Below are positions 1-64,000 of a stretch of 64,000 bases of DNA, one piece after another (the first letter of the stretch is position 1; the number at the start of each line of letters is the position of its first letter). The notes under the pieces are model-generated. The model was not told the origin of the DNA and searched no databases. It saw only the letters and a program-made list of their open reading frames with translations. The stretch is from Trypanosoma brucei (Eukaryota): contig CM000208.1 of assembly GCA_000002445.1 (NCBI GenBank), positions 1,056,001 through 1,120,000 of the forward strand, in the 5' to 3' direction. Made by a program: the position numbers and the translations under genes.

Positions 1-598
1 CGTAGAGATCCCTCATAAGACTCGTGAACTCCTGCGACAACAGCTTGTCAGCCTCGTCAAGAACAATAATACGGCAGTGATCGAGTTTCGCCGTCCCTTT
101 ACTAGCGAGATCCACCGCACGCCCAGGTGTGGCCACAAGCACGTGCACCACACTCTGCAGGCGCAAAATATCATCACGGAGTGTTGTTCCACCAGTTGTG
201 ACCATAACCTCCAACCCGGTGATGTGCTTGCCAAGCTCTTTTGTCACCTGAGCCGTCTGTAGCGCGAGTTCGCGAGTGGGAACCATGAGGAGCGCCTGGA
301 TATGAGGCAACTGCGTGTCGACCTTCTCCAATACGGGAATGACGAAGGAAGCCGTTTTTCCCGTGCCGTTTTTGGCACGTGCTAGCACATCTTTTCCCTG
401 CAGGGCCACAGGAATGGCCTCCTCCTGCACCGGACTGGGCCGTTCGAAGCCCTTCTCGAAGATACCCATCTGGAGCTCACGTCGGAGCCCATACTCCTCA
501 AAGGTAACATTACGCCGAGACTCCACGTCTTCTGTCTTCTTTCGCACATCTTTAGTTGGCGCTTTCAAACCTTCCCTCCAATCATCATCGGTTACCAT
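1..598 (-). CDS. DHH1: ATP-dependent DEAD-box RNA helicase, DDX6/DHH1-like (N-terminal part; C-terminus lies beyond window start)
   Basis: Reverse-strand translation from the ATG at 598 gives MVTDDDW...[61 protein letters not shown]...VLDEAD. These match the Q-motif, Walker A (AKNGTGKT) and DEAD box of the DDX6/Dhh1 subfamily. The ORF runs off the window edge. Confidence 0.8.
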
Positions 599-1207
599 CG
601 TATTCGTTGCTGTTGTTAGGTTGGGATGTATTATTCTCTGTGGGGGTGTATACGCGACTGTGGGCGTATGTTGTGTGATATTCTTGTATGGAGACTGCTT
701 CACTTCCCCACACTTTTCACTTTTTGTTGCCGATTGTTTGTTTCGGTATGCAAATCCTTCTTCGCAGTGTATGCTTTTGCTTCCCTTACTTGTACTCTTC
801 CCTGTCACTTTCCTGCTTTTACCCCTTTGTATATATCTGCTGTCTACAACTATTTTTCTTCCCTTCTTATAGTAGACCTAGTGATGCACACCATAGGAAG
901 CAAAAAGGGGGAAGAAAACAACAGTAGGATCATAAATATTGATGCAGTTCATCAGCTACAAGGTGAAACGCGCCGTGTGAGTGAGTGGCACTTTAAAATT
1001 AATAGTTATGTATGTGTGCCCGCACGTACACATGGGGAAAAGCTAAACAAACTGGTCGGAAGACGAGATGACAAAAAAAAATAAGGAACTTCGCTCCATA
1101 GTAAATGAATAGGTTAGAAAACATACGAACACAAATAGCATTACAGGTAACATAAAATACCCTAAAAAAACGCCGGTAGCGCACACAATTGCCCTTCCCC
1201 GAGTTCA

Positions 1208-2041
1208 TCATTTACCAACATATCTGGGTGGTCGCTTCTCCGCAAAAGCCTGCAGTCCCTCCATGCGGTCTTGTGTCTCCATCAGCGATTGGCTTAATCT
1301 CAACTCACCGTCCAATGCCTCGTCACGTGGCCGCCCAAACCCACCGCGCACCGCCGCCTTTGCAGCTGCTACGGCAACCGGGCCGTTGCGTGCTATTCGG
1401 CCAGCTACCGCCAGTGCAGCTTCCGAGGCACCACCAGCAGGCACTAATTCAGTAACGAGACCAAGGCGCTGCGCCCGCTCCGCAGGTACGACATCAGCTG
1501 TTAAAATCAACTGCAAGGCATTACTAAGCCCCATCACAAGTGGTGCCCGGTACGTTCCACCAGCTCCAGGAATAATGGCGAGGCCCGTTTCCGGTAACCC
1601 GAAACGTGCACCCGCTCCAGCAATGCGAATGTCTGTACACAATGCCAACTCGCAGCCACCACCCAGAGCCGCTCCTTCAATTGCACTTATTGTTGGCTGA
1701 GATAGGTCCTCCAGTGCAGTAAGGGTGTCACGCTGCTCCTCCACATACGCACGGGACTCCACTAAAGTCATACCACGTCGCTCCTTAAGATCAGCCCCTG
1801 CGCAGAAAACCCCGTCAACACGGCTCTCCACAATGACACAGCGAATCAGGTTTTCAGGGTTGCGGCAGTAACAAATACACTCCTTTAGCTCACTCAGAAG
1901 CTGTCGACCAATGGCGTTCTTACGAGCGGGTCTGTTGAGTCCAATGAGACCGATATGCTCACCTACACGCGTGAGGGAACACTCACCATCACGAACAACC
2001 TGTGCGACTGCACCCGCAAGCAAAACCGGACAACGGCGCAT
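1208..2041 (-). CDS. enoyl-CoA hydratase/isomerase family; methylglutaconyl-CoA hydratase (AUH)-like
   Basis: 277 aa with an ATG start. Crotonase motifs are present: VFCAGADLKERRGM, GGGCELALCTDIRIA and FGLPETGLAIIPGAGGTYR, so both catalytic Glu are there. The C-terminal FAEKRPPRYVGK closely resembles the AUH C-terminus. Confidence 0.7.
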   Translation of the reverse strand: MRRCPVLLAGAVAQVVRDGECSLTRVGEHIGLIGLNRPARKNAIGRQLLSELKECICYCRNPENLIRCVIVESRVDGVFCAGADLKERRGMTLVESRAYVEEQRDTLTALEDLSQPTISAIEGAALGGGCELALCTDIRIAGAGARFGLPETGLAIIPGAGGTYRAPLVMGLSNALQLILTADVVPAERAQRLGLVTELVPAGGASEAALAVAGRIARNGPVAVAAAKAAVRGGFGRPRDEALDGELRLSQSLMETQDRMEGLQAFAEKRPPRYVGK

Positions 2042-2406
2042 GGCTCCGAAGTTTCGACAAACAAAAGTGGATATCGTTTCGTCACTTAACTTTCTTTTAT
2101 AATTTTATTCAAAGGACAAATGAACCACACACTACTCCAAGAAATCTCCACTAAACCCGTCTCTCCAACTCTCCTCTCCCTTCCTTGAATCACTGCCTAT
2201 AGGTCGACGTATTATCGATGTTCCTCACTTCCCTCACAGTCAGATGTTGTCTACCTAGTCCTAACGGTAAAAGCGCAGGCAAACAAGGAAAACAGGAAAG
2301 GGGGAGAAACCTGTTGAAAACACAACGAGCACGGGGGACTATATAGGAGCGACGAGCACGCCTTCCAGCTCATGTGCCGCTAGTCCGCACCGTTAATGAA
2401 CCAGAG

Positions 2407-2467
2407 TTTTTTTTTGGGGGGGGGGGAGGAAGAGAGAATATGTGCTATTCTTCCAACTCCCCCCCCC
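2407..2467. repeat. T9-G11 homopolymer pair followed 32 nt later by C9 (potential G:C hairpin stem) in an intergenic spacer
   Basis: Read directly: tttttttttggggggggggg at 2407-2426 and ccccccccc at 2459-2467. Confidence 0.9.
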
Positions 2468-2548
2468 ATTTAGTGTAATCTCCTCAACGGGAAACGGGAT
2501 TGTGACAGCAGTTCGTTAAAATTACACCGTCAAAACACTTAGATCGCA

Positions 2549-4597
2549 TTATCCAGCAAATGCAGCCGGTGCCGCCGAGCTGCTTACAAGACCTTTGGTG
2601 AAGTCCACGGTAAAGTCACCCATCTCAAGTCGAGCTGCGTCCAAGAACACATCAATATGGTACTTCCCCGCTCTTCGCTTCAACACTGGCCCATCCACAC
2701 TAACAGCCACACTACCGTCCGCATTCCTCTTTGATGATTGCTTCACGAAAAGTGGATGGCGCTGGCCAAGCGAGAGATGCACACCGAACTGGCGCTCGAA
2801 GGCCGTCACATCACTCACCACACGATCTCTCCCAAGGTAGGGGCTAAGGCCGATACCCAACTCACGCACATAACAACTTCCCTCCGTCTGACGCACAAGT
2901 TCAATAAGTTCAACCAACTCGTCAGGGGCATCGGGAGAAATATCGGTGACGACACCTTTCACAATCGTCAGTGTCGCGGGTTTCGGTTGAGCCATCGTCA
3001 CTGCCTTGGATAAACTAGGGTATGCAAAGACATCGCAGGTACCGTTTAGTTTACTAAGGTCAAACGATTCACTTATAACCTCACCAACAGGAAACGTCCC
3101 ACCAATGCTACTGCCAACACACGCACCTGCGACGTTACTTCCATCAGTGCCACTAGCGCGAACAACATCCTCCTCACATGAATGAGAGAGACCACACTTT
3201 GTCGAGTCTTTCGCGCCCTTCAACTTTAGCATTGCCAAATACTCCTTTTTCTTTAAGCGTCCATGTCTCCCAGTATCACCCACGCCATCCATTGGAAGCA
3301 GGGTAGCAGCAGCGGCTTCCTCCGCCCCCGCGGTGGCCGCATTCTCCCCTTGGTTTGAAGGTTCTGCATGGTGCACAGCAAAGCGTAGACGATGATTTTG
3401 TACCATGTTACGCTCCGACGCGTGAGCGGCAGCATAATAACCGGTATTTAGCAAGCAATCCTCCATCCCCCCATCGTAGGTGAGTACCTGGCCAGTACAA
3501 CAAATAATGCGAAGTGGGGCTCCGGGGCCAGTGATGAAACTTGTTTCCGGGACAACGGATCCGTCAGTACCGCCGTCTCCTTCACCATCGAGTGCTCTCC
3601 CCTTCCACGTGAGTACACCTGAACTGTACAAAGACCAAAGACCTTCATTCGACAACGCCGACTGAAATGATGCTGGTGGCACCACCTGCAGTGGCCGGCA
3701 GTCATTCCCTTCCCCATTCTCTTCCTTCCTGCTAATCTTCCGGGACCAGCTCCAGACGTCAATGGAATCAGCTATGGCCCGACCAATAGCCTCAGCCACA
3801 TCCGGTTTGAAGGAACATGACCGCATGTAATGCACAAGTTCGTCGTTATCCAAGCAACAATTTGTGTCATCCGAGATGCTATCGCCGTCGCACTTGCTGG
3901 CTAAGACATCATCTGCCGAGGCACTCATTATCTCCAAGTGATTATGCTCAGCCACACGTAGGCCCATGTTGAAAAGATCAAGCCGCAGACGGTATTTATC
4001 CAGTTCATTTTGGAAGGCGTTGCGCTGAATAAGAATACAACCAAGTAACTCACGATCCGATCCGTTGCACAACCTCTCAAAGAGTGGATCCTCCCACTCC
4101 ATTTCGCCCCGCTCCTCAGGTGTCAACAACCATGACAGAGAGTCAAACATTTGCCTCATCTTCTCCCGCGCCTTCACACTGCCGTCAGCATCACCAGTCA
4201 CACTTTCAGAAGAAGCTTTATCAGATGGGTGACCACACAGTCTAAGAAAAGCCTGCAAGGTTCGCACATCATCCAAAAAACGGTCAGCTTTGAAAGGTAA
4301 CACGCCATACGTAACCCTCCAGTTGCTTTTGAACCCCTTAGAAAAGCACGGAGTTTTAGCTGAAGAATGGAGACCGACGCGAAGTGGCCCAACAACATTC
4401 GGTGCCTCAGGCGCCTCTCCGTTGAAGCGATTCAGTTCCTGAATGTACCCCTCCAGTAGAACTTTCTGTAGAGTACATGGAGTGTGGTCCACTACAAGTA
4501 GCACATGTGGGGTAGCACCCTGAAATGCGTCTATGCGGAGACTCTGCCACAGAATTGTATTAGCACAGCTTCGTGCCGCCTGAAGTGCTGATGACAT
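2549..4597 (-). CDS. hypothetical protein (682 aa), no family recognised
   Basis: Long uninterrupted ORF with an ATG start, in the same orientation as its neighbours. The minus-strand polypyrimidine tract upstream (plus 4598-4913 is purine-rich) is consistent with trans-splicing. Confidence 0.6.
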   Translation of the reverse strand: MSSALQAARSCANTILWQSLRIDAFQGATPHVLLVVDHTPCTLQKVLLEGYIQELNRFNGEAPEAPNVVGPLRVGLHSSAKTPCFSKGFKSNWRVTYGVLPFKADRFLDDVRTLQAFLRLCGHPSDKASSESVTGDADGSVKAREKMRQMFDSLSWLLTPEERGEMEWEDPLFERLCNGSDRELLGCILIQRNAFQNELDKYRLRLDLFNMGLRVAEHNHLEIMSASADDVLASKCDGDSISDDTNCCLDNDELVHYMRSCSFKPDVAEAIGRAIADSIDVWSWSRKISRKEENGEGNDCRPLQVVPPASFQSALSNEGLWSLYSSGVLTWKGRALDGEGDGGTDGSVVPETSFITGPGAPLRIICCTGQVLTYDGGMEDCLLNTGYYAAAHASERNMVQNHRLRFAVHHAEPSNQGENAATAGAEEAAAATLLPMDGVGDTGRHGRLKKKEYLAMLKLKGAKDSTKCGLSHSCEEDVVRASGTDGSNVAGACVGSSIGGTFPVGEVISESFDLSKLNGTCDVFAYPSLSKAVTMAQPKPATLTIVKGVVTDISPDAPDELVELIELVRQTEGSCYVRELGIGLSPYLGRDRVVSDVTAFERQFGVHLSLGQRHPLFVKQSSKRNADGSVAVSVDGPVLKRRAGKYHIDVFLDAARLEMGDFTVDFTKGLVSSSAAPAAFAG

Positions 4598-4913
4598 GTG
4601 ACTTTACCTCACCTTTTTCACCCTTCACCAAACTTATCAATTAAAAATGTGTTCTCCCCACCTCACTTAATGCTAAATACTTCAGTGTATTAGAAAGGAA
4701 CAGCAGTGAGAATATCGATCGCGTCGTCGAGAGCAACCGTCTAAATCAGTTAACTAACAGTAACATGCATAGGCGAGAGGTAAGTTGATTGGGTGACGTT
4801 AGCGTAAACACCGCAGCAGTTGTACAACACCCCGGTGCGTAATCCCCAAACCCCCATACAACAGCGTATGCATGCGGGGGGAGGGGAACCAAGAAAAAAA
4901 AAACACAACTTCC

Positions 4914-5603
4914 TCACCATAGACGCCACCATATCGGATAATGACTGGATAAGTCGTATGGGAGTCCATGAGACTTCTGTAACTGTTGTGCACGCCTATA
5001 GAAGTGGCGGTGTGCCACATGACTTCGCTCCTCGTAAATGGTGTGACCAACACCCGCCCCAGCGGCACACCGGGCTAAAACAACGATATTTGCCGAGGCC
5101 GGGACCGGTACCTGATAAACGTTCTGAGAACCAAAGACCCGTTGGCACATCTGCACAAAGTCGGGATCGGATTTGGGAAGGTTAAACGCTGCAACGCCGA
5201 TCGAGGAGAGTGCCTCGCGGCACAACTGAAGAAAAATAAGGGACGACATGAAGGCGGGTGGATCGCTCCCGACAAAAAGATCCACAAAAAGCACGTCGTA
5301 ACACGTCGCCGGTTGTACTTGGTATCGGGACAGCGGCTTATGCTGGTTTCCGTTAGTGGGATAATCACCACCTTTGAAACTCACAGAAGTTCCAGAATGC
5401 GTGCGGCTAGAAACCAATTCATCAAAGGTACTATTACTCTCCCCAGTGCCAGTTGAAGATCCAACAACATCCTGAAGGAAGGCGGCACCGTCCTGAACAT
5501 GACAGGTGACACTCCCGCCTTGCATTTTCCTTCCCCATCCCATGTCTTCAACTGCAGCCCGAAAGCACTGTTGCTCAGCATCAACTAAGTCGCATAATGT
5601 CAT
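4914..5603 (-). CDS. C-terminal portion of a split class-I SAM-dependent methyltransferase / spermidine-synthase-like gene
   Basis: 229-aa ORF. Contains DLVDAE, then ...CHVQDGAAFLQD..., then YDVLFVDLF...LCREAL. These resemble Rossmann-MTase motifs II-IV of spermidine synthase-like proteins. Its ATG overlaps the stop of the upstream ORF (ATGA). Confidence 0.45.
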   Translation of the reverse strand: MTLCDLVDAEQQCFRAAVEDMGWGRKMQGGSVTCHVQDGAAFLQDVVGSSTGTGESNSTFDELVSSRTHSGTSVSFKGGDYPTNGNQHKPLSRYQVQPATCYDVLFVDLFVGSDPPAFMSSLIFLQLCREALSSIGVAAFNLPKSDPDFVQMCQRVFGSQNVYQVPVPASANIVVLARCAAGAGVGHTIYEERSHVAHRHFYRRAQQLQKSHGLPYDLSSHYPIWWRLW

Positions 5604-6463
5604 GTGAGAAATGCTGCTGCGATGAAAGAAGGAGAGAACCCTCCACCAACACCGAGGACAGCGACCCGCAGCCGAGGTAGCGGAGAGGGAAGTAGCAGCA
5701 GAGCACTAAGCATGATGCGCAGATATGGCGCACCTAAATAACTGGCGTCAGCGAGGCAGTTCATTGAGGCCGGTGCCAAGGGGTCGCAGCGAACAAGCGA
5801 TTGTTGCGTGACTCGGTTGCTCCAGCGTCGCAACAAAGCGTCACTGTCATTTCGTACCTCATTATGTGACGTCTCAATAGTCATGGAGGTATATTTAACT
5901 GTACCCGGGGGCCAAGAGGAGGAAGCGATGAACATTGAAGAGCCCACACGATTACCGACGGTATCTTCAACAGCGTCATCATCATCACCGTTGAAGCCCT
6001 TGACGCTACGGGTGGAGACGTCACCGCGAGGTGCGTGTGCATCACCCACAACTTCCCTCACAAGATACAACTCGTTGACCTCTGATACTGAATCACTGTG
6101 GCCAGCAGTGGTGTATGTTTCATTTGAAAAACATGCAAACAGCTTTTTCATGACCCCTCCTCTATCACTGCGTCCACAATTTCCATTTTCGGCATCACTA
6201 CCGCGTGGCAGCAATGATTGTTCCCCTCGCCCCTTTTCCCGGACATAATGATTTGTTACAACAACATCATAACCCAAGAAGGTTTTGCAGGGGTACCGCG
6301 CATGCTCCTCCGAGTGCACAACATCCGCCTCATTAAAGAGTGGAATTTCTCTCTGCCGCAGCAGCGCAATTTCCCGGAAAATACCGATAGCAAATGTACC
6401 ACCAACGCTCGCTGCAATAAACCCCCATGCACGAGCTCCCAGTGGTTTAAAAAAATAGGGCAT
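5600..6463 (-). CDS. N-terminal portion of the same split methyltransferase-like gene (ends in a GxGGG motif-I-like segment)
   Basis: 287-aa ORF ending ...LRVAVLGVGGGFSPSFIAAAFLT*, a motif I-like glycine loop. The stop codon shares the ATGA tetranucleotide with the next ORF's ATG, and there is no intergenic spacer for trans-splicing. Confidence 0.45.
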   Translation of the reverse strand: MPYFFKPLGARAWGFIAASVGGTFAIGIFREIALLRQREIPLFNEADVVHSEEHARYPCKTFLGYDVVVTNHYVREKGRGEQSLLPRGSDAENGNCGRSDRGGVMKKLFACFSNETYTTAGHSDSVSEVNELYLVREVVGDAHAPRGDVSTRSVKGFNGDDDDAVEDTVGNRVGSSMFIASSSWPPGTVKYTSMTIETSHNEVRNDSDALLRRWSNRVTQQSLVRCDPLAPASMNCLADASYLGAPYLRIMLSALLLLPSPLPRLRVAVLGVGGGFSPSFIAAAFLT

Positions 6464-6895
6464 ATTGCCCTCCGGGAGATGTCGCCTAACTTTTCAAAAG
6501 AAAAAAATAGAGGAGCGGAAGTAAATATATGACGGCGCATGTGCAGAGGAAGTTGTACGTAATTCAACTGATGCGGATAACACAAGAGAAAAACATAGGT
6601 TAGTAACACCAACAGAAGCTTACAAACAACACGGCGATAGATGAAGAAGAGATGGAAGAAGGGAAGAAGGGAAGGAGGAAAAACAAAAACAAAAACGCCG
6701 CCGCACCGGCGTCAACAAAACCTAAATAAACAAGGGGGAAAACGTTTTAGCACCGACTGCACCAAATCCAAAACACATCAGTCGCCTTGTCCACTTCCAA
6801 CAAGGCCTTCCACCGAGTAAATCAATTTACGTTCCTTAGACTGAAATGCATGGTTTCTCTTCTCACTACTTTTGGTCACTGTTGCATTTAACCAA

Positions 6896-7942
6896 TTACA
6901 TGACTTTTTTACCCCTCTCTGATTCCTTTGTCGACGTTTCGTTCGGCTTCTCGTCATCCTTACGGACTCGCCACACGATGTTGTAATGCAGTTTTGAGAG
7001 CACCGCCATGGCTAAACGTAGCCAACCGTTAAGAAGAACTTGCAGAAGAAGCTCCAGCACATCAGTGGCCGGTTCCACACCCGCAACCATCCAACAAAGC
7101 AATTGCTTGTCAACACCCAAGCTTACGTCAAAACGATAGTGTTTGATGCTGTCGACAATTTGTTTTGCCATATCCAATGCGGTAACAGGTTCATCGCCAC
7201 CGAAGGAAGAAAGCGCAGTGCATTCCGGACTTTTTCGAATATTCTCCTGCTCGAAGCCGGGCGTGTAGACATCAGGTGGACTAATCACCTGGAACCGGAC
7301 GCCACGGCAGCTGTTTTCCATATCCATGCTGTGGGCAAAGGCCCGAATAGCAGCCTTTGATGCGGCATAAACGGAATACCCGGCAAGTGGGCAGCGGGCC
7401 GCAAGGCTGCTCACAAATACAACGCGTCCGGCACGTTGCTCAAGCATGGAGGGCAGAACCATGCGCAAAACATTTACACAACCGAAAAAATTGACATCCA
7501 TCATCCTTCGTGCCTCTGCAGGAGTAATGTCCACAAACCGAGCGGGAATAGAGAAACCTGCATTGCATACGAGAAGATCAAGACATTTCCCCCCAGCAGC
7601 AGTAACATCCTTCGACACTTTATCCATCGCTTGCTCCACTGAAACCTCATCGGCGACGTCCATAACGACGTATTCCACTTTCGTACCGGTTACTTTGGCC
7701 TCTACTCGAAGTGCCTCAACACCGGCCCTCAGCGACTGTTCATTTCTCGCGGCAATTATTACAACTCGTGCGCCCAGTTTGACGAGTTGCTTCGCCGTTT
7801 CCAAACCGATGCCCAAACTCCCACCAGTTACCAACGCACAGCAACCCTTTATGTGGAAGAAAGGCACTCGATGTACACTCCACCAGGCAGCAGCAAACAC
7901 CAGCGCAATCAGCAGCGCACACACAAGAAATATAACTCCCAT
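6896..7942 (-). CDS. short-chain dehydrogenase/reductase; 3-ketodihydrosphingosine (3-dehydrosphinganine) reductase-like
   Basis: 348 aa with an N-terminal TM segment. Glycine-rich NAD(P) loop ALVTGGSLGIGLE. Catalytic YxxxK (YAASKAAIRAF). PPDVYTPGFEQEN closely resembles the KDSR/TSC10 PPDTDTPGFAEEN segment. The hydrophobic C-terminus matches KDSR. Confidence 0.65.
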   Translation of the reverse strand: MGVIFLVCALLIALVFAAAWWSVHRVPFFHIKGCCALVTGGSLGIGLETAKQLVKLGARVVIIAARNEQSLRAGVEALRVEAKVTGTKVEYVVMDVADEVSVEQAMDKVSKDVTAAGGKCLDLLVCNAGFSIPARFVDITPAEARRMMDVNFFGCVNVLRMVLPSMLEQRAGRVVFVSSLAARCPLAGYSVYAASKAAIRAFAHSMDMENSCRGVRFQVISPPDVYTPGFEQENIRKSPECTALSSFGGDEPVTALDMAKQIVDSIKHYRFDVSLGVDKQLLCWMVAGVEPATDVLELLLQVLLNGWLRLAMAVLSKLHYNIVWRVRKDDEKPNETSTKESERGKKVM

Positions 7943-10900
7943 GGCAGCGACTCAAATAGGCGATGATGCTGGAAGTGGGAAGTACTAGGAAAAAAGGAAA
8001 ATAAAATAAAATAAACTTGGAACAGATAATAAATGCAAGCCTCCTAATAACCTAAATGGAATGCGCAATAGTTTCTTCGTTGGGTTTTAACCCGGCTCCT
8101 AATCTATGGGTATACAAAGGAAGCATGGTAGAAGGCAAACGGTGCAGGGCACACTCGACAAGAGAAATATATATATTTCTTTAAAAAAAAGAAAAGAGGA
8201 GGTGCGTACGTCTCTCTGATCAGAAAATAAAGTCAAAGTCGTGAGAAGATGTGAAAGATGAGTGGGTAAACACCTCCATCACATTCGCTTCGATGAGGAA
8301 TAAACAAGGAAGCAGTAAGGGGTGCAAAAGAGGGAGCAAAAACTAAAAGGGAGAAAGTGATGAAAGAAATGATGGAAGTTGTCCAGAAACACTGGCTGAG
8401 CTACAAAACAGTGGTTTCCAGATGATTAAATCCGGCTCGTATTTATTTATTTTTTTTCCTTGGTTCCGTTTCGTTTCGTTTGGTTTTGTTCCCTTTTCTC
8501 TTTTCTTTCTCTTTTCTTTTCTTTTCTTCAATTTCCCTCCTTTACTCTCTCCCCCCCCCATACTCCTTCAACTCAGTTATTTCCTCTCTACCATTCTCTT
8601 CACTTACGTGCTAATGCCGAACTAAATACAGGCATACACTGAGAGAAGAAAAGGAACGGAGTAATGAAGGGGCCGTGAAAGAAAGGAAGAAATAAAAGAA
8701 AAATAAAAGAAAGAAAGAACAAAAACTTTGCCTTCGCTCCGAGTAAAACAAAAACGTAATGGCAAAAGTTATCGAACAAAAAAAAAAACTCCCCTACACT
8801 CCTCTACAGCAGTGGTGAATAAGATACGCACCACACAAACACACAAAAAAAAACCATATATACTCATTTGTGCGAATCGTTACATCATGCAAACACTTCC
8901 TCATTGTATTTTGTACTTGTGCATTTGCTGTTATTGTCTCTTGTTTTTTCCTCTCGTTTTTCTGCTTTTCTTTTTCTTTTCCTTTTGTTTTGTTTTGTTC
9001 CTTTTCTTTTTTTTTTATTTTCTCAACCTGTCACCTTTCTACCAGTCTGCAGTCATCGATGATGTTAACAATTTCTGTCTCCCCATTGCGTTGGTCATCT
9101 CCCACGCACAAGTAACATCACCAACACATTTTTTCAGATGTGTACACCATTGAGTTTCACGACAAATTTGAAAAAAAAAATTGGAAAGAAGTCAAACATA
9201 AATAAGGTCAGAACTTTTTTTAAAAAAAAAAGCTAAAAAGAATAAAAAGAAAAGTATGAAGGAAGCCACAATACATACAACCTCGCACAAAACACGCACG
9301 AAGAAGGGAAAAGAAATAATCAAAAAAAAAAGAAGGGCGCAGGCAAAAACAAACGTTGTCAAACCTCCAGAGGCAGGTAGGAAAATATACGGTGGTAGCC
9401 GAATTAACGAAACCAGTAAAACAATACTGGTCCTCAATTTTAAAAAAAAATTATAATGATAATGATAAAAACAGTAGATATAACATCAAAACCAAGAGAA
9501 AGGAAGAAAAAAAAAAGAAGAATAAACATGTAAAACTCTCATTACACAAAATACGGCGGGTCCCAAGAGTTCCTGCCCTAATAGCCTGCTTAATTGTAAC
9601 ACCACATTCATTCCTCTCATTTGTGTACGTGCATCTGCTTTCACTTAAGTCAGGCAATCGCTTCTCTGCCAGTGTGAAGATGATAATTAATAATAATAAA
9701 TAATAATAACTGGAATCAGTATTAGCACTATTGGTAATAGAATATGCGTGACATCATATTCCTATTTCACGCTAGCGCCCCAATATCTCATACTACTTTA
9801 TATAGTTGCCGCTACTAGTCACTACTAATTATTATCATTATTATTGTAGCACTTCACTCTTATACTGACTCTTTCCTCCTTTTTCCCGCTCTCTTTCTTC
9901 AATACGTCCCTCTAGCTTCTCCTCTTCTTTTTGGGTTTTCATTCATTTTTTTTATTTTTTCGTTTTGATGGGGATGATTTTAAACCTTTAAAACATACAC
10001 ACACACACACCACAAACTACTTGTTCGTCACCAACCATTTATATTTTTTTTTTCCAACCATTGGACAAATCACTATGCGCTGCTGCCATTATGCTAATAA
10101 ATGCTTTACCTTTTACTCATTGCTCAGTTTGTTCGCTTGTTTCTTTGTTTGTACTCATTTTACTTTTGTTGTTGTTATTTTATTTTCATTTTTTTTTTCC
10201 TCCACTCGAGGTCTACCTTCACTTTTCACCCTTTTTGTTAATCCCTAAACACAAATAAAAGGCAAGGAGAGCAGAAATCAACACCAAATATTTTCTTTTC
10301 AAAAAAAAAACAAAAAAGAAAGACCTCCTTTACTCCTACATAATATTTTCTCTTCACATTCATTTGGATCTCCTTTCATTTTCTCTTCTGTCACCGCACT
10401 TCCTTTTTTTCTTTTCCTTCTTCTAACATTGAATTGTTTCGATCCAGTTTTTTTTTTTTAAATATTTTCATGAGATAATACAACACGATATATCTCTTTT
10501 AATATACGAATATGAAATTGCTCACTTTTTGTGCTTTTCCCCATTCTATGCACTTCATTTTTATTACGCATTCATAAATGCACACACAAAAGTGTCGTAT
10601 TCCGCCCTCAGCGACACATGCGGTTACAACAGCGGCGGTCAAAAGGAAGAAAAAGTAAAAGTAAAGTAAAAAAAAAAAACGAAATCACACAAAAACAAAT
10701 GCCAGCATAAACCCCCGCAGATATAAATTTATACAAGTTAAGAAAAAAAAAAGAATGCAGACGACCTGGAAAGTTTAAAAAAAAAACATTCCTTCAGATG
10801 CGGTTCAGAACACGAGAGGAAAAGGAGAAAGGGAGGAATGAGACACACACAAACAGCAACAAAAGAGAAAATAATAGAGTAAAAGAATAAATTGAAAAGT

Positions 10901-12219
10901 CCTACTGCCGTCCACACAAAGTAATGTGGTGAAAGGATCCCTAAAAGCAAACAAGTGTTTTGTAAAGTCACCCATGGAAAAGTGATACAACAACAAGTGA
11001 AGGTAACAAACCTTCACAGCCCCAACACAACATGGAACTCAGGAACAGTAGAGCAAAAAAAAGAAAAAGAAAAAAGAAAAAAGAAAGAAAATGCCTTAAA
11101 GCGTCGGAACAAACAAACTAAAGTGTGGTATCACCTCACCGTTCAAGTTGTTGCTGTGGCCGTACGCTCCCAACATGTCTTTCCTTTCCCCTTCTCTCTA
11201 ATGTGATCCATCTATCCCCATTCTCCGTTCCACACACACACAAGAAAAAAAAGAAAAAAACGCCACCAAAAAAAAGCCTCCCACCCCTTCCCCCCCCCCC
11301 GCCTCCGGGAACTTCATCGCTAAATAATAAAATACCGCTGCGGACTCTACTGACAAAGTGGGGAACCGGCTGCTTAAGAACTGCACCATTTCTTGACCAT
11401 TTTTTTTTTCCTTTGAACTCTGTTGTTTTGTTTCCATCTCCTGGGATTGTCGAAAAAACGGGAGCGAATACATGGCATATGAAATATTGAAGCGAATATA
11501 TTTATATATTTTATATATGGCAAGAGCATTGAGGTAATGTAAGAAGGTGATTAATTAGAAGGAAAAAGAAAACAAAGAAACAAACACACGTGTACGAAGC
11601 ACCACAGTCGCGCCTTCCTATAGCCCCAGATCCCAGTCCCCACCCAATTCACACAGTTCCTTCTTATCGTACTCTACATTAAATGAAATAAATAAACAAA
11701 TAAAACGAACCGCATACATCCCTTTGTCCTTTTTGAGGCCGTTTATTTAAATCCATACCCCCGAGTACCTCCAAAACAGGGTGTCCTCATATCCCCCTCA
11801 CAGCAAGCGAACATATATAAAGATAGATGAAGGTAAATACATTATTGATATAGCGCTTACGTAACTCGGGACGGCACTTTTGTCCAAATGCACCTCCCTC
11901 TCGTATGGTGTCGGAGATGGAAAGTGTTTGAGAAGGAGAGAAGAAAAAAAAAAGAAAAAAAAGATCCCGCATTACATTTAAGGATTTTAATGTGCTACTA
12001 CCACCGCGTTCACCAGGGAGAGGAAGGGAAAACGGTGTAAAATCGTACAACAAGGGGAGGAATACACAAAAACGGTACAAATCAAACAAATGGGAGACGG
12101 AAGGGAGTGGGAAGTCTAAGGGGATAAATTATATATATATATATATACCCTCGCAACCACGCCATAACTAATACGGAAAGAAAAAAGGAGGAAGAGCGCA
12201 ACGCATGCTGCTATTATTA

Positions 12220-13893
12220 TTACTCCTCGCCCTGCGGGGGCACGGTGCTGGGCAAAAACTGTATGTTGGTTTCCTTCTTTATTTGATCCATAACGTCCAA
12301 CGCGAACTGCAAATCAGCGCGGGTGTGAGCAGCAGAAACACAGAAACGAATGCGGCACCCCAGTAGTGGAGTAGCGGGGTATCCAACAATCACAATAGCA
12401 AGACCACGGCGCATGCATTTCCTCCACACGGCAATTGCTCTCCCAAGATGGTAAAGCATTACGGGAACGACGGGGGAGGCGTCATTACCAAGGACAGAGA
12501 AACCACGATCGATCAAGCCCTGGCGGAAAAATCGTGAATTTTCCATCAGTTGCTGTATGTGCTTGGGTCCAATGTCGGTGCCATCATTACCGTTTAGGAC
12601 GTCAAGCACAGAGAGAGCCTGCTGAGCACAGGGAGGAGAAAGCGTATCGCAGTGAAGCGCTAGAGAGCTGTGAGTTCGGATGTGGTCAATTACGCTCTGG
12701 TCCCCAGCAAGATAACCGCCAATAGCCCCGAAGCTCTTGGTGAAAGTCCCCATGAGAATATCCACGTCACGCGGGTCCACACCGAAGTGCTCCGTTACGC
12801 CACGCCCCGTACGACCAGTTGCACCAATAGAGTGAGCCTCATCGACAAAGAGCAGGGCACCGTACTTTTTCTTAAGTTCAACAACACGAGGAAGATTAAC
12901 AAACTCTCCCTCCATACTATAGACACCCTCAACGACGATGACAATGCGGGTCCATGGCACGTATGCGCCCTTTGGATTCTGCCCGAGCACAACCGCCTCA
13001 CGGAGCACCTTCTCCAGGCTGTTCATGTCAGCATTCTTGAATACCTTGGCGCGGGCACCAGATAACCGTATGCCGTTAACGAGCGAAGAGTGGTTCAAGC
13101 TATCGCTGACCACAAGTGTATCCTCACCAAACAATGCAGGAAGACCACGAAAGTTTGTGCCGAAGCCCATCCCACACACAACAGCGTCCTCCTTCTTTAA
13201 AAAGTCTGCTATGGCACGCTCAAGTTTAGAAACTGGACCATGCTGACCAGCGTGTTGGGCGGCGCTGCATGAAGCAAGACCATAGCGATCTAAGCTGTTA
13301 AGCACCTCACGAGTAATATGGGGTATATCATCCGCAAACCCAAGGTAGTTGTATGACGAAAGGTTAACGCATGGTTTGATATTTCCAGTGAAGGAAAAAG
13401 TTCTATTGGAGTCCGTCGAAACCCGCTCCATCACACCAATCACACGAGACGGACGTGAGTCAATCGCATGGTTGAAGCAGTCACGCGCACGGCGGTAGAA
13501 ATGATTCTGCCAGAAATATTCGAGGAAAGTAAGCAGAGATGCATATCCCTCACGCTGCTTCCTTTTTGCGCCAAATAACTTCCGGCGAAGCTCGGCAATG
13601 CATCCAAAAGTGAATAAAAGTAAAAACGTGAAGTATGTCATTACCACAGAAATAAATGGAATGCTTTTGTGCTCCTCCTCCTGGTGCGTCACCCGCTTCG
13701 GCTGAGTATGCGTCCCCACACTTTCCTTTTGACATATCGTGTCCGTTGCACCATTTGCTGCAAAACTCGCCCGAACCGAACCTTGTTTATTGTACGCCTC
13801 GTCACAAGACTCGGCTTCAGTTACTGCCTTGTTCGCAACAACGGCACCCCGAGGTGCGTCTAAGAAATTCTCCGCCTCCACGTAAGTAGGCAT
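12220..13893 (-). CDS. SPT2: serine palmitoyltransferase subunit 2 (LCB2), PLP-dependent alpha-oxoamine synthase
   Basis: 557 aa with an N-terminal TM helix. PLP-lysine motif GTFTKSFGAIGGY. Conserved SMEGE, LFVDEAHSIG, GYPATPLLGCRIRFCVSAAHT. Confidence 0.8.
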   Translation of the reverse strand: MPTYVEAENFLDAPRGAVVANKAVTEAESCDEAYNKQGSVRASFAANGATDTICQKESVGTHTQPKRVTHQEEEHKSIPFISVVMTYFTFLLLFTFGCIAELRRKLFGAKRKQREGYASLLTFLEYFWQNHFYRRARDCFNHAIDSRPSRVIGVMERVSTDSNRTFSFTGNIKPCVNLSSYNYLGFADDIPHITREVLNSLDRYGLASCSAAQHAGQHGPVSKLERAIADFLKKEDAVVCGMGFGTNFRGLPALFGEDTLVVSDSLNHSSLVNGIRLSGARAKVFKNADMNSLEKVLREAVVLGQNPKGAYVPWTRIVIVVEGVYSMEGEFVNLPRVVELKKKYGALLFVDEAHSIGATGRTGRGVTEHFGVDPRDVDILMGTFTKSFGAIGGYLAGDQSVIDHIRTHSSLALHCDTLSPPCAQQALSVLDVLNGNDGTDIGPKHIQQLMENSRFFRQGLIDRGFSVLGNDASPVVPVMLYHLGRAIAVWRKCMRRGLAIVIVGYPATPLLGCRIRFCVSAAHTRADLQFALDVMDQIKKETNIQFLPSTVPPQGEE

Positions 13894-14511
13894 TACTGAT
13901 CCTTACCCCTAACAAAGAGCGATAGCTAAAACTGAATTATACTCGTCAGTTCCTATCGATAGGTGTCTCGTAATATGGCGGACAATAGCGTCTCTCTTGT
14001 AGCTCCTCTTTATATTATCTCTGTGGTTCTTCCTGCTTCTTAGACAATGTTTTTTTGACCGCGTGGAAAATTTTTTAGTAGAAAAAAGGAGTTGGAAAAC
14101 AAATAGACAACAGCTGCTACGAAGAAAGAAAACTGCGGTGGGCACGGGGGGTGCAAAAAAAATGTGGGAGCATCATCAAGCCTAGACGCAAACTGTGAAA
14201 GGAGAAATCAGAGGCGCCAACCACATGTACGGTTGCGCGCGTACGCACCTGGTAACTGCAACCATCACCCGGGACCCGAAATCCACGGCATGATTAGACC
14301 CGTGCGCGCCCCAGCAGGTATCCTGAACTATACGAAGGCGGTTGGTAAAAGCTGGAAGAAATAAAGGGAGTACCACCTCGAAGTCACCCCTTCCGCTTTT
14401 CAGAACTGTAAAGGCTCCTTCCGCCCTTGACTGTAATAAACAATGTATCTCCTACTTCCAAGACTAAATTACGTGTGCGTCCTCTTCCTTATAACAGTCG
14501 ACATGTGCTCA

Positions 14512-15618
14512 CTAGGCCGCCTTCGGTCGTTTTGAAGCCTTTGACGGGTGGGCCGCAGATGTCTCGGTGAAAGTTATCCCTGGTTGCCAGCGCGAGTGTA
14601 GGCGATCGTAGGACCATCGAAGGAACATGTCATCTATGCAACCGCAGTATCCCTTCGGCAACCCTGACCAACAATGGCACAATGCGGCCTTCTCTGTATC
14701 TCCCTCTTTCATGTCTACAATCTTTGCTTCGTCGTTCCCGGGTAAACCAACCTGGTGGCCAATGCTCAGTTTAGGACGGGGGTTTAGCGCGAGGTTTACT
14801 GGAGACAAATCAGGGCACATCGTGACGCCCTGCAGCACAGGAGCGGTATTGCCAAGGCAACGTGGAGCTCCCTTTTCTACCAGCCACTGGATCACTTCCC
14901 TGTCAGCAAGTGCCAAAGCAGCATGCAGGGGCGTGCGACCCCAGCGGTCGTACACAATGAGGCTTCCACCTGCGCTATGTAGTAAATTCATCATAGCAAT
15001 ATTACCTGTTATGATGGCAACAAACATGGGGCTGTAGCCATGCCGCATCTGATCCAGAGTAGCAAAGGGTTCGCTGAGGAAGCTCATTTCATTTGGGTTC
15101 GCCCCCCACTCAAGACACCGTTCGGCGAGGGCAATATTCCCTGTCAAGACCCCCAAGAGCAGAAATGTAGCACCACGATAAAGTGAATCACCTCGTTTAT
15201 CGCATAACCCAGGCAGCTGATCCTCCAAGAACTTGCCGATAGACTTCACCGGTAGGTTAATGTCGTTACCGCGTGCACCCGAGGGATTATTCGAATTGGT
15301 ATTAGTACTAGTAGGGCCGTCGGTTTTGTTGTAGATGTTGGATAGTTTGGCGAGGTCCTCTGCGATTGCTCCCTCATGTGCCCCGCCCAGTACAACCTTC
15401 CCTTTACGAATGACTTGAAAAGACTCCCATGATATGGCAGGGGCAGTTCTGAATGAACGCAGAACGCAAGGACCCGAATACTCGCATGCGGCGCCAGTGG
15501 AAACAATGTTACTGTCCATGGAGCTGTGTACCCCTTCTGTTCTGTACCACTTACACCCCTGGTAGTCGTTTGATCCACGTAACTCTTCACTGGGAAATGG
15601 TTCACCAACTTGTTGCAT
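14512..15618 (-). CDS. ankyrin-repeat protein
   Basis: Ankyrin repeats are visible (GRTPLHAALALADREVIQWLVEKGA; MFVAIITGNIAMMNLLHSAGG). The track ORF starts at a GTG at 15660, and the first ATG (MQQVGEP) is at 15618. Confidence 0.6.
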   Translation of the reverse strand: MQQVGEPFPSEELRGSNDYQGCKWYRTEGVHSSMDSNIVSTGAACEYSGPCVLRSFRTAPAISWESFQVIRKGKVVLGGAHEGAIAEDLAKLSNIYNKTDGPTSTNTNSNNPSGARGNDINLPVKSIGKFLEDQLPGLCDKRGDSLYRGATFLLLGVLTGNIALAERCLEWGANPNEMSFLSEPFATLDQMRHGYSPMFVAIITGNIAMMNLLHSAGGSLIVYDRWGRTPLHAALALADREVIQWLVEKGAPRCLGNTAPVLQGVTMCPDLSPVNLALNPRPKLSIGHQVGLPGNDEAKIVDMKEGDTEKAALCHCWSGLPKGYCGCIDDMFLRWSYDRLHSRWQPGITFTETSAAHPSKASKRPKAA

Positions 15619-16100
15619 CAAACAATTTATGTAGTCCCCTGCAACGCGAAGTAAGCGCACACTATATTTAAAGTGGACTTATCCGCTTTGCTTGCAGGTT
15701 CACGTTCCGATTTTATTCCTTCTTGATCGAAAGAACTTTTAACAGTGGTGCAACAGCTAACTTCTAAACAGTTTGTTATTACCCTTAAACCAACTGAATA
15801 GCTTGCCAATAAAACGGAAGAGGTAGAAGTGAATCAAGTGTACTGATGACCAACGAAACGCAATTCACCCCGCCGTGCATCACCCTGACAAGGATTTGAA
15901 AAGGGGGGGAAAGAAGTGAAAAAAAAACTAATTGGCGGTATTCACAAATTCATACAAATAAAACGAAAATTAAAATATCAACACACAAAAAAGTGATGTT
16001 CGCAACTCGGTACGGAAGGCGGCGCAGTGGCTCTTAAAACCAGAACAAACAAGACCGCTTGGGAGTTTACCACCTACATGACCTCCACCACTCATCTTTG

Positions 16101-17093
16101 TTACCCGCCAGCAACCGACGGCATGCGCCTAATTATTTCGTTCTTCAACTCCCCGTACCGTATGTATTCGTAAGAGTGCGCCTGCCGATCATTCCTCGTT
16201 GGTGCAAATCCGTTACGCTGTTCAAAATCGCTCTCAAAACGGTGGAGAATCCGCTTCAAGTACCGCTTTTCAGCGGCGAGCTCCTCATTTGACATCTGTG
16301 ACACGCGGATACCACTGCCGATCGTCGGTTGCGTGGAGCCCGGCCCCTCGTTTGCGGACAGTCCTGACGATGTGGATGACCTGACCACCTGACGCTGCAA
16401 ACCACTGGGCTGAGTTGTAGACCCGACAACTCTACGAGCCGGGTTATCCACCTGACTGCCGGAGGGGGAGGGAGTCCGTACTCTCACTCCTGATGTCACC
16501 GTCCCCGCACTGTTCGCACGTTCACTACTGGATCGTGCACCCTGAGGCTGTTGTGTCTGCGATTGAGAGTTTGTGAGATTGTTATTGTCTTCGCCACCGC
16601 CATTGGTGGGTGACTCCTCTCCCCGTAAGCGGTTCTTTGCCAGTTTATATAGTTCATACACCTGTCGCAGCATGGCCTTATCACGAGTGGTCACTGCAAC
16701 CCCACGCTCTTCACAAAACACCCGCTCCCACTCGTGAATACGCTGTTTCATCTCTTTTTTAAAGGAAAGGCACTGTCCGTGCGTTAGAGATGTTACTACA
16801 CCGGCCGCTGCCGAGGGGGAAGTTCGCCCATCCCTCCCCCGCGAGTGGTCTAGGAATGTTATCTCACCACGGTAACTTGATAGAAGTTGCAGCGCCAGCA
16901 CATCTGCGGAGGGTGATTGGGGTCCATAGGTTTGCTCTATGCGGCTGCGCTGCTCACGCTGCAGCGAACGTACCGACTCAATAGTTGCTCTATTGTGCGC
17001 CCGGAAATCTTCGTCAATCACATGAGTTTGTGTGAAACTGAGTGCGTCGACAGTTTGCGCAGCCGCTTGCATCAACTGATCTCTCACGTCCAT
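16101..17093 (-). CDS. hypothetical protein, S/T/Q-rich low-complexity C-terminus
   Basis: 330-aa ORF with an ATG start, in polycistron orientation. No recognisable domain. Confidence 0.5.
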   Translation of the reverse strand: MDVRDQLMQAAAQTVDALSFTQTHVIDEDFRAHNRATIESVRSLQREQRSRIEQTYGPQSPSADVLALQLLSSYRGEITFLDHSRGRDGRTSPSAAAGVVTSLTHGQCLSFKKEMKQRIHEWERVFCEERGVAVTTRDKAMLRQVYELYKLAKNRLRGEESPTNGGGEDNNNLTNSQSQTQQPQGARSSSERANSAGTVTSGVRVRTPSPSGSQVDNPARRVVGSTTQPSGLQRQVVRSSTSSGLSANEGPGSTQPTIGSGIRVSQMSNEELAAEKRYLKRILHRFESDFEQRNGFAPTRNDRQAHSYEYIRYGELKNEIIRRMPSVAGG

Positions 17094-17685
17094 TAAGGGA
17101 GATCCGTCACCGCCACTATACCTTCTCTACTCTAGCTACTGGTATATACTTGTAACAGGGTTTTGCGTTCTCCCTTTTGCGGCCTGTTCCTTCAATTCTT
17201 AGGCGACAAAGGTTCCTCTGCGCACACACACACCACGAAGATATCCTCACTCTATAGGGTTGCGCTCCCCCTCTGCCTTGATTGTTTGCTTTCTCCACCT
17301 TAAATCCCCGGTTACTAGTGTACTATGGTGCTGCGAAACACTGCAGCGTTTATGCACCTCCACTGCTAATTCCGAAGAGTAGAAAGGGTCGAAACATTAT
17401 AGTGATGATAATAATTTATAGAATAGCTACAGCAAACCCCAAATCACACGCGGATGACAGTTATTTGCTATGCGAGCACGTTTGCGCAAAGCGTGCTTTA
17501 ACTCCTTTGATGACAACAAGGGAAATCACCGCCCGGACGGCGGTACCCTTGTCATGTGAAACAACAACGAAACAGGTCCGAAGAGCCTTCAACTGCGCTA
17601 AAAAAAAACAAGTGATGACGGTAACGAAAATAATTCCTTTTGTAAAGAAAAAACAAAGGGGGAAGGACGCGAACGGTGCTACCTG

Positions 17686-20600
17686 TCACATGCGTGCGGA
17701 CTGAATAACCGCCTCTGAGAGGTTGGCGAACGACACTCTAGAATGCGCCATGCACTTAAGTAGTGGCGACGGCTGCAAGTGCGCCCCGTGCCACACCGCC
17801 AACTCTTCCATTTTTTGCAACATCAAACCAGCACCCATGGCGTCAGCCAGTGTTAGCGCTCCGCCAGTGGTTTCACTGAACCCCAATGTCGCTATAGTCA
17901 GCGCGTTTGCATCTGCCGCAGTAAGCAGATGCCCTGACAGCAGTAACTCGCAGCATTCATTCACAACAACAGAGAGCAAACGGTCAGACAGCTCTGTATC
18001 TGTAAGATGACGACGTAAGTATTGCTTTTGAACCACCGTATTTAGTGCAACTGAAGAACCATCCGCTCCATATGTGTAGAAACCACCACGTCTTGTTCGA
18101 ATACCACCGAATCCGTCATTGCTCATACTACGAAGCACCTGGTATCCGATAGAAGGGAGCCAATCGTGTATCAGCGGATTGCGGTGGTCGTTCATGTGAC
18201 TCGTTTCCTCAATCAAACGCGAAACGGTAGAGGTACCCAAATGATCAGCGAGTCGGAATGGTCCACCCAGAAGCCGGAGCACACCTGTAGAGACACGTTC
18301 AACTTTCTCGATGTCGCAATGCATCGCAATCCGACACGCCTCTGTCACGAAAGCCGCGATGAGGCGGCCGCTACAGGAATGCCGGCAAACAACATATGGC
18401 CGATATTCTTGCTGCAAGTAAGCCAGTGCTGCGGAAAGTGTACTTGCCCGCAGGTGTTCAGGGCACCCTTCCCGACCAAAGAGACGAACCTCCTGTAGAT
18501 CTCGAAGGGGAGATACCGCATACGCTGAAACGGGTGATATAGTTGCAACGCAGTTAAATTCAGGTATGAGCGGGCGCGCAACATATTCATCGCCAATTAA
18601 TACCACGTTTGCCTTTGTTAGAACACCGGATTGGTCCTTCACCAAGCTCTTTATCGCTTCAATGTTCGATTTCCCGCAATCAAGCAAGACAGTTACTTGG
18701 TTGCAGCTCTCGGCAGACAACGCCCTTACTTTCCTCGGCCACAGCTCCGCTTCATCGGCCTTAAACCTCAAATACCCTCCATCCGGTGGGGACGAAAGCA
18801 CCCTACGTTGAATCTCACACCCATGCCCATAAATGCGAGCTGCGTTAAGTGCAGAGGGGGAAAAAAGAAATTCACTATAAATACCCTCGCTACGCAGTGT
18901 CCCTGTTTCCACTGCTGCGGACGCGTTCCCACTCTCTCCAACGTTGTGAGTACATCCCCCGCTCGCCATTGCAGCCAGACAATACCGACGCCAAGCCTGT
19001 GTAATGGGATTTGAGTACACCTCGACGCTGCTTCCCCCTGTGGAACGAGTAAGGAAAAATCTGCGTAGAACAAAATCCCGCAGCGCAGGTCGGTTTAAAA
19101 GGGCGAGCAAGGCGTTTTCCAGACGTAACAGCAAAGAGGTAGGTGGTGACGCTTTGCTGTGGTCGACGTAACTGAGGCGAAGGGCCGTGAGCCCCTCACG
19201 AGTATCGCGTGCGTGGCGGGCAACACCAGCATCCAGCAATGTCGCAGCAGTGAATCTGTACTGTTGCTGTGATGCAGCAAGAGTGCGCTGCGCACCGAAG
19301 TAGCGGCACAGCTGCCGCACAGCATGCGAAGTAGGGAAATCACCCAGCATGCACGACGGAAATCCAAAAGTAGTGTGGGTTGCGTCAAGGAACACGCGGT
19401 AATGACAAGCAAGGAACAACTCCGCCGCAAAATCATCAAGAGAACCTCCGTTTACGATCGCCACGAAATTAAGAGGAGGCGTCTTGGCCATGCGCAGAAA
19501 TAGCCGTTCCTTCTCCCGTATTAACTCAATACGCTCGGAGCACGAAAGCTCCAATGGACTATGCTTTGGCTGAAAGAATGCAATACCAGGCAGTGAGGTG
19601 AGCACTACATGGGTGACCGGCCCACTCATCGTAACGGAGTGATTTTCAATGGCCGTTATAGCCTCATTAAGCGCACCTACAGCCGAGATGGTACTTACCA
19701 GTGGCTCCCAAAGGGTGATGGTAACAATATGCTGCGATGACTCATCAAAGGACAACTTCAACAGCGCTGAACCACTTTGTGCAGTAAACGCTCCACAAGT
19801 CCACGGAGCCAACGGAGGGTGCTCAGTGATACAACTCGAGACAGTTGAAGACAAGTTGCTCCTTCCATCCGATTCTTTGGGTTGCTGCTCTTCCATTCCA
19901 TACAGTGAGGTTTCCAAGCTGGCGGCTGTCACAGTGTTGTTGATGCTCAATTCTGATAACTCCTTTTCTCCGACAACGTCATGGGTCACCCCCGTGTGCT
20001 TTTGCATAAATGCCCCTCCACTAAAGTCGTCAGGCACCATATGGTTGTCAATCAATGTCGCCTCCTTTTCGGACAACTCTTTAAGACCGCCTTTATCCGC
20101 AAGTTCCACAATTGGCTCAGATTTTTCGCAGTGTTCAAAGTTTAAACTGAGGCCTTCGATTTCTCGACCCACAATGACCGGAGAACGCACAAGGGGTCTC
20201 GTTGCTCGCGCCCGCTCAATCTCCTCATCCAGAGAGAGGGCAGAACTTTTCGCCCAAACAGTGTCTTGGGGGTCACCACTAGCGGTCGGTGGTGCGATAG
20301 TGGTTCGTGTGCCATTCCGAGAACCACTCACCGGCTTCGATGAAGCTACGAAGTCGCTTGGCATCGAAGGAGCCGCAGGTGGTGCCAACGGTGCTTTTGG
20401 TGGGTCCGGAGCTCTAGGTGCCGCCTTCGGAGCGAAAGGCACCTGCCGTTTCGACGGTGATGGATTATGTGACGCGAAAACTATTTTGATGTCTTGTATA
20501 TCCTCCACAACGTTTGAAAGGGACATGTCCCTATTTCCTTTATATGTATCTCCCCGGCTACGTATTTTTTCTTTCTTCGAGTAACCCACCTCTCTCCTTG

Positions 20601-21237
20601 AATTCCGGCCCTCCTTAGCACCCCCACTTCTCTGCAAACGGCCCCTTTCCTCATCCAACCCAGATGCACGATCATCTCCCGTAAAACGACCACGTGATCT
20701 CCTTGTAGAGGTCATAAAATTCACAGGAGCTGCTTTCTGTAGTTCCGGTGCTGCGGGAGCTGCTTTCTGTAGTTCCGGTGCTGCGGGAGCTGCTTTCTGT
20801 AGTTCCGGTGCTGCGGGAGCTGCTTTCTGTAGTTCCGGTGCTGCGGGAGCTGCTTTCTGTAGTTCCGGTGCTGCGGGAGCTGCTTTCTGTAGTTCCGGTG
20901 CTGCGGGAGCTGCTTTCTGTAGTTCCGGTGCTGCGGGAGCTGCTTTCTGTAGTTCCGGTGCTGCGGGAGCTGCTTTCTGTAGTTCCGGTGCTGCGGGAGC
21001 TGCTTTCTGTAGTTCCGGTGCTGCAGGAGCTGCTTTCTGTAGTTCCGGTGCTGCGGGAGCTGCTTTCTGTAGTTCCGGTGCTGCGGGAGCTGCTTTCTGT
21101 AGTTCCGGTGCTGCAGGAGCTGCTTTCTTGAGTGGTTCAGTTTGGTATCTTCTCACAGCATTCCCTGTTACCGCAAATAGGCAGCCGGTTGGGGGACCGC
21201 TGAGCGCCGAAGCGACTGTAGGTGCAAATCGCCGCAT
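17686..21237 (-). CDS. repeat protein: predicted mitochondrial presequence + 13 x PELQKAAPAA decapeptide repeats + degenerate enoyl-CoA hydratase and 3-hydroxyacyl-CoA dehydrogenase-like domains
   Basis: The track ORF starts at a TTG at 21285, and the first ATG gives MRRFAPTVASALSG (Arg/hydroxyl-rich). The repeat array is at 20724-21128. The middle has a crotonase-like segment AIVNGGSLDDFAAELFLACH...TFGFPSCMLGDFP. The C-terminal region resembles the HCDH NAD-binding and C-terminal domains, with a degenerate glycine loop. Confidence 0.6.
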   Translation of the reverse strand: MRRFAPTVASALSGPPTGCLFAVTGNAVRRYQTEPLKKAAPAAPELQKAAPAAPELQKAAPAAPELQKAAPAAPELQKAAPAAPELQKAAPAAPELQKAAPAAPELQKAAPAAPELQKAAPAAPELQKAAPAAPELQKAAPAAPELQKAAPAAPELQKAAPAAPELQKAAPVNFMTSTRRSRGRFTGDDRASGLDEERGRLQRSGGAKEGRNSRREVGYSKKEKIRSRGDTYKGNRDMSLSNVVEDIQDIKIVFASHNPSPSKRQVPFAPKAAPRAPDPPKAPLAPPAAPSMPSDFVASSKPVSGSRNGTRTTIAPPTASGDPQDTVWAKSSALSLDEEIERARATRPLVRSPVIVGREIEGLSLNFEHCEKSEPIVELADKGGLKELSEKEATLIDNHMVPDDFSGGAFMQKHTGVTHDVVGEKELSELSINNTVTAASLETSLYGMEEQQPKESDGRSNLSSTVSSCITEHPPLAPWTCGAFTAQSGSALLKLSFDESSQHIVTITLWEPLVSTISAVGALNEAITAIENHSVTMSGPVTHVVLTSLPGIAFFQPKHSPLELSCSERIELIREKERLFLRMAKTPPLNFVAIVNGGSLDDFAAELFLACHYRVFLDATHTTFGFPSCMLGDFPTSHAVRQLCRYFGAQRTLAASQQQYRFTAATLLDAGVARHARDTREGLTALRLSYVDHSKASPPTSLLLRLENALLALLNRPALRDFVLRRFFLTRSTGGSSVEVYSNPITQAWRRYCLAAMASGGCTHNVGESGNASAAVETGTLRSEGIYSEFLFSPSALNAARIYGHGCEIQRRVLSSPPDGGYLRFKADEAELWPRKVRALSAESCNQVTVLLDCGKSNIEAIKSLVKDQSGVLTKANVVLIGDEYVARPLIPEFNCVATISPVSAYAVSPLRDLQEVRLFGREGCPEHLRASTLSAALAYLQQEYRPYVVCRHSCSGRLIAAFVTEACRIAMHCDIEKVERVSTGVLRLLGGPFRLADHLGTSTVSRLIEETSHMNDHRNPLIHDWLPSIGYQVLRSMSNDGFGGIRTRRGGFYTYGADGSSVALNTVVQKQYLRRHLTDTELSDRLLSVVVNECCELLLSGHLLTAADANALTIATLGFSETTGGALTLADAMGAGLMLQKMEELAVWHGAHLQPSPLLKCMAHSRVSFANLSEAVIQSARM
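20724..21128. repeat. 13 copies of a 30-bp tandem repeat (tgctttctgtagttccggtgctgcgggagc), 11 identical plus 2 with a single synonymous G>A change; in-frame inside the CDS above
   Basis: Direct reading of lines 20701-21140. Repeat units start every 30 nt from 20731. Units at 21001 and 21091 carry ctgcaggagc. Confidence 0.95.
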
Positions 21238-22769
21238 TAGTGACGACAAACAATGTTGACAGCGGTGGATGTACTTATTCGGCAATACGTTATATTTACA
21301 CTCGTTGTGACAACCGGTTACTTATCCAACTTTCCCCTCTGCCGCCTTTGCAGGTGTGCAATTTGTTCTCCCCCTTCGCTTCGCACCAATGATTTCGTGA
21401 TAGGTTTGGTGTGCAGATTAGTTTTCTATGGCTCCAGTGACACTCTCCCTTGAAAAGTTAATATATTTTGGATTAACATACGCGAAGAAATAATTGTGAG
21501 AGGAGGAGGAGGAGTGCCACACCACCACGTAACAGCCGCAAGAAGAAAAAGTTGTGCCAGCACCTTTAGCGCATTCAGTCGTGGTCCCATGATATTTTAT
21601 CCCAATCTTTGGCCCTCTTTAGTATTCGGAAAATAATAACGGCACCCTACCGTTCCAGATAGCTTCCTCATACATGGAACTCACCTCGATACTCCACCTC
21701 CTAGAGTGGCAGTGGAGTATCACTTACACGGTCACCGTCCAAGGTCCCTCCAGCACCACCGAATGAGGAAATAACTTCAAACAGCATATCGACTGTGGGG
21801 AGCGTAAACAGCAACGGCAAGTTACAACAATCACTGACAGTAATAAAAGGGAATGGACGACATACGCCTCAATCGTATACTTTGAGCGCAACTTTTGAGC
21901 CTGCAGGCGCCATGAGCATGATTGCCTCGTAACATAACCACACGCAAACCGGTACCAGCGGGAACAACCACACGACCTGGGGTGGCAGGCCGTATACCTT
22001 TTCCCGATGTGCTCCCACGTCTACCGGATCAAGTGCACGCAGAACGAAAAACGTCGCAACGGTAACAAACAATACCCAAAGAGGAAGCGCGATAGGTCGC
22101 AAAAACATGCTTCTGTCTCTACAGTCGGCTTTCACTTGTGTAAGTGTAGCGGCTGTGGAGTAAACGTTCCGACTCCGTTTTTGTATATGACGTCGCAGTA
22201 AATGGTGCGTAATTAACGGCGGTAAACGAATGTTTTCTTTTTTCTTTTACCGTCTATACCTTACTGGCATGTAGGCGTCCAATCTTTATCGACACTGATA
22301 TCTCTCCTACCTTTCTAAGTGAGTTAGATAATATATTTGAAAGAGAAGAGAAAACAAATAAACTCACCGTCCCCCGGTACGATCAGTTTCAGGGTTGTAC
22401 CAATAGGCTGCGTTTTGTTCGGTCACTGTAAGTCATTTGATGTTGCCATTCTTTCACGTTTATCCTTCACCCACACCCATTTTCGGCCAAACAATCCAAA
22501 CTTTTAGGCAAAGTTAACTGGCATTAAGACACCATGACCAAAGGGGAATCAAAAACTAACTCCTCGATACAAGCCGTGACATTTCTTCCGACTCGCGCCG
22601 ATGACGGCAAGGGCGTGCCGGTTAACTGACTTGAGCAGCTTCGAGCTGGCTTCGAGGGCCCGATCACAGAGACTCGGGACGGCGCATAACCGTCCTACCA
22701 ACGTAATGCAACATTTGCATACTTCCACCTGGTCACATCCTGCGCGCTTTCAGCACCCTGCCTGGGCAC

Positions 22770-24845
22770 CTACACCCCAGGTGAACGCTGCCGTTTTTGC
22801 CCGACCTCATCAAGGACCTCCGCTTTTGCATTTGACTGCCCAGACTTGCAACCTGCAAGTGCCTCAGCCAAAATACGTTGAACCCGCTTTTCCTGTTCGG
22901 ACTCGACCTGCGACTGTACAGTGCGACGCTCCTCCTGCTGCTGGCGATAGGTGGGTTCCTCCACAGCCACAGCGTAGTAACCCCGGCATGGTTCATGCAC
23001 CACCTCGGAGACAACGAGGGTGCTCATCACCGCGTCCACTGCAGATGCATGAGTGCTGCCGGAGGTTGGACATGTTTCATGCATAAATATAGATAGTGTG
23101 AATAACTGTGGTGGTGATGTAGAGGCGGGGAGCACGATGTAGACAGGATCATCTGTGCTCGGTGTACTCGGCAGCCAAACCACTCGAGTGCCGCTGAACG
23201 ACGTACCGGGCAACAAAAGTGATTCGTTAGTGTGTTGTCCACTTCGCCGCCGTTGCTCTTCCTCATCTGGAAACGCTCCGTGAGAAAGAGTAAACGATGC
23301 CCGACGCATCTCCGCATCGCGTTTGGAGGCCACAAGTCGCAAAGCCGCCTCGCTTCCACCAATGGAAGTGGCATACAACACAGCAACACTCATACGCTCG
23401 CCAGGAACGGCAAACTCGCGCCAGTGACTGCCACCCTCACTAGGGACAAACATTGAGGGAATAAACACAGGCCACTCGACGGAAGAAGCCGCCGGTATTG
23501 TTGATGTTGTAACGTGCGGCGGCGCTGCAATACGCGCATGTAGTCCATCATCGTCAACACGCAGGATACAAACTGAGATGGTGGAGAGGGTGTGAATTCC
23601 GGTTGGGAACGCATGTACACGCTCCGCCGTGGACGACCAGTGCCGCTGCCGCCGTGAAGAATCCGATCCACCCTCAGCCGCGGCCTTCCGCTCTTGCAGC
23701 GCCTTGAAAAGCCGGCCGGCCAGTTCCTTTTTGGATGAACTGGGCGCATCGCTCTTAGTGAGAACGTCACAACTGGAGCTGCTAACAAGTGACGAAGGAC
23801 CTCCCCGACGCGCCAGACAGTGGAGTAAGTCGGAATTATTACCTGTACCACTCAGCCCACAGTTCACTGCATTCAAAGTGGCACACAGATCTGCCTCGAC
23901 GAAGTTCCCCTCCCGCGCTGTTTCTAATGAAGTAAGTTTTACTTCCACAAAGTCCCACGGGAAAACTTTCGTGAAATTTGTCTTTGCACGCACGACGATT
24001 GTTCGGCCCTTCCTAGCCAGTCCTACGTCAACGTCACAAGAGGTCACTGTGTTACCAACACCGCCTTCAGACGACTGTGGGAGAACGACGCCGCGCAGCA
24101 CAGAACCCACCTTGACTTCCTTTAGAGCCCATCGTGTTAATAAAATATCTTTTAGAGCATGTATCAGTTCGTCGTTAGGTCCAATGTGTGTTACGTATAC
24201 TGCATTATTCGTCGCTAAAGTCGCCTGGTTGTTTGTAAGGTATGCATTTGCACTGTGAACATCCTTGAACGACATAACCGCTGCATATTTTCCGATTGTG
24301 CGGGCTTTCACACGTGATAGCGCTTGCAGAAACATGCGGACGACACCCTCGTTCCTACTGCTGGGCGGCTTGACCTTGGCAGCCCCTCGGTTGCCCACAT
24401 GACCGCCAATAACGGCGGGAGTTGCACTCGTCGCAGCGATCTCTGCTGCTTCACTGCTCAATGTGTGTGGTACCTGCAAAACTTTCTCCTCGATCGCTAC
24501 ATCCTCCACATCCTGAGAAATGAGCGAACGTAAAAGGGAGATATCGAGGCTTGATAATGACGTTGCCAACAGTTTCTCGCCCACATGAACAATTGGTGGG
24601 AGGTAGCTAACAATCCAACGACGCCCAGACGAGGATAGATCATTCTGCAAACGCTCTGCGGAAGAAAGGCGTTGGAATTGAATGGTAACAGAACCGCTAT
24701 GAAAGTCACGATCCTCTTCAAAGAGCACCTCCTCAATTACGCCATATTTTGAAAACGTGTTGAAGAGCTCTCCGTGCACTGCAACATCCTCTGCGTCTAT
24801 GCCTGCCACACGCACACGCCGCGTGATAGATACCGGCGTTTGCAT
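22770..24845 (-). CDS. hypothetical protein (about 691 aa), possible N-terminal RRM-like fold
   Basis: The track ORF begins at a TTG at 24899, and the first ATG (MQTPVSITRRV) is at 24845. VRVAGIDAEDVAVHGELFNTFSKYGVIEEV is weakly RRM-like. Confidence 0.5.
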   Translation of the reverse strand: MQTPVSITRRVRVAGIDAEDVAVHGELFNTFSKYGVIEEVLFEEDRDFHSGSVTIQFQRLSSAERLQNDLSSSGRRWIVSYLPPIVHVGEKLLATSLSSLDISLLRSLISQDVEDVAIEEKVLQVPHTLSSEAAEIAATSATPAVIGGHVGNRGAAKVKPPSSRNEGVVRMFLQALSRVKARTIGKYAAVMSFKDVHSANAYLTNNQATLATNNAVYVTHIGPNDELIHALKDILLTRWALKEVKVGSVLRGVVLPQSSEGGVGNTVTSCDVDVGLARKGRTIVVRAKTNFTKVFPWDFVEVKLTSLETAREGNFVEADLCATLNAVNCGLSGTGNNSDLLHCLARRGGPSSLVSSSSCDVLTKSDAPSSSKKELAGRLFKALQERKAAAEGGSDSSRRQRHWSSTAERVHAFPTGIHTLSTISVCILRVDDDGLHARIAAPPHVTTSTIPAASSVEWPVFIPSMFVPSEGGSHWREFAVPGERMSVAVLYATSIGGSEAALRLVASKRDAEMRRASFTLSHGAFPDEEEQRRRSGQHTNESLLLPGTSFSGTRVVWLPSTPSTDDPVYIVLPASTSPPQLFTLSIFMHETCPTSGSTHASAVDAVMSTLVVSEVVHEPCRGYYAVAVEEPTYRQQQEERRTVQSQVESEQEKRVQRILAEALAGCKSGQSNAKAEVLDEVGQKRQRSPGV

Positions 24846-25275
24846 CACCGAAGTAGGAGGGGAGGTGAAGAATGTGGGATTGGGTGTCCCCTGTTTCAAA
24901 GACTAATAAGAGGTATGTGTAAGGCGCCTTGAAATAAAAAGCAGATATCAAAGCAGCAGAATATGAAACCCGGGATTCAATGCAAAGTAAGATACATCCG
25001 CAACGTCCGTTCCTTATACCCACCCTCCCTCGGAGCATTGCAGCCGTCGAACAGCAACGGAAAGGCTATGGGTAGCACTCGCCCGCGTATTCCTCACAAT
25101 GACCGCTTTGGGGGGGGACGGTGGCGGTACGTAAACCAAATGACCATTAAAAGTAATAAACAACAAAAAGAAGAATGATTGGGGTGACAGACCAACTCAG
25201 CACCGGTAAGCCTCATCAAATCACTTGAACGACTCTCGGAAAGGAACATGACGGCACACACCTACACCGTTGCGA

Positions 25276-25593
25276 TTATGCAGAAGTGATGTCAGAGTCA
25301 CCAACATCCGTAATGGAAAGTACGCAAGCACGGAAATGCCTTCCGCATGCCGTTCCAAGGTCAAGGTTGTTGCCGCTGTAGTGGTGAATTGGCGTCTTGC
25401 TTAAAGTGCAGTAGTACTCAATCTCCGCCTTGCGAATCGGCGGGCAGTTCGCGGAAATGACGACGAGTTTGCTGCGGCCCTGACGAAGTGTCTTGAGTGA
25501 CTGCTGCGTCCCGAGAACGTATTTGCCGGATTTCATCACCAGTTGGATCTTGGTGTTGATGGTGTCCACCTTCGACTTGACCTTCTTCGCCAT
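25276..25593 (-). CDS. RPL30: 60S ribosomal protein L30 (L30e), copy 1
   Basis: 105 aa [61 protein letters not shown]..., the L30e/L7Ae family signature. Confidence 0.9.
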
Positions 25594-25903
25594 TGTGCCA
25601 GCACCGGTCCCTGTGTTTCGAAGCGGTAGTCCAACAAACAGTAAAAATAAAGAGAGGAGAGAGGGGAAAGGTATTCAATAGGATAATAGCAGATGTGGAC
25701 GCAAATATTAGGTAGACACAGTACAGTCTCGCCAGATTACGAGTGGCTGAAAAATTTTAAGCTGGTTTGAATCCAAAGGGAACAAAATTTGTGGCAAAAA
25801 AAAAATAATAATAATAATGCCTACAGTACCCCATTCCTTTGCATCAAATCACTTGAACGACTCTCGGAAAGGAACATGACGGCACACACCTACACCGTTG
25901 CGA

Positions 25904-26221
25904 TTATGCAGAAGTGATGTCAGAGTCACCAACATCCGTAATGGAAAGTACGCAAGCACGGAAATGCCTTCCGCATGCCGTTCCAAGGTCAAGGTTGTTG
26001 CCGCTGTAGTGGTGAATTGGCGTCTTGCTTAAAGTGCAGTAGTACTCAATCTCCGCCTTGCGAATCGGCGGGCAGTTCGCGGAAATGACGACGAGTTTGC
26101 TGCGGCCCTGACGAAGTGTCTTGAGTGACTGCTGCGTCCCGAGAACGTATTTGCCGGATTTCATCACCAGTTGGATCTTGGTGTTGATGGTGTCCACCTT
26201 CGACTTGACCTTCTTCGCCAT
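25904..26221 (-). CDS. RPL30: 60S ribosomal protein L30 (L30e), copy 2 (nucleotide-identical CDS)
   Basis: Same 318-nt CDS. The track ORF is extended upstream to 26290, but the ATG matching copy 1 is at 26221. Confidence 0.9.
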
Positions 26222-27835
26222 TGTGCTACTGGAAAGGGAGGCTGCCATCGAGTATTGGAAAAGACGAAACAGAAGAAGGAATGAAAGCAAATTATGGTCA
26301 GAGAGGTTTCAAAAGAGTCCCCAAATAGAAAATGGAAAGTCTACAGAAGCGACACAACCCCCGACGACAATGTGGAAACAGTTATCTCAGTTGGCAAGGA
26401 GGAGAAGTCCATCCAGCCACACAAACAAGTGGACACAGTACCACCACCAACATTACCACCATCCAGCACTTCACGAGCAGTTTGGGTAGCGTCTCCACCT
26501 TCTCGTTTATTGCGCTAGTCAGGGGACGAAGAACAAAATCGGGTCCCGCTCTTTGAGTAAGCATGTATAAAGCAACATTACCGTTCCAGAGAAAACTGTT
26601 ACCGTTGGTGTGTGGACAAGACGGGACGAACAGGGAAAAGATAAGCTCAACTCTACGTGACTCCTCACGCACTAGCAAGACACATCACGATATATATATA
26701 TTATTTATTTATTGATTTATTTATATATTCTGAAACATAACCAGTTGGTCAGCACCGTTAAAACATACCCCATTTGTTTGTTCCCCCGGTCGCAACTAGT
26801 TACAAACACCACAACATTGCAGCACACCTCACATTACACCGAGTTGCAGTGGCGTGCCGATACGTGCCACATTTCACTTCATGGAATCACTACTTTCGGG
26901 AGCAAAGCCACTGAAGAAGGTCGTCACGTCCAACCAGCCGACGGCTTTGTGAGGCACAGTACAGACGGATGTCGACAAACCAAACGTATCTTTTTTTTTT
27001 CAGAAACAAACAAAATTTCACCTGGGTGCCGCCGGATCGAGCAGCCTGCACGTTGATTAAACAATTCAATAGCTCCTAAAGGGGCAGTGGCCAAAAACAT
27101 TACCATTTGCCCACATACTAAAATACTTGGGCACTTCCCCTTTCCTATAGCGCCCTCGGGGCGTGGTTCGGCAGACGGTAAAACTTTTAAAAAATCCTTA
27201 AGTAATGAAGAGAAATCCAATGAGGGGAGGAAACGGTGTATGAAACGTATTGCTCTTCTCACTTTGCCCCTTGCTCACTTTCTTCCCATATCCGCGGAGA
27301 GCACCAACGAACATAGAGGCGCGAAAATACAAGTCAGCGAAAGTGATTTGCAACAACATACCACATCATTCTTCTTCGCACGTTAATACCACAAGAACAC
27401 AAACATGGGGGAGCGAGTTATATCGCTCAGGAGGTAGACGGCTGCGACGACATCGCAGTACAAAGAGTTGGACGGCAAACCAAGGTTGAAAAATGAGAGC
27501 GAGAAAGGGCATGCGTACTTACATTTTTTCCAACACCAACCAACCTCCTATTTTTCCTATCCCTGAACCCCAGCCGTCATTCCCAGTAACAAAAACTTGC
27601 CGATACTTAACCGCAGACTCCCTACCTCTGCATTCCCCCAACAACACACACCACACTAGCCCTGTTGCAGTGCTACGCAGCAGTTGCCAAGGAGAGACCA
27701 CGTAAACATACTCACTACCCACATCACGATAAAAAAGAAAACAACTAAACTTTATACCTCACTCTAACCACCCAACCCCCGGCTGGCTTGCAACTCCAGT
27801 GATGCAATCATCCACTGCCACAGTGCAGTTGATAG

Positions 27836-27859
27836 CACACACACACACACACACACACA
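27836..27859. repeat. (AC)12 microsatellite
   Basis: Direct reading. Similar (CA)n runs occur at about 9996-10013 and 30167-30187, and (TA)n at 12130-12148 and 44183-44201. Confidence 0.9.
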
Positions 27860-28404
27860 TCAACTTCCTCTTTTCCACCGCTTCTTTCCCTGTCGTCGCG
27901 GTTTCTCATACGATGAATCCCGTCCACATTCCAACACTTTCACGAAGTGTCACTCAGTCAACACTGTCAACCCTGCAGGTTCCGTTTTGAGCAGCGTCAA
28001 CTGCAGGCGGTTGTGGCGAACAGTTCTTGACGCCGTTAGTTCCCTCATGAGAAACAACACAGCGGCTCGTGCTGCAACACGCTGTCACTTTCGGTGAAAG
28101 TATATGACAAACGGAGAATCTACGCAACGAAAACCATATGCGGGAAGACGAAGATCCGGTGGTTGGCAAAGAAGCACCTGCCGACAGGTGGGCACAGGAA
28201 ACAAATAGCAAGTAATGCAAAGCAAGACTAAGGCTTGCGGTGCACTAAAACAATGAATCGGAACTTAAAATGTGGGGCGCGCTCACGTACAGAAGCACAG
28301 TCGAGGCACGGACCCACTATCTATACTTAACAAACTGTCCCCTTCCTTCAACTCTTCTCTGCACTTCCCCTGATCGTTCACCGAACAGTAGCTTCCCTAC
28401 ACCC

Positions 28405-29202
28405 TCACTTGCCCAGGTCTGACTTCTGCGGGTTATTCTCAACAGAAGACTTCAACTCAGCAATGAGGTCGTCGGCAGTCTTTCCACTATACCGCTTGCC
28501 AGGTTGCATGCGCTGTAGATCCTTGTCAACTGCGAACCGCTTGTTAAGGAACTTTTTCAACATATCCCCGCGCGCTTTTTCAAGATCGTCCCGAATGCGG
28601 TCCTTTCTCTCCTTATATGCCGCTGTCTCCCGGGCCATGCGCTCCGTATCCATACGCTTCAGCTCTGCCATTTCCTCCTGTGTAAGAGCCTTCTTTCGCT
28701 TATCAAAGTCTTCACGCACCACCTGTTCCCACGGGCTATTGTACCCGAGGCCCTCCCTTCCAATGTTTTGGTCCTCACGTGCAACTTTCTTTACCTGTTC
28801 CGGATCCAACTCCCAGAAACGCCACTCATTCCACTTCTGTGCCGTCTCCAACTCACGCCAGGTGACTTGCAGGATGTATTCAACAGGCCAACCCCAAAAA
28901 TATCGCTTCTCAAGGGTGCACCAGTCATCCTGGCATTCCTTAATGCCATGGTTTACACGCTTCACCAGAGTCATGGCTATGTTGTAGTAAGTGGACTCTG
29001 GGGGAATGTCAGAGCTTGTCAGAAAGGCTTGCAGTTCACTCGCAGCAGCAAGCAACTTCGGCTTCCAAAGCGGCTCCACAGCTATGCCAGCTAAACCTGT
29101 CGTGGATTTGACAGGAAATGCACGGGGGATGTACTCATCGCTAATTGTCATCAAAATAGCTGTGCGCCTCAGTCCTGAAAGCAAAAATTGGGAGGAACGC
29201 AT
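28405..29202 (-). CDS. NDUFA5 (complex I B13 subunit)-like domain protein with about 110-aa charged C-terminal extension
   Basis: N-terminal MRSSQFLLSGLRRTAIL is presequence-like. KSTTGLAGIAVEP...L matches the B13 KTTGLVGLAV start. ELETAQKWNEWRFWEL matches the ELNLARKMREWKLWEPL end of the B13 domain. Confidence 0.5.
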   Translation of the reverse strand: MRSSQFLLSGLRRTAILMTISDEYIPRAFPVKSTTGLAGIAVEPLWKPKLLAAASELQAFLTSSDIPPESTYYNIAMTLVKRVNHGIKECQDDWCTLEKRYFWGWPVEYILQVTWRELETAQKWNEWRFWELDPEQVKKVAREDQNIGREGLGYNSPWEQVVREDFDKRKKALTQEEMAELKRMDTERMARETAAYKERKDRIRDDLEKARGDMLKKFLNKRFAVDKDLQRMQPGKRYSGKTADDLIAELKSSVENNPQKSDLGK

Positions 29203-31888
29203 GGGGCCGCTACTAATAATTGATCCGCTACACTTCTACGGTGTTGGAAAAAAAAATCCCCCTAATTCTTCTGATCCGACTAATCCCTCAACTAACTTTT
29301 CGCACTGTTGCCGTTTAGGGTCCGATTTATTTTTTTTCTTCCGCCCACAACTTTTTTACGCGCAAACAACTCCCCGCAAACGTTATTCCTTTATTCTTAC
29401 TACAAAAAAAAACTGAGGACCAAAGCAGTAAGGCAATGCACACTGACCCCGCTGCTTCCCAGAACTCAGTCGTCCCTAAAAGAAAATACTACTATTTATT
29501 AGACAGTCGAGGTAAATACGAAAGATCGATCGTGGTGACGGGCAGCAGAGCGCAAAGAATATGCAGACAAGACACCGAGCTGTGACCCTTTAAGCCACAT
29601 CGACACATCACTCAGGCACCGTTGACAAAAATAAAAAAAACTAAACAAGCACAAATATGTAAATAACCGGATTCCACAACAAAAAAAAATCCAGAAAATA
29701 CAAAGGAAGGGAAAACGACGACAACAAGCCTAAAAAAGAAGAGTGCTTTTGCGACACGGTGTTTTAGACCATTTCGACCACCCGAGTTGGAGCAGGAGAA
29801 AAAGGAAGAAGCACTTCGAGCAGCAAACATTGCAATGTTATTCCCACCATCAATACACAAACAGCATTCGCACAGCCACAACAATGCAGCCTGTCGCAAC
29901 CCACAAGGAGAGGCGGTCTCCGACAACACTGCACTTGTAAAGAAACTTACGGTGTAACTCTGTGTGATCACGATGAAACAAAGTAGGGCTGTACTGCCGC
30001 AAATATGTTGCCGTGCATATAATTAGAAGCAAGACATACGCGGCTGCCTCGATGTCGAAGAATACGCTCATGGAGTGACTCCCTTCAGGTGCAAAGGTGC
30101 TTCTATCTTTCTTTTTAGAGCACTGCAGACCTTGCTACCCTTGCTACACGTACCACCACAGTGCTTCACACACACACACACACACACGTGCGTTTGTATG
30201 TATGTTCTGTTGGTGCCAAATTAAAAATGGTGATTCTCAGGACAATGATTTCTTGCACCTCAGCTCCCGTAATGCGGTACACCTATCAAACAGTGATCGT
30301 CGCTCTGATAAAAGTGAGTTGCTCTCATGTACGCAGAAAGTGAAGATAAACAGGAAAGTGAATGAACATTTTCGGCTACTAGTAACAAAATTTATAATGA
30401 CGGGGCCACCGCAGGATTACAGAATGAGTAATGCGGCCATGACGCAGAACCCGATCCCGGGAAACAAGTGAAAAGATAAGGAAAACACTGCTACAGGTAA
30501 GTCGAATGGGGGGAAAAAATAGGGTTCCAAGCACACAACACATAAGCGTACCAAGGTCCCCCAGCGTAGATATGCAATCACGTTGCTTCTACATGAAGGA
30601 GATAAGCGCCACACCAACTTTCCACAGGGACACCGAACTCCGTGCACGCAACGCAAATTAGACACGGAAACGCTGCTGAAGATCATAATTTTGGTGCTAT
30701 GAGAATCTGCTGGAGCAGGTTGATTGGTTGACGGCTTCAAGTCACTCAGCACCAGGACGGTCTGTTCGGAAAAAAAAGGGGGGGAAGAAAAACCGGCGTT
30801 GTAACATCGGGGCATCTCCAAAGTCGTAGCGAACGAGATACAGGGAGCAGCTTCAACGTGACTGCTGCGAGTTTGCGTTATCCACCGAAACGGTTTGCCC
30901 TTCAAGACGCTGCTCTGTTCATAAAAATCACCCACAAAAAAACCCTGGTAAAGATAAGACCACTCAGCATATCCAAAGGAACAAGAAGAATGGATGAAAA
31001 CCCTCTTACCCGTGGTGAATGGAACCACAGTGCTCTTCTTGTTTTACCAACTACAGGCGTTACGCTGCGCAAACATACTCGCAGGTTTCACCTTCCCTCC
31101 CTCCCCTTCTCAGGTTGTACTCGCACAACACAAAGACAGTTTACACCTCTCTTACTTGCATCTACCGACCTCTTATCTGCCAAACTCCTCCTCCATCTTA
31201 TCAACAGCACACACCGTGTCCGATAAACTGCCGCCACCGTTTGCTCTCACGTACGCGCGACGAATGGAGTCATACTACGATTTACTGTATTCCCTAATTT
31301 TGGCACAAAATTTTTCAGCAATAACAAAACAACGGGAACCTCAGGTGAAGCTCTTAAAGATCTCCCAAATGGTGTTCGATCAGAAAAATGAACGCGCAGA
31401 CACACAGTGGATATTCCAAGCAAAAAAAAAAACGGAAATAACGTGGAACATTCCACAGCAAAACGTCTTCTGATTAACAAAATCCCTACGGAGAATAAAC
31501 ATCCATATGCACGGAAGGCACCCGCACTTGCAAGCAGACACAGGGAAAAACATTTTGCTCTCTTTGTTATTTATTTCAATAATAGAAGGTTAGAAGCTAT
31601 CAAAAGAAAGCAAGCTACATGGGAGAACTTGGCGCCATCTCAATATCGTTCCCATACTTTGTATTGCAGTGATGACTGCTGCTGCAACCAAAAAAAAAAA
31701 GGTACTCCTTGAACTGCTGGGTCGACGTTGTTATATTGGTGGGAAAGACGCTTGTAAAATAAATGCGTCTAATCAGCTGCCCACACTCAGGCTTTTATCC
31801 TACAGTACCACCGCAAAGGACACAGGCACATCGTCCCTGCTAACGCAAGGATGGTGCGAGAAACGAAAGCAGTGACACATCCGGGTAA

Positions 31889-33052
31889 TCACCGTTTTTT
31901 CAGTCGTGGGATTTCATAACGACATGTGGGACAGCAGTTGCTGCGTCTGAGCCACGGTATTATGCAACTGTGGTGAGACACATGCCCACATGCAATCTCA
32001 TGAACTTCTGCTCCGTCAACGAGTTGTTCAAGACATACGGGGCACTTTTCTGCATTGTCAGGGTTTGCATTACCGCGCCTTGTAGCCCCCGACCTCTTGG
32101 CCGCATTATAAGTGGTGCGCTTCAACCCGCGTAGTTGAGCTTCGGGAAGCCCAGTCTTCTCCGCATTATCGTCAAGTCTTAGTAAGTTCTCATATGAAAA
32201 GTCATCAATCTCCCACCCACCACCTGCTCCACGAGAGCCGTTACCGTTTCCACCTCTCGGATCACCTCTGCCCGTGCCTTCATCAGAGCTAGAAATGTAG
32301 AGAATGCGGCGGGGAACACCAGTAATGATATCAAAATCTGATCCACTTCTGTTGTTATTCCTTGTTCGCGTTGCGGGAGGCCCAGACCATTCATCAACCT
32401 GCACTGCGACTTGTGGTCGCTGGCCATTCACAGACTGAGCCGCCACCATAACACGCCGTACTTGAACCCCGGAATTCGGACCTCTTTGAACTGAGCGCTG
32501 TTGAGTAACTGACGTTACCTCATTACCGTGTAAAACCCTCGCTGACGCGGTCCCACCCATGGCATTCATTGCGTCGGAACGCCCCTCTGAAAAAAAATCA
32601 TTGAACGCAGACACCATCGAGAGTTGAGCTTGGAGCATCTCGTTTGCTATCCCAGACAGTGCACTGAAAATATTTCCATCGGCGCGTACAAGTTGCTGCG
32701 ATGTTTGTGGTCGCAACTGCGTATGGTGGCTATTGGGGTGAGAGCGGTTCAGCGAGCGCCTCTCCGATTCCTGCCTAACCTCACGCAGCTCCGGAACCCT
32801 CGTTGCTCTGCGGACATCAGGCGCACCGCTCCCGGGGGACGCTGTTGATTGAACCAGTCGACGCTCCGCAACTGTAGGGGCGCCCATGTCTTCCGGTAGC
32901 GGCCAATCCATCAGCATTGCCCGGCGAGGCGCCGCATTCCTAAGTGCAGCCCGTTCAATATTTCTCTGAGCAGTGATGTGTGGAGGAACCGCATTCTCCC
33001 AATCAACACCGTCGTTCATGTTACTGAAGTTTAAGCCCCTGAAAAAAGACAT
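31889..33052 (-). CDS. RING-H2 zinc-finger protein (putative E3 ubiquitin ligase)
   Basis: C-terminal CPVCLEQLVDGAEVHEIACGHVSHHSCIIPWLRRSNCCPTCR = C3H2C3 RING-H2. Confidence 0.7.
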   Translation of the reverse strand: MSFFRGLNFSNMNDGVDWENAVPPHITAQRNIERAALRNAAPRRAMLMDWPLPEDMGAPTVAERRLVQSTASPGSGAPDVRRATRVPELREVRQESERRSLNRSHPNSHHTQLRPQTSQQLVRADGNIFSALSGIANEMLQAQLSMVSAFNDFFSEGRSDAMNAMGGTASARVLHGNEVTSVTQQRSVQRGPNSGVQVRRVMVAAQSVNGQRPQVAVQVDEWSGPPATRTRNNNRSGSDFDIITGVPRRILYISSSDEGTGRGDPRGGNGNGSRGAGGGWEIDDFSYENLLRLDDNAEKTGLPEAQLRGLKRTTYNAAKRSGATRRGNANPDNAEKCPVCLEQLVDGAEVHEIACGHVSHHSCIIPWLRRSNCCPTCRYEIPRLKKR

Positions 33053-33535
33053 TTTGCTTATATTAGTCTCAGCTGTTGCTACTTTGGGTATTATCGCGTT
33101 TCTACTGTTATCCTTTTAACCAAAGAATACGCAAAGGGTGGTGTAATGTTAAGAAGTTAAATGATACGAGAATGGTGACGAGTGTCTCTTACCAAGGCAA
33201 GCGTATATTCGGATTGAAGGGGTGGCAGCACAAGCTTTTCAAGCATCATATAAATTTACTTTGTTGGTGGTGCCGTCACCAATAGCCGCCACCACACAGC
33301 GGCATAGTGGGGAGATTGGTCAAAACATATACACACAGCAGGGGAACAATACTGCGTCGACAACAAATAACAGCGAAAGGGACTACTGAAACGGGGGTAA
33401 CGCATGACACTACCAGCGGGGACCAAAGCAGCGCGATTCCAAATAAAAACCTGCAACACCTAAGAGACCAGGAAAAGATGCAAATACAGCACACACCTCG
33501 ACTCTTGCAGGTGTTCTGTTCTACCGCCACACAAC

Positions 33536-36500
33536 TTAAAATGACGGGGCCCTTGGAAGTGGAGGTGGTAAATCACTGTCTAGTGAAGGAAGCGGCTGTA
33601 CACAGCGGCGGTCTTCAGTTCCATGGACGTCACCAGAGTCTTTCTGCTGGGATTCAGAGTACGGCCAGGTGTCACCCTCCTGCACACTGCTTACGTCCTT
33701 AAAACGTTGTCTAAGTTCTTGAACCTCAGTCCGGTACCTCTCCGCAGTTAATTCAGCAGCTTGTAACCTTTTCTGCAATCTCGCCTGTTGCTCCGACATG
33801 GCGCTTCCTCCCATGGAAGAATCTAAGAGACGCCTCGACAACTTCTCGGATTGCTCGAGAAGCTGCTTTTCTCTGGATCGGAGCTCCCTTAGTTCACGCA
33901 CAAGGTCCATATGTTTGGCTACGCTAACAGTTTTCGACTTCAGGACAGAATTCTCCTGTTGAAGGCGCTCTACTACAACTTTCATATTCTCCACCAAAGT
34001 CTCAAGTGCCTCCACGCGACCACGCTCTTTATGCGCCCCTCCAACCCTCATATTAATGGAATCTGCCTTGAGGACGTCATCGAGGTGGCGTTCAAGGCGT
34101 GATACCTTCAGTTGCAAAGCCTCCCGCTCAAATCGAAGGTCGAGAATAATACCATTCTTCTCCAGCAGCTCCCGTTCAAGGGAATTTTGATCACTGGGCT
34201 TCATACTAGTTAACACGTTGAGCGCCGGCGCAGTAACGGCTGTTGTCGGTATTACCTGATAACGATTTAGTTCAACTGTCAAGCGTTGATTTTCAGCTAT
34301 TAGCTCCGCAACACGTTGTTCTAAACTACGGAACCTCACCTCGTTCTCGACTCTTAGCTCCCTCTGCAGAGACTCAATCACTGCTTCCAGCTTCAACACA
34401 GCACGCTTACTGGCACGCACGCCCGCTGGAGAGGTGGGCTGAATACAGTCAGGGGTGTTAACTTGTCGTCTGCGCAGTTCCTCGAGCTCCTTCTTATAGA
34501 AGTCAATCTGTTGCGCTGCATCGTCAAGGCTATCCAGGCGACTCTTTAACATCTCCACTTGACGTTGCAACTCCTCATTCTCCTTAATTTTGGCCTCCAT
34601 TTGCTGGATGAGCTGTGTGTTTGATCCTGCTGCTGCCTGTAACAGTGGAGAAACAAGAGCAGAGGGGTTGGAGAAGTGACCTTTTTCCACTCCGGATGGC
34701 CGGTGGTGCCTCTTCCCCCTTTCATCGAGGGATTGGTGAAGAATGGCGGTCTCCCGAACCGCACCGAGTTCCCGAGTCTCAAGTTCCTTCCTGGTGCTGA
34801 GCAATTGAGAGCGAAGGGTGTTATTGATGTCACGTTCACCGCGAAGCTGCTCGCTGACATCTTTTAAGTCACGGGCCTGGCGACTCACTAACGCGCGCAG
34901 CGACGATATTTCGTTCAGATTGTCTCGCTGTGCTCCCTCAACCTCACTGCGCGCAACGGCTGCCACCTGGGATTGGTCAATGACGTGAGATCCTACAACA
35001 GGAGTTGCACTACAATTAGTGCAGTCGGCTAAGGCTGGATGAAGTAGAGGCTCCCTTGGAGACTTCATAACTTCCAAAGGTCGCCCTTCCAAGTAGCCTC
35101 GTTGGCATAACTCCTGACCCTCACGTCGTTGCTGTTGCACTTTCCACGGCACCTCGGCAAGAACCTCACCCTCCCCATTCTCCTGAACTGTCTGAAGAAC
35201 CTGCGTTCCTCTCTCGTGTGAAGCCTGCATCCTCTTCGGTGACCGCCGTCCCTGCAACGACACCTTAGAGGGTTGTGCAGCTAGTTCCCGCTTCAGTCGC
35301 AAAATTTCATGCTCCTTCTCCTGGAGCTGAAGATGAAGTTCGTACGCCAGTTGCTGAACTTCCTCATGCTTCCTAAGAGTTTCTTCTTCACGACGAACCT
35401 TCTCCTCGAGTTCCTTCTGAATAGACTGTAACCGCAGGTTGACGCTCTTTAGATGCTCACTGGACTCTTGCTGAATGTTTCCCATCCGCTGTGCCAACGC
35501 CATCTCATGTTGGTGCTTACGGGAAATGCTATCACGTTCCTGCGCTTCATCAACAAGTCTCTGCTTCAGCAGGTTCGTCGCTATGATGAGTTTTTCATTC
35601 TGCTCTTCCATATGGTGGATGTCCGCGTTCAATCTTTCGTTCATCGCAACAAGCCTTCGCGCCCTCTCCACGTCGTTCTGTTGCTTTATAATTTCTTCAC
35701 GCAACGAGTCTAGTTGCTCTCGCCACTTATCGGTATCCGTCTGCAACCGCCGAGCTTCTCGTCTCTCTTCGTCCAACTTTTCTCGGGCTTCTGCAAGCTG
35801 TGTTTCTAGGAATGAGAGTTGAGCCCGCAGTTCAGTCTCTACCACACCTGGCTTCGCTGCTTTTGCTGCTACAACACTTTTGAGAACACCTCCCTGTTCC
35901 ACTGTAAGATTTCGTGCCTCGTACAACTGCTGGGCCAGCAAATCCCTTTCAGTGTGCGCCCGCTGCAATTCGTCGGTGAGGGCGAGCTCCCGCTGGCGTA
36001 AGTTTGCTATTACAACACTTTGGTCATCTATGATGTCAACAGCAGGTGTCGCACCTGATGGCGGCACCTGTGGCGTCCGGTGTGAGTGCTGCCTTTCCAC
36101 TTCAGTTGGGCATCCAGATACCGAAGGAAAATGCTGCTGTTGCCGTCGGGCATCCGCTACCTGGTCACTGAGTCGCGACTCCAACATTATGTTAGCAGTC
36201 CTCGCGTTTCTCAACTCCGCCCTAAGGCGAAGTACTTCTTTCGTGAGTACAGCGACGTGCTCAGACACCCCACTGGCTGGTTCCCCCGCATCGGGTAGTT
36301 GGGCGCCGTATTCGTACTGCTCAGCTGCACCGTTGATTGCCTCACGGAAACGTTCAACCATGGCGCTGTTTTCCTTGAAAAGTCGCTCATGCAAGCGTTC
36401 CATCCGCGTAGACTCTTCCACCTGGCACTCCAGGTATTTTCGGCGCTCTGCCTGCAGTTGTCCCTGCAACTGTTCAATGCACATGTCTTTGCTCTTCAGC

Positions 36501-39500
36501 ATATCCTGTAAACACCTACTATGGTGCTCAGCAGCGCGATGTGACACCTCCGCTTGGGCTTCATGTGAACGAATTACACGCCTCTCGCGCTCTTCAGCCC
36601 GCTGCCGCTCATCATGCAACTGCTGCTGTACGTTCTGTAGCCGCTCGCGGAGTCTGCCGACCTCACCCTTTAGAGCATCATTCTCTGCAGTCACCTTCCG
36701 TGCTGCAATACCCTCCTCCTTCAACTGCTTTTTGAGAAGGTCACATTCATGCACTAGCACCCCTTGCTTTTCCATAACCTGATTGTACTCTCGAGCGGCC
36801 ATATCAACAGCCTCGTGTTGATGTCGTTGACCGAAATCGCCCTGCTGGATGACGACAGCGGGGGATTCGGACTTACTGAAAACCGACTCTTTCAACTGTA
36901 AAAGATTTCTGAAAGCCTCCCCATCAGCGGCTGTAAGAGTGGTCCCGTTGAGCTCCAGGCGACTGATCTCCTCGGTCAGCTGCTGCACGTGCGTCTCCGC
37001 CCTTTTTAATTTCTGCTGGAGGAAACTACAATCCTCCCGCAACTCTACTATCTTCACATCTTTATCACGCACAGCGGACAAAGACGCCAGAAGCTTCGCA
37101 TGAAGCGCATCCACACGCCCCTCCCCATCCTTAACTTTAAGGAGCTCCAGCTGCTGCTGCAACAGTGCTGCGTTGCCCCTTGCCTCTGCCAGCTGGGCCG
37201 CAAGCTCGCTCCGGATTGCCTGGGACCGTTCATTGTCAGTAATGGCATCCATAAGACGTTTGTGTAGTATTTCCGTACGATGGGGCGATAAGGCACCAGC
37301 AAAGCAGCGCTGTTCACTACGCACGTAGTCAACTACTGCCACCGTCTGCTCGACGTACTTCCTATATAAACGGAAGGCATTCAGTTTGTAGGTAGTCGCT
37401 TCGTTCACAGCAACCCTGAGATTCGCCTCCATGGCGTGAAGCTGCATCCGAGCTTGTTTGAGCTGAAGAACGGCCAACTCACTCTGACAACGAAGAGCTG
37501 AGTGTTGTCGGATAGCAGCTGAGACAAAGTCACTTAACCTCTGCGAATTCCCTGCATCGCGAACCAGTGAAAGCTCCTGCTTCGTAGCTTCCAACTCAAT
37601 TTCAAGACGCTTACATTCCCCCTGCAAATCGAGTGAATAGTGAAGGACACCTAAATTAATGGACTTCAGCCTCGCAACCTCCCTCTCAAGTTGATAGATT
37701 TTACTTCCCTCCGACATGATTCCCCCTAGTTCTCGGTTATGTCCAATTGCTGCTCCCTCTTGTTGTTGCCTTTGTTCCTTTGCGACGCCGTTCTGCTGGT
37801 CTTGCGGGGTGCTGCAGACGGCCGGGACACCACTACCACTCGTACCAGTCCCGCTCCCAATTGAGTTATCTATATGTTCATGCAATAAGGCAAGCTCTCG
37901 TCGGGCGTCGCCAAGCTGAGCCTCTATGGTTGACACTTCTCGCTCTTTATCCTCACACCGTTTCATGTAGAGGTTGCACTTCTGCTGCCAAGTTGTGACC
38001 TCCGACTCCCAACGTGTAACCGACGAGATGACACCTCCGCCAACAACGGGACCATCCTTAACTTCGTTGGCCTCACTTACGGTATCGCGCAACCTCCGCA
38101 GACACTCCAGCTCGACTCGCTGCTCCTCTAATTTCTCCTCTATTACAATTCTATGTGCCCTTTGATTCTGCACCTCCAGGCGCAAAACTTTAAGCTCCTC
38201 GATATGTTCCATGTTACGATACACTCTCTGTAGGTGAAGAAGGTAAGTACTATCCTCCCTGAAGAGTCTACCACGCAAAATTCCTCCCAACCTTTGCTGC
38301 ATCTCGTCAATGACGTCATTCTCGATACACACACTACTCGAGGACCGGGGGAGAACAAATCCTGTAGAAGTGTTCTCAAGTGCCTCCTTTAGTGATTTAA
38401 AGACAGTGTTAACATACTCACGCATGGACCGCTCAGACTTCGAGGCCTCCCCATGCATTTCCATAACACGACGCAGGCGCTGCAGGAGTTTGGTCTCGCG
38501 CTGCCTTAACAAGACAATCTTTTGAAGTAGTTCCCGAGTATTCACAGATTCCATACGCTGTATGGTGCCTTCCACATCCTTCAGAATGTTGGTACGCTCA
38601 TTCAGTTTCTCTGTCAGTTCTCTATTCATTTCCTGCAGAGCAGCAACCTGGTTTCGGACGTCTTCCTGCTGAGAACTCGCCTCCGTGCACTTTCGCTTCA
38701 TTTCCTCGTGTACGGCGTGCTGCTGGGAAAGTTGGTCCTTCATAACATCAACTGTGCTTTTCAAAGACGTGATGAGTTCGTCCTTCTTACGTAATTGATT
38801 CTCGAAGGTCCGTTTGAGGTAGTTTAGGGAACTGGAGCGGACAGGGGTGCCACAGTTACAACCCTCAGGAAAGGACGGTGGTGAGAAAGCACCCTCTGCG
38901 CTCGAAGGAATCCGGGAGGGGCCTAAGTTGTCTACTGCTCCTTCTTTGGTCTCCAGAATCTGCGGACTGTCTTCCACGGTGTCATCGAAGACCAGACCCT
39001 CAAAGAAGGCTGAGCGATACTTGTCACGCTCATCTAGAAGCATGTCTCTTTCGGCTGTAGTTGCGGCGAGTTGCTCCCGTAGAGTTGTTTGTGTGGCTGC
39101 GTTGTCCTTAATAGTGAGCTCGGACTGCTCTAAAAGCTGGAGGGCACTCTGAAGCTGTTCCCTCAAGCGTAATGTGTCTGCAGCACCTTCGCCATTTTCA
39201 TCTGCTACCCGACTCGCCGCAATAATATCGACACGGTCGCGTAAGCGCTGTAGGGCAGACGCTGCCTCTACTGAGGAACTGAAGTCGGTTTTCCCCGAGA
39301 GTTCACGCAAAACCTCTTCCATTCGTTGTTTCACAAAATCATTAAAGTGTTCCATCTCCTTCCGCCTCAATCGAAGCTCCTGAAAGTACTTCTCTTTGTA
39401 ATTTTCCTCCCCAGCCTCCTCAACGATTACCCTACCGACCTTCATCTGACCTACAATTTTGTCTAGCTGCTTCAGTTGCTCGGGGTTGAGACCGAGTTCC

Positions 39501-41155
39501 AGTCGTAGCTTAGTGTCAAGCAGCGGCTGAAGGCGAACTCTGTCCATCCAATGCCGTCGTTCGCGTTCTAACCAATCAACTTCCTCCTTAAGTGTGATAA
39601 CCTCCGCCTTTAGCATCTCCACTTCACTACAATATAAGGTGGACCTCGGTCGCAGACGCTCGATTTCCTCCTGCGTAACACCAACTCGGATGCACAGTTC
39701 CTGTAGCGCGGAAGAAAACGTCAGGGAATCTGTCATCGCATTAAGCCGTTCTCGAAGTTGAGAATTTTCCTCACGAAGAAGCTCCAGAGTTCTGGTTGAA
39801 GTTTCAAGCTCACACCTGAGACGACGAAGTCCCTCATCGCCCCGTTCATAATTTTTGATAAGACGATTGATCCTGACAATTTCTTCCTCACGGGCTTCGG
39901 CTCGGAGCTCCATCTGTTGCAACTCCACTGAAAGACGGTCATTTTCCTGCTGAAGACGTTGAATGTCTGCCACGAGGATCTGCGTATCACGTTCCTCTAT
40001 GTTTGCCTTCAAACGAAACGGCCCCGTCTCGGCAAGGTTAGAAGAGTTTCTAGCTGATGGTGAAGAGCGTTTGGCGGTACCACCACTCTGCATTGCCCCA
40101 AACCCGAGGCTGCTGTTCGACATCGGCAGATTTTTCCCCATGTCGTGGCGTTTGTCGTCATCTTCCCTTAGATGGCTTGGACAGCGCTGCCGCTCTACTA
40201 CAACCTGTGTTGCCCGACGGTCAATATCCCGTTGCTTGCGGCTAAGTTCGTCGGTTAGTATCTGGACTCGGTTACGCTCCTCATCCACAACCTCGTGGTG
40301 AAGCTTTTGTAACTCTGTCATATCCTTCAGAGCTTCCATCTCTCGCTGCTCACAAAGCTCCTCGGCACGGTTACGTAGCTGAATGAGATTATGGTTTTCC
40401 AACTGCAATTCACGCACTTTTTGGCGCAATCGTTTTAGCTCTGATTCATCGTCTTGTAGTCTGTCTACCTCCGAACGACGTGTCTCCCTCAACATTTCCT
40501 TTACGCTGTTGTGCTTTTCTATAACTCGCTTATGTTTGGCCACGAGATGCTTGTACTCCAACTGCAGTTTTGCATTTTCTTGCACAACACTAGCTTTCTC
40601 ACCCTCACAAAACTGGGCAGTGCGCCGAAGTTGCTCGTTCTCATGCTTGAGACGATCTAACTCTCTAGCGTGTTTATCATATTTTTCTGTGATGTGCCTC
40701 ACCCCATGCCCCCCACTCAATTCGACACCTCGTGGGGAACGCATACCACAGACGCCTGCCTGGTTTTCCTCGTGCCGAAACGCCACTTTAAAGTACTCGT
40801 TTTCCTTAAAGAGTTGCGTCACGCGGTTGCGACAAGCTTCATCAGTGTCACAAACAGTTTGGACCACGTGTTGAAGGAACCCGTTCTCTTGCTGAAAACG
40901 ATCTTCATTGTCAAGATAAACCTTTGCCATAATACGCAATAAACGCATGATAGCAACCGCACACTGTCGATCGGCGAAGTGTTTATCATCCTTGTTCCAA
41001 TAAACTTTTGAGACTCCCTCAGCGAACTGCCGTAAGTCCCGTGGGTTTACCACCTTTTCCCATTCATCGATTGGGAGCGACAATATGAATGACCAATCAA
41101 CCTCAGGGTACGAAGCGTAAGGGCTCTCAGCTGTTAAAGCCGACGAAGAATTCAT
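33536..41155 (-). CDS. giant coiled-coil protein (2539 aa), hypothetical structural/cytoskeletal
   Basis: 7.6-kb uninterrupted ORF with an ATG start. Pervasive heptad-like E/K/R/L/Q-rich sequence throughout. Confidence 0.75.
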   Translation of the reverse strand: MNSSSALTAESPYASYPEVDWSFILSLPIDEWEKVVNPRDLRQFAEGVSKVYWNKDDKHFADRQCAVAIMRLLRIMAKVYLDNEDRFQQENGFLQHVVQTVCDTDEACRNRVTQLFKENEYFKVAFRHEENQAGVCGMRSPRGVELSGGHGVRHITEKYDKHARELDRLKHENEQLRRTAQFCEGEKASVVQENAKLQLEYKHLVAKHKRVIEKHNSVKEMLRETRRSEVDRLQDDESELKRLRQKVRELQLENHNLIQLRNRAEELCEQREMEALKDMTELQKLHHEVVDEERNRVQILTDELSRKQRDIDRRATQVVVERQRCPSHLREDDDKRHDMGKNLPMSNSSLGFGAMQSGGTAKRSSPSARNSSNLAETGPFRLKANIEERDTQILVADIQRLQQENDRLSVELQQMELRAEAREEEIVRINRLIKNYERGDEGLRRLRCELETSTRTLELLREENSQLRERLNAMTDSLTFSSALQELCIRVGVTQEEIERLRPRSTLYCSEVEMLKAEVITLKEEVDWLERERRHWMDRVRLQPLLDTKLRLELGLNPEQLKQLDKIVGQMKVGRVIVEEAGEENYKEKYFQELRLRRKEMEHFNDFVKQRMEEVLRELSGKTDFSSSVEAASALQRLRDRVDIIAASRVADENGEGAADTLRLREQLQSALQLLEQSELTIKDNAATQTTLREQLAATTAERDMLLDERDKYRSAFFEGLVFDDTVEDSPQILETKEGAVDNLGPSRIPSSAEGAFSPPSFPEGCNCGTPVRSSSLNYLKRTFENQLRKKDELITSLKSTVDVMKDQLSQQHAVHEEMKRKCTEASSQQEDVRNQVAALQEMNRELTEKLNERTNILKDVEGTIQRMESVNTRELLQKIVLLRQRETKLLQRLRRVMEMHGEASKSERSMREYVNTVFKSLKEALENTSTGFVLPRSSSSVCIENDVIDEMQQRLGGILRGRLFREDSTYLLHLQRVYRNMEHIEELKVLRLEVQNQRAHRIVIEEKLEEQRVELECLRRLRDTVSEANEVKDGPVVGGGVISSVTRWESEVTTWQQKCNLYMKRCEDKEREVSTIEAQLGDARRELALLHEHIDNSIGSGTGTSGSGVPAVCSTPQDQQNGVAKEQRQQQEGAAIGHNRELGGIMSEGSKIYQLEREVARLKSINLGVLHYSLDLQGECKRLEIELEATKQELSLVRDAGNSQRLSDFVSAAIRQHSALRCQSELAVLQLKQARMQLHAMEANLRVAVNEATTYKLNAFRLYRKYVEQTVAVVDYVRSEQRCFAGALSPHRTEILHKRLMDAITDNERSQAIRSELAAQLAEARGNAALLQQQLELLKVKDGEGRVDALHAKLLASLSAVRDKDVKIVELREDCSFLQQKLKRAETHVQQLTEEISRLELNGTTLTAADGEAFRNLLQLKESVFSKSESPAVVIQQGDFGQRHQHEAVDMAAREYNQVMEKQGVLVHECDLLKKQLKEEGIAARKVTAENDALKGEVGRLRERLQNVQQQLHDERQRAEERERRVIRSHEAQAEVSHRAAEHHSRCLQDMLKSKDMCIEQLQGQLQAERRKYLECQVEESTRMERLHERLFKENSAMVERFREAINGAAEQYEYGAQLPDAGEPASGVSEHVAVLTKEVLRLRAELRNARTANIMLESRLSDQVADARRQQQHFPSVSGCPTEVERQHSHRTPQVPPSGATPAVDIIDDQSVVIANLRQRELALTDELQRAHTERDLLAQQLYEARNLTVEQGGVLKSVVAAKAAKPGVVETELRAQLSFLETQLAEAREKLDEERREARRLQTDTDKWREQLDSLREEIIKQQNDVERARRLVAMNERLNADIHHMEEQNEKLIIATNLLKQRLVDEAQERDSISRKHQHEMALAQRMGNIQQESSEHLKSVNLRLQSIQKELEEKVRREEETLRKHEEVQQLAYELHLQLQEKEHEILRLKRELAAQPSKVSLQGRRSPKRMQASHERGTQVLQTVQENGEGEVLAEVPWKVQQQRREGQELCQRGYLEGRPLEVMKSPREPLLHPALADCTNCSATPVVGSHVIDQSQVAAVARSEVEGAQRDNLNEISSLRALVSRQARDLKDVSEQLRGERDINNTLRSQLLSTRKELETRELGAVRETAILHQSLDERGKRHHRPSGVEKGHFSNPSALVSPLLQAAAGSNTQLIQQMEAKIKENEELQRQVEMLKSRLDSLDDAAQQIDFYKKELEELRRRQVNTPDCIQPTSPAGVRASKRAVLKLEAVIESLQRELRVENEVRFRSLEQRVAELIAENQRLTVELNRYQVIPTTAVTAPALNVLTSMKPSDQNSLERELLEKNGIILDLRFEREALQLKVSRLERHLDDVLKADSINMRVGGAHKERGRVEALETLVENMKVVVERLQQENSVLKSKTVSVAKHMDLVRELRELRSREKQLLEQSEKLSRRLLDSSMGGSAMSEQQARLQKRLQAAELTAERYRTEVQELRQRFKDVSSVQEGDTWPYSESQQKDSGDVHGTEDRRCVQPLPSLDSDLPPPLPRAPSF

Positions 41156-43256
41156 AACTGAAAGGGGGAAAGCCTCCTATGTCCACAACCCGCGCTCGCA
41201 ACCAACCACCCGAGATGTAGGTATATGTTGTCGGGCGTGCAGGTGAATTCTACCCCACCCAACTTTCCAACTCCTATACAAGTCAGATGACGCGATACTG
41301 AGTAAGCTGGTTCAGAGATGGGAAAGAAGCCACACATATGCAATATGCTAACGCATACAGAAGACAAATGCATTTGTCAAAAAAAAAAAAAAATGCAATC
41401 AGACAATTTATGTGAACAGTCCTTTTCAGGGAAGCAAAAAAGTGACTAGAATGGAAACGTTATCGAAAAGAAACGAAAAGCCGAAGAGCACTCGGCAAAC
41501 AAACACCTTCTGTATATGCATAATATGCGCAGGGGTAGACCTCGCCGACTGAATTCACCCCCTTTACCGATATAATGTCAACTCAGATTCGGCTTCCAAC
41601 AGGATACGAAACCTCCCTTAAAGTGTGCTGAAACCTTCATGACAGACGACGACACAAAAAAAAAAAAAAGACATTCTACTTGTCATCATCAGGAAGCTTT
41701 GAAACTCCCCCGTCATACAACACCATTCTTCCTTCAATTAAGAACACGGTGCTATTGTTCAACGTAAACGACATCCTCCTATTCCACTTGAACGACACGA
41801 TGACGCGGATTCCCAACACGCGCAGTCCACAAGTGTCAGTCACAAGAACGGCATAGGTTTAATCCAGCAAGTGCATACAAAAACACACTTAGCTTTACCA
41901 TTTTGTATCTTGCATTGAATATAACCCTACAACAAAAGTTTTTCAAAATAGGGGGAAAATGCAAGTGTAAAAAAAATATGTACAAAGACACGATAAAAGT
42001 AGCCTCAAATTAAAAAAAAAATAAACTCATGATCAGACGTGTTGCCATCGACATGCAGATATAGCAATATAGATATTTTTCTTTCCAGCACCTCTTACCA
42101 CCTTTCTTGACAACGTTTATATCTTAGTAGCACCTTCAGTCTTTTGAATATAGCGTCACCCATTAAGAATAAACCAGAGGAATAGTTCGTGGGAGACCGG
42201 CTCTTCACTGACGGTGGCAGCAAAAATCCTGCTACCCAAACGAGGAAGTAGATCACATATTAGTAAACGCAAGAGGCTCTATTGTTTAAAAACTGTTCCA
42301 AGCACAACAAGTTTGTACTACAAGTCAGACCTCTTCCCCCTCCCCCCGGAAAAGAAAAAAGAAAAAAGAAAAAGAACAACAGTAAGGGAAAAGAAAGAGG
42401 GAAAACTCAAACACATTACCCCCTTCACACGAACACGCACACAGAGACACGCAAAAAGGAGGCGCTTTCATCAGCCGGAAGAAGAAAGACAGGGAACCTT
42501 CGTCACCATCCATTCCACGGTGATCCGGCATTTCCATTTTTAGAATGTATTACATATGGGTCCCCACCTTCCTGTGGATGGACGAAGCAAGCTAGTTCAC
42601 CACAGACGTGAGACAAGGTAAAACACCTGCAGCGCTTGGCGTCAGCATTGAAAATGAAGTTCTGCACGCGATACGCACATTGCCATTACCTCTCCTTCTC
42701 TACGTTGCCTCTTTGGCAAGCTCACCCATGTGTGTATTTCAGCGCAAGCAACGCCATGCCATCCATCCGACAGTCTTTCTGGTCCTTTTTTTTTTTTTGC
42801 GTTGTTATTTACTTACCTCTAACTACCTCGTCTGGTTTACATCAAACAGTGCCGTCCTCCACTCTTTTTTATCTCCACCCTGCAAGTGTTGTTATCACGG
42901 ACACGTCCTTTTCACTTCACGCTGTCCTCTTACTCTTGTTTTCTCTCTTTATACAGACCACGTCCTTTTTTTTCTTCTCTTACAGCCCCGCACAGAAAAT
43001 GCCTCAGTGAAGCCAGCAAGCAAAAAACAAGACAACCCCGACACCAACTAGCAACTTTCATAGCATCGCCTTTCCCCCTTCTTTCGTCCATAGAATGTTC
43101 ACTTAGATAATATAAATTGTAGGAAGTTAATCAGTTTTAGATCGCGCAATCCCCTATAACACCATCTCCTTTCCGTATTTTATCATTCGTCCCCACATGT
43201 TGGAGGAGTATCACCCAATTCAAGTAATTGAATGCGCCCTCGCTCCGTCATATTTT

Positions 43257-44000
43257 TTAGCATTGCAATGACGCTAAGTCCCGATTGACGCGCACGTGCT
43301 CACCCGGTTTCCATACAGACGTGTCAAGTCTGTAAACGTCAATAAAATCACCCACGTCAGTTTGGATTGGACCATGCTTCAACATGTCACAAGAAGAAAT
43401 GAATTGCGGAACGGTCATGCCGCTGTCGCAAAGTCTCCGAACGAGTTCCTGGAGGGCGTGGATGGTGTTGTCGGCACTTTCCCCTCCTTCATAGTCTTCC
43501 ACAAGTATCCCATTCTGTTGATGGCCCCTAATACAATCAGGGGTGTTTTCGATTATCAGAACCATCTCAAGCGGCCTTCCAAGAACAGCTAAATCCTTCT
43601 GATAACCAGCACAGCCGGTAAACCATTTACTGTGTCGGTAGATGCAATGAGAAACAACCCTGTCCTTGTCGATGTTTCGAATGATCGCCTGAGCATATGC
43701 ACGTAAACCTGCCGTCCAAACGACGACCTCCACACATTTTTCCTTGCACAACTGGAAGAACTCATCAAGCCCTGGCCTCGCGTAAAGAGGGCCTTCGCGA
43801 GCATAAACAAGAGTTTCATCCAAGTCCAATGCTAGGGTAAGTTTGCCGTTGTATCTGGGATCTTGATCAGGAAGCACCCATCTGCTGTTCATCTCCTGAT
43901 TCATCGAGGGCGCACGTTGCCGAGTCCTTCGCAACGCTGCACATTGGTACTCCTGCTTAAATGAAGCACCACGAATTCTTTGGCGAGGGACAGTAGACAT
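43257..44000 (-). CDS. NIF/FCP1-homology (CTD small phosphatase-like) HAD-family phosphatase
   Basis: LALDLDETLVY (DxDxT motif), ...VVVWTAGLRAYA..., ...KDLAVLGRPLEMVLIIENTP.... The track ORF starts at a GTG at 44114, and the first ATG is at 44000. Confidence 0.7.
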   Translation of the reverse strand: MSTVPRQRIRGASFKQEYQCAALRRTRQRAPSMNQEMNSRWVLPDQDPRYNGKLTLALDLDETLVYAREGPLYARPGLDEFFQLCKEKCVEVVVWTAGLRAYAQAIIRNIDKDRVVSHCIYRHSKWFTGCAGYQKDLAVLGRPLEMVLIIENTPDCIRGHQQNGILVEDYEGGESADNTIHALQELVRRLCDSGMTVPQFISSCDMLKHGPIQTDVGDFIDVYRLDTSVWKPGEHVRVNRDLASLQC

Positions 44001-47000
44001 AGCCACAGATAACGTAATGAAATTGATAATCACTGGCACAGATAAGAAATTCCCAAGGGGAAACAGTACCCTCCTAACCTGCAAACACTGACAAGTGCTC
44101 TTTGTGTCGCTCACCTACTCTTCAATATCAAGTTAACATCAATAAAATATGTAACATACGAAGCGTCGGGACCGAAAGTCAAATATATATATATATATAT
44201 TATCATTATTATAACAGTGTTAATTATGCCAGAAACACTGCATCCCTCGAAAATTTGCAACCGAGTAGCGGAGTTTTCAAGAACGAAAAATCTAATAACA
44301 GTTTCACACAAAAAAATCATAACAACGTATCATACAAAACAATCAAGAAATAAAAGAAAACAACATTCATTTCGTTAAAGTTTGCTTTGGTGATTAATAT
44401 ATTAACAATGGAGTAAATGAAACTGTACATCGAAATAAACCCCACCATTTATGGGTGAACGATAAGTCTACTCATCAAAACATAATAACCAATGCCTCAG
44501 GGTTGGGTAAGTACAATATATACTTTCACACCTCCTCACCGGGGACTGAATGAACTAAACGATCGTTACTCCATCCCACCTTCACGTAACAGCCAAACGG
44601 AAATTCATCGGCATAAGCTAAAGCTGTTATTGCTAACGTGGAGCCTGCAGATAGCAAATCAACCGCTAAAACCCCAAAAAGATCACCGTCAGATAAGGCC
44701 TAACACAAGACCATACCATGCCTGCGGAGCACGTGTTCGAAAGTAGATGACAGCTACATTTTCTAAACCACCTGATATCTACATACATGACATCGTCCAC
44801 ATTCACATGCACGAAAAATGATCAGCGACAACACGGTCCCAACAGCGCGGAACCAAAGGCCCAAAGATGTCTAACAGGAAAAAAGGTTTATTACGGTCAA
44901 AAGAAGCAAGACAATACTGGTGAAAAAATAGGGCGTGACATCAATCCTACAAACGTATAAATATCGAGGCGGCACCTTTAAGCAATAAAAGGGTGGCTTC
45001 GGTGAAAATACACATCATTGTTTCGCCGGACAAACATGCTAACTTAGCACGCACACGCGCTCATACACACATAGGCATGTCGGCCCAGTATAAACAAGCA
45101 GACATCGGTTGTTCCGGGTAAAATGTTTATAATCAAATATGAAAAAAAATAAACGAAACATGGAAAGGAGGGTCCTGAGATAAAATTCGTCTCAACAAAG
45201 ACCCATCCACCAAGCTCCCGAATGCACTATGTAACAGAGTTACTCTAGTTACCGGCACGCGTGCTTACACGAATGTTACGTCCATCCTTTTGAGTAGTTA
45301 CTCACAAAGAAGACGACACCTCCACAGCACCCAGCCGGGAAATAACGGGGTCAAGATAAATAGAGATGCTTAATTTTGAGCGGGCATGAGTATGATCACA
45401 AAAACAATCCGTTAGCGCATTTTCAAATAGCAAACGTCCGTAAGGGCGCAACGAAGCCGTTGGCAGCAGTCAACAGCACATATGCATTTATAAATCTCCG
45501 AAAATAGAGGAATTACATCAACTAGGCCCATTTTGACAGACACAGTGGACCACGCGCTTGGCCGCCAGCTAACAAACGAGCGATAGGCAGCATTCTTTTG
45601 ACTTCCCATTCTTCCACCAGGGCCTCTGGCGGCGCCCGCCCACATGAAAGTTGGATGCCACGGCAACTATATCCTACGAGGTTGAACTCCCCGCAATGCA
45701 GCGAGTCTTGTAGGAGCGAACCCCCAGTAAGGTCCACGGTTCGTAGAACAACTGCTCTCCCTATTCATTTGACATTCGTTCCACTCCGCCCACGTCAATG
45801 AACGACAAAAGGTAGCCTCTGACATTGCTCAAATGACAAGAACAATTCTTTAGTGTTTTTTTTCTGAGAACATACACCACGCTAAATTTTTCTTTTTAAG
45901 TGCTTCATACACGAACTTGCCACTTTTGGCGAAATAGTACAACGGAGCCTCAACGATGGTTCCACAAATTTTTTTAAAAAATGGGCAAAAAAAAAATGTC
46001 AACAAGATGACGGCCAAATACACGAAAATGAGTGAGCCGCTTCCACGGGCACAGACAAACAAGCTGCCAGAAAGGAACAGAAGTCAGCCGCCCAGCCGAA
46101 CCTCCTCCACATCACCCAGACACTTTTTTGAGGCGGCTGCACTGCACGACCTAGAGTCCGCCCTGGTCTACAGTCGAAAGATGTACGGGGCAGCGCCAAA
46201 CCCTTGCCAACATTAATGACTACTGAAATGCGGGGAAACCTTCCGGCCGGTACGAGAGCGTGTCCCCAGGAGATTATTCATAGGGACAAAGTGGACTTCT
46301 GCCTTTTTCAGGGAGACACGCACGAGGGTCAGAGGAAGCACCCTGTCAAACGACCATGGTCACCGGTTCATTGGTTCTGAGTGCCCCAAAACGAACAATT
46401 GCGACGGGTCAGTGCCCGTTTGGGATGGAGTCGCCGCGCAGTTGAGATAGCTGAGACGGGTCAGGCTTTGGACGGCATGGTCGCTACGCAGTGCTCCCAA
46501 ACAATCAGCAGCCAGTTGTGACATCTGTCTCCTTCCCCCAAGGTCCCGGAAATTCGTAGGGAAAGTTCAGGGTGACTTTTCGAGAACCAAGACACGGAAA
46601 TAATCACAGCAGCGGCAAAACTTCACCACGCTGCCAGAGATTCCCCCGTTCCGGGACATGCAGACAGCAAGCCGATAGCAGATTGATGACTAGAACAGGG
46701 CTTTGCGGTTGGCGGCAACGGGCCCCGAACCGGACTGAAATAAGTATAAGTCTGCGCCTTTCCCATGGAATTTATCCCCTTTTTTTTCCACTGCGAGACG
46801 ACGGCGAGCCAAAATCGGGTGAACCCTGGACCGCGCTAACAACCAGATCATATTCTGTTTAACGGTCAGGGGCGCTGCTAAAGAAAAGGATTGTGTATTA
46901 TGAACGCCAAATGACCCCGTCCCCGCGGGTGTAGTGAAGGAGAAAAGCGAAATGGCAAATGCCCCTGAGCAAAGTGCGGTTGAGGCAAAGAAAAAGGGCT

Positions 47001-48474
47001 TTAAAGGGCAGCGAAGAATTGAAACAGACACTTCGATATCACTGCGTTTGCTATTCTCGTAGCGCTGGGAAAATCAATTCCAAAAGAGAGCTGTTGCGGC
47101 ACGGCCTGAACACCAAACCTCACTTCCGTCGGAGGGAGAATAGGGCAGTGTGCAAAATCGGAGATGCGACGCCCGTCGCGTGGAGGAGGGCCTTAGCTTA
47201 AACAGATGAATAAGGATAAAGAGATGGAGGCTTCCACAATATTCGGATGAGGGAAGAGCAGTTGGGTGCTGAATCAGATCCCCGGGAGACCCCCGCCGGC
47301 TGCAGGCGCTAAGATTACCCGCGGTAACACGCTGAAAAAGCGGCTACGGGAACGAGTGTTGGTGAATATACATGAGAACCTTTTCAGGAAGATACCAGCA
47401 ACTCTGCGAATCTTAATCCCCAGTACCACGAGTTATCAACTTCGGTGGTGCGCGACCGCTATGCGGGAGAACGGTGGGGTGCTTCACAGGTGCGTCGGGA
47501 CAAAAGGACACGGAGCTTGCTCTGTGACAGAGGCAACGGAGACGACCCCGGAACGATACGGTGTTCTCCCGCGGTTTCCACCCCTTTTCTTTCATATTAA
47601 AACTCCTGTGGCGGAAACCCCTGCGGGACCGAGGTCACAAAAGTCGCTGCCTTTTTTACTGGGAACAAAACACAAGGAAACGGTTAGTGGCGTAAAGTTT
47701 CGGTCCACGGAGTCGGAAATGTCCGGAAAAAAACGCACGCATAGGAGTCCAACCGTTGTGTGAGGAAGGTTCTGATTTGGGTGAAGTATCCACGGAATGC
47801 AAGAGCGAACCCTCCACGCTCATTGCTGGTTGTGGTGTTCTGCGGCGACATGCTGTCCAGCGCGTAATCCAGGCGAAAGACTTGCGAGTGTGAATACGAT
47901 GGCACCGCACAACGATTTTTCTCAACTTCATCTTCGTGAATTCGGTTGTGCTCTAAAGGAAATATCACATATTGCACTCTAGAGTATCGGAAGGGCCGCA
48001 GCGCGTCACGACCCAACGGGTGTGCTTAGTATCAGGGGGCGAACTAAGTGCAGCTGAGCCGTGCCTTGAAAAGTTAGTTCCCATACCTGGTTTAAAAACA
48101 GGAGTGTAAACATCCGCAGCGCGTTGTTTCGCTGTAGAGTATCGTGTGGGAGGTAGTTTAGCGACTTTGATTTGCCCCTTTTAAAAAACATTACGTTTAA
48201 TATTTTCAAATCTACTTTTGAATACCGAATTGTTGTTTTTCATCACTCACCTAATGTGGCATGGGAGTAATTCACATGATGTGACCCTACAAGGCGATCA
48301 AGATCTTTACAATAATAGCAATAATAATAATAGATTGTATGTGCCGTTATACTGTCATCCCTATCTCATTATCAACCGGTCTTGTGTTGATGTATGGTAC
48401 AACGAACCTCGGAAGTTTCCCTATAGTTTAACTACCACTTGCGATTGATATCCTCATCTTATTCTGCTTTAGTC
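44001..48474. other. divergent strand-switch region between the minus polycistron (ends with the phosphatase gene) and the plus polycistron (starts at 48475); probable RNA pol II transcription start zone
   Basis: Coding strand flips here. No ORF >170 aa on either strand over about 4.4 kb. Confidence 0.6.
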
Positions 48475-51069
48475 ATGTCATCCAAGCAGGAGAGAATAGC
48501 CGATGCTATGAAGGAGCGCGTCACCCAACTAGAAAGGGAATTGAGGGAATGCCAGCAGCAGCTACAGGAGGCGTTGCAAAGAGGTGATGATATACAGTGC
48601 GCCAAGGAAGCGTTACAGTGCGAAGCCCATGATATTGTGGATCAGTGGTCTAGAAAAACAGCAGAGTTGCAGACAAAACTCAACGAATGCTTATGTGAAC
48701 TAAGTGAAGCTCGTCGTTTAATTGCACTTTCTGAGGATAGGAACACTGGACTGCAAAATCAGCTTCAACAGTTGGAGGCACACCATTTATCTCAGTTTCA
48801 AGAGTTAGAGAAATATGAAACACAAAACAAGGAACTTTCGGAGAAACTGGCTGCGACGGAAAGAAGTTTGTGTTTTGCCTCTCAGCAAGTAGGTGCCATG
48901 GAGGGGCGCGTCAACGAAATGGTTGCAGAAATCGAGCAGAAGAGTGAACAAATCACGTCACTTTCCCGAAAGGAGGACATGCTCGCGGAGGCGTTGTTGG
49001 AGCTTCAAAAAAGCAGGAAACAAGCAGAGACTATATATAATGAGGGAAGGGAAAGAGTTTCCCTGCTTGACGATGAGCTTTCACGTGCGAAACGACTATT
49101 GGCGCGCACGAGAGATGCATTGCTTCTCACAGAGCAGGAGGTATTTTGCCGGTGTAAAATTATCGCTGATGAAGCAAACACTATGGTTGGGGCTCTATTT
49201 AATCAACTGCTTTCTGCGATTCACAGTAACGAGTCATATGGGGAAGCCCTGAAAGAAGCTCAACATAATAGTGCCTCTCTGGCAGAAGAAAATGGGCTGC
49301 TTCTGCTGAAACTACAGGAAGCGGAACAGGATCTGTCCAAGCTGCGCGTCGAGCAAGGGCAAGAAACTGCAACGTGCCGAGAGCAAATACGGCTACTCGA
49401 ACTAGACGTGAGGGAACTTCAGGACGCACGAATAAACTGGTCTCGTGAACTAGAAGCCGTGCAAAATGAACTAGGTAGATCCGAGACCAATCGCCACACT
49501 CTTGAGGAGTCGAAAATGAGCCTCAACGCGGAGCTAAAGATTGTTAAGGATTGTTATAGCACCCTGCTCGTGGAGCACGATGAACTAAAGATATCAGTTC
49601 AGATAATGCGACGGGAGTCAGAAGCAGAGATTTCGCGGCTAGTGACAGAGAAGGCCAGCGCTATGAATAGTTACGAAATGAAATTGCAAGAGGTATGTAT
49701 GAGAAACACAACCCTGAACCAAATTTTGAAATTCAAAGAGCATGAGATGTTGTGTCACAGAGAATCTAACGGACGTCAGTCCATTTTGGTCGAGAACTAT
49801 CATGAGTTGGTGGGCCTGACGCAACTTTATATTAGTAAATGTGAATTCATTCACAGCAGAATGTATAATCAGGTTTTGGACAGCAGGGAAAAAATAGCAT
49901 CTTTAACTCAAACTATAAGCGAGAAACAACTGGAAAACAGCAAGCTCGTTTCAATTGCTAGGGACTTGGAGGAGAAGGTTACTTCAGCTCAAAACGACGC
50001 TAAGATGTTTCGATCGAAGGTAGTAGAACTATCTACTGCTCTCAACTCGAACAGAGAGGAAGCTGATAATCTCGTCAGTGAAAATAAGTGGCTTAGTGAT
50101 CAAGTTTTCGGCATGCGTGAAGAACTACGTGACATTGATGTCTTATTCAACTGCACACTCAATGACATGCGAGAGCAAGGTGAAAATCAGCAAAGAGAAC
50201 GTGAAATGTTATCTGAAGAGGTTAATCGTTACGAAAAGCTTTTGCAAAAATCCCAGCAGAAAATAAGTAGATGCGAGGAACGATGTTCTGTTTTTGCTGC
50301 CGAAAAGGCCGCAATGTTGAAAACTTTGACGCTGGCAGAAGAGGAGCTTCTCACAGCAAAGTCAGAGTGTTCTCGTGCTCGCGAGCGCGAACAATTTTCT
50401 TTGAAAGAGAAGGGTATTCTTGAAAAGGAACTTTCGCAAATGAGAAGGGATTATGTTAGTTCAACAAATCAGGTCAAAGCGCTAATGGAAGAGTTGAGAA
50501 CCCATGATGTTAAACAACAATTAATGAACTCGTCATCTCGCACAGAAGTGGAAGCAACGAAAACGAAACTGAATACATACATAGAATTGTATGAGAACGC
50601 TAACGTCCAAGTTGCGCAACTCACAAAATCTCTGCAGGAATCTCGAGATGCTTATGACAACTTACATGAGTCACACCAAAAAGCGAAGGTTGCGTTGGAG
50701 GATGCCAAGCAACGTTGTTGCCATGACGCGCAAGAAATACAAAAGGCATTGGAAGAACGCCAGCGCATAGCAAGTGAACGAGACACATTGGTGGAAAAGT
50801 ACAACAAGGTTCATGATGTGCTCAAGTTAATAAAAAAAGAGAACTCTGGGACTATGGCTGAAGAAGTACGAAAACTATCCGATCTTTGTTCTCAGCAAGA
50901 AGCTGAACTACAAGAACTGCGTCACCAAAATGTGATACTAAAGCGTGGCATCGTGAAAGTGGCGGATGAAACTCACAATCCCGTAGAAAGGGGAAAGTTT
51001 GTAGAACGCCTCAACCTCGCCGAGGGTCCACTTCGTCGACCGAAGAAGCGTCCTGCAACAGATTCTTGA
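48475..51069 (+). CDS. coiled-coil protein (864 aa), hypothetical
   Basis: The track ORF starts at a TTG at 48439, and the first ATG (MSSKQERIADAMKERV) is at 48475, directly after a polypyrimidine tract and an AG. E/L/Q/K-rich heptads throughout. Confidence 0.65.
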   Translation: MSSKQERIADAMKERVTQLERELRECQQQLQEALQRGDDIQCAKEALQCEAHDIVDQWSRKTAELQTKLNECLCELSEARRLIALSEDRNTGLQNQLQQLEAHHLSQFQELEKYETQNKELSEKLAATERSLCFASQQVGAMEGRVNEMVAEIEQKSEQITSLSRKEDMLAEALLELQKSRKQAETIYNEGRERVSLLDDELSRAKRLLARTRDALLLTEQEVFCRCKIIADEANTMVGALFNQLLSAIHSNESYGEALKEAQHNSASLAEENGLLLLKLQEAEQDLSKLRVEQGQETATCREQIRLLELDVRELQDARINWSRELEAVQNELGRSETNRHTLEESKMSLNAELKIVKDCYSTLLVEHDELKISVQIMRRESEAEISRLVTEKASAMNSYEMKLQEVCMRNTTLNQILKFKEHEMLCHRESNGRQSILVENYHELVGLTQLYISKCEFIHSRMYNQVLDSREKIASLTQTISEKQLENSKLVSIARDLEEKVTSAQNDAKMFRSKVVELSTALNSNREEADNLVSENKWLSDQVFGMREELRDIDVLFNCTLNDMREQGENQQREREMLSEEVNRYEKLLQKSQQKISRCEERCSVFAAEKAAMLKTLTLAEEELLTAKSECSRAREREQFSLKEKGILEKELSQMRRDYVSSTNQVKALMEELRTHDVKQQLMNSSSRTEVEATKTKLNTYIELYENANVQVAQLTKSLQESRDAYDNLHESHQKAKVALEDAKQRCCHDAQEIQKALEERQRIASERDTLVEKYNKVHDVLKLIKKENSGTMAEEVRKLSDLCSQQEAELQELRHQNVILKRGIVKVADETHNPVERGKFVERLNLAEGPLRRPKKRPATDS

Positions 51070-51427
51070 GTAGAAGTTGTATAAACTTTTTACTAGATAC
51101 TACTGTACAAACATTGGCGGGAAATGCCTTAGATTCATTTTTTTTTAAAAAAAAGAAAAGGTAAGGTAACTCGACGATGTGCTTCTCTTCTGTTTGTGCG
51201 TCCACATTAGATTGGGGCGTTTCTTTCTATGCGTCCCCGTGCATTTATATACGTGTGTCCCTGTGATGTAAACTACTTCTCCTGTCTTTGCTTGAATTTA
51301 GCAAAGATACTTCGGTTTTCCTTGCACAAGTTACCGGCGACTACAAGGGTCAACGCGCATATCCGAGCACGGTGCGCCCCCAAGGGGCTCTTACGGTTAT
51401 CACCGTCCTATTTTTGATTTTGGTGGT

Positions 51428-52411
51428 ATGGAAAGCAGATGCCTGAGTAGCGCTACGTACACCCAAAAATGTGTCGAGTTGGACCGCCTGATTCGCAACC
51501 ATCTTATACAATGTCACATAGTCATCAAAGCATTGAAAACCCGACTTCATGATGCGGAGGAAGATGTAAAAAGGCTTAAGCACGATCGTTGCCTACTAAT
51601 GACCAAACTGACGGAAGAAAAATCAAAGTGCGAAACTCTAAAGTCAGTACATGCCGACCTGGAAAAAGTCAGTGCAAACGAATTCCATCGCCAACAGAAG
51701 GCTATCCAGGAGAGGGAAAGGGAGCTTCAAGTGCGTACCAAACACTTAGACGTTAGGGCAAAAGAGTGTGAGCGGTGGGCGCATCACTTAAAAGGAATGG
51801 AGGACAAGCTTTTTGCGCAGCAGATTCGGCTCGAGTCGATTAAAGCTTCGCTTGAAGGTGACATGGAATTGGTACATAGGTGGGTAGAGGGAGGTTACGG
51901 TCGTACCGAAAACTTAGGGAGGGAGTCGAGACACTTTCTTGAAAGATCCAACTCTCAGGCCTTGTGTACCAGGCATTGTAGGTGTGATGCCGAAGCTGCC
52001 TTCTGCAACGAACGAGAGTGTTTTTACCTTGAGAAGGAAGAAACCCTGCAGCGGCTGTCTATCATGCAGCAGGAGTTATTTTTTGTAAATAAGATTATTT
52101 CTTCGCGAGTTTCGCACGTGCTGCTTGTCGAAGAGAATTTGATGGGAGTTCAAACATGGATCAACAGAAAGGACTTTCGAGACTCTGTGCCTATTAGAAC
52201 TAAAGGTGAAGGACCCGTTTACTCCAAACTCACGGAAGGACAGCTAACAAACTCAAAAGGGTGGATGACAGGGGGGCAGTATGTGGAGTACCCCAATGCG
52301 TCAGAAAGCGTCAATTCTTTAGAGGTCGGTTTGTCGTTGAAAGCAGAAGAGTCTCATTTAGATAGATTGAAACAGTTTGAAAAACTTCTGACCATGTCCC
52401 TAGAAGAGTAA
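51428..52411 (+). CDS. coiled-coil protein (327 aa), hypothetical
   Basis: ATG start. The N-terminal half is coiled-coil-like (LKTRLHDAEEDVKRLKHDR...). Confidence 0.55.
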   Translation: MESRCLSSATYTQKCVELDRLIRNHLIQCHIVIKALKTRLHDAEEDVKRLKHDRCLLMTKLTEEKSKCETLKSVHADLEKVSANEFHRQQKAIQERERELQVRTKHLDVRAKECERWAHHLKGMEDKLFAQQIRLESIKASLEGDMELVHRWVEGGYGRTENLGRESRHFLERSNSQALCTRHCRCDAEAAFCNERECFYLEKEETLQRLSIMQQELFFVNKIISSRVSHVLLVEENLMGVQTWINRKDFRDSVPIRTKGEGPVYSKLTEGQLTNSKGWMTGGQYVEYPNASESVNSLEVGLSLKAEESHLDRLKQFEKLLTMSLEE

Positions 52412-52863
52412 TTTGTAGATATCCGTACTGTTCAAGTGATAAGTCACAGATGCAGCATTATGTTTCACACTTTTTTGCGAGTTGTTTATTTTAGCCCTCT
52501 TTTCACATACAGCGGTCCACCTTCCCCCTGCGTGCCCACGGGAAGAACACTTTACCGTCGTTACCAATGGCTGCGCTGCCATTTATTCTGGACACGCACA
52601 CATAGTTCTATTGATTACAAAATGCTTCCCCTCGTTTTAATTGTTGCGACACTCTGATTTTTTTGTCCGAATTCCTGGTGGGTTCGTCACCAGGAATTCA
52701 GTAAAAGAGACGTTTAAAAGATTTGTTGTCGGGTGCGTCTGTAATAGTACTCTCAATCACCTGATTGCTGGGTTGCAAGTGCCTAACCAAACGCGCTCTT
52801 CGTTTGTGTTTTGATCATCTCCTCTCTTTAATAATTGTGCAGCGCGCTACAGTAGCATTCACG

Positions 52864-53793
52864 ATGTCGTACCGGCGAAAGGTCTCTTCGATTATACAGC
52901 TGAGTACCCTCCGGCAGCTGCAGCTCATGTGCAATGCCGAGGCCATGTCGTTACCTTTTCAAGTTCATAATGCTCAAGCGCTACTTGAGCAACTGAAGGT
53001 TTATCATCCGGCAAAGTATGAACAGTTCTCGAAGAATCCTACTACACAGGAATTTGTTCCAAGTAGGGTTATTTCCAATGCTGATGGCGGTAGCGTTACC
53101 AAAGGGGCACCGATTTTTACCCTGCCTTTGCCGAAGCACTTTATAAACCCTACCGATAGCGCAGAAGACATTATTCCACGCACCTTTTATCACTCATCAG
53201 TGGCGAGAGTAGTTGCCGACCCTGACGCGGAATGTTACCTACCCCGCTGTGGTTTGACAGGTCTATTTTTTTCTAGAGAGGAAGTCGTGGATAATCTTCA
53301 AGCCGCTGCTGCGGAGCTGCACTTTAGATCACCCTTCTGGATTCGAACTGACCACCCAGCACTCGGTGATTTTCTCACACTCAAGGATGACAGTGAGGCG
53401 ATCTGCATAAGTCTGACGGCAGCTGTGATCAGTATAGAAGACGTGGAACCCTTTCCCGTTGACCTGTTGCACCCTAAGCTCAAACAAGCCTTGGCTCTGG
53501 GTAAGCATGCTTTTTCCGAACAGATACCTCCTGGCATGAACGCGCTATCGGGGTTTGTTACTAAAAATCCATTTGTACAAAGCTTACCTAACGGTGGTGT
53601 GTGGTTGTCACATAAACAAGTGCTACAACAGAGCTTTCAAATTAAGAAGAAATCATCCGCCGGTGAGAGCCCCTTCGTTTTAGCAGAGATAGAGCAATGG
53701 GAGCTTCACAATGCTGACCAGCTCTCCGTTCCAGGGAGATTGGCTCTTAATCACAACGCCAACAATTCGAAACGTACTTCAGTGTTTACGTAG
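52864..53793 (+). CDS. hypothetical protein (309 aa)
   Basis: The track ORF starts at a TTG at 52765, and the first ATG (MSYRRKVSS) is at 52864. Orientation is consistent with its neighbours. Confidence 0.5.
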   Translation: MSYRRKVSSIIQLSTLRQLQLMCNAEAMSLPFQVHNAQALLEQLKVYHPAKYEQFSKNPTTQEFVPSRVISNADGGSVTKGAPIFTLPLPKHFINPTDSAEDIIPRTFYHSSVARVVADPDAECYLPRCGLTGLFFSREEVVDNLQAAAAELHFRSPFWIRTDHPALGDFLTLKDDSEAICISLTAAVISIEDVEPFPVDLLHPKLKQALALGKHAFSEQIPPGMNALSGFVTKNPFVQSLPNGGVWLSHKQVLQQSFQIKKKSSAGESPFVLAEIEQWELHNADQLSVPGRLALNHNANNSKRTSVFT

Positions 53794-54069
53794 TTTCAGC
53801 ACGTTTATGCATCTCCTTGTGCTTGCGCACAGACAGCCAACCATCAGAAACCATAGAGTGCCGCATAGTGGCGGCAGCGACGATGTTATGCGTGGAGTGT
53901 CCGGCTCCAACACGTTTTGTTGGTGCCGCGGGGATTTCCATGTAGTGGAAGTGAACAGCGCAGCGTATTTTCTGATTACTCTTCCCTCCGTCTATTTGAT
54001 TTTCCAACAAACAATCGCCCCTTCCCATGTTTGACAAGCAGTGACATTAGGTCTTAAACATTTGCTGTA

Positions 54070-54933
54070 ATGGACAGCTGTATCGTTGACGGCGCCTTGG
54101 GGTACATGGCCAGTGTTACAACCACAATTATTCTCTTCCCGTACCGTGATTATGTCAAAGCGTTTGACGCCAGGGCAGTACGGCGTGTTGACCCCGGTTC
54201 GTTTTGCGCAGCTCGGTATAGGGGAATGTTGTTCCAACCCTCACAACCACTGCTAATTGCGTTGCCGAGTGGCCTCCTGTACACAGGGTTCTTGCTTGGA
54301 AACGGATCTGTGTCGGGGGCGTTTTGTGGTGGAGCACTTCATGGATTAGGGAAAGTGGGGGTTCGCACCCTCGCCTACCGGTGGAATCTGTCGCATAGGC
54401 CCAAAGAAGTATCCTATAAGTCGGTTCTAAAGTGCTTGCAACAGAGTGTGAAGCACTATGGGGTGTTGTCCTTTTTTTCAGGTGCCTCTGCGACCATCGT
54501 CATATCAACTGCTTGGCATAGTACGACCTTAGTTGCGTTGCAGCGCTGCGGAGAGAGAGGTTTTTTTGAGTCTTGGTGGGATGCTTTTCGCACACACTCC
54601 TTCCTAACATTTGTTACCTCACCGTTGCGTAACACATTTAGATCGGCGTTGTTCAGCCGGGAGCGATCCAGTGGCATTCATAACGCGTCAACCTTCTTGG
54701 CTGGAGAGGCAGCCATCCTCAAGGAAGCCAAGGGTGTATTCAGTAACATGCTCCGGACTGAGGGTGTCCGTTTTTTTGTAGGCGGGGTGCTGCGCTCAAC
54801 GTTTAAGACGTCCCTTCCATTTGGTCTCACGTTCGCTACGTTTTCATTAATTGGTGGCTCCTTACCTCGTGGTGGGGAGGGCCGCGGAAATGATCACCGA
54901 CGCCACCATGTGCCACATCGTCGATTTATCTGA
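54070..54933 (+). CDS. divergent mitochondrial carrier family (SLC25)-like protein
   Basis: 287 aa, about the size of a 3-repeat carrier. YRGMLFQPSQPLLIALPSGLLYTGF and KGVFSNMLRTEGVRFFVGGVLRSTFKTSLPFGLTFATFSLI are carrier-like. The canonical PxD/ExxK/R signatures are weak. Confidence 0.35.
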   Translation: MDSCIVDGALGYMASVTTTIILFPYRDYVKAFDARAVRRVDPGSFCAARYRGMLFQPSQPLLIALPSGLLYTGFLLGNGSVSGAFCGGALHGLGKVGVRTLAYRWNLSHRPKEVSYKSVLKCLQQSVKHYGVLSFFSGASATIVISTAWHSTTLVALQRCGERGFFESWWDAFRTHSFLTFVTSPLRNTFRSALFSRERSSGIHNASTFLAGEAAILKEAKGVFSNMLRTEGVRFFVGGVLRSTFKTSLPFGLTFATFSLIGGSLPRGGEGRGNDHRRHHVPHRRFI

Positions 54934-54989
54934 GTTGGTTGTACAAGTGGTGTTTTTATTTCTCCCCGGGCACGGGCCTTTTTTTTTTT

Positions 54990-55140
54990 TTTGCGCATTG
55001 GATCTTTACTATTAATTCAACGACTCTTCATTCCTCTAGTCCCTTCCCTGTGGTGGGGCTACTCGGGCTACTTCCTGTGTGATTTCCGTTTGCCATAGTT
55101 TCGTTCCCTCTTTGATTTCTTTTATGTAGTTTTTAGGCAT
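54990..55140 (+). promoter_or_regulatory. polypyrimidine tract + AG: probable trans-splice acceptor / upstream polyadenylation signal region
   Basis: cctttttttttttttgcg...cttcattcctctagtcccttccctg...ttcgttccctctttgatttcttttatgtag lies upstream of the ATG at 55159. Confidence 0.4.
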
Positions 55141-55149
55141 TAATATTGA

Positions 55150-55990
55150 TCCAAAGCGATGATGAGAAACTCCCGGTTTCTGTTGGTCGTATGTAACAAG
55201 GCTCCCGCGAGACCTGGTCCCATGCTCTATGGATGGGGTCGCACCGAGCAAAAGAGGCGGCTTGAGTACGAGTCGGTGGAATCTAAGTACCACAAACGGG
55301 AGTTCAACAAGAACTGGGACCTTGCCGGCGTAGAGCAGAGGTATACGGACTTCATGGTTGTGCGGACGTACTTTTCTATTGGCTCCCGTTGGGGCACCTG
55401 GGTGTATAACATGCTTCAGTTCTACGTTCTCGCGTTTCTCCCCATATTTGCGTTCATGCACACGCTACACAAAAATGTAGAGTGGTACGACGAGCGCATC
55501 CGGCACGCAGCTTGGTGGTAAATGAGGAAAAAGCCCTCTATGTAGGAAATTAGGATCGGCGGCCGATGTTAGAAGGTAATGGGGTTACTATTAGGAACCA
55601 CTTTTTTAGTTTTTATCGCACGCTAAAGGACGACAATCGTTTTGTCTTATTGCTTACCCTCGTTTTGTTCCTTTTTTCTCCCTTTCGAGGAATGTCCATC
55701 CTTACCCCACTTCCAAATAGTTGGGTGTCGTTGCTTCGCCTCAAAATCTCCACCCCCTGATCTTTCTTAGGTGTAGTGCGAGGTAGTATGGGTTTACTAT
55801 CGATCATCCGCAAAACGAAGCGGAAAGAGCGCGAGATGCGCATTCTGATGCTTGGATTAGACAACGCAGGGAAGACGACGTGTGTGAAGAAGTTTTGTGG
55901 TAAAGACACGAGTTCGATTAGTCCGACACTTGGGTTCCAAATCACCGCCTTCTCCCTAAATGGGTGCACATTGAACATATGGGATGTTGG
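55150..55990 (+). promoter_or_regulatory. placeholder removed
   Basis: Ignore; superseded by the entry below. Confidence 0.
55159..55521 (+). CDS. small hypothetical protein (120 aa) with C-terminal hydrophobic segment
   Basis: ATG start preceded by a strong plus-strand polypyrimidine tract (54990-55140). The overlapping minus-strand ORF 55036..55461 was rejected on polarity. Confidence 0.45.
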   Translation: MMRNSRFLLVVCNKAPARPGPMLYGWGRTEQKRRLEYESVESKYHKREFNKNWDLAGVEQRYTDFMVVRTYFSIGSRWGTWVYNMLQFYVLAFLPIFAFMHTLHKNVEWYDERIRHAAWW

Positions 55991-56348
55991 TGGTCAGCAG
56001 TCACTCCGCAGTTACTGGCGAAATTACTTCGAGAGCACTGATGGGTTAATATGGGTGGTGGATAGCAACGACGTTGCTCGTTTGGATGACTGCAGGCGAG
56101 AACTCCACACACTATTACAGGAAGAACGGCTTGCCGGCGCTAGCCTGCTTATCCTTCTAAACAAACAGGATCTATCAGGTGCCCTTCCTCCCGGAGAGAT
56201 TGAACGACACCTTGGAATTGACATTATCCGCAAGGGAAAACGACACGTTTATCTGTGCGCGTGTAGTGCGAAGACAGGTGCTGGCCTGTTGCAGGGAATG
56301 GAGTGGATTGTACAGGATGTATCCAGTAGAATGTATTTTGCGGGGTAG
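55788..56348 (+). CDS. ARL2: ADP-ribosylation factor-like GTPase 2 (ARL2)
   Basis: [31 protein letters not shown]...[29 protein letters not shown]...LNKQDL...CSA. Very close to the ARL2 G1-G5 motifs. The track ORF starts at a GTG at 55776. Confidence 0.85.
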
Positions 56349-56612
56349 GAATCCACAAATACTTGATGCAGGTATAAGTACGCGCGGTTGGTTTATTCAG
56401 GGTTTTTCTCCTTTCCCTTCTCACACCCCGTGTTTTTGTTGTTCAAAAGGGCCCCGATGCCCATACGTGGTATAGCCCCTAATTCTAATATAATTTTGTT
56501 AATTGCAGCTGTGTAGTCAATCCCGCTCTAATATCCTTTTTAACTGATTTTATAGCTTTGTTTGGAGGAAAGGAAAAGGAAAAGTGGAAGAGGCAGCGGC
56601 TATTGAGAAACC

Positions 56613-58025
56613 ATGGATTGGGTATTTTTTCTCATGGCGGCCTTGGCGGCCCTTATGGTGTTCGGACTCATCATCCATCTTGTGTCGATTTTCAGTTCTG
56701 AGGGTGACAACAACGATGGTTTCTTCGGGAAGCTGATCATCGTGGTGTCCTTCACGCTTGTCTCCTACAACTTACTTATGCTCCCATACAGTGTTGCAGC
56801 TTTGCAGTATGCAGCACTCATCCCTGAGTCCAAATCGAATGTGCTGTTGCTGTGGACCATTGTTGCTGTCGCCTTGGTGATTTTTGGTCTTGTTATATGC
56901 CCTTTTGTGCTGGTGTACCATGAGGTCGGGAATCACAATAACTCGAATGCTTGGAAGAGAGTGTGCGTGTCTGTAGCTATGACGTTGTTGGTTGTGGTAC
57001 TTGCCTCATCTGCATTTTACTGCGGATGGCATTTTGCCGGGTATGCCAACGTCGGATACACGGCGTATTCCACATCAATTCAACCCGTCACAAGCTTCGA
57101 GTCTATCAAGGAGTTCAGTGATCAGTCGCAAGGGGAATCACTCCGTCTTCAGGTGTCGCTTTTCGTTTATCTTATTGCGTTGCTGTGTGCTGCTGGATGG
57201 ATACCTCTGTGCACCTTTGGTGGTATAGGACTAGTAGCCGTCCCGCAGGAGTTCTTGCTGTACTTCCGTGATCGACCAAGGCCCATCACTGCTTCCGAAT
57301 ACGCCTACCGACGGGATGAAGTTGCGAGGGAGTCACAGCGCCTTATTGATAAGGGAAGAATGATTGAAGAAACAAGCGCCGAGCATTCGTATGGTGGACA
57401 CGCCAGAAAAGTGCTGGCGTTCAGGCAAGCCGTGAGGGAGTTAGAGGCATACCATACAACGTTAGAAATTTCTTACCACCAACAAGGGGGCAAAGTGTTG
57501 CAGGGCTATCTATGCCTCTTGGCCGGCTTAGTTTTTACGTTTCTATCGATAAGGTGGATTCTATATATAACGTTGAGCAATGTCTCAGACACGCATCCGA
57601 TGTATGGTGGAATGCTTCGCCAACTAAGTGACACTTCATTAACACTGTGTGTAACCGTGTACAGCTGTTTTGCGTTCTACTTACTTTGCTGCACAATAAA
57701 AGGCTGCATTAAACTCGGAGGAAACCTGGCTTTGTACCACATCTACCCTGTGGAGGTTAGCAAGACGCTTACCACATCATTCCTGTTCAATGCTATACTT
57801 TGCATAATTACTTCTTCCGCTGTGCTGAATCTTTGCGCGGACAGTTTTCCTGTGTACGCTGTGAACAGTGATGTAAGTGTGCTGTTTTCAGTGTTCGTGG
57901 CGAATCTTGCTGTAGTGAAATATGTGGTGAGTTACACACCATATTTTCTTGTTGTTGTTTCATGCCTTGCGTTGATGTGGCTGATCGTCTCCCCCAGGAG
58001 GTACGCTAGAGTCAGTCGGTGGTAA
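56613..58025 (+). CDS. multi-pass integral membrane protein, possibly LMBR1-like
   Basis: 470 aa with about 9 hydrophobic helices. A central charged loop (YRRDEVARESQRLIDKGRMIEE) and C-terminal ...SSAVLNLCADSFPVYA weakly resemble the LMBR1/LIMR family. Confidence 0.4.
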   Translation: MDWVFFLMAALAALMVFGLIIHLVSIFSSEGDNNDGFFGKLIIVVSFTLVSYNLLMLPYSVAALQYAALIPESKSNVLLLWTIVAVALVIFGLVICPFVLVYHEVGNHNNSNAWKRVCVSVAMTLLVVVLASSAFYCGWHFAGYANVGYTAYSTSIQPVTSFESIKEFSDQSQGESLRLQVSLFVYLIALLCAAGWIPLCTFGGIGLVAVPQEFLLYFRDRPRPITASEYAYRRDEVARESQRLIDKGRMIEETSAEHSYGGHARKVLAFRQAVRELEAYHTTLEISYHQQGGKVLQGYLCLLAGLVFTFLSIRWILYITLSNVSDTHPMYGGMLRQLSDTSLTLCVTVYSCFAFYLLCCTIKGCIKLGGNLALYHIYPVEVSKTLTTSFLFNAILCIITSSAVLNLCADSFPVYAVNSDVSVLFSVFVANLAVVKYVVSYTPYFLVVVSCLALMWLIVSPRRYARVSRW

Positions 58026-58524
58026 AAGCATGGCAAGGTTCTCCATCTTTTTTTCTTCAGTCTTTTGCTTGGAGGATGAATGAATGTGAATGGGAACGGA
58101 TTGGTGTGTCAGTGGGTGTAGTCACCAAACTGTTTTGCTTTTCTCACTTCCTTCCCCTTTTTATCTTGTTATGCCGATATGCATTCCTCTGTGCATAGTG
58201 CACCATTTGTTCCTTGCTTCCCAACCTTTCGCCGTGCAACCACGCGATGACGCTAACTTCAACACTACCGTGGGTCATGGCAAAGTGGTAACGAACAAAG
58301 GAGGAACGAAGTGAACCGAAAGTTTATACATGATGATGGAATGCAGTATCCCCCGACATGAACTTTATTTTTTTTATAGCTCTCTCATTTTTACTTTTTG
58401 TTGTGTTTACTTCTTTTGGTCTTTCTCTGCTTTTCGTGAATCAGTCGGAAAGAAATTTGCTCACATCTATAGGTGCTTTGAAGCAGGGTCATCTCCCAGG
58501 TTCCCACTGCGACGAGCTGCAAGT

Positions 58525-59076
58525 ATGGAGTACATGCATCATATTCAGGGCGTGGTCGTCCTCAATGACTCAGGTAACCGCGTATTTGTCAAGTATTATC
58601 TCAACGAAGATATGAAAGCACGTGGTGTGCTGACAACGTTAGAAAAACAACGCGCCTTGGAACGCGTTATATATGACGCCGTTTCGGCGCCCAAACGCAA
58701 TTGGGCGGCATCAAAGGACGGAGACATCGTGCTTCACGATGTTCACAGTATACTGTTCCATGTTTGGGGCAGTATAACGTTCGCAATTGTTGGTGACATT
58801 AAGGAAAATGAAATGGTTATGCACACCGTTCTTCGATGCATTGTTGACGCCCTGCAGCGGATACTGAAAACGCAAGACATCACTCACAAAGGTATATTGG
58901 AGAAATACGATGCGCTTGTACTGGCAGTGGACGAGGTAATAGACGACGGCATTGTTCTTGAGACGTCCGCACAGAACGTTGCTGATGATGTCGCACCATT
59001 CATGGCGGATGCCGAGACCGATACGGCTCGTTCGGCGCTCAGCAAGGTCAACGAATACCTTAAGGAGAATCTTTAA
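58525..59076 (+). CDS. coatomer zeta subunit (zeta-COP)
   Basis: VVVLNDSGNRVFVKYY, ENEMVMHTVLRCIVDALQRILK and VLAVDEVIDDGIVLETSAQNV match the conserved zeta-COP/AP-sigma longin-like segments. Start set at MEYMHH (58525) rather than the track's upstream ATG at 58330, whose 65-aa extension is low-complexity and has no zeta-COP counterpart. Confidence 0.75.
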   Translation: MEYMHHIQGVVVLNDSGNRVFVKYYLNEDMKARGVLTTLEKQRALERVIYDAVSAPKRNWAASKDGDIVLHDVHSILFHVWGSITFAIVGDIKENEMVMHTVLRCIVDALQRILKTQDITHKGILEKYDALVLAVDEVIDDGIVLETSAQNVADDVAPFMADAETDTARSALSKVNEYLKENL

Positions 59077-59480
59077 GGATGGTTTTAGGACATACTCTCA
59101 TAAAAGGGCGCAGCAAAGAAGGTGCCGAGAAGTTCGTGTGGGGTATCGCAGTTGGGTTGTTCCCACTTGCAACAGTCCTTGTTTGGCCAACGAAACGAAA
59201 GCACGGGTACTGGTGCGTGAATAAATGATTGGTAAAAATGCGACGTCATTACTGAAGTGAGCTTTTTATCCGCCCTCCCCACACACACCTTCCTGCTATC
59301 ATCATTTTTATTGGCATATCGTCCTCTCCCGTAGCTTCTATTGGTCTCGCCAAGCATTCATTTCTATCCGTTGTTGCGATACCTTTTTTTTCTCGGACAC
59401 ATTCAGGGACATCCGCTAGACACGTGTAAGGAAGCAAAAACAGGCAGAGAAGCGTGTAGGTGCGGTTGGAAGGCGGGAAA

Positions 59481-60086
59481 ATGCGGTCAACAGCTCCTCT
59501 TTTCATGGCCCAGGGCATTTGGGCAGGGTTCCGCTACTACCTTGGTCACTTCTTTTACCCCAACATGTACAGGGAGTATCTCTCAGTCCAGAACGCCCAC
59601 AAAATTGAGCGGGCGCTGCGCATCCAAACTGCCATCAAAGCAAACAGGGTGGACTATCGTGCCCTACTTGCTCTTCCTGTGACGGACCATGCGCATCCAT
59701 ACAAAATGGAATACCCTTGGGAGAAGGTCATTAACACGGACAAAAGTAAACTTAGTGGGTACGGAAAGTGGTACGCTAGCAAAATTATGTGTTTCTACGA
59801 AGGCCTGCAATACCATAAATATGGCTGCCTTCAGGATGATCTCATCAATGCACATGGCTGGTGGAACCGTGCTGCCCGTACCCGCGCCCCACAGGACAAA
59901 ATCGTACACGGAGACCGCCGTGTGATGAGGGCCCGTGTGCTTCGCGACAAATACATTTATGAGCCGAAGAGCCGCTGGGTACACCCAATCGACAACGTGG
60001 CATACTTCGGTCCGTACGTAATGATGGTGTGTGACGAGTGGGAGGAAAAGTGGGGATTTTTCGCGGGGCAGGAGGTAGAGTACTGA
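59481..60086 (+). CDS. hypothetical protein (201 aa)
   Basis: The track ORF starts at a GTG at 59460, and the first ATG (MRSTAPLF) is at 59481. No family recognised. Confidence 0.45.
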   Translation: MRSTAPLFMAQGIWAGFRYYLGHFFYPNMYREYLSVQNAHKIERALRIQTAIKANRVDYRALLALPVTDHAHPYKMEYPWEKVINTDKSKLSGYGKWYASKIMCFYEGLQYHKYGCLQDDLINAHGWWNRAARTRAPQDKIVHGDRRVMRARVLRDKYIYEPKSRWVHPIDNVAYFGPYVMMVCDEWEEKWGFFAGQEVEY

Positions 60087-60701
60087 TAGCAGCTCCATTG
60101 GTGGTATATAGGGGTGGGGCATGCCGATGGTGGTAGAAGTGTGGGCGAGAAGAAAAATAATGAGGGTCACTGGTGACGGTGGTGTTGGATTACTTCTTCC
60201 CCCCTCCCCCCTCAATTGCCCTTTTCCCCTACTGCATCGGTGATTACTGATGAAAGTTAGGAATTTAGGAGGTCCACGTATTGTGAACCGAAATGTGGGT
60301 TGATTGATGTTATGGTATGTTATGTTATTTTTTTCGTTACTTACTCACATGTAACTATCGCTATCGATATTAATACACATGCATATTATTTTTTTTGTTA
60401 TATTGAATGGAGTTGGGAGTTTGGGTGGGTAAATAATATTTGTCAAAGTTGCGTAGGCTCCCTCGACGGATGTCTACACGCCGTTGGTGCGTCCCGTGAC
60501 CGGACTGATCTTCCCTTACCTTTGTTCTTGTATTCGTTCCTTTCGTCACCTTATTCTTTTTCCCACTTTCCGCACCTTAAGCCCCACAGTCCTGTTATTG
60601 CTTATAGCGTAGTATCACGTTTTCCACATTCAAGGTGTGGACAGAGCTGAGGAATCGAGATATATTCGTAGGAGAGAGAGATAGGGCGGAGGAGCGTCTC
60701 G

Positions 60702-61529
60702 ATGCAGAAGCTTGCTGATCGCGACGAAATTGCCCTTGCGGTGACAAGCGACGCGTATTCGGTGTCTGGTTTGATCGAGCAGGACAGACAGTACAACATC
60801 GCATGTAGAAACCTCCGGCGACTGGACCAGCTCGAAAAGGATCAGGAGTACGAGTGGAAGGCGTTTAACGACTCCAAAAAGCAGTGGCTTCGACGTGCGA
60901 GACTAAAGACTGCCATGAGTGACATTGTACAAACGGAGCACCTTCACCGCAAGTACAATGATATATGCAGTGCGCACAAGGAGGAACTGGAGTCGTACAG
61001 ATTGGCGACACGAAAGGATGTGTTGCGCCAACCCGTTGCGATGTCATCGCTTTCGGTGGCCGTGCGCACCTTGGGGGATCGTCTTATGCGAGCCAACCTT
61101 ACCGGTAGTGCGTTGGATATGCAAAACATGTACGACACGCTACAACAGGAAGAAAGGGAAGAGGCGGTGAACCGCAAACATGAAACTATTGAACGAAAGG
61201 TCGCAAAAAAGAAACATCTCCTGGACGAAAAGGAAGCTTCAGCTTATAGGAAGGTGCTTCTTGCGGAACGTTTGGGCAAACGGCGTGGAGAAGAAAATAT
61301 GCAGGCTCTCGCCGCGAACCTAGAACACAAAGAGGATCAGATGGCTTCAGCACATTTTAGACAGAGAATCGCACCCTATTTTCCATTAGTGAAGGGCCGC
61401 GCGTTTGGCAGGGCACAGAAGCATGTGGCTTCGCGCGGCACACAGCTAAAAACGAGCTTGAATAAGGGCCATTTCCACGTACCCTCACTTTGTGGTCTCT
61501 ACGGGGGCCTCCTGGAGGTGGAACAGTGA
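60702..61529 (+). CDS. hypothetical protein (275 aa), charged/helical
   Basis: ATG start, plus-strand polycistron. Confidence 0.5.
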   Translation: MQKLADRDEIALAVTSDAYSVSGLIEQDRQYNIACRNLRRLDQLEKDQEYEWKAFNDSKKQWLRRARLKTAMSDIVQTEHLHRKYNDICSAHKEELESYRLATRKDVLRQPVAMSSLSVAVRTLGDRLMRANLTGSALDMQNMYDTLQQEEREEAVNRKHETIERKVAKKKHLLDEKEASAYRKVLLAERLGKRRGEENMQALAANLEHKEDQMASAHFRQRIAPYFPLVKGRAFGRAQKHVASRGTQLKTSLNKGHFHVPSLCGLYGGLLEVEQ

Positions 61530-61964
61530 AGTTTTTCCAAATAAAAGGCGAGTATCCGTTGGTTTCCACCCCCCCCCAAAGTATGTAAAAAAAATTGTAA
61601 CCATTATTTTCATCTCTTTTACTCAACGAAGCGCGAAAGGGACGGGGAGAGAAGGGCATCGTCTATGTAACCATTGCAGAGCTCGCTTCCTTTTAGAACG
61701 TTGAGTCCAATTTATCCATTAACAGTGCGGCATATCTTTGTGCAGTTTTCTTTCCACGGAGCATGTGATTCGTGGATGCTTCCCTTGACAGAAGGCCGTT
61801 TTTTTTTGTTGCAATCGCGCAGCTACTGATGCCTGTTCTTATCGGCAGCAACGCCCGAACCCACCAACTCTACTTCCCTCTTGTATCGCTGTGCGCGGTA
61901 AATGCCCGCGCGTACGCGTAGCGTTTACATGTAAAAGACGTTTGCCCCACCCTTACCACGCGAT

Positions 61965-63764
61965 ATGGCCAGTCAAGGAGAAACGGTTTCTTCTCCGATC
62001 TGTGTATCAAACAGGATCGCATCAACTGGTCTTGTAGGTTTGGAGGTGGGCGCCACTTCACCCGTGAGGGACCGGGCACACCAGGGCGGTGCGCGTGTGA
62101 GGTTGGACCGAGGACTCAGGGAGTGTGAGGATGCTGGTGAGGTTCCTTGCTTTAACACTCGGATTGGGGCGAAGACCACTCTGTCGGCCATATCGGAACT
62201 ACTTGAGTTGAAAACCGATGCTGGACTCTCCCTCACAGAAGCACAGGAGTGTCTTGTTCGGCGGATCAACTTTATAAGGAGGCATTACATCTATTTGCAT
62301 GCAGCATATATAATGCTGATTGCTCTTACTGGGGCCACTGCGCTATGTTACACCGAGGACAATCTGGCCTTCGTCGACGCCCTGTTCGCAGCAATGTCTG
62401 CCGTGTGCTGCTGTGGGCTGAGCACTGTGGAGGTTGCAGAATGGAAAGCGGAAACGCATGCCTTCCTCCACGTAATGATGCTGGCAGGTGGGGCGATCTT
62501 AACAAGTGCCTACCAACCCCTGCTCCGGTTGTGGGCGGTTAGTAAACTCTGCCCGATGCTCGAAGGAGACACAAAGGATTCTGATGGTGGAAACGCGCTT
62601 GGAGGCAATTACCTGAGTAAATCAATGCGGTTGTGGTACGCGTCCGCATTGTGTGTCGTCACGACGCTTATGTATGTGATCCTCGTGCACATAAGCCTAG
62701 CGTTCTTTCTCGGAATGTTCAATCGATCAAATTTGAGGGTTCCCGATGTTGTTCTGCTGGCGGTTGCCTCCTTTCATGGCGCTATCTTTACTCCCATGGA
62801 GCCCTATGTCGATGACCCGGCAGTTGTAGCGGTGGCCAGCGTCGGCTGTGCACTGGGGTTTACGATGTTTCCCGTGCTGCTGCGCTGTTTCCTGCGCATG
62901 GAGTGGTTTTTCTTCAGCGGTGTGAAACGGCTTTTTTCCAGCTTCAGACAGACGTCAACTGTACGACAACGAAGTCTCTTTCCTGCGGATAATGGTGAGG
63001 AGGCGGCGCTCCTCGGTTGCGTTGACGTGCCACTGAAGAAAGGTGCTAAGGAAGGCGAGTTCGAAGGTGGAGTTAAGGGATACAGCACGTGGGACAGGGC
63101 TTTCTGCGACATCTTAAAAAGCAAGCAACCCGCGTCGATGCACACATTTTTGTTCGACCTGAGGGAGACTGTCTACTTGGGCGTTGCTTGGGTGGTCATC
63201 ACAGTTATAGCGGCGGCCCCCTTTTGGTTTCAGCAGTGGAGTGGCGATGGCCTACTGGCTCCATATTCAGCACCATACAAAGTGTTTCTTGCTCTCTGCC
63301 AGGCTGCTATCGTTCGGTTTGGTGGTGCATCTTTTCTATCGTGCTTGGACTACAGTGACTCTCACATTGCGATTACGATAATGGCGATGTATGTGCCTCC
63401 CATACCTGTTCCGACGTATCGTGTCTATAAGAAATGGAAGTCGGTTCCTCTTGCGTACGCCATCAGACCATTCACCTCGCGCAAATTTTGGTTATTTGTT
63501 GCCGTATTTTGTATTCTTATCTTTGAGGAGGAGTGGCCAGATGGTCCGGACGCTCCTTACTACGACATGATAACCCGAACAATGTTTGAGGTTGTGAGTG
63601 CCTTCTCGGGTTGTGGATTATCACTTCCTCCACGGTGGTCAGCACTCTCTTTTAGTGGGACACTGGGTGTTTTCAGTAAACTCGTGATAGTGGCGGTAAT
63701 GTTTGCTGGCCGCCACTATACTGTGGATTTCAGCATTGATATTGGTTTCAATTCGCTGCCGTGA
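61965..63764 (+). CDS. Trk/HKT-type cation (K+) transporter
   Basis: 599 aa, multi-pass. Repeated pore-loop-like glycine motifs: AMSAVCCCGLSTVEV, AIVRFGGASFLSC, VVSAFSGCGLSLP. These are typical of the TrkH/HKT 4x M1-P-M2 architecture. Confidence 0.55.
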   Translation: MASQGETVSSPICVSNRIASTGLVGLEVGATSPVRDRAHQGGARVRLDRGLRECEDAGEVPCFNTRIGAKTTLSAISELLELKTDAGLSLTEAQECLVRRINFIRRHYIYLHAAYIMLIALTGATALCYTEDNLAFVDALFAAMSAVCCCGLSTVEVAEWKAETHAFLHVMMLAGGAILTSAYQPLLRLWAVSKLCPMLEGDTKDSDGGNALGGNYLSKSMRLWYASALCVVTTLMYVILVHISLAFFLGMFNRSNLRVPDVVLLAVASFHGAIFTPMEPYVDDPAVVAVASVGCALGFTMFPVLLRCFLRMEWFFFSGVKRLFSSFRQTSTVRQRSLFPADNGEEAALLGCVDVPLKKGAKEGEFEGGVKGYSTWDRAFCDILKSKQPASMHTFLFDLRETVYLGVAWVVITVIAAAPFWFQQWSGDGLLAPYSAPYKVFLALCQAAIVRFGGASFLSCLDYSDSHIAITIMAMYVPPIPVPTYRVYKKWKSVPLAYAIRPFTSRKFWLFVAVFCILIFEEEWPDGPDAPYYDMITRTMFEVVSAFSGCGLSLPPRWSALSFSGTLGVFSKLVIVAVMFAGRHYTVDFSIDIGFNSLP

Positions 63765-64000
63765 GTTCTGTGGCTTTTGATCAGAACGATGCAAGTCGAT
63801 TTGACGACGTTTAAAAAAGCTACATGAATTGTGTGCCCCTTTCCTGCATCAAAATTCGAAGTGAGGGGCGAATAACCCTACTCGCAAAGAGGCTGCACCT
63901 GTGCCGCGTTACACTGGTACTGGTGGCTGGTTGTCTTTGTGTTGTCGTGCATCCTGTGCCTCTCGCTATTCCTGCCGTTTGTAAAAAGAAATACTTCACG

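What the first reader, a model, noticed from the sequence alone, without database searches (positions are those of the whole stretch)
4914..6463. A Rossmann-fold methyltransferase / spermidine-synthase-like gene split into two frames at an ATGA junction
The upstream minus-strand ORF (5600-6463) ends ...LRVAVLGVGGGFSPSFIAAAFLT*, a motif I-type glycine loop. The next ORF (4914-5603) starts 1 nt out of frame and continues about 17 residues later with DLVDAE (motif II acidic residue), then CHVQDGAAFL and YDVLFVDLF. That spacing is what one continuous spermidine-synthase/SAM-MTase fold would show. The two ORFs share the ATGA tetranucleotide, so there is no spacer for a polypyrimidine tract or trans-splice site between them. 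Independent genes in a kinetoplastid polycistron need such a spacer. The downstream frame also stays open for at least 19 codons upstream of its ATG. This points to one gene of about 516 aa broken by a 1-nt frameshift. The cause could be a genuine pseudogene or strain polymorphism, a sequencing/assembly indel, or less likely programmed frameshifting.
Basis: partly seen in the sequence, partly recalled or inferred. Interest (0 to 1): 0.6.

Follow-up and report, generated by a model that had tools for sequence, protein, structure and literature searches.

The report
One methyltransferase gene split in two
Two adjacent reading frames in the Trypanosoma brucei TREU927 reference (Tb927.10.4030 and Tb927.10.4020) are halves of one conserved 517-residue methyltransferase-like gene, broken by a 108-base patch of clustered discrepancies that is most likely a reference-sequence error, so the finding is real but ordinary.

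Summary
On the minus strand, ORF 5600-6463 (287 aa, exactly XP_822651.1, Tb927.10.4030) and ORF 4914-5603 (229 aa; annotated from an internal ATG as Tb927.10.4020) overlap in ATGA. Every relative has one gene: 517 aa in T. b. gambiense, T. equiperdum and T. b. equiperdum, one merged gene in T. evansi, and 450-630 aa in other trypanosomatids. A family profile and an AlphaFold model place the protein in the spermidine-synthase fold, closest to the METTL13 C-terminal methyltransferase domain. The break falls between strand b1 (GVGGG) and strand b2 (DLVD), so neither ORF holds a complete fold.

The "single 1-nt frameshift" is wrong. TREU927 differs from six T. brucei-group sequences at 17 alignment columns confined to window 5530-5637. 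These comprise a compensated +T/-T pair, an uncompensated +A, an uncompensated 5-nt deletion, and five mismatches in 8 nt; the net change is -4 nt. Only 3 differences occur in the other 3,447 aligned columns against T. equiperdum OVI.

Such clustering does not fit pseudogene decay or programmed frameshifting. The most likely cause is a poor-quality stretch in the Sanger reference (about 0.78). A genuine strain-specific lesion is not excluded (about 0.2). Interest is low.

The parts
4914..6463 (-). The whole disrupted gene (Tb927.10.4030 + Tb927.10.4020). It is the orthologue of single 517-aa proteins in T. b. gambiense DAL972, T. equiperdum OVI and T. b. equiperdum, and of TevSTIB805.10.4290.
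5600..6463 (-). ORF1, 287 aa, identical to XP_822651.1 (Tb10.70.3250 / Tb927.10.4030). Residues 1-275 are authentic and differ from T. equiperdum OVI only at H122 (Y in OVI). Residues 276-287 (FSPSFIAAAFLT, 5603-5638) are mostly frame-shift products.
4914..5603 (-). ORF2, 229 aa from the ATG in the ATGA overlap. The public annotation starts at the internal ATG at 5543 (209 aa, XP_822650.1, Tb927.10.4020). From DLVDAE onward it matches residues 293-517 of the intact protein, except GWGRK in place of GMRKK.
5530..5637 (.). Patch of TREU927-only discrepancies: 17 differing alignment columns against six other T. brucei-group sequences, net -4 nt. Sub-cluster 5621-5637: +T, -T, A>T, +A, T>C. At 5588: loss of GGACC. 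Sub-cluster 5530-5537: five mismatches in 8 nt (GAATGCGCAAGA becomes GATGGGGAAGGA).
   Evidence: Three of the indels are listed independently for T. evansi reads at Tb927_10_v5:1062525/1062537/1062541.
5587..5622 (-). Remnant of the ancestral reading frame in the third frame. It encodes SQQHFSHDIMRL (helix aA and the start of strand b2 in the intact protein) and runs into a stop after the 5-nt deletion.
5600..5603 (-). ATGA overlap of the ORF1 stop and the ORF2 start.
5639..5653 (-). Motif I glycine loop GVGGG (residues 271-275; G271 and G273-G275 are invariant across 25 family members). It ends strand b1 of the Rossmann fold.
5574..5591 (-). DLVDAE, strand b2 with the post-I acidic residue (L294, V295 and E298 are invariant).
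5265..5300 (-). YDVLFVDLFVGS, strand b4 / motif IV with invariant D391, F394, V395, D396, F398 and G400. It aligns with the DVI..D motif of spermidine synthases.
6359..6436 (-). Hydrophobic N-terminal helix (residues 10-35/37), a predicted membrane anchor or targeting helix.
   Evidence: model only
6495..6695 (-). Upstream polypyrimidine tracts (6639-6695 and 6495-6521), each followed by AG. They are candidate spliced-leader acceptor signals for the whole gene.
   Evidence: sequence pattern only; not shown to be used
4876..4903 (-). Polypyrimidine tract directly after the ORF2 stop, the candidate splice/polyadenylation signal region shared with the next gene (682-aa ORF, 2549-4597).
   Evidence: sequence pattern only

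Best explanation
Window 4914-6463 (minus strand) is one gene. It encodes a 517-residue protein conserved across trypanosomatids. The model shows an N-terminal hydrophobic helix, a beta-sheet domain and a Rossmann domain of the spermidine-synthase fold. The closest solved relative is the C-terminal N-methyltransferase domain of human METTL13.

In the TREU927 reference sequence the gene is cut into Tb927.10.4030 and Tb927.10.4020 by a 108-nt patch (5530-5637). The patch has intermittent extra, missing and miscalled bases and a net change of -4 nt. It lies exactly on the most conserved segment, GVGGG-SLPSFLQQHFSHDIMRL-DLVDAE.

The most likely origin is a low-quality stretch of the original Sanger consensus. 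On that reading the split is an artefact of the reference and its annotation, and the real TREU927 gene is intact.

Shown: there is one ancestral gene, the break falls inside the fold, and the differences are clustered. Inferred: the patch is an error rather than a mutation. Also inferred: the intact protein uses SAM rather than decarboxylated SAM, because its motif I is GxGGGSLP as in METTL13 and lacks the GGGDG aspartate of aminopropyltransferases. The role of that aspartate is from my own knowledge of the spermidine synthase literature.
For: (1) All relatives have a single gene.
(2) At nucleotide level TREU927 differs from T. equiperdum OVI at 20 aligned columns in 3,555, and 17 of them lie within 108 nt. 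The binomial P is 1.7e-23, and the expected number from the background rate is 0.09.
(3) Outside the patch the TREU927 protein equals the OVI protein except at H122 (Y in OVI).
(4) The differences look like slips of register. Two sub-clusters return to frame within 5-12 nt, and they sit in a pyrimidine run and a purine run.
(5) The six comparison sequences are identical to one another across the patch, although they fall into two haplotype groups elsewhere.
(6) T. evansi reads show the same three indels, near-homozygous at 88-96% of reads.
(7) Discrepancies between the Sanger reference and Illumina reads of TREU927 itself are documented: 58 homozygous coding indels (PMC4288722).
(8) Another TREU927 gene pair, Tb927.2.5860/5870, is documented as wrongly split (PMC8445201).
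(9) The exact 209-aa TREU927 ORF2 product, which carries the patch-specific GWGRK, is recorded only from the reference itself. ORF1 has no contig record at all.
(10) Fold: family profile against 5WCJ, E=8.7e-11. In the model, b1 spans 265-270, aA 276-284 and b2 289-296, with pLDDT above 90 in the core. Foldseek ranks 5WCJ first (TM 0.75 on the target), followed by spermidine synthases.
Against: No read-level data for TREU927 could be inspected. The one table that would decide the question (S5 of PMC4288722) is stored truncated before chromosome 10. Chromosome 10 was a finished sequence, and the patch persisted at least to assembly version 5. There is no error-density gradient of the kind a single read end would produce. 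No paper in the searchable library mentions these two gene identifiers, so nobody has reported a correction.
Confidence: 0.78

Rival explanations
1. The lesion is genuine and specific to TREU927. A single complex mutational event (error-prone repair, or a short conversion tract from a diverged donor) hit one or both alleles. Tb927.10.4030/4020 would then be a very recent unitary pseudogene or a heterozygous null allele.
For: The sequence is what the public reference holds, and it persisted through assembly version 5. The reference records only one allele at heterozygous loci (PMC4288722). Between T. brucei haplotype groups the gene shows more non-synonymous than synonymous differences (8-9 against 5-6), so constraint on parts of it is not tight.
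Against: Seventeen changes in 108 nt, with only one nucleotide difference from OVI in the rest of the coding sequence, is not how decay looks. No second copy of the TREU927-specific strings exists in the 64-kb window that could serve as a donor. The family is single-copy in every species found. Neither version forms a hairpin or quasi-palindrome that could template the changes (z about 0). The patch hits invariant residues (L277, plus the near-invariant L281, Q282, F285 and D293), while all non-synonymous differences between the intact alleles lie outside residues 198-317.
Confidence: 0.2
2. The gene is expressed despite the break, either by programmed ribosomal frameshifting or RNA-level correction, or as two separately translated polypeptides that reassemble into a split enzyme.
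For: The ATGA overlap resembles the termination-reinitiation arrangements known in other systems. A polypyrimidine tract plus AG lies just upstream of the second ATG.
Against: Restoring the ancestral protein would need two separate shifts (+1, then -5 or +1). The five-base GGACC deletion removes sequence that no frameshift can restore. No relative has any shift at this site. U-insertion/deletion editing in kinetoplastids acts on mitochondrial transcripts, not on nuclear chromosome 10 genes (established knowledge), and it could not restore GGACC. As written, ORF1 ends after strand b1 and ORF2 lacks the glycine loop, and helix aA is destroyed in both.
Confidence: 0.02

Closest known systems
Tb927.2.5860 / Tb927.2.5870, a T. 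brucei gene reported as wrongly split in the TREU927 assembly (Cosentino et al. 2021, PMC8445201)
   Same: Both are two contiguous TREU927 gene models that align end to end with one gene in other T. brucei-group genomes (compared).
   Different: That case was supported by a long-read Lister 427 assembly and by TrypTag localisation. For Tb927.10.4030/4020 I found no such published check. Here the cause is visible at base level as a 108-nt patch of clustered discrepancies.
Human METTL13 C-terminal domain (MT13-C; PDB 5WCJ). From my own knowledge, this is the domain that methylates the alpha-amino group at the eEF1A N-terminus.
   Same: It is the best sequence-profile hit (E=8.7e-11), with motif I GxGGGSLPxF matching almost residue for residue, then the post-I D/E and the following helix. 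It is also the best structural hit (Foldseek E=8e-10, TM 0.75 on the target).
   Different: Sequence identity is only about 20%. The trypanosomatid protein has an N-terminal hydrophobic helix and about 220 extra N-terminal residues instead of the MT13-N methyltransferase domain. It also has long low-confidence inserts. The substrate is unknown.
Spermidine synthase / polyamine aminopropyltransferase (SpeE; Pfam PF01564; NCBIfam PRK04457; e.g. T. cruzi 4YUV, Synechococcus 6QMM)
   Same: Both have the two-domain fold of an N-terminal beta sheet plus a Rossmann domain. There are weak sequence hits (6QMM E=0.0036; PRK04457 E=2.8e-12). Distant relatives of the family pass the PF01564 threshold. UniRef names several orthologues 'Spermidine synthase'.
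   Different: There is no PF01564 hit even at E<=1. The PRK04457 score is 46 bits against a cut-off of 304. Motif I is GVGGGSLP, without the aspartate of GGGDGG. It is therefore probably not an aminopropyltransferase.
Intact orthologues: T. b. gambiense DAL972 XP_011777681.1, T. equiperdum OVI XP_067081715.1, T. b. equiperdum RHW69779.1, T. evansi TevSTIB805.10.4290
   Same: They occupy the same locus with the same neighbours: a KDSR-like dehydrogenase upstream, then a 682-aa ORF and an enoyl-CoA hydratase downstream. Outside the patch the coding sequence is 99-100% identical.
   Different: They have one uninterrupted 1,554-nt ORF. The TREU927 reference has 1,550 nt in two ORFs.

Membership tests
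Wrongly split gene caused by reference-sequence error | Close relatives carry one uninterrupted ORF covering both gene models | tested here: met
   517-aa single proteins in three T. brucei-group genomes and three Logan assemblies, one merged gene in T. evansi, and single proteins in all other trypanosomatids
Wrongly split gene caused by reference-sequence error | Discrepancies are locally clustered and register-slipping, with the rest of the gene essentially identical to relatives | tested here: met
   17 of 20 differing columns lie within 108 of 3,555 nt, P=1.7e-23. There are two compensated indel pairs. Outside the patch there is one amino-acid difference.
Wrongly split gene caused by reference-sequence error | Independent reads from the same strain contradict the reference | not testable with these tools
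   S5 Table of PMC4288722 (TREU927 Illumina reads against the reference) is stored truncated before chromosome 10. No TREU927-derived contigs are in the contig collection.
Unitary pseudogene undergoing decay | Disabling and neutral changes scattered along the gene | tested here: not met
   All disabling changes lie in 5530-5637. Elsewhere the coding sequence differs from T. equiperdum OVI by one nucleotide.
Programmed ribosomal frameshift | A single shift site, conserved in relatives, that restores the full protein | tested here: not met
   Relatives have no shift. TREU927 would need two shifts and lacks five bases of coding sequence. The bridging frame ends in a stop.
Spermidine synthase / aminopropyltransferase (PF01564, PRK04457) | Score above the curated threshold of the family model | tested here: not met
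   No PF01564 hit at E<=1 for the halves or for six intact orthologues. PRK04457 scores 46-51 bits against a cut-off of 304.
Spermidine synthase / aminopropyltransferase (PF01564, PRK04457) | N-terminal beta-sheet domain plus Rossmann domain | tested here: met
   The AlphaFold model has strands at 48-75 and 188-198 plus a seven-stranded Rossmann core. Foldseek alignments to spermidine synthases cover 240-370 columns. The evidence is from a model only.
Spermidine synthase / aminopropyltransferase (PF01564, PRK04457) | GGGDG(G) loop with the aspartate that favours decarboxylated SAM (role of the aspartate: from my own knowledge) | tested here: not met
   The family motif is GVGGGSLP with no acidic residue. 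In the alignment to 6QMM the aspartate column holds glycine.
METTL13 C-terminal-domain-like methyltransferases | Significant profile similarity and a shared motif I (GxGGGSLPxF) and post-I acidic strand | tested here: met
   5WCJ E=8.7e-11. vLGvGGGsLplFLqqyf aligns with VVGLGGGSLPLFVHDHF, and LVdvEp aligns with AVEIDP.
METTL13 C-terminal-domain-like methyltransferases | Closest solved structure | tested here: met
   Foldseek rank 1, E=8.1e-10, TM 0.75 normalised to the target
METTL13 C-terminal-domain-like methyltransferases | Dual-domain METTL13 architecture (N-terminal class I methyltransferase domain plus C-terminal domain) | tested here: not met
   The N-terminal 250 residues are a hydrophobic helix plus a beta domain with no Pfam methyltransferase hit. 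One distant relative, P0106, does have that architecture.
METTL13 C-terminal-domain-like methyltransferases | SAM-dependent methylation of a protein N-terminus | not testable with these tools
   No biochemical data were found for any family member.

The most novel reading that the evidence does not exclude
TREU927 really carries, on one or both haplotypes, a single clustered complex lesion (17 changed positions in 108 nt). The lesion would knock out a membrane-anchored METTL13-like methyltransferase conserved across trypanosomatids. That would be a natural null allele in a fully tsetse-transmissible reference strain, and an example of localised hypermutation in a core chromosomal gene.
Probability: 0.15. 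Interest if true: 0.35.

Novelty: already known. Interest (0 to 1): 0.12.

Why it matters
The main consequence is housekeeping. Tb927.10.4030 and Tb927.10.4020 should be treated as one gene. TREU927 gene models are the keys for most T. brucei functional genomics (tagging, RNAi screens, proteomics). C-terminal tags on Tb927.10.4030, N-terminal tags on Tb927.10.4020, and peptide searches across the junction would all mislead.

The intact protein belongs to an uncharacterised family. About 30 representative clusters match at E<=1e-30, most of them over most of the profile length. The family has a METTL13-like catalytic domain, a predicted membrane anchor and no known substrate. That is a modest lead in its own right, but it is not what the finding was about.

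Tried and rejected
- Pfam scans of the two halves and of six intact orthologues gave nothing for the family. The fold had to be reached by a profile search against PDB sequences, by structure prediction and by NCBIfam.
- I looked for independent TREU927-type DNA by exact-protein look-up of ORF1, of the upstream dehydrogenase and of the downstream 682-aa ORF. ORF1 and the 682-aa ORF are not on record, and the dehydrogenase is recorded only in T. equiperdum OVI.
- The 90% protein cluster holds no Lister 427 sequence and no repaired TREU927 sequence.
- Full-text searches for Tb10.70.3250/3240 and Tb927.10.4020/4030/4040 returned no papers.
- The T. b. gambiense genome paper, the pseudogene survey, the ILRA preprint, the 2026 pangenome preprint and the held supplements of Cosentino et al. 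say nothing about this locus.
- S5 Table of the T. evansi paper would decide the question, but the stored copy stops before chromosome 10.
- I tested whether a hairpin or quasi-palindrome could have templated the changes or caused gel compression. Neither version folds better than its shuffles.
- I searched the 64-kb window for a donor copy of the TREU927-specific strings and found none.
- I checked the three Logan contigs for spliced-leader sequence, to count acceptor sites, and found none.
- Rejected ideas: mosaic collapse of two haplotypes (the two known haplotype groups are identical across the patch), RNA editing, and programmed frameshifting (see rival explanations).
Full report
**What is in the sequence**

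On the minus strand, ORF 5600-6463 (287 aa) ends ...LRVAVLGVGGGFSPSFIAAAFLT*. ORF 4914-5603 (229 aa) begins MTLCDLVDAEQQCFRAAVEDMGWGRK.... The stop of the first ORF and the start of the second share ATGA at 5600-5603. The second frame is open for 34 codons upstream of its ATG.

**Identity of the locus**

- The 287-aa product is exactly XP_822651.1 (Tb10.70.3250) of T. brucei brucei TREU927.
- The public annotation of the second ORF is XP_822650.1, 209 aa, starting at the internal ATG at 5543.
- Supplementary tables of the T. evansi genome paper (PMC4288722) give the current names. Tb927.10.4020 lies at Tb927_10_v5:1061818-1062447(-), and Tb927.10.4030 is upstream of it.
- The window coordinate therefore equals the chromosome 10 coordinate minus 1,056,904.
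- The neighbours are an enoyl-CoA hydratase (1208-2041), a 682-aa ORF with no Pfam hit (2549-4597), a KDSR-like short-chain dehydrogenase (6896-7942) and a serine-palmitoyltransferase-like aminotransferase (12220-13893).

**One gene, not two**

A search with the conceptual fusion found 28 protein clusters, and most of them span both halves as one protein. These include:
- 517 aa in T. equiperdum
- 504 aa in T. congolense
- 452-490 aa in T. cruzi, T. rangeli, T. theileri and related species
- about 500-630 aa in Leishmania, Leptomonas and Phytomonas

The 90% cluster contains three intact 517-aa proteins (T. b. gambiense DAL972, T. equiperdum OVI, T. b. equiperdum) and the two TREU927 fragments. 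The same gene order surrounds the intact genes. T. evansi STIB805 has one merged gene, TevSTIB805.10.4290.

**What the protein is**

- Pfam finds nothing in the halves or in six intact orthologues, even at E<=1.
- A profile of 26 family members hits the C-terminal methyltransferase domain of human METTL13 (PDB 5WCJ) at E=8.7e-11. The match runs over profile positions 239-325, the stretch that crosses the TREU927 junction. vLGvGGGsLplFLqqyf aligns with VVGLGGGSLPLFVHDHF, and LVdvEp aligns with AVEIDP. Weaker hits to spermidine synthases cover the b4 motif.
- An AlphaFold model of the intact T. equiperdum protein has mean pLDDT 69, and above 90 in the core. It shows an N-terminal helix (10-37), a beta domain and a Rossmann fold. 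Strand b1 spans 265-270, helix aA 276-284, b2 289-296, b3 318-324, b4 390-395, b5 420-430, b6 450-454 and b7 461-466.
- Foldseek against the PDB ranks 5WCJ first (E=8e-10, TM 0.75 on the target). Dozens of spermidine synthases follow.
- NCBIfam PRK04457 (polyamine aminopropyltransferase) is hit at E about 1e-12, but at 46-51 bits against a cut-off of 304.
- An exhaustive profile search found 31 representative clusters at E<=1e-30, most of them matching over most of the profile. A long tail of about 260-300-aa proteins matches only the Rossmann part. Five of the six tail members tested (lengths 264-970 aa) pass the PF01564 threshold, and one has a METTL13-like two-domain layout.

The family is closer to METTL13-C than to true aminopropyltransferases. 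Motif I is GVGGGSLP, with no aspartate. From my own knowledge of spermidine synthases, that argues for SAM rather than decarboxylated SAM as cofactor. This step is an inference.

In TREU927, ORF1 carries everything up to b1 and the glycine loop, and ORF2 carries b2-b7. Helix aA exists only as a remnant in the third frame.

**The lesion is not a 1-nt frameshift**

I aligned the TREU927 coding sequence with six others: T. b. gambiense DAL972, three Logan assemblies, T. b. equiperdum and T. equiperdum OVI. There are 17 columns where TREU927 stands alone, all between window 5530 and 5637.

- **5621-5637:** GGGTCTCTTCCATCTTTC-TTGCAG becomes GGGTTCTCTCCTTCTTTCATCGCAG. That is +T, then -T four bases later, A>T, +A and T>C.
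- **5588:** GGACC is missing (CGACTGGACCTAGTT becomes CGACTTAGTT).
- **5530-5537:** GGGAATGCGCAAGAAAATG becomes GGGATGGGGAAGGAAAATG. This is five mismatches in 8 nt, or equivalently -A, two C>G and +G.

The net change is +1 -5 = -4 nt, which moves the frame from 0 to 2.

- The first indel pair is compensated and only changes SL to FS.
- The +A moves the ancestral reading into the third frame, where SQQHFSHDIMRL is still readable (5587-5622).
- The 5-nt loss moves it on to the ORF2 frame, where GAC TTA GTT GAT happens to read DLVD again.
- The last sub-cluster turns GMRKK into GWGRK.

Three of these indels are listed independently for T. evansi reads against Tb927_10_v5, at 1062525, 1062537 and 1062541. 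They are annotated Ile281fs, Pro278fs and Phe276fs, at 88-96% of reads.

**How unusual the clustering is**

- Against T. equiperdum OVI, 3,555 aligned columns contain 20 differing columns. Seventeen of them lie in the 108-nt patch.
- The background rate predicts 0.09 differences there. The binomial P is 1.7e-23.
- Outside the patch the TREU927 protein equals the OVI protein except at H122 (Y in OVI).
- The other T. brucei-group sequences fall into two haplotype groups that differ at 14 codons, yet they are identical between residues 198 and 317.
- Across 25 family members the patch covers the best-conserved block of the protein. G271, G273-275, L277, F280, L294, V295 and E298 are invariant.

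**Interpretation**

Ordinary pseudogene decay is excluded, because changes would be scattered along the gene.

Programmed frameshifting is excluded. Relatives have no shift, two shifts would be needed, and five coding bases are absent. Kinetoplastid U-editing does not act on nuclear transcripts and could not restore GGACC.

Collapse of two haplotypes is unlikely, because the known haplotypes do not differ in the patch.

That leaves an error patch in the Sanger-era consensus, or one genuine complex mutation in TREU927. I favour the error for five reasons:
1. The changes look like slips of register that recover within a few bases.
2. They sit in a pyrimidine run and a purine run.
3. I found no donor copy in the 64-kb window and no templating hairpin.
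4. The T. evansi paper reports 58 homozygous coding indels and 814 homozygous non-synonymous SNPs between TREU927 Illumina reads and the reference.
5. Cosentino et al. document another TREU927 pair, Tb927.2.5860/5870, as wrongly split.

I could not see TREU927 reads. The table that would settle the question is stored truncated before chromosome 10, so a genuine lesion keeps about 0.2.

A 20-nt polypyrimidine tract followed by AG lies at 5619-5638, inside ORF1 and just upstream of the second ATG. A similar tract, interrupted by one A and followed by AG, is visible at the same place in the intact orthologues, inside one ORF. It is therefore not evidence for two genes. It does show that "no room for an acceptor" is not a strict argument. 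The other polypyrimidine tracts in the scanned interval lie upstream of 6463 (6639-6695, 6495-6521), directly after the stop (4876-4903), or in the intergenic regions of the neighbouring genes. That fits one transcript, but it is pattern evidence only.

**Novelty and score**

The gene is annotated intact in sister genomes. Part of the discrepancy already sits in a published supplementary table. Wrongly split TREU927 genes are a documented class. I found no text that names this pair as such, so the practical output is an annotation correction. Interest is 0.12. The most novel reading still open is a true clustered null allele in TREU927 (probability about 0.15, interest 0.35 if true).

Noticed in passing
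window 7943-12219: A 4.3-kb stretch between the KDSR-like gene and the serine-palmitoyltransferase-like gene has no ORF of 200 aa or more on either strand and only 36-37% G+C. Against T. b. gambiense, nearly all of the indels in the 7.5 kb compared fall in the part of this stretch that the alignment covers (7996-9463). It is presumably a very long UTR or intergenic region.
   Followed up: partly
window 44114-48439: Long ORFs lie on the minus strand up to about 44.1 kb and on the plus strand from about 48.4 kb, and the GC skew changes sign near 46 kb. This looks like a divergent strand-switch region between two polycistronic units.
   Followed up: no
window 5543 versus 5603: The public model of Tb927.10.4020 starts at the internal ATG (MGWGRK..., 209 aa), not at the ATG in the ATGA overlap. 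That start codon lies inside the third discrepancy sub-cluster, and the intact protein has no start there.
   Followed up: yes
window 5619-5638: A 20-nt polypyrimidine tract followed by AG lies inside the coding sequence, about 15 nt upstream of the ORF2 ATG. A similar tract is also present in the intact orthologues.
   Followed up: partly
L004 3' end (corresponds to window about 4790): The Logan contig ERR7929162_1225 leaves the genomic sequence and ends in AAAA about 125 nt after the stop codon. This could be a poly(A) site, in which case these contigs are transcripts that cover the whole 517-aa ORF as one RNA. No spliced-leader sequence was found at their 5' ends.
   Followed up: partly
window 2549-4597: The downstream 682-aa ORF (Tb927.10.4010 by position) has no Pfam hit at E<=0.001. 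Its exact sequence is not on record in the contig collection.
   Followed up: no
window 5530-5545 and 5615-5637 (and L006 1835-1842 / 1932-1939): The first and third discrepancy sub-clusters are partly complementary to each other in both versions: TTTCTTGC/GCAAGAAA in the intact sequence, and TCCTTC..CATC/GATG..GAAGGA in TREU927. This is probably chance between a pyrimidine run and a purine run. Overall folding energy is no better than for shuffles.
   Followed up: partly
L001, L005 and L006 coding sequences: The two T. brucei-group haplotype groups of this gene differ at 8-9 non-synonymous and 5-6 synonymous codons. Most of the non-synonymous changes fall in low-confidence segments of the model (residues 79-129, 179, 369). 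The exception is A418E, which lies in a confident helix.
   Followed up: partly

What the first reader, a model, noticed from the sequence alone, without database searches (positions are those of the whole stretch)
6896..13893. Two consecutive sphingolipid-biosynthesis enzymes (SPT subunit 2, then 3-ketodihydrosphingosine reductase-like SDR) are neighbours in the same polycistron
LCB2 is clearly identified by its PLP-lysine motif. The downstream SDR has the KDSR-specific PPDxxTPGFxxEN segment plus the TM anchors. SPT and KDSR catalyse steps 1 and 2 of sphingoid base synthesis. Co-directional adjacency of sequential pathway genes is unusual in a genome with no promoter-level gene control. It may reflect co-processing or co-regulation through the shared long intergenic/UTR region.
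Basis: partly seen in the sequence, partly recalled or inferred. Interest (0 to 1): 0.5.

Follow-up and report, generated by a model that had tools for sequence, protein, structure and literature searches.

The report
Neighbouring sphingolipid genes in Trypanosoma brucei
The first two enzymes of sphingolipid synthesis really are encoded by neighbouring genes in this Trypanosoma brucei segment, and have been since before parasitism arose, but both genes are already annotated and public data show they are expressed as separate, differently controlled messages.

Summary
Window 12220-13893 (minus strand) encodes serine palmitoyltransferase subunit 2 (LCB2, Tb927.10.4050). Window 6896-7942 (minus strand) encodes a short-chain dehydrogenase that belongs to the 3-ketodihydrosphingosine reductase (KDSR) subfamily, Tb927.10.4040. 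The window is T. b. brucei TREU927 chromosome 10.

[quoted passage not shown] It is absent from two more distant euglenozoan-like contigs and from two other eukaryote contigs.

The proposed mechanism, co-regulation through a shared long spacer, is not supported:
- The spacer varies from 281 to 4277 bp between species and shows no conserved sequence.
- Published T. brucei data give a 5.8 kb SPT2 mRNA, so the spacer is essentially its own 3'UTR.
- The KDSR mRNA is a separate 1.5 kb message with a 161 nt 5'UTR and a 294 nt 3'UTR.
- Bloodstream half-lives are 26 and 11 min. Procyclic ribosome densities are 18 and 2.7 per kb.

Both annotations are already public, and the Leishmania pair has been remarked on in print. 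Three-gene colinear blocks with Bodo are background. Selection for matched transcription remains possible but untested. Interest is low.

The parts
12220..13893 (-). SPT2/LCB2 coding sequence (557 aa), Tb927.10.4050
   Evidence: Human SPTLC2 (6m4n_B) matches at E = 8.8e-135 and 453 bits over residues 32-540. SPTLC1 scores 156 bits and KBL 197 bits. Pfam Aminotran_1_2, E = 1.1e-44. The protein is 100% identical to the T. equiperdum serine palmitoyltransferase. TbLCB2 = Tb927.10.4050 (PMC5519370). ORF length 1674 nt matches.
12727..12747 (-). PLP-binding lysine motif TFTKSFG (residues 383-389, Lys386)
   Evidence: Regex match. Motif definition from PMC5964470. Aligned with human GTFTKSFG.
13588..13668 (-). 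N-terminal hydrophobic (membrane) segment of SPT2, residues 76-102
   Evidence: Kyte-Doolittle 19-residue mean of 2.09. Aligns with the membrane helix region of human SPTLC2.
8104..12219 (-). Spacer between the two genes, low G+C (0.37) and rich in polypyrimidine tracts. It is mostly the 3'UTR of the SPT2 mRNA (inferred).
   Evidence: The published SPT2 mRNA length of 5824 nt minus the 1674 nt ORF leaves about 4150 nt of UTR. No Rfam match. No novel transcript is listed here by Kolev et al.. No conservation with other species. The only tandem repeats are short low-complexity ones. The exact poly(A) site was not available.
7943..8105 (-). KDSR 5'UTR (161 nt, 7943-8103), preceded by the AG splice acceptor at 8105-8104
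   Evidence: The 5'-UTR length of 161 nt for Tb927.10.4040 comes from Antwi et al. 2016 Table S2. An AG lies exactly 161 nt upstream of the ATG, behind a pyrimidine-rich stretch (sequence).
6896..7942 (-). KDSR (3-ketodihydrosphingosine reductase) coding sequence, 348 aa, Tb927.10.4040
   Evidence: Pfam adh_short, E = 3e-49. The exact sequence equals EAN77824/XP_822652 and Q38BJ6, named 3-dehydrosphinganine reductase. 34% identity to primate KDSR over residues 31-332, E = 1e-42. The kinetoplastid profile scores 204 bits on the mammalian KDSR representative P0189, against at most 116 bits for any PDB SDR. Listed as '3-Ketosphinganine reductase', ORF 1047 nt, in PMC4845500 tables.
7805..7828 (-). 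Coenzyme-binding motif TGxxxGxG (TGGSLGIG, residues 39-46)
   Evidence: Sequence. G40, G41, G44 and G46 are invariant in 24 kinetoplastid orthologues. It is a defining motif per PMC6148460.
7355..7408 (-). Catalytic Ser179 ... Tyr192-x3-Lys196
   Evidence: Aligned with human KDSR Ser173, Tyr186 and Lys190. S179, Y192 and K196 are invariant. Asn151 aligns with human Asn145.
7241..7279 (-). KDSR-subfamily segment PPDVYTPGFEQEN (residues 222-234)
   Evidence: Aligned with human PPDTDTPGFAEEN. Motif statistics.
7865..7942 (-). N-terminal hydrophobic anchor of KDSR (residues 1-26)
   Evidence: Kyte-Doolittle mean of 2.92. Predicted helix 2-22.
6989..7102 (-). C-terminal hydrophobic/amphipathic helices of KDSR (residues 281-318)
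   Evidence: Kyte-Doolittle mean up to 1.62. Predicted helices 295-305 and 307-331. This region aligns with the C-terminal part of human KDSR.
6602..6895 (-). KDSR 3'UTR (294 nt), with the major poly(A) site at about 6602
   Evidence: Kolev et al. 2010 Table S13 gives Tb10.70.3240 a PAS at chr10:1,062,602 and a 3'UTR of 294 nt. With a window offset of 1,056,000, this gives 6602 + 294 = 6896, the ORF end. The offset is confirmed by Tb10.70.3150: 1,083,335 + 1070 gives window 28405, which is the ORF end.
14512..15660 (-). Ankyrin-repeat gene directly upstream of SPT2. It is part of the three-gene block conserved down to Bodo saltans.
   Evidence: Pfam Ank families. tblastn orthologues sit directly upstream of SPT2 in L001, L002, L004, L010 and L012.

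Best explanation
The two genes are true orthologues of the first two enzymes of sphingoid-base synthesis. SPT2/LCB2 is the PLP-bearing catalytic subunit of serine palmitoyltransferase. KDSR is the membrane-anchored, SDR-type, presumably NADPH-dependent reductase of 3-ketodihydrosphingosine.

They lie next to each other in one RNA polymerase II polycistronic unit of T. brucei chromosome 10. That unit starts at the divergent strand switch at about 44-48 kb of the window. They are released as two separate trans-spliced and polyadenylated mRNAs. The 4.3 kb spacer is essentially the SPT2 mRNA's own long 3'UTR. The KDSR mRNA has a 161 nt 5'UTR and a 294 nt 3'UTR.

Adjacency can therefore give the two genes the same nascent transcription and nothing more. 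Their mRNA decay and translation are set independently.

The neighbour relation is old, dating at least to the common ancestor of Bodo saltans and the trypanosomatids. The simplest account is that it is a historical neighbourhood kept by the general colinearity of kinetoplastid genomes, not a specially regulated two-gene module.

Shown here: gene identities, gene order in other species, non-conservation of the spacer, and the separate transcripts with their different kinetics (the last from published tables). Inferred: co-transcription, the exact SPT2 poly(A) site, and that the adjacency is neutral.
For: Identity of SPT2: (453 bits to human SPTLC2, against 156 bits to SPTLC1).

Identity of KDSR:
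- The profile of 24 kinetoplastid orthologues hits about 330-aa eukaryote proteins over their full length. These are named 3-dehydrosphinganine reductase/K04708.
- Among them is the mammalian KDSR representative P0189, at 204 bits. The best PDB SDR reaches 116 bits.
- BLASTP to primate KDSR gives E = 1e-42 over residues 31-332, with the catalytic residues and PPDxxTPGFxxEN aligned.
- A vertebrate KDSR HMM scores the window protein 152 bits over model positions 26-344. The median for generic SDRs is 73 bits.
- An NJ tree puts the kinetoplastid clade with the eukaryote KDSRs.

Synteny.

Separate mRNAs and kinetics:
- Lengths are 5824 nt and 1507 nt.
- Bloodstream abundances are 2.47 and 2.48 copies per cell, with half-lives of 26.25 and 10.58 min.
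- Raw read ratios rise from 1.1 to 4.4 over 20 min of actinomycin D.
- Procyclic abundances are 2.19 and 6.91 mRNAs per cell. Ribosome densities are 18.05 and 2.65 per kb.
- The 5'UTR is 161 nt and the 3'UTR 294 nt.

Spacer: variable length and no conservation, no Rfam family, and no novel transcript.

Background synteny: patches of 2-3 genes, with colinearity persisting over 3-5 genes, are typical between Bodo and trypanosomatids (PMC2621209).
Against: - A 2026 preprint reports that co-pathway enzymes sharing an L. major transcription unit lie closer together than random pairs. Selection on this pair therefore cannot be excluded.
- Steady-state bloodstream mRNA numbers are nearly equal (2.47 against 2.48 per cell). 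This could reflect tuning rather than coincidence.
- In the bodonid-like contig L012 a duplicated SPT2 copy stayed next to KDSR, which hints at a unit that is kept together.
- KDSR activity of the kinetoplastid protein has not been measured in any paper I found.
- Bootstrap support for the KDSR clade in my simple NJ tree is only 54%. No other eukaryote SDR subfamilies were in that tree.
Confidence: 0.65

Rival explanations
1. The adjacency is kept by selection. In an organism without gene-specific promoters, sitting side by side in one transcription unit gives SPT2 and KDSR the same nascent transcription. The reductase then keeps pace with the synthase and the intermediate 3-ketodihydrosphingosine does not accumulate.
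For: - Gene order is kept from T. brucei to Bodo saltans, while both flanks differ.
- The duplicated SPT2 in L012 remains beside KDSR.
- The preprint 10.64898/2026.07.29.740908 reports enrichment and closeness of co-pathway genes within L. major transcription units, and expression gradients along those units.
- Bloodstream mRNA copy numbers are equal.
Against: - Blocks of 3-5 colinear genes are the normal background between Bodo and trypanosomatids.
- The block also contains an unrelated ankyrin-repeat gene.
- Half-lives differ 2.5-fold and ribosome density about 7-fold, so output is not matched by position.
- SPT1, the obligate partner of SPT2, is on another chromosome (Tb927.4.1020).
- The adjacency is absent in L013, L014 and L003.
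- About 2 adjacent co-pathway pairs are expected by chance (my estimate).
Confidence: 0.25
2. The long shared spacer/UTR couples processing of the two mRNAs, so that their abundances are co-regulated.
For: In trypanosomes, polyadenylation of an upstream mRNA is generally coupled to trans-splicing of the next gene (established knowledge). The SPT2 3' end must therefore lie near the KDSR splice acceptor at 8104-8105.
Against: - This coupling applies to every neighbouring gene pair and does not set mRNA levels.
- Spacer length ranges from 281 to 4277 bp, with no conserved sequence.
- The half-lives are different, as are the procyclic mRNA numbers, 2.19 against 6.91.
- Tb927.10.4050 is listed among transcripts uniquely upregulated in one RNAi line of PMC7952579. 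I did not search that table for Tb927.10.4040.
Confidence: 0.05
3. The SDR is not the reductase of 3-ketodihydrosphingosine but an SDR of another specificity. On this reading the pathway adjacency is only apparent.
For: - Against solved structures the single sequence and the profile hit generic SDRs first. Cryptococcus TSC10 (8jat) ranks 7th and 4th.
- Foldseek against PDB returns generic SDRs.
- No biochemical test of the kinetoplastid enzyme was found.
Against: - TSC10 gives the longest alignment of the PDB hits. Fungal Tsc10 is itself only 24% identical to human FVT-1 (PMC6148460).
- An exhaustive search gives full-length matches to KDSR-named proteins, at 190-280 bits.
- The mammalian KDSR representative scores 204 bits.
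- The motif PPD..TPG is absent from 81 generic SDR hits.
- The vertebrate KDSR HMM matches over the whole length.
- The N- and C-terminal hydrophobic segments match the human enzyme.
Confidence: 0.05

Closest known systems
Human KDSR (FVT-1, Q06136) and the eukaryotic 3-dehydrosphinganine reductase family (KEGG K04708)
   Same: - SDR core with the TGxxxGxG motif.
- Asn/Ser/Tyr/Lys aligned with human N145, S173, Y186 and K190.
- The PPDxxTPGFxxEN segment.
- An N-terminal hydrophobic anchor and C-terminal hydrophobic helices.
- 34% identity over 302 residues.
   Different: The activity has not been tested for the kinetoplastid protein. In my tree the kinetoplastid sequences form their own clade, sister to the other eukaryote KDSRs. 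In the two other eukaryote contigs examined, KDSR is not next to an SPT gene (L008, L009).
Human SPTLC2 / yeast LCB2 (catalytic SPT subunit, alpha-oxoamine synthase family)
   Same: E = 8.8e-135 to SPTLC2 over residues 32-540. It has the PLP-lysine motif and an N-terminal membrane segment.
   Different: The N-terminal 75 residues have no counterpart. The partner SPT1 is encoded on chromosome 4.
L. major LmjF.35.0320 (LCB2) / LmjF.35.0330 (3-dehydrosphinganine reductase) gene pair
   Same: Same two genes, same order and same strand. The paper itself notes that both belong to the sphingolipid pathway (PMC9539739). A Leishmania locus shows the same layout (L001).
   Different: The spacer is 3.8 kb with G+C 0.52 in the Leishmania locus, against 4.3 kb with G+C 0.37 here. 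There is no sequence similarity between the two.
Adjacent co-pathway genes in trypanosomatid transcription units (preprint 10.64898/2026.07.29.740908)
   Same: Two enzymes of one pathway sit side by side in one polycistronic unit that is otherwise functionally mixed.
   Different: The preprint's claim is statistical and concerns L. major. I did not check whether this pair is listed in it. For this pair, the post-transcriptional measures are not matched.
Bacterial sphingolipid gene clusters (spt with neighbouring pathway genes; from my own knowledge, not tested here)
   Same: The first and a later step of the pathway are encoded side by side.
   Different: Those are true operons with one promoter and a polycistronic mRNA that is translated as such. 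Here each gene yields its own capped, polyadenylated mRNA. Both proteins are of eukaryotic type.

Membership tests
Serine palmitoyltransferase subunit 2 (LCB2/SPTLC2) | [quoted passage not shown] | tested here: met
   Aminotran_1_2, E = 1.1e-44. TFTKSFG at residues 383-389. Motif definition from PMC5964470.
Serine palmitoyltransferase subunit 2 (LCB2/SPTLC2) | Closer to LCB2 than to LCB1 or to other alpha-oxoamine synthases | tested here: met
   453 bits to human SPTLC2, 435 to Arabidopsis LCB2a and 395 to yeast SPT2. By comparison, 197 bits to KBL and 156 to SPTLC1.
Serine palmitoyltransferase subunit 2 (LCB2/SPTLC2) | Membrane segment near the N-terminus | tested here: met
   Hydrophobic stretch at residues 76-102, aligned with the corresponding human segment.
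Serine palmitoyltransferase subunit 2 (LCB2/SPTLC2) | Forms an active heterodimer with LCB1 and condenses serine with acyl-CoA | not testable with these tools
   According to the review PMC5964470, reduced SPT expression makes procyclic T. brucei non-viable (Fridberg et al. 2008, cited).
3-ketodihydrosphingosine reductase (KDSR/FVT-1/Tsc10) | SDR with TGxxxGxG and the catalytic Ser-Tyr-Lys (plus Asn) | tested here: met
   TGGSLGIG at 39-46. N151, S179, Y192 and K196 align with human N145, S173, Y186 and K190. Feature list from PMC6148460.
3-ketodihydrosphingosine reductase (KDSR/FVT-1/Tsc10) | Groups with characterised KDSRs rather than with other SDR subfamilies | tested here: met
   - 204 bits to the mammalian KDSR representative P0189, against at most 116 bits for any PDB SDR, including 17beta-HSD entries.
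- The vertebrate KDSR HMM scores 152 bits over the full length, against a median of 73 for generic SDRs.
- The NJ clade with eukaryote KDSRs has 54% bootstrap. No other eukaryote SDR subfamilies were in that tree.
3-ketodihydrosphingosine reductase (KDSR/FVT-1/Tsc10) | Subfamily segment PPDxxTPG(F)xxEN after the catalytic region | tested here: met
   PPDVYTPGFEQEN at residues 222-234. PPD..TPG is found in 32/32 kinetoplastid and 99/119 vertebrate KDSR sequences, and in 0/81 generic SDRs.
3-ketodihydrosphingosine reductase (KDSR/FVT-1/Tsc10) | Hydrophobic membrane anchors (N-terminal and C-terminal in human FVT-1) | tested here: met
   Hydropathy segments 1-26 and 281-318. Predicted helices 2-22, 295-305 and 307-331. 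Topology description in PMC6148460. This is an in silico result only.
3-ketodihydrosphingosine reductase (KDSR/FVT-1/Tsc10) | NADPH-dependent reduction of 3-ketodihydrosphingosine; complements yeast tsc10 | not testable with these tools
   No paper in the library reports this for a kinetoplastid enzyme.
Co-regulated two-gene module (operon-like unit) | The two genes are expressed from one mature mRNA or share a regulatory UTR | tested here: not met
   There are separate mRNAs of 5824 and 1507 nt. KDSR has its own 5'UTR of 161 nt and 3'UTR of 294 nt. The spacer is not conserved.
Co-regulated two-gene module (operon-like unit) | Matched expression beyond that of other neighbours | tested here: inconclusive
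   - Bloodstream mRNA numbers are equal, at 2.47 and 2.48 per cell, but the half-lives are 26.3 and 10.6 min.
- Procyclic values are 2.19 and 6.91 mRNAs per cell, with 18.05 and 2.65 ribosomes per kb.
- The neighbours 4010 and 4060 have similar read densities.
- Only two life stages were examined.
Co-regulated two-gene module (operon-like unit) | Adjacency conserved beyond background synteny | tested here: inconclusive
   The order is kept in trypanosomatids, Bodo saltans and L012. It is absent in L003, L013 and L014. Background colinear blocks with Bodo span 3-5 genes.

The most novel reading that the evidence does not exclude
The three-gene block ankyrin-repeat protein - SPT2 - KDSR is the only part of this neighbourhood shared between Bodo saltans and the trypanosomatids. 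On this reading it is a selected unit. Position in the transcription unit fixes an equal transcriptional dose of synthase and reductase, which avoids build-up of 3-ketodihydrosphingosine. The ankyrin-repeat protein would then be a so far unrecognised partner of the pathway.
Probability: 0.12. Interest if true: 0.5.

Novelty: already known. Interest (0 to 1): 0.2.

Why it matters
If the adjacency were under selection, it would be a concrete, testable case of gene position standing in for promoters in an organism without gene-specific transcription control. It would also concern a pathway that is studied as a drug target in trypanosomatids.

As things stand, both genes carry these names in public annotation and in published tables. 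The Leishmania pair has been pointed out in print. Public expression data show that the two messages are handled independently.

What this work adds is modest:
- The neighbour relation reaches back to free-living Bodo saltans.
- The long spacer is the SPT2 3'UTR and is not conserved.
- The KDSR assignment stands on profile and motif evidence, but still lacks a biochemical test.

Tried and rejected
- Foldseek against the AlphaFold database was not available. Foldseek against PDB gave only generic SDRs and cannot separate subfamilies.
- The single-sequence and profile searches of PDB did not put TSC10 first. I therefore relied on the exhaustive profile search plus names and on a reciprocal vertebrate KDSR HMM.
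It served only to fetch real database entries: P0283, and P0402 = NP_002026. All comparisons used those entries.
- I considered a bacterial origin of the pair as an operon remnant and rejected it, because both proteins match eukaryote homologues best. The bacterial 570-580 aa hits are two-domain SDRs whose single domains score only 58-75 bits.
- I looked for something hidden in the spacer. Rfam found nothing and there are no tRNAs in the window. Only short low-complexity repeats were found. There are no blastn or tblastx matches to other species' spacers beyond chance-level runs, and no novel transcript in Kolev's complete list.
- The upstream gene of L003 is not SPT2.
- The SPT2 poly(A) site and splice site could not be read. 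The relevant Kolev tables are cut in the held copy, the Nilsson supplements lack the genes, and the Siegel supplements are not held.
- Searching papers for Tb927.10.4040 in main texts found nothing.


Full report
**What is there**

The interval is bounded by two minus-strand ORFs. One of 557 aa lies at 12220..13893 and one of 348 aa at 6896..7942, separated by 4277 nt of low-G+C sequence. The window is Trypanosoma brucei brucei TREU927 chromosome 10:
- The 348-aa protein is identical to EAN77824/XP_822652 (UniProt Q38BJ6).
- The 557-aa protein is 100% identical to the T. equiperdum serine palmitoyltransferase.
- Two published poly(A) coordinates place the window at Tb927_10_v4 1,056,001-1,120,000 (with ORF ends).

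All large ORFs from about 44 kb down to position 1 are on the minus strand, and a divergent strand switch lies at 44.1-48.4 kb. Both genes therefore sit in one polycistronic unit. SPT2 is upstream and the SDR is the next gene downstream.

**SPT2**

Pfam gives Aminotran_1_2 at 1.1e-44. Human SPTLC2 matches at E = 8.8e-135 and 453 bits over residues 32-540. Arabidopsis LCB2a and yeast SPT2 follow. SPTLC1 reaches only 156 bits and glycine C-acetyltransferase 197 bits.

The PLP-lysine motif TFTKSFG is at residues 383-389, and a hydrophobic segment is at 76-102. The literature names Tb927.10.4050 as TbLCB2 (PMC5519370).

**The SDR**

Pfam sees only adh_short (3e-49), and NCBIfam models all stay below their cut-offs. 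Against solved structures, generic SDRs come first and Cryptococcus TSC10 ranks 7th. With a profile of 24 kinetoplastid orthologues it ranks 4th, but with the longest alignment. A predicted structure (pLDDT 84.9) matched only generic SDRs in the PDB. The AlphaFold library was unavailable.

The decisive tests were these.
- The kinetoplastid profile was run against 1.84 billion representatives. It gave full-length matches (profile positions about 5-335) to proteins of about 330 aa.
- Wherever those proteins carry a functional name, it is 3-dehydrosphinganine reductase or K04708. Two others carry only transcript identifiers, from Entosiphon and Salpingoeca.
- The representative of mammalian KDSR (P0189) scores 204 bits over positions 18-334. 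No PDB SDR exceeds 116 bits with the same profile, 17beta-HSD entries included.
- BLASTP against primate KDSR gives 34% identity and E = 1e-42 over residues 31-332. That cluster contains human NP_002026. N151/S179/Y192/K196 align with human N145/S173/Y186/K190, and PPDVYTPGFEQEN aligns with PPDTDTPGFAEEN.
- An HMM of 91 vertebrate KDSRs scores the window protein 152 bits over model positions 26-344. Generic SDR hits have a median of 73 bits and match only the core.
- PPD..TPG is present in 32/32 kinetoplastid and 99/119 vertebrate KDSR sequences, and in 0/81 generic SDRs.
- A neighbour-joining tree places the kinetoplastid sequences as sister to the other eukaryote KDSRs (54% bootstrap). It did not include other eukaryote SDR subfamilies.
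- Hydropathy and the model show an N-terminal anchor (residues 1-26) and C-terminal helices. These resemble the topology described for human FVT-1 (PMC6148460).

The enzyme activity itself has not been reported for any kinetoplastid in the papers I could search.

**How far the adjacency goes**

The order ankyrin-repeat gene, SPT2, SDR is found in:
- a Leishmania genome (L001) and T. cruzi (L002);
- an unnamed trypanosomatid contig (L004);
- the free-living Bodo saltans (L010; SDR 44% identical, E = 2e-95);
- a bodonid-like metagenome contig (L012), where a second SPT2 copy, 88% identical, follows the SDR.

With Bodo only these three genes are shared. Both flanks differ.

The adjacency is absent from two contigs with more divergent SPT2 genes (L013, L014), where a protein of 1100-1200 aa follows. 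It is absent from a contig with two KDSR paralogues (L003). It is also absent from two other eukaryote contigs (L008, L009).

The pair is therefore at least as old as the Bodo-trypanosomatid ancestor. This is weaker evidence for selection than it looks. Jackson et al. found that Bodo and trypanosomatids typically share patches of 2-3 genes, with colinearity persisting over 3-5 genes (PMC2621209). The conserved block also includes an unrelated ankyrin-repeat gene.

The rest of the transcription unit is functionally mixed: RING finger, NIF phosphatase, enoyl-CoA hydratase, coiled-coil and unknown proteins.

**The spacer and the proposed co-regulation**

Spacer length is 4277 bp here, 3807 bp in Leishmania, 1392 bp in T. 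cruzi, 881 bp in L004, 840 bp in Bodo and 281 bp in L012. blastn and tblastx find nothing beyond chance-level low-complexity runs. Rfam finds nothing, and there are only short simple repeats. The complete list of novel procyclic transcripts of Kolev et al. has no entry in this stretch.

Published tables give the two transcripts as follows.

| | SPT2 (Tb927.10.4050) | KDSR (Tb927.10.4040, '3-Ketosphinganine reductase') |
|---|---|---|
| mRNA length | 5824 nt | 1507 nt |
| ORF | 1674 nt | 1047 nt |
| Bloodstream mRNAs per cell | 2.47 | 2.48 |
| Bloodstream half-life | 26.25 min | 10.58 min |
| Procyclic mRNAs per cell | 2.19 | 6.91 |
| Procyclic ribosomes per kb | 18.05 | 2.65 |

The SPT2 length leaves about 4150 nt of UTR, which can only be accommodated if the spacer is its 3'UTR.

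The KDSR 5'UTR is 161 nt. This lands exactly on an AG at 8105-8104 behind a pyrimidine-rich stretch. Its 3'UTR is 294 nt, with the poly(A) site at window 6602.

The raw read ratio SPT2/KDSR rises from 1.1 to 4.4 within 20 min of actinomycin D in two series. SPT1, the obligate partner of SPT2, is on chromosome 4.

Thus the two genes share at most their nascent transcription. Decay and translation are set separately, and nothing points to a shared regulatory element.

**What is already known**

- The names are in UniProt and NCBI records and in published T. brucei tables.
- For L. major a paper states that the neighbours LmjF.35.0320 and LmjF.35.0330 are LCB2 and 3-dehydrosphinganine reductase, both of the sphingolipid pathway (PMC9539739).
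- A July 2026 preprint claims that co-pathway enzymes tend to be adjacent in L. major transcription units, and that expression declines along the units. From its numbers I estimate about 9,000 co-pathway pairs and roughly 2 adjacent pairs expected by chance. A single such pair does not stand out on its own.

**Verdict**

The adjacency is ancient but within background colinearity, and the suggested mechanism is not supported. The most likely account is a historical neighbourhood of two separately processed and separately controlled genes (confidence about 0.65). Selection for equal transcriptional dose remains a live but untested alternative (about 0.25).

Noticed in passing
window 4914-6463 (minus strand): The gene just downstream of KDSR is a single ORF in T. 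cruzi (470 aa), Leishmania (497 aa), T. b. gambiense and T. equiperdum (517 aa). In this TREU927 sequence it is split into ORFs of 287 and 229 aa that overlap by ATGA at 5600-5603. This is a frameshift, either strain-specific or an assembly error. Its read counts are also the lowest in the neighbourhood.
   Followed up: partly
L012 3367-7954: A bodonid-like metagenome contig has the order SPT2 - KDSR - SPT2. The two SPT2 copies are 88% identical and flank the reductase gene.
   Followed up: partly
L003 1494-5188: A metagenome contig carries two KDSR paralogues (348 and 343 aa) separated by an NHL-repeat gene. No SPT2 lies upstream. In the tree these paralogues group with the Bodo-type sequences.
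   Followed up: partly
protein P0125 (Pythium oligandrum, 645 aa): This protein has two SDR domains in tandem. Each is nearest to the other and falls within the KDSR group, which suggests an internally duplicated KDSR.
   Followed up: no
window 14512-15660 (minus strand): An ankyrin-repeat gene sits directly upstream of SPT2 in every kinetoplastid locus examined, including Bodo saltans. The listed ORF starts with GTG, so the true start is probably a downstream ATG.
   Followed up: partly
window 26372-27196, 41410-41926, 44226-44870, 45016-45922 (minus strand): With the window offset of 1,056,000, four 'novel transcripts' of Kolev et al. 2010 (Tb10.NT.46 to Tb10.NT.49) fall at these positions. 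Two of them lie right at the edge of the divergent strand-switch region.
   Followed up: no
window 44114-48439: This is a divergent strand-switch region. Genes to the left are on the minus strand and genes to the right on the plus strand. GC skew changes sign here. No tRNA genes occur anywhere in the window.
   Followed up: no
window 12220-13893 versus 6896-7942: In procyclic forms the SPT2 mRNA carries about 30 ribosomes (18 per kb) and the KDSR mRNA about 3 (2.65 per kb). SPT1 also has only 3.4 per kb. SPT2 is thus translated unusually densely for this pathway.
   Followed up: no
proteins P0033-P0037, P0160, P0192: Bacterial and metagenomic proteins of about 570-583 aa with two SDR domains were the best non-kinetoplastid hits of the word-based search. 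Their single domains score low against the KDSR HMM, so they are not close relatives.
   Followed up: partly

What the first reader, a model, noticed from the sequence alone, without database searches (positions are those of the whole stretch)
17686..21237. Repeat-containing probable pseudoenzyme: mitochondrial-type presequence, 13 decapeptide repeats, and degenerate ECH + HCDH domains (multifunctional beta-oxidation enzyme architecture)
After an Arg-rich N-terminus (MRRFAPTVASALSG) the protein has 13 perfect PELQKAAPAA repeats. It then has a crotonase-like domain that keeps the first catalytic Glu (GGSLDDFAAELFLACH). The second catalytic Glu of the P-E-x-G-L motif is replaced by Ser (FGFPSCMLGDFP). 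A 3-hydroxyacyl-CoA dehydrogenase-like region follows, and its NAD glycine loop is degenerate (VLLDCGKSN versus the canonical GxGxxG). The domain order ECH then HCDH mirrors trifunctional-enzyme alpha / peroxisomal multifunctional enzymes. The loss of key catalytic and cofactor motifs suggests a repurposed, non-catalytic scaffold. The bona fide AUH-like hydratase at 1208-2041 in the same window keeps both Glu residues.
Basis: partly seen in the sequence, partly recalled or inferred. Interest (0 to 1): 0.65.

Follow-up and report, generated by a model that had tools for sequence, protein, structure and literature searches.

The report
Dead trifunctional-enzyme paralogue with repeat tail
This Trypanosoma brucei gene (Tb927.10.4080) makes a mitochondrial protein with the fold of a fatty-acid-oxidation enzyme that has lost its catalytic and cofactor-binding residues and carries a long, disordered, repeat-rich front end; it is real and conserved across kinetoplastids, but its role is unknown.

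Summary
The gene lies on the minus strand (17686-21237) and is identical to T. brucei TREU927 Tb927.10.4080 (Q38BJ2, 1183 aa, "hypothetical protein, conserved"). It has an MRR presequence and a 30-bp x 13.4 tandem array (12 perfect PELQKAAPAA units plus imperfect ends). About 300 further residues are predicted disordered. The C-terminal 700 residues align end to end with FadJ/FadB/HADHA alpha subunits (hhalign 99.9%, E 1.5e-35; Foldseek TM 0.68).

The first hydratase Glu (E606) is invariant. The second is Ser628. The GxGxxG loop is deleted, and the NTS and catalytic-His motifs are lost. These losses are shared by orthologues from Trypanosoma, Leishmania, Phytomonas and Bodo saltans. One detail is wrong: VLLDCGKSN is strand beta-2, not the glycine loop.

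Published proteomics shows ATOM40-dependent mitochondrial import and an inner-membrane fractionation class in both life stages. A glycosomal reading of the -ARM end is rejected.

New here: a second dead paralogue, Tb927.10.8610, and conservation of the KAAPAAP repeat core across trypanosomatids with 3 to about 100 copies. A 2014 study reported only the glycosomal TFE-alpha1 candidate in African trypanosome genomes, so this lineage was overlooked.

The non-catalytic scaffold role is inferred, not shown. Interest is moderate.

The parts
17686..21237 (-). Complete CDS of Tb927.10.4080 (Q38BJ2), 1183 aa plus TGA stop
   Evidence: ORF list and translation. 100% identity to XP_822656.1. The gene ID comes from the Peikert 2017 supplement. 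It is confirmed by mapping the Tb927.10.4090 tagging primers just upstream.
21133..21237 (-). N-terminal mitochondrial presequence region (aa 1-35, MRRFAPTVASALSG...; cleavage site unknown)
   Evidence: pI 10.7. MRR plus hydrophobic N-termini recur in T. cruzi, T. melophagium, Leishmania, locus L001 and paralogue B. TargetP is positive and abundance depends on ATOM40.
20719..21132 (-). Ala/Pro-rich decapeptide tandem array (aa 36-173): 12 perfect PELQKAAPAA units plus imperfect end units
   Evidence: TRF 20726-21128, period 30, 13.4 copies, 99% matches. Unit-by-unit listing. The core KAAPAAP is conserved in other species with 3 to about 100 units.
20524..20718 (-). Basic Arg/Lys-rich disordered segment (aa 174-238)
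   Evidence: The overlapping stretch aa 170-245 has 19 K+R against 11 D+E, pI 10.8. pLDDT is 25-30 in the AF2 model.
20473..20523 (-). Conserved short motif 1, SLSNVVEDIQDIKIVFA (aa 239-255)
   Evidence: Conserved in all Trypanosoma orthologues in alignment A3. AF2 gives a weak hairpin with low confidence.
20359..20439 (-). Proline-rich segment (aa 267-293)
   Evidence: Sequence. Equivalent poly-Pro tracts occur in orthologues. Predicted disordered.
20188..20301 (-). Conserved motif 2: TIAPP ... WAKSSALSLDEEIERARATRPLV (aa 313-350)
   Evidence: Nearly invariant I/A/P, D, A and PL columns, including the distant orthologue P0027. Similar motif in Leishmania and Bodo sequences. AF2 predicts a helix at aa 332-346 with pLDDT about 50-55.
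20020..20085 (-). Conserved motif 3: LKELSEKEATLIDNHMVPDDFS (aa 385-406; consensus LxPLPxxEAxxIDxHEIPD)
   Evidence: Alignment A3, with H and P nearly invariant. Short helix in the AF2 model.
19174..19761 (-). Domain A: crotonase (enoyl-CoA hydratase)-like fold (aa 493-688). E606 is kept (codon 19420-19422). Ser628 replaces the second catalytic Glu (codon 19354-19356).
   Evidence: PDB phmmer to Mtb FadB residues 22-229, E 1e-11, and to FadJ. Catalytic columns across the family. hhalign. pLDDT is mostly 85-94. Pfam ECH_1 scores only 14-15 bits.
18808..19134 (-). Domain B: helical linker region (aa 702-810)
   Evidence: AF2 secondary structure. hhalign alignment to the canonical linker.
18409..18774 (-). 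Domain C: degenerate Rossmann-like domain (aa 822-943). GxGxxG is deleted. VTVLLDCGKSN is beta-2 (18664-18696). NTS is replaced by ISPVSAY. The catalytic His position is Tyr906 or deleted. There is a single strand, LQEVRLF.
   Evidence: No Pfam 3HCDH_N hit at E<=10. hhalign. Family columns. Beta-alpha-beta order in the model.
17689..18396 (-). Domains D and E: helical 3-hydroxyacyl-CoA dehydrogenase C-terminal repeats (aa 948-1183). This is the best conserved part. It ends -QSARM.
   Evidence: Pfam 3HCDH PF00725 at aa 958-1014, above its cutoff. phmmer aa 909-1164 to FadJ 449-699. pLDDT about 90. Invariant columns.

Best explanation
Tb927.10.4080 is a nuclear-encoded, mitochondrially imported, catalytically degenerate paralogue of the alpha subunit of the fatty-acid beta-oxidation trifunctional enzyme (the FadJ/HADHA-type hydratase plus dehydrogenase).

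Shown:
- It keeps the whole five-domain fold.
- It has lost the second hydratase Glu, the NAD(H) glycine loop, the NTS motif and the catalytic His. The loss is shared by every orthologue, back to free-living Bodo.
- It is expressed and imported through ATOM40.
- It fractionates with inner-membrane proteins in both life stages, although it has no transmembrane helix.
- Its first ~490 residues are a presequence, a copy-number-variable Ala/Pro-rich repeat array, a basic stretch, a proline-rich stretch and three conserved short motifs. All of this is predicted disordered.

Inferred:
- The folded body no longer oxidises or hydrates acyl-CoA. It serves as a peripheral inner-membrane binding or dimerisation module, as TFE-alpha bodies do in membrane-associated TFE complexes.
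- It possibly pairs with its equally dead paralogue Tb927.10.8610.
- The long flexible N-terminal arm acts as a spacer that presents the short motifs and the basic patch to partners that are still unknown.
For: Identity and homology:
- 100% match to Q38BJ2.
- PDB phmmer E 4e-14 to FadJ, 1e-11 to Mtb FadB, 2e-9 to human HADHA.
- Profile-profile probability 99.9%, E 1.5e-35, 617 columns.
- AF2 model pLDDT 81.7, pTM 0.81. Its best PDB matches are full-length TFE-alpha chains, E 2.4e-24, TM 0.68.

Loss of sites:
- E to S at residue 628, GGG to DDF, FxGGAD lost, GxGxxG deleted, NTS and HFF lost, N of GNR lost.
- The losses are shared by about 30 clusters (at 50% identity). These include T. vivax, T. 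cruzi, Leishmania, Leptomonas, Strigomonas, Phytomonas and Bodo saltans.
- The PDB entry titles name E141 and H462 as the Mtb catalytic-site mutants.

Orthology by synteny: the downstream gene is conserved in L001.

Expression and location:
- 29 peptides. ATOM40 knock-down ratio 0.186 in purified mitochondria, 0.43 in the organelle fraction and 0.56 in whole cells.
- Unaffected by SAM50 knock-down (0.98) or ERV1 knock-down (0.92).
- hyperLOPIT final TAGM-MAP class 'mitochondrion - IM' with probability about 1 in two T. brucei sheets, taken to be bloodstream and procyclic forms. TAGM-MCMC gives 0.9997.
- No hydrophobic stretch above 1.5 on a 19-residue Kyte-Doolittle scan.

Disorder of aa 170-489: pLDDT below 50, apart from short helices at the conserved motifs.

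Paralogue Tb927.10.8610: 26% identity over 698 aa, E 6e-41. It has the same GFPS and no GxGxxG, and it is also in the mitochondrial reference set.
Against: - No biochemical or genetic test of activity or function is available. No paper in the searchable library names the gene in its main text.
- E606 and the surrounding DFGAE(L/V)F motif are invariant across the whole family. Asp853 at the end of beta-2, the usual ribose-binding position, is conserved in group A. This could mean retained ligand binding or altered chemistry rather than a purely structural role.
- Oxyanion holes are made by backbone atoms, so they cannot be judged from sequence.
- The inner-membrane class comes from co-fractionation. 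One single-iteration table gave a sub-threshold 'ER' allocation (file 10).
- The TriTrypDB cellular-component terms quoted in the hyperLOPIT table include 'kinetoplast'. This hints at a more specific site.
- The proposed pairing with Tb927.10.8610 and the spacer role of the repeats are untested ideas.
- The protein is not found in any solved trypanosome complex.
Confidence: 0.6

Rival explanations
1. kDNA/nucleoid- or RNA-associated adaptor. The TFE-alpha-like body is a moonlighting module. The basic disordered segment binds kinetoplast DNA or mitochondrial RNA, and the protein acts at or next to the kinetoplast rather than generally on the inner membrane.
For: - The TriTrypDB cellular-component terms quoted in the hyperLOPIT annotation table are 'kinetoplast...; mitochondrion'. 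Neighbouring genes carry typical tagging-derived terms there, so these probably come from TrypTag.
- The stretch aa 170-245 covering the basic segment has pI 10.8 and contains RGR/RGRF.
- From general knowledge, not tested here: the crotonase-fold protein AUH binds RNA, and HADHA has been recovered in mammalian nucleoid preparations.
Against: - The MitoTag re-annotation flags an artefactual 'kinetoplast proximal enrichment' for some tagged mitochondrial proteins.
- The gene is absent from the kinetoplast-protein preprint's main text.
- It is absent from the ribosome, editing and MRB1 lists compiled by Peikert et al..
- hyperLOPIT places it with inner-membrane markers, not the matrix/RNA classes.
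- I could not retrieve the primary TrypTag record, because the stored file was cut.
Confidence: 0.15
2. Still an enzyme with altered chemistry. [quoted passage not shown]
For: - E606 and the DFGAE motif are invariant.
- Asp853 at the end of beta-2 is conserved.
- Allmann et al. 2014 report that the dehydrogenase activity remains after Tb927.2.4130 knock-out, so another gene must encode it.
- Crotonase-superfamily members with one acidic residue catalyse other reactions (general knowledge).
Against: - There is no glycine-rich dinucleotide loop at all.
- NTS Ser, the catalytic His and the Asn of GNR are all missing.
- One of the two active-site strands is deleted.
- The FxGGAD and GGG loops of the CoA and oxyanion site are replaced.
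- Known enoyl-CoA isomerases keep the second Glu, not the first (recalled, not tested).
- The residual activity was attributed to glycosomes, whereas this protein is mitochondrial.
Confidence: 0.12
3. Glycosomal or dually targeted protein. The C-terminal -ARM acts as a PTS1, as in peroxisomal multifunctional enzymes.
For: - All Trypanosoma group-A orthologues seen full-length at the C-terminus end in -QSARM, except T. vivax (-SART). -ARM fits the [SAC][KRH][LM] consensus (general knowledge).
- PEX14 knock-down gives a mild drop, ratio 0.75, p 0.011.
Against: - The motif is not conserved outside the genus: T. vivax -SART, Leishmania/Leptomonas -SGLL(PS), others unrelated.
- The gene sits in the NON-glycosomal reference set of Peikert et al..
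- There is strong ATOM40 dependence and an inner-membrane class in hyperLOPIT.
Confidence: 0.03
4. A decaying gene or an assembly or annotation artefact, that is, a repeat-expanded relic of a lost beta-oxidation enzyme with no function.
For: - African trypanosomes were reported to lack mitochondrial TFE-alpha2.
- Repeat number differs widely between assemblies: 13 in TREU927, about 48 in T. b. gambiense.
- Some orthologue models are truncated or frame-shifted in the repeats.
Against: - The reading frame is intact over 1183 codons.
- 17-29 peptides are detected in several proteomes.
- Orthologues with the same substitutions and many invariant columns exist from Bodo to Leishmania and Trypanosoma.
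- T. cruzi and Leishmania keep this gene alongside a canonical TFE-alpha2, so it is not the relic of that gene.
Confidence: 0.02

Closest known systems
Bacterial and mitochondrial trifunctional enzyme alpha subunits (E. coli FadJ / anaerobic TFE-alpha, M. tuberculosis FadB, human HADHA)
   Same: The domain order and overall fold are the same: crotonase domain, linker, Rossmann-like domain, then two helical HAD C-terminal domains. The match is end to end. The best sequence scores are to FadJ (77 bits) and HADHA (68 bits). Like them it is membrane-peripheral and, in eukaryotes, mitochondrial.
   Different: It lacks the second catalytic Glu, the GxGxxG loop, the NTS Ser, the catalytic His, and one active-site strand. 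It carries an N-terminal extension of about 470 residues, disordered and repeat-rich, that is absent from the canonical bacterial alpha-subunit homologues aligned here. Whether it has a thiolase beta partner is unknown.
Peroxisomal/glycosomal multifunctional enzyme type 1 and T. brucei TFE-alpha1 (Tb927.2.4130)
   Same: Same hydratase plus dehydrogenase architecture. Rat MFE1 and Arabidopsis MFP2 are among the structural matches.
   Different: The similarity is weaker: MFP2 scores 44 bits, and rat MFE1 is not found by sequence. TFE-alpha1 is glycosomal with a PTS2 and has canonical motifs according to Allmann 2014. This protein is mitochondrial and degenerate.
Tb927.10.8610 (Q38AB1), second T. 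brucei paralogue
   Same: 26% identity over the whole TFE-alpha-like region (E 6e-41). It has the same GFPS substitution, no GxGxxG and an MRR-type N-terminus in relatives. It is listed as mitochondrial and responds to ATOM40 knock-down.
   Different: 885 aa, with no Ala/Pro repeat array and far fewer peptides detected. In my sample, group B was seen only in Trypanosoma (rough NJ tree without support values).
AUH / methylglutaconyl-CoA hydratase (Tb927.10.4000, same window 1208-2041)
   Same: Crotonase fold, mitochondrial.
   Different: It is a single-domain protein of 277 aa with a strong ECH_1 hit (188 bits). Both catalytic Glu residues are intact, and its class is matrix. It is a bona fide enzyme candidate, not a relative of the TFE-alpha-like body beyond the superfamily.
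Ala/Pro-rich flexible linkers (for example the inter-domain linkers of 2-oxoacid dehydrogenase E2 chains), recalled from general knowledge
   Same: Composition, and an expected extended, flexible, non-globular behaviour. The array is predicted disordered by context (one search covers only its last four residues).
   Different: Here it is a near-perfect tandem array of 13 to about 100 units at the mature N-terminus, not a short inter-domain linker. The similarity to Legionella DotG repeats and the sub-threshold Pfam 'Decapeptide' hit (24 bits against 45) are compositional.

Membership tests
TFE-alpha / multifunctional enzyme family (FadB/FadJ/HADHA) | Hydratase-linker-dehydrogenase five-domain architecture and fold | tested here: met
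   hhalign probability 99.9%, E 1.5e-35, 617 columns. Foldseek matches full-length FadJ, FadB and HADHA, TM 0.55-0.68. phmmer E 4e-14.
TFE-alpha / multifunctional enzyme family (FadB/FadJ/HADHA) | Pair of catalytic Glu residues in the crotonase domain (GGGxE ... PE) | tested here: not met
   E606 is present. The second position is Ser628 in Trypanosoma and Leu in Leishmania-type sequences. It is never Glu in groups A or B.
TFE-alpha / multifunctional enzyme family (FadB/FadJ/HADHA) | GxGxxG dinucleotide-binding loop in domain C | tested here: not met
   No Pfam 3HCDH_N hit at E<=10. The loop falls in a deletion in hhalign. The aligned columns read RFKADEAELW.
TFE-alpha / multifunctional enzyme family (FadB/FadJ/HADHA) | HAD catalytic residues (NTS Ser, HFF His, Glu partner, GNR Asn) | tested here: not met
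   Ser, His and Asn are absent in all orthologues. Only one strand is present where canonical enzymes have the HFF and LVEV strands. The Glu is ambiguous (E916 or Q).
TFE-alpha / multifunctional enzyme family (FadB/FadJ/HADHA) | Pfam domain thresholds (ECH_1, 3HCDH_N, 3HCDH) | tested here: inconclusive
   3HCDH C-terminal domain scores 25.1-27 bits, above its cutoff of 22.1. ECH_1 scores 14-15 bits, below 27. 3HCDH_N gives no hit.
TFE-alpha / multifunctional enzyme family (FadB/FadJ/HADHA) | Complex with a thiolase beta subunit, and measurable hydratase and dehydrogenase activities | not testable with these tools
   No interaction or activity data were found. The gene is not named in any searchable main text.
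Pseudoenzyme (catalytically dead homologue kept by selection) | Clear homology to an enzyme family with loss of essential catalytic or cofactor residues | tested here: met
   (see the rows above).
Pseudoenzyme (catalytically dead homologue kept by selection) | Retention as an expressed, conserved gene | tested here: met
   32 clusters with E<1e-30, spanning Bodo saltans to Trypanosoma and Leishmania. Conserved synteny. 17-29 peptides in proteomes of both life stages.
Pseudoenzyme (catalytically dead homologue kept by selection) | Demonstrated absence of catalytic activity | not testable with these tools
   This requires enzymology.
Presequence-targeted mitochondrial proteins of T. brucei | N-terminal targeting signal and dependence on the ATOM40 import pore | tested here: met
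   Published data read here. TargetP is positive. ATOM40 knock-down ratios are 0.186, 0.43 and 0.56. The protein is insensitive to SAM50 and ERV1 knock-down. The MRR N-terminus is conserved.
PTS1 glycosomal proteins | Functional, conserved C-terminal tripeptide and PEX-dependent abundance | tested here: not met
   -ARM occurs only within Trypanosoma, and even T. vivax ends -SART. The gene is in the non-glycosomal reference set, and PEX14 knock-down gives only 0.75.
Pfam PF25296 'Decapeptide repeat region' | Score at or above the gathering threshold | tested here: not met
   24.3 bits against a cutoff of 45 for this protein. The longer T. b. gambiense array carries a precomputed hit.

The most novel reading that the evidence does not exclude
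Kinetoplastids keep a lineage-specific pair of dead TFE-alpha paralogues, Tb927.10.4080 and Tb927.10.8610. Together these form an inner-membrane platform. The Ala/Pro repeat arm, whose length can be tuned by copy number, and its conserved short motifs tether another system to the membrane. That system could be the kinetoplast DNA periphery or mitochondrial gene-expression machinery, or the platform could sense acyl-CoA or lipid state through the vestigial substrate tunnel. This would be a repurposing of a beta-oxidation enzyme body as an organelle-architecture element.
Probability: 0.12. Interest if true: 0.7.

Novelty: new variant of a known kind. Interest (0 to 1): 0.45.

Why it matters
T. 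brucei mitochondrial biology still contains hundreds of 'hypothetical conserved' proteins. This one is abundant and is detected in what appear to be both the bloodstream- and procyclic-form datasets. It is conserved from free-living bodonids to parasites.

A 2014 study found only the glycosomal TFE-alpha1 candidate in African trypanosome genomes and reported no mitochondrial TFE-alpha2 (PMC4262433). Here the same organisms are shown to keep two mitochondrial proteins with the TFE-alpha fold and dead active sites.

This matters for three reasons:
- It cautions against reading the automatic 'fatty acid beta-oxidation' GO terms on this gene as evidence for the pathway.
- It adds a clean example of enzyme-to-scaffold repurposing.
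- It gives concrete handles for experiments: E606, Ser628, three short motifs, and a repeat array of variable length.

It is not a new kind of system, and no function is yet attached to it.

Tried and rejected
1. Mitoribosome or other solved-complex subunit. Sequence and profile searches of all PDB chains returned only bacterial, human and plant TFE/MFE enzymes and no trypanosome chain. Rejected for complexes solved so far.
2. Glycosomal PTS1 (-ARM). Rejected.
3. VLLDCGKSN as a degenerate GxGxxG. Rejected in favour of beta-2. An earlier MAFFT run had placed it against the DLVIEAV strand, which shows how unstable alignment is in this region.
4. Transmembrane anchoring as the reason for the inner-membrane class. 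No hydrophobic segment was found.
5. A structured middle region. AF2 on aa 170-1183 gave only disorder plus short helices. That model is low quality overall (pLDDT 58.8) because its alignment had only 10 rows.
6. Literature. No main text names Tb927.10.4070-4100, Tb927.10.8610, the old IDs, Q38BJ2 or the repeat peptides.
7. Primary TrypTag record. The published supplement was truncated in storage and the preprint files lack the gene. The MitoTag paper (Pyrih 2023) is not held. The complexome and kinetoplast preprints have no stored supplements.
8. tRNA and Rfam scans of the window found nothing.
9. DotG/IcmE similarity (E 4e-14) is a compositional match of A/K/E-rich decapeptides, not homology.

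Full report
**What is at the coordinates.** The ORF list shows a 1199-codon open frame at 17686-21285 on the minus strand. The plus-strand ORFs inside it (19649-20584 and the 'LRELLSVVPV' ORF at 20748-21131) are antisense by-products. The protein is 100% identical to T. brucei brucei TREU927 XP_822656.1 / EAN77828.1 / UniProt Q38BJ2, 'hypothetical protein, conserved', on the 4.05-Mb chromosome 10 record. The Peikert et al. 2017 supplement links Q38BJ2 to Tb927.10.4080 (old ID Tb10.70.3190, 127.1 kDa).

I checked the gene numbering independently:
- The aminotransferase at 12220-13893 fits TbLCB2, Tb927.10.4050.
- The published C-terminal tagging primers for Tb927.10.4090 map to 21789-21951. This identifies that gene as the 88-aa ORF at 21869-22135, immediately upstream of the finding.

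**Repeats.** Tandem Repeats Finder reports one array at 20726-21128 with period 30, 13.4 copies and 99% matches. It is the only array in the 64-kb window scoring at least 100. Unit by unit there are 12 perfect PELQKAAPAA units, preceded by EPLKKAAPAA and followed by PELQKAAPVN. In the other register this is 13 perfect KAAPAAPELQ units. The DNA units differ only at one synonymous CCC/CCT site.

The array is not a T. brucei oddity:

| Species or source | Repeat unit | Approximate copies |
|---|---|---|
| T. b. brucei TREU927 | PELQKAAPAA | 13 |
| T. b. gambiense | PELQKAAPAA | 48 |
| T. cruzi | APEPPRAAPA | 40 |
| T. melophagium | APEPPKAAPV | 26 |
| Sequence of unknown species (P0003) | PPEPVKAAPA | 33 |
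| L. braziliensis-group | APKAAPAAPV | 31 |
| L. tarentolae | APQAAPAAP | 100 |
| GC-rich trypanosomatid contig (L001) | KAAPAAPETP | 3 |

So the core KAAPAAP is conserved, while the rest of the unit and the copy number drift. Units are homogenised within each genome. Several database models start after the array (T. theileri, T. grayi, P0027). For P0027 I showed that this is a truncated gene call. The open frame in L001 continues upstream to MRRVQQRLLWCVG... at nt 2158 and includes the repeats.

**The folded C-terminal 700 residues.**
- Pfam gives only a modest 3HCDH C-terminal hit (25-27 bits, cutoff 22.1). The ECH_1 hit is sub-threshold (14-15 bits against 27). There is no 3HCDH_N hit.
- More sensitive comparisons are unambiguous. 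phmmer against all PDB chains finds E. coli FadJ (E 4e-14, both halves), M. tuberculosis FadB (1e-11, hydratase domain) and human HADHA (2e-9).
- A five-species profile raises these to 7e-21 for FadJ and 5e-18 for HADHA.
- hhalign against 20 canonical bacterial enzymes gives probability 99.9%, E 1.5e-35, over 617 columns spanning both proteins.
- An AlphaFold2 model of aa 475-1183 has pLDDT 81.7 and pTM 0.81. Its top PDB matches are full-length TFE-alpha chains: FadJ E 2.4e-24 and TM 0.68, then Mtb FadB, HADHA, P. fragi FadB, plant MFP2 and rat MFE1.

**Catalytic and cofactor motifs.** The table compares canonical motifs with this protein and its relatives.

| Canonical motif | In Tb927.10.4080 | Across the family |
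|---|---|---|
| GGGxE | DDFAAE (E606 kept) | Glu invariant in every relative |
| GLPEV | GFPSC (Ser628) | Ser everywhere, except Leu in Leishmania/Leptomonas-type sequences |
| FxGGAD | FFQPKHS | lost |
| PGxGGTQ | PTSHAVR | lost |

hhalign and the strand order of the model place VTVLLDCGKSN on strand beta-2, the canonical GIxVxLxD with its terminal acidic residue. The glycine-rich loop itself falls into a deletion after YLRFKADEAELW.

Other changes in this half:
- SNTS is replaced by ISPVSAY.
- The HFF histidine is Tyr906 in one alignment and deleted in others.
- Where canonical enzymes have two strands (HFF and LVEV), this protein has one (LQEVRLF).
- The Asn of GNR is Arg, Lys or Gln.

The PDB entry titles for Mtb FadB name E141 and H462 as the active-site mutants. 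This is independent confirmation of which residues matter. The same losses occur in all relatives examined.

**Family and distribution.** An exhaustive profile search of 1.84 billion cluster representatives gave 32 clusters with E<1e-30. These are set apart from ordinary FadB-like enzymes, which begin near 1e-29 to 1e-25. Named members come from T. vivax, T. cruzi, T. rangeli, T. grayi, T. theileri, T. conorhini, T. melophagium, Leishmania (L. tarentolae and Viannia species), Leptomonas, Strigomonas, Phytomonas and free-living Bodo saltans. One further member comes from a 'Colponema' transcriptome and is probably kinetoplastid prey. Orthology is supported by synteny, because the gene downstream in L001 matches the window gene at 16101-17093.

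Unexpectedly, the hits split into two groups. T. vivax, T. grayi, T. melophagium and T. brucei each have a second, shorter paralogue. In T. brucei it is Tb927.10.8610 (Q38AB1, 885 aa). It is 26% identical over 698 residues (E 6e-41), has the same GFPS substitution and no glycine loop, and has no Ala/Pro repeats. A rough neighbour-joining tree without support values puts all of these in one clade, with group B found only in Trypanosoma in my sample.

**Relation to known trypanosome TFE genes.** Allmann et al. 2014 searched for beta-oxidation candidates. They reported that African trypanosomes have a single TFE-alpha gene, the glycosomal PTS2-bearing TFE-alpha1 (Tb927.2.4130). They reported that Leishmania and T. 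cruzi also have a mitochondrial TFE-alpha2 (LmjF.26.1550, TcCLB.508981.39). Tb927.10.4080 is not mentioned. T. cruzi and Leishmania have orthologues of Tb927.10.4080 as well as TFE-alpha2. The family is therefore a third, much more divergent lineage, not a degraded TFE-alpha2. Its best sequence scores are to the FadJ/HADHA side of the family, but I did not do a labelled phylogeny.

**Where the protein is.** All localisation evidence is from published data that I read; none was generated here.

Peikert et al. 2017:
- After ATOM40 knock-down the protein falls to 0.186 in gradient-purified mitochondria (log2 -2.43, p 0.0013, 29 peptides). It falls to 0.43 in organelle fractions and 0.56 in whole cells.
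- It is unchanged after SAM50 knock-down (0.98) and ERV1 knock-down (0.92).
- It is TargetP-positive and present in the Panigrahi mitochondrial proteome.
- It is absent from the respiratome, ATPase, ribosome, editing and MRB1 lists.
- It sits in the non-glycosomal reference set, with only a 0.75 ratio after PEX14 knock-down.

Zikova et al. 2017 list it in the mitoproteome with function 'unknown'.

hyperLOPIT (Moloney et al. 2023):
- The final TAGM-MAP tables give 'mitochondrion - IM' with probability about 1 in two T. brucei sheets. I take these to be bloodstream and procyclic forms.
- TAGM-MCMC gives the same class with probability 0.9997. The markers for this class include AOX, TIM62, SDH5 and MIC10-1.
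- One single-iteration table gave a sub-threshold ER allocation.
[quoted passage not shown] The first and last look like tagging-derived terms. However, a later preprint warns that some such kinetoplast calls are an artefactual 'kinetoplast proximal enrichment'. I could not retrieve the primary record.

The sequence has no hydrophobic stretch long enough for a membrane span. Inner-membrane behaviour would therefore have to be peripheral, as it is for canonical TFE complexes (general knowledge).

**The N-terminal half.** A second AF2 run on aa 170-1183 used only a 10-row alignment and is a poor model overall (pLDDT 58.8). It predicts aa 170-489 as disordered, with three exceptions: a weak hairpin at SLSNVVEDIQDIKIVFA, a helix at SLDEEIERARATRPL and a short helix at EKEATLID. 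These coincide with the three best-conserved motifs in the orthologue alignment. The second and third are recognisable in the distant orthologue P0027 and, by eye, in Leishmania and Bodo sequences. Between the repeats and motif 1 lies a basic stretch; aa 170-245 has pI 10.8.

**Interpretation.** The secure statements are as follows:
- This is a TFE-alpha homologue.
- It is imported into the mitochondrion.
- It lacks the residues that define both canonical activities.
- These losses are ancient and maintained.

That makes 'pseudoenzyme' the right working label.

How the protein works is inference. I favour a peripheral inner-membrane scaffold. In this view the folded body provides membrane, partner or dimer contacts, possibly with Tb927.10.8610. 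The disordered arm is a spacer that displays short motifs.

The main reservations are these:
- The first Glu and its DFGAE context are invariant.
- Asp853 at the end of beta-2 is conserved, which may point to ligand binding or altered chemistry.
- The 'kinetoplast' term, together with the basic segment, could point to a kDNA- or RNA-linked role.
- No functional experiment on this gene was found in the searchable literature.

**Verdict.** This is a real, expressed, conserved, kinetoplastid-specific variant of a well-known enzyme family. The databases already carry the C-terminal domain annotation and the mitochondrial localisation. What I did not find described:
- the dead-active-site analysis;
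- the pairing with a second dead paralogue;
- the conserved repeat core and short motifs;
- the fact that the 2014 beta-oxidation survey of T. brucei does not mention it.

Interest is moderate (0.45). It is worth a targeted experiment, but it is not a new kind of system.

Noticed in passing
not in window; T. brucei chromosome 10, Tb927.10.8610 (protein P0192, Q38AB1): A second TFE-alpha-like paralogue in T. brucei (885 aa). It has the same dead motifs and no repeats. It is listed as mitochondrial, with ATOM40 knock-down ratio 0.675. Orthologues exist in T. vivax, T. congolense, T. rangeli, T. grayi and T. melophagium. It is not named in any searchable paper.
   Followed up: partly
window 21869-22135 (-): An 88-aa hydrophobic ORF ending ...KVALKVYD is Tb927.10.4090. 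The published TrypTag C-terminal tagging primers map to 21789-21951, and the localisation text starts 'endoplasmic reticulum'. One hyperLOPIT table also gives an ER allocation (0.98, final call 'unknown'). Small ORFs like this are easy to overlook.
   Followed up: partly
window 6896-7942 (-) and 12220-13893 (-): A short-chain dehydrogenase lies two gene numbers from serine palmitoyltransferase subunit TbLCB2 (Tb927.10.4050). By position it is Tb927.10.4040, which is ER in hyperLOPIT. From memory it is 3-ketodihydrosphingosine reductase. If so, the first two steps of sphingolipid synthesis are near neighbours in one transcription unit. About 4.3 kb between them has no ORF of 200 aa or more.
   Followed up: no
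window 1208-2041 (-): Tb927.10.4000, methylglutaconyl-CoA hydratase (AUH-like). Strong ECH_1 hit (188 bits), both catalytic Glu residues intact, MRR N-terminus, hyperLOPIT class 'mitochondrion - matrix 2'. It is a working crotonase in the same window as the dead one.
   Followed up: yes
protein P0022 (T. b. equiperdum RHW69449.1), repeat region aa ~80-240: The repeat array is translated in other frames (QHRNYRKQLL..., STGTTESSS...) for part of its length. This indicates indel errors in that long-read assembly, or real frameshifts. The copy number there is uncertain.
   Followed up: no
L001 1096-5619 (+), Logan SRR10017629 contig: The called gene (P0027, 939 aa, starts at 2800) is truncated. 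The open frame continues upstream to an MRR start at nt 2158 and includes about 3 KAAPAAPExP repeats. Similar truncation probably affects the T. theileri, T. grayi, T. vivax, Leptomonas and Strigomonas models.
   Followed up: partly
window 17689-17703 (-), C-terminus: -QSARM is invariant in the Trypanosoma group-A orthologues seen, except T. vivax (-SART), and it matches the PTS1 consensus. Yet the protein is mitochondrial by several data sets. The reason for this conservation is unexplained. The last helix is part of domain E, so it may be structural.
   Followed up: partly
window 44114-48439: ORFs of 200 aa or more switch from the minus strand (up to 44114) to the plus strand (from 48439). 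This looks like a divergent strand-switch region between polycistronic units. It was not examined.
   Followed up: no
window 33536-41155 (-): A very large ORF of 2539 aa. It was not analysed.
   Followed up: no
window 16101-17093 (-): Tb927.10.4070 (330 aa). It has only a weak Drc1-Sld2 Pfam hit. The GO terms quoted in the hyperLOPIT table list basal body, pro-basal body, bilobe and cell tip. The gene is syntenic with the gene downstream of the orthologue in L001, which is flagged FAM13A-like.
   Followed up: no

What the first reader, a model, noticed from the sequence alone, without database searches (positions are those of the whole stretch)
44001..48474. Divergent strand-switch region with a GC-rich, non-repetitive, non-coding core (about 45000-48100)
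Other spacers in the window are pyrimidine- or purine-tract-rich. This 3-kb core is compositionally gene-like, GC-rich with mixed bases, but it is shattered by stops in all six frames, with the longest ORF 165 aa and no recognisable protein similarity. Its position at a divergent strand-switch region makes it a candidate bidirectional pol II start zone. Alternatively it could be a decayed retroposon (ingi/RIME/DIRE/SIDER-type) or a decayed gene, or structured ncRNA. I could not find tRNA T-loop/D-loop signatures (GGTTCGAATCC-like) on either strand.
Basis: partly seen in the sequence, partly recalled or inferred. Interest (0 to 1): 0.55.

Follow-up and report, generated by a model that had tools for sequence, protein, structure and literature searches.

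The report
Trypanosome divergent transcription start region
This is an ordinary, already catalogued head-to-head gap between two Trypanosoma brucei gene clusters where RNA polymerase II starts in both directions; its GC-rich middle is non-coding DNA lying between the first RNA-processing signals of the two clusters, not a decayed gene or retroposon.

Summary
The window is T. brucei TREU927 chromosome 10, Tb927_10_v4 1,056,001-1,120,000. The finding is the divergent strand-switch region between Tb10.70.3070 (NIF-type phosphatase, minus strand) and Tb10.70.3050 (864-aa coiled-coil protein, plus strand). Kolev et al. 2010 Table S14 already lists both as first genes of 'Divergent' Pol II units.

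The GC-rich, repeat-free stretch is 46,000-48,100 (52.8% GC), not 45,000-48,100. Stops occur in all six frames at chance frequency. The 165-aa ORF is no longer than shuffled sequence gives. It is frameshifted in two of three sister assemblies and has no homologues outside Trypanozoon, yet GenBank annotates part of it as Tb10.70.3060.

The left part (44,226-45,922) is not silent: it holds two published trans-spliced, polyadenylated minus-strand transcripts. The GC core therefore lies between the mapped leftward splice-acceptor and the presumed rightward one, and the GC skew changes sign at its left edge.

SNP density in the core equals that at third codon positions, so it looks neutral. I found no evidence for a retroposon, decayed gene, structured RNA or centromere. 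The same dSSR in T. theileri and Angomonas also has a GC island, with no sequence similarity in T. theileri. Verdict: known biology, low interest.

The parts
43260..44000 (-). CDS of the NIF / CTD-small-phosphatase-like protein (247 aa; EAN77838.1; inferred to be Tb10.70.3070). It is the first annotated ORF of the leftward Pol II unit.
   Evidence: Translation. It is identical to P0001 and carries Pfam PF03031. The Tb10.70.3070 label is inferred from gene order and consecutive accessions.
44226..44870 (-). Tb10.NT.48, a published novel transcript that is trans-spliced and polyadenylated (644 nt, about 1 RNA per cell).
   Evidence: Kolev Table S7 gives 1,100,870->1,100,226, converted with the offset of 1,056,000. 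An AG lies at 44,872-44,871 on the minus strand, preceded by a pyrimidine tract at 44,876-44,886.
45016..45922 (-). Tb10.NT.49, a published novel transcript (906 nt, about 0.5 RNA per cell). Its 5' end at 45,922 is the first mapped spliced-leader acceptor of the leftward unit.
   Evidence: Kolev Table S7 gives 1,101,922->1,101,016. An AG lies at 45,924-45,923 on the minus strand immediately upstream.
45969..45996 (-). T-rich polypyrimidine tract on the minus strand (A6 and A10 on the plus strand) upstream of the 45,922 acceptor. It marks the left edge of the GC core.
   Evidence: Sequence.
46000..48100 (.). GC-rich (52.8%), repeat-free, ORF-poor core. It is the inferred zone of Pol II initiation for both units, plus the discarded pre-splice leaders.
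   Evidence: Composition. No coding signal. No excess RNA structure: mean fold z is +0.25. SNP density is 1.38%, the same as at third codon positions. Placement between the mapped left acceptor and the presumed right acceptor rests.
46150..46300 (.). Point where the GC skew changes sign. Cumulative skew is minimal here. To the left the minus strand is G+T rich (55-61%). To the right the plus strand is G-rich.
47266..47763 (+). Chance ORF of 165 aa from GTG. Its last 100 codons (47461-47763) are annotated as Tb10.70.3060, a 'T. brucei spp.-specific protein'. It is probably not a gene.
   Evidence: Exact identity to EAN77839.1. It is frameshifted by 1-nt and 2-3-nt indels in two sister assemblies, with 7-8 nonsynonymous against 3 synonymous changes. 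Its length is within chance. It has no homologues outside Trypanozoon.
48101..48474 (+). AT/T-rich 5' flank of the first rightward gene (37-44% GC). It is the presumed region of that unit's first spliced-leader acceptor. The site itself was not mapped here.
   Evidence: Composition. The acceptor is inferred: Kolev Table S4 was truncated in the stored copy.
48475..51069 (+). CDS of the 864-aa coiled-coil (CCDC39-like) protein (EAN77840.1; inferred to be Tb10.70.3050). It is the first annotated ORF of the rightward Pol II unit.
   Evidence: Orthologues carry a CCDC39 Pfam hit. The Tb10.70.3050 label is inferred from gene order and consecutive accessions.

Best explanation
The interval is the divergent strand-switch region of T. 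brucei chromosome 10 at Tb927_10_v4 1,100,001-1,104,474. It is a pair of back-to-back, dispersed RNA polymerase II transcription start regions.

Pol II most likely starts inside or at the edges of the GC-rich core (46,000-48,100) and runs outward on both strands. Leftward transcripts are first trans-spliced at 45,922. They yield Tb10.NT.49, then Tb10.NT.48, then the NIF-phosphatase mRNA. Rightward transcripts are first trans-spliced in the T-rich stretch 48,100-48,474, ahead of the 864-aa coiled-coil gene.

The core is therefore the only part of the interval for which no mature mRNA was listed in the tables I could read. It carries few of the U-rich or polypyrimidine tracts that make ordinary T. 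brucei spacers AT-rich. Its composition sits at the genome's neutral-looking level: GC3 is 51% and the core is 52.8%. That is why it looks 'gene-like' while having random stop content. The annotated 100-aa ORF inside it is a chance ORF.

Shown here: the locus identity, the divergent units (published table), the left acceptor and its transcripts (published table plus the AG and pyrimidine-tract context), the skew switch, the absence of coding, repeat or RNA-family signal, and neutral-like polymorphism.

Inferred: the exact start sites, the right-hand acceptor, and whether GC-richness itself matters for initiation.
For: Locus identity. Window 47461-47763 translates exactly to EAN77839.1 (Tb10.70.3060), and the flanking proteins are EAN77838 and EAN77840 of TREU927. 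The coordinate offset of 1,056,000 was checked in three ways. Poly(A) site 1,116,444 equals the stop at 60,086 plus the published 358-nt 3'UTR. The Tb10.70.3010 poly(A) site falls where expected. Both novel-transcript 5' ends fall directly after an AG that follows a pyrimidine tract.

Published data. Table S14 lists both units as 'Divergent', and 5'-triphosphate reads were enriched at every divergent unit. Pol II and primary transcripts peak at the 5' ends of H2A.Z domains, and coding strands show G-over-C and T-over-A skew.

Sequence. The GC skew flips at about 46,150-46,300. The minus strand is 55-61% G+T over 44,000-46,200.

No coding. Six-frame Pfam gave 0 hits. The best-of-six codon score is -0.08 to +0.12, against 0.21 for CDS. 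ORF length is at chance. The ORF is frameshifted in two assemblies.

Neutral rate. SNP density is 1.38% in the core, 1.34% at codon position 3, 1.37% in intergenic DNA, and 0.5-0.6% at positions 1 and 2.

Synteny. The same head-to-head gene pair is found in T. theileri and Leptomonas pyrrhocoris; in Angomonas deanei an extra Mob1 gene lies between them. T. theileri and A. deanei have a 0.35-0.5 kb GC island that is the GC maximum of all non-coding DNA in the locus (0.61 and 0.71). In T. theileri the island is flanked by T-runs on each coding strand; in A. deanei the flanks are similar but less regular.
Against: I could not view any ChIP-seq track or per-base 5'-triphosphate track for this locus, so the exact start sites are inferred.

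The hallmark 'GT-rich promoter' 10-mers of Wedel et al. (G10, (GT)n, T-runs) are not enriched here. There are 2 on the plus strand and 9 on the minus strand in 4.5 kb, and no G-run longer than 5. The right arm is G-skewed but not T-rich.

The core contains several pyrimidine tracts on both strands, so further unlisted transcripts are possible.

The T. brucei core is 4-5 times longer than the GC islands of the orthologous regions, and I cannot explain this.

Within the window the core is not a GC outlier (z = 2.3; other 'non-coding' windows reach 0.57). Those other windows may include short genes I did not mask, such as the RPL30 pair.
Confidence: 0.8

Rival explanations
1. The GC core is a decayed non-LTR retroposon (DIRE, ingi, RIME or SIDER type) that inserted into the strand-switch region and has since degenerated beyond its coding capacity.
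For: Retroelements accumulate in trypanosomatid strand-switch regions (abstract of PMC4748587). In T. vivax the DNA upstream of the NIF orthologue holds a degenerate ingi-type reverse transcriptase at L007 157-2594, minus strand. Its hits have E down to 1e-91 and carry PF00078. One weak match exists: 13/38 identities between window 47,314-47,427 and a T. vivax ingi-family ORF. The T. brucei core is 4-5 times longer than the orthologous GC islands, which extra inserted DNA would explain.
Against: Six-frame Pfam found no RVT_1 or endonuclease domain at E<=1. tblastn with 110 T. vivax and T. congolense ingi-family proteins gave only noise, with best E 0.03-0.5 scattered over the whole window. A profile HMM of that family scored the ORF165 region at E = 3.4, third among noise hits. 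tblastx against the T. vivax element gave nothing. There is no Pr77-like 5' end, no HDV-like ribozyme or any other Rfam hit, no flanking target-site duplication and no second copy in the window.

Limits: no T. brucei ingi, RIME, DIRE or SIDER consensus was available, and only the RT-proximal part of the element was modelled.
Confidence: 0.07
2. The core holds a real but young or decaying protein-coding gene: Tb10.70.3060, or an older gene now broken by frameshifts.
For: GenBank and GeneDB annotate a 100-aa ORF in TREU927 and T. equiperdum, and a 162-aa model in T. b. gambiense. The k-mer composition of the core is CDS-like. In Angomonas an extra gene (Mob1) sits between the two orthologous flanking genes.
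Against: The gene models differ between strains because of stop and frameshift differences. There is a 1-nt deletion at 47,652 and a 2-3-nt insertion at 47,726. Substitutions are 7-8 nonsynonymous against 3 synonymous, close to the neutral ratio. SNP density equals that at third codon positions. ORF length is within chance. The codon-frame signal is not CDS-like. There is no Pfam domain and no homologue outside Trypanozoon among 1.84 billion representatives. tblastn found no Mob1 remnant. The ORF is not used as the first ORF of the unit in Kolev Table S14.
Confidence: 0.04
3. The core encodes a long or structured non-coding RNA with a function of its own, rather than being only promoter and leader DNA.
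For: T. brucei has many lncRNAs. Unspliced, polyadenylated RNAs are seen at Pol II start sites. The core has candidate pyrimidine-tract/AG acceptors on both strands. Two SL-spliced transcripts with no conserved ORF lie just to its left.
Against: Rfam found nothing at gathering thresholds, and only sub-threshold miRNA or scaRNA noise at E<=5. Fold z-scores across the core average +0.25, with a minimum near -2. Polymorphism is neutral-like. There is no nucleotide similarity to the orthologous region of T. theileri or to the DNA upstream of the T. vivax NIF gene. Kolev Table S7 lists no novel transcript in 46,000-48,474.
Confidence: 0.1
4. The region is, or also serves as, a chromosome-maintenance element: a centromere (T. 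cruzi centromeres are GC-rich strand-switch domains) or an ORC-bound replication origin.
For: [quoted passage not shown] T. brucei centromeres also sit between gene clusters. The title of Tiengwe et al. 2012 links replication initiation with transcription in the T. brucei genome.
Against: T. brucei centromeres are defined by kilobase arrays of AT-rich 30-bp or 147-bp repeats plus INGI or DIRE elements. Chromosome 10 belongs to the 147-bp class. None is present here. The core is only 2.1 kb. Origin use could not be tested, because no coordinate table was held.
Confidence: 0.03

Closest known systems
Divergent strand-switch regions / Pol II transcription start regions of T. brucei (Siegel 2009; Kolev 2010, PMC2936537; Wedel 2017, PMC5579346)
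   Same: Head-to-head gene clusters. The locus is listed by Kolev et al. as the start of two 'Divergent' Pol II units. The skew changes sign between the units. The size is close to the 5-10 kb quoted for such regions. No focused promoter motif is evident.
   Different: It lacks the poly-G and (GT)n 10-mers that are most enriched at the 5' ends of start regions genome-wide. Only the leftward arm is G+T rich. Chromatin marks were not examined here.
Mammalian CpG-island-type dispersed, bidirectional promoters (the comparison drawn by Kolev et al.)
   Same: A GC-rich island without a TATA-like motif, from which transcription leaves in both directions over a broad zone. A GC island recurs at the same position in T. 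theileri and Angomonas, with no sequence similarity to the T. theileri island.
   Different: CpG is not specially enriched: observed/expected is 0.96 in the core and 0.92 in both CDS and intergenic DNA. In T. brucei the core's GC is no higher than GC3. The resemblance is one of behaviour, not of family membership.
T. cruzi centromeric GC-rich strand-switch domains (Obado 2007, PMC1868937)
   Same: A GC-rich stretch at a strand switch.
   Different: Those domains are 11-16 kb and built of recognisable degenerate retroelements. T. brucei centromeres need AT-rich repeat arrays. Neither feature is present here.
DIRE / ingi-type degenerate retroposons in strand-switch regions
   Same: The location is typical. 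The T. vivax counterpart of this locus carries such an element.
   Different: No RT or endonuclease remnant, no Pr77 signature, no repeat copy and no similarity to the T. vivax element were found.

Membership tests
T. brucei divergent strand-switch region / Pol II transcription start region | Two gene clusters on opposite strands that point away from each other | tested here: met
   All long ORFs left of 44,000 are on the minus strand and all right of 48,475 are on the plus strand. The same head-to-head pair is seen in three Trypanozoon assemblies, T. theileri and Leptomonas; in Angomonas a Mob1 gene lies between them.
T. brucei divergent strand-switch region / Pol II transcription start region | Experimental evidence of initiation (5'-triphosphate RNA), with the locus listed as the start of Pol II units | tested here: met
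   Checked by look-up, not by computation. Kolev 2010 Table S14 lists Tb10.70.3070..3760 (-) and Tb10.70.3050..2900 (+) as 'Divergent'. The text says 5'-triphosphate reads were enriched at every divergent unit. The per-base track was not seen.
T. brucei divergent strand-switch region / Pol II transcription start region | Enrichment of H2A.Z, H2B.V, H4K10ac and BDF3, with Pol II at the 5' ends of the two domains | not testable with these tools
   No ChIP-seq tracks are available here. Needs TriTrypDB or GEO data for Tb927_10 1.098-1.108 Mb.
T. brucei divergent strand-switch region / Pol II transcription start region | G-over-C and T-over-A skew on each coding strand, with GT-rich 10-mers at the 5' end (Wedel 2017) | tested here: inconclusive
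   In the left arm the minus strand is 55-61% G+T, so the feature is met there. In the right arm G skew is +0.05 to +0.15 but A exceeds T, so it is half met. Of the 157 Wedel 10-mers, 2 occur on the plus strand and 9 on the minus strand in 4.5 kb. There is no G10 and no (GT)n.
T. brucei divergent strand-switch region / Pol II transcription start region | First spliced-leader acceptor sites of both units flank the start zone | tested here: inconclusive
   Left side: met. The 5' end of Tb10.NT.49 is at 45,922, after an AG and a T10 tract. Right side: only inferred from the T-rich stretch 48,100-48,474, because the acceptor table was truncated.
ingi / RIME / DIRE / SIDER retroposon | Pr77 (77-79 bp) signature or HDV-like ribozyme at the 5' end | tested here: not met
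   The first 15 nt of L1Tc Pr77 were searched with up to 3 mismatches. There was no hit in the interval and one chance hit elsewhere. Rfam found nothing. This is a limited test: the T. brucei consensus was unavailable.
ingi / RIME / DIRE / SIDER retroposon | Remnants of reverse transcriptase or AP-endonuclease coding sequence | tested here: not met
   Six-frame Pfam gave 0 hits. tblastn with 110 ingi-family proteins gave noise only. The family HMM gave E = 3.4. As a positive control for the tblastn queries, they cover L007 157-2594 in T. vivax with 200 hits; the Pfam scan itself missed RVT_1 in the degenerate T. vivax RT ORF.
ingi / RIME / DIRE / SIDER retroposon | Dispersed multicopy family, poly(A) tail and target-site duplication | tested here: inconclusive
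   There is no second copy in the 64-kb window and no flanking direct repeat. Genome-wide copy number cannot be tested here.
Protein-coding gene (Tb10.70.3060) | ORF longer than chance, kept in frame between strains, under purifying selection, with homologues | tested here: not met
   17% of shuffles give a stop-free run at least as long. The ORF is frameshifted in two of three sister assemblies, with 7-8 nonsynonymous against 3 synonymous changes. The SNP rate equals that at third codon positions. No homologues outside Trypanozoon were found.
T. brucei centromere | Kilobase array of AT-rich 30-bp or 147-bp repeats plus INGI or DIRE elements between gene clusters | tested here: not met
   TRF and the repeat search found only (AT)9, a 26-nt repeat of 2.3 copies and similar short repeats.
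Structured non-coding RNA | Match to a known RNA family, or folding energy well below shuffled controls | tested here: not met
   Rfam found no family at gathering thresholds. The mean z across the core is +0.25. The only strong local fold (z = -4.0) is at 44,901-45,050, outside the core.

The most novel reading that the evidence does not exclude
A tract-poor GC island bounded by the first polypyrimidine tracts of the two divergent units may be a composition-only promoter determinant. It would be conserved in position across Trypanosomatida (T. brucei, T. theileri, Angomonas, weakly Leptomonas) with no detectable nucleotide similarity (tested against T. theileri). It might act by setting nucleosome or H2A.Z occupancy, and the T. 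brucei copy would be a 4-5-fold expanded version. My data show the recurrence at one orthologous locus only. In T. brucei the core's GC is no higher than neutral third-position GC, so this reading is not excluded but is weakly supported.
Probability: 0.25. Interest if true: 0.4.

Novelty: already known. Interest (0 to 1): 0.15.

Why it matters
It matters little beyond housekeeping. The locus is a textbook T. brucei divergent transcription start region, already tabulated in 2010.

Three by-products are useful. (1) There is sequence-level evidence that the annotated orphan gene Tb10.70.3060 is a chance ORF and could be retired. (2) The 'gene-like' GC content of such cores need not signal a hidden gene. 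It is what T. brucei DNA looks like when it is neither coding nor UTR. (3) GC islands recur at the same dSSR in distant trypanosomatids. This could be checked genome-wide as a cheap test of whether base composition contributes to dispersed Pol II promoters.

Tried and rejected
- Rfam at gathering and E-value thresholds, and ARAGORN: nothing credible.
- Six-frame Pfam scan with stops replaced by X: 0 hits.
- phmmer of the 165-aa ORF against 1.84 billion representatives: only Trypanozoon self-hits. The multi-stretch 'hits' (E 1e-18 to 1e-4) were tandem-repeat proteins, so artefacts.
- blastn and tblastx of the interval against the T. theileri orthologous region and the DNA upstream of the T. vivax NIF gene: no similarity.
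- Mob1 remnant, because Angomonas has a Mob1 gene between the orthologous flanks: none by tblastn.
- ingi/DIRE test with T. vivax and T. congolense RT-family proteins and a jackhmmer profile: noise. One 13/38-identity match in ORF165 did not survive the profile test.
- Pr77 5' motif: absent.
- G-quadruplex motifs: none in the interval.
- Wedel GT-rich 10-mers: not enriched.
- RNA-fold z-scan: no excess structure in the core.
- Centromere reading: rejected for lack of AT-rich arrays.
- My first four-sequence polymorphism count suggested a less variable core. I replaced it with a cleaner three-sequence, 20.6-kb analysis that shows neutral-like variation.
- I could not obtain Cordon-Obras 2022 (the 75-bp promoter element), Bringaud's DIRE papers, origin coordinates or the Guegan lncRNA catalogue.
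- I could not fetch the T. congolense locus, because no contig is on record for its orthologue.
- I did not resolve the current Tb927.10.xxxx identifiers.

Full report
WHERE THE WINDOW COMES FROM.
The base composition and the strictly one-strand gene clusters suggested a trypanosome. An exact-protein look-up placed the 864-aa protein encoded at 48475-51069 on Trypanozoon contigs. The flanking NIF-type phosphatase is identical in T. b. brucei, T. b. gambiense and T. equiperdum. Window 47461-47763 translates exactly to EAN77839.1, 'hypothetical protein Tb10.70.3060' of T. b. brucei TREU927. The T. equiperdum and T. b. gambiense versions differ.

Poly(A)-site coordinates in Kolev et al. 2010 fix the offset. 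Site 1,116,444 for Tb10.70.2970 equals the stop codon at window 60,086 plus the published 358-nt 3'UTR. Tb10.70.3010 also fits. The window is therefore Tb927_10_v4 1,056,001-1,120,000.

CHECKING THE OBSERVATION.
The strand switch is real. The last minus-strand CDS ends (ATG) at 44,000 and the first plus-strand CDS starts at 48,475.

The GC-rich block is narrower than stated. It spans 46,000-48,100 at 52.8% GC, with a small patch at 45,400-45,850. The 44,100-45,400 stretch is 31-45% GC.

The region is non-repetitive. It has no tRNA and no Rfam family.

Stops occur in all six frames, at the frequency that shuffled sequence gives. The longest stop-free run is 170 codons, against 144 +/- 30 in dinucleotide shuffles, and 17% of shuffles reach it.

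'Gene-like' is true of k-mer composition. It is not true of dinucleotide odds ratios, which are nearer to intergenic DNA. It is not true of codon-frame signal, which is intermediate and shows no consistent frame.

Purine or pyrimidine tracts cover 4.5% of the core, against 5-20% in most other spacers.

THE ORF IN THE CORE.
Public annotation disagrees with 'non-coding'. TREU927 and T. equiperdum carry a 100-aa model. T. b. gambiense carries a different 162-aa model over the same DNA. The models differ because the strains differ by a stop codon, a 1-nt deletion at 47,652 and a 2-3-nt insertion at 47,726. Substitutions are 7-8 nonsynonymous to 3 synonymous. Pfam finds nothing in any frame. phmmer against 1.84 billion representative proteins finds only the Trypanozoon copies and some tandem-repeat artefacts. 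I conclude that it is a chance ORF.

WHAT PUBLISHED TRANSCRIPTOMICS SAYS ABOUT THIS LOCUS.
Kolev et al. 2010 Table S14 lists 'Tb10.70.3070..Tb10.70.3760, -, Divergent' and 'Tb10.70.3050..Tb10.70.2900, +, Divergent'. The text states that 5'-triphosphate reads were enriched at every divergent unit. It also states that unspliced, polyadenylated leader fragments accumulate at start sites, because splicing of the first mRNA polyadenylates the upstream RNA.

Table S7 places two trans-spliced, polyadenylated novel transcripts inside the interval, both on the minus strand. Tb10.NT.48 is window 44,870->44,226. Tb10.NT.49 is window 45,922->45,016. Both 5' ends fall immediately after an AG that follows a minus-strand pyrimidine tract. 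This also validates the coordinate mapping.

The first leftward acceptor is therefore at 45,922. Its T10 tract (A10 on the plus strand, 45,987-45,996) abuts the left edge of the GC core. No plus-strand novel transcript is listed between 46,000 and 48,474.

ANATOMY AND MECHANISM.
The GC skew changes sign at about 46,150-46,300. To the left, the minus strand is 55-61% G+T. This is the coding-strand bias that Wedel et al. describe for transcription start regions. To the right, the plus strand is G-rich but not T-rich, until the T-rich 48,100-48,474 stretch ahead of the first gene.

The GC core is thus the DNA between the mapped leftward splice-acceptor signal and the presumed rightward one. Leftward initiation must lie to the right of 45,996. 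Rightward initiation must lie to the left of roughly 48,100-48,470.

The core contributes to no mature mRNA listed in the tables I could read. It carries fewer of the U-rich and polypyrimidine tracts that make ordinary spacers AT-rich. Its GC (52.8%) matches GC3 of the window's genes (51%).

Polymorphism among three Trypanozoon sequences over 20.6 kb is 1.38% in the core. It is 1.34% at third codon positions and 1.37% in other intergenic DNA. It is 0.5-0.6% at codon positions 1 and 2. The primary sequence therefore drifts neutrally on this time scale. That fits a dispersed promoter with loose sequence requirements. It argues against a gene or a constrained RNA.

RIVALS.
Retroposon. This deserved a real test. 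The T. vivax counterpart (the DNA upstream of the NIF orthologue, where synteny is broken) does contain a degenerate ingi-type reverse transcriptase. Using 110 T. vivax and T. congolense ingi-family proteins as queries, tblastn on the T. brucei window gave only scattered noise. One 13/38-identity match inside ORF165 fell to E = 3.4 with a family profile. Pfam, tblastx, a Pr77 5'-motif search and Rfam were all negative. T. brucei consensus elements were not available, so a very old DIRE cannot be fully excluded.

Decayed gene. There is no frame signal, no homologue, and no remnant of the Mob1 gene that sits between the orthologous flanks in Angomonas.

Structured RNA. Fold z-scores in the core average +0.25.

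Centromere. T. brucei centromeres need kilobase AT-rich repeat arrays plus INGI or DIRE elements, and none is present.

COMPARATIVE VIEW.
The head-to-head pair (NIF gene and CCDC39-like gene) is conserved in T. theileri and Leptomonas pyrrhocoris. It is also conserved in Angomonas deanei, with an extra gene in between. blastn and tblastx found no similarity between the T. brucei interval and the T. theileri intergenic region; the Leptomonas and Angomonas regions were not aligned.

Even so, T. theileri and A. deanei each have a 0.35-0.5 kb GC island. It peaks at 0.61 and 0.71 respectively. In both species this exceeds every other non-coding window in the locus and exceeds GC3. In T. theileri it is flanked by T-runs on each coding strand; in A. 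deanei the flanks are similar but less regular (A-rich on the plus strand to the left; an A-run and then T-runs to the right). In T. theileri both skews flip inside the island. Leptomonas shows only a weak rise.

The T. brucei core has the same architecture but is 4-5 times longer, and it is no richer in GC than neutral sites. I cannot explain the extra length.

VERDICT.
The hallmark GT-rich or poly-G 10-mers are not enriched here. That is a mild peculiarity, not a departure from the class. Interest is low. The most novel reading still open is that a GC island is a position-conserved, composition-only promoter feature across trypanosomatids.

Noticed in passing
window 44,955-45,010 (within 44,901-45,050, + strand): An imperfect hairpin (UCGAGGCGGCACCUUU...AAAGGGUGGCUUCGGU) gives the only strong local fold in the interval: z = -3.97 with 200 shuffles. 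It lies in the 145-nt gap between transcripts Tb10.NT.48 and Tb10.NT.49, outside the GC core. There is no Rfam match.
   Followed up: partly
window 25,214-25,513 and 25,842-26,141 (- strand genes 25,276-25,593 and about 25,904-26,221): A 300-nt perfect direct repeat is a tandem pair of identical 105-aa ribosomal protein L30 genes (Tb10.70.3160 and Tb10.70.3170). The '3.5-kb spacer' 24,900-28,404 is therefore not empty.
   Followed up: yes
window 41,410-41,926 (- strand): Published novel SL-spliced, polyadenylated transcript Tb10.NT.47 (516 nt, about 4 RNAs per cell). It lies in the 2.1-kb spacer between the NIF gene and the 2,539-aa gene.
   Followed up: no
window 7,943-12,219: A 4.3-kb AT-rich spacer (34-37% GC) inside the minus-strand cluster. 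It has purine or pyrimidine tracts up to 41 nt, an (AC)n run at 9,993-10,012 and two C-rich G4-type motifs. It also has the window's highest density of Wedel-type T-rich and GT 10-mers (51 on the minus strand in 8-12 kb). Kolev's table lists no internal start site here.
   Followed up: no
window 20,636-21,223 (inside the 1,199-aa CDS 17,686-21,285, - strand): About 20 near-identical tandem copies of a 30-nt unit, giving a 10-aa protein repeat inside a long coding sequence.
   Followed up: no
L007 (T. vivax SOPI01000535.1) 157-2,594, - strand; GC-rich block 1-7,000: Upstream of the T. vivax NIF orthologue, synteny with the coiled-coil gene is lost. In its place lies a degenerate ingi-type reverse-transcriptase remnant (homologues with E down to 1e-91) in a 60-65% GC block full of overlapping spurious ORFs, some of them called as genes.
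   Followed up: partly
L012 (Angomonas deanei LR877147.1) 8,595-9,278, - strand: A 227-aa Mob1/phocein-family gene sits between the CCDC39-like gene and the NIF gene. This shrinks the divergent gap to 0.7 kb. No trace of it exists in T. brucei, T. theileri or Leptomonas.
   Followed up: partly
L002 (GCA_003543875.1 CM010681.1), region matching window 48,475-51,069: No gene was called for the 864-aa coiled-coil protein in this assembly. The four-way alignment shows a single 1-nt indel in the CDS in one of the sister assemblies; I did not determine which. It may be an assembly error or a strain-specific frameshift.
   Followed up: no
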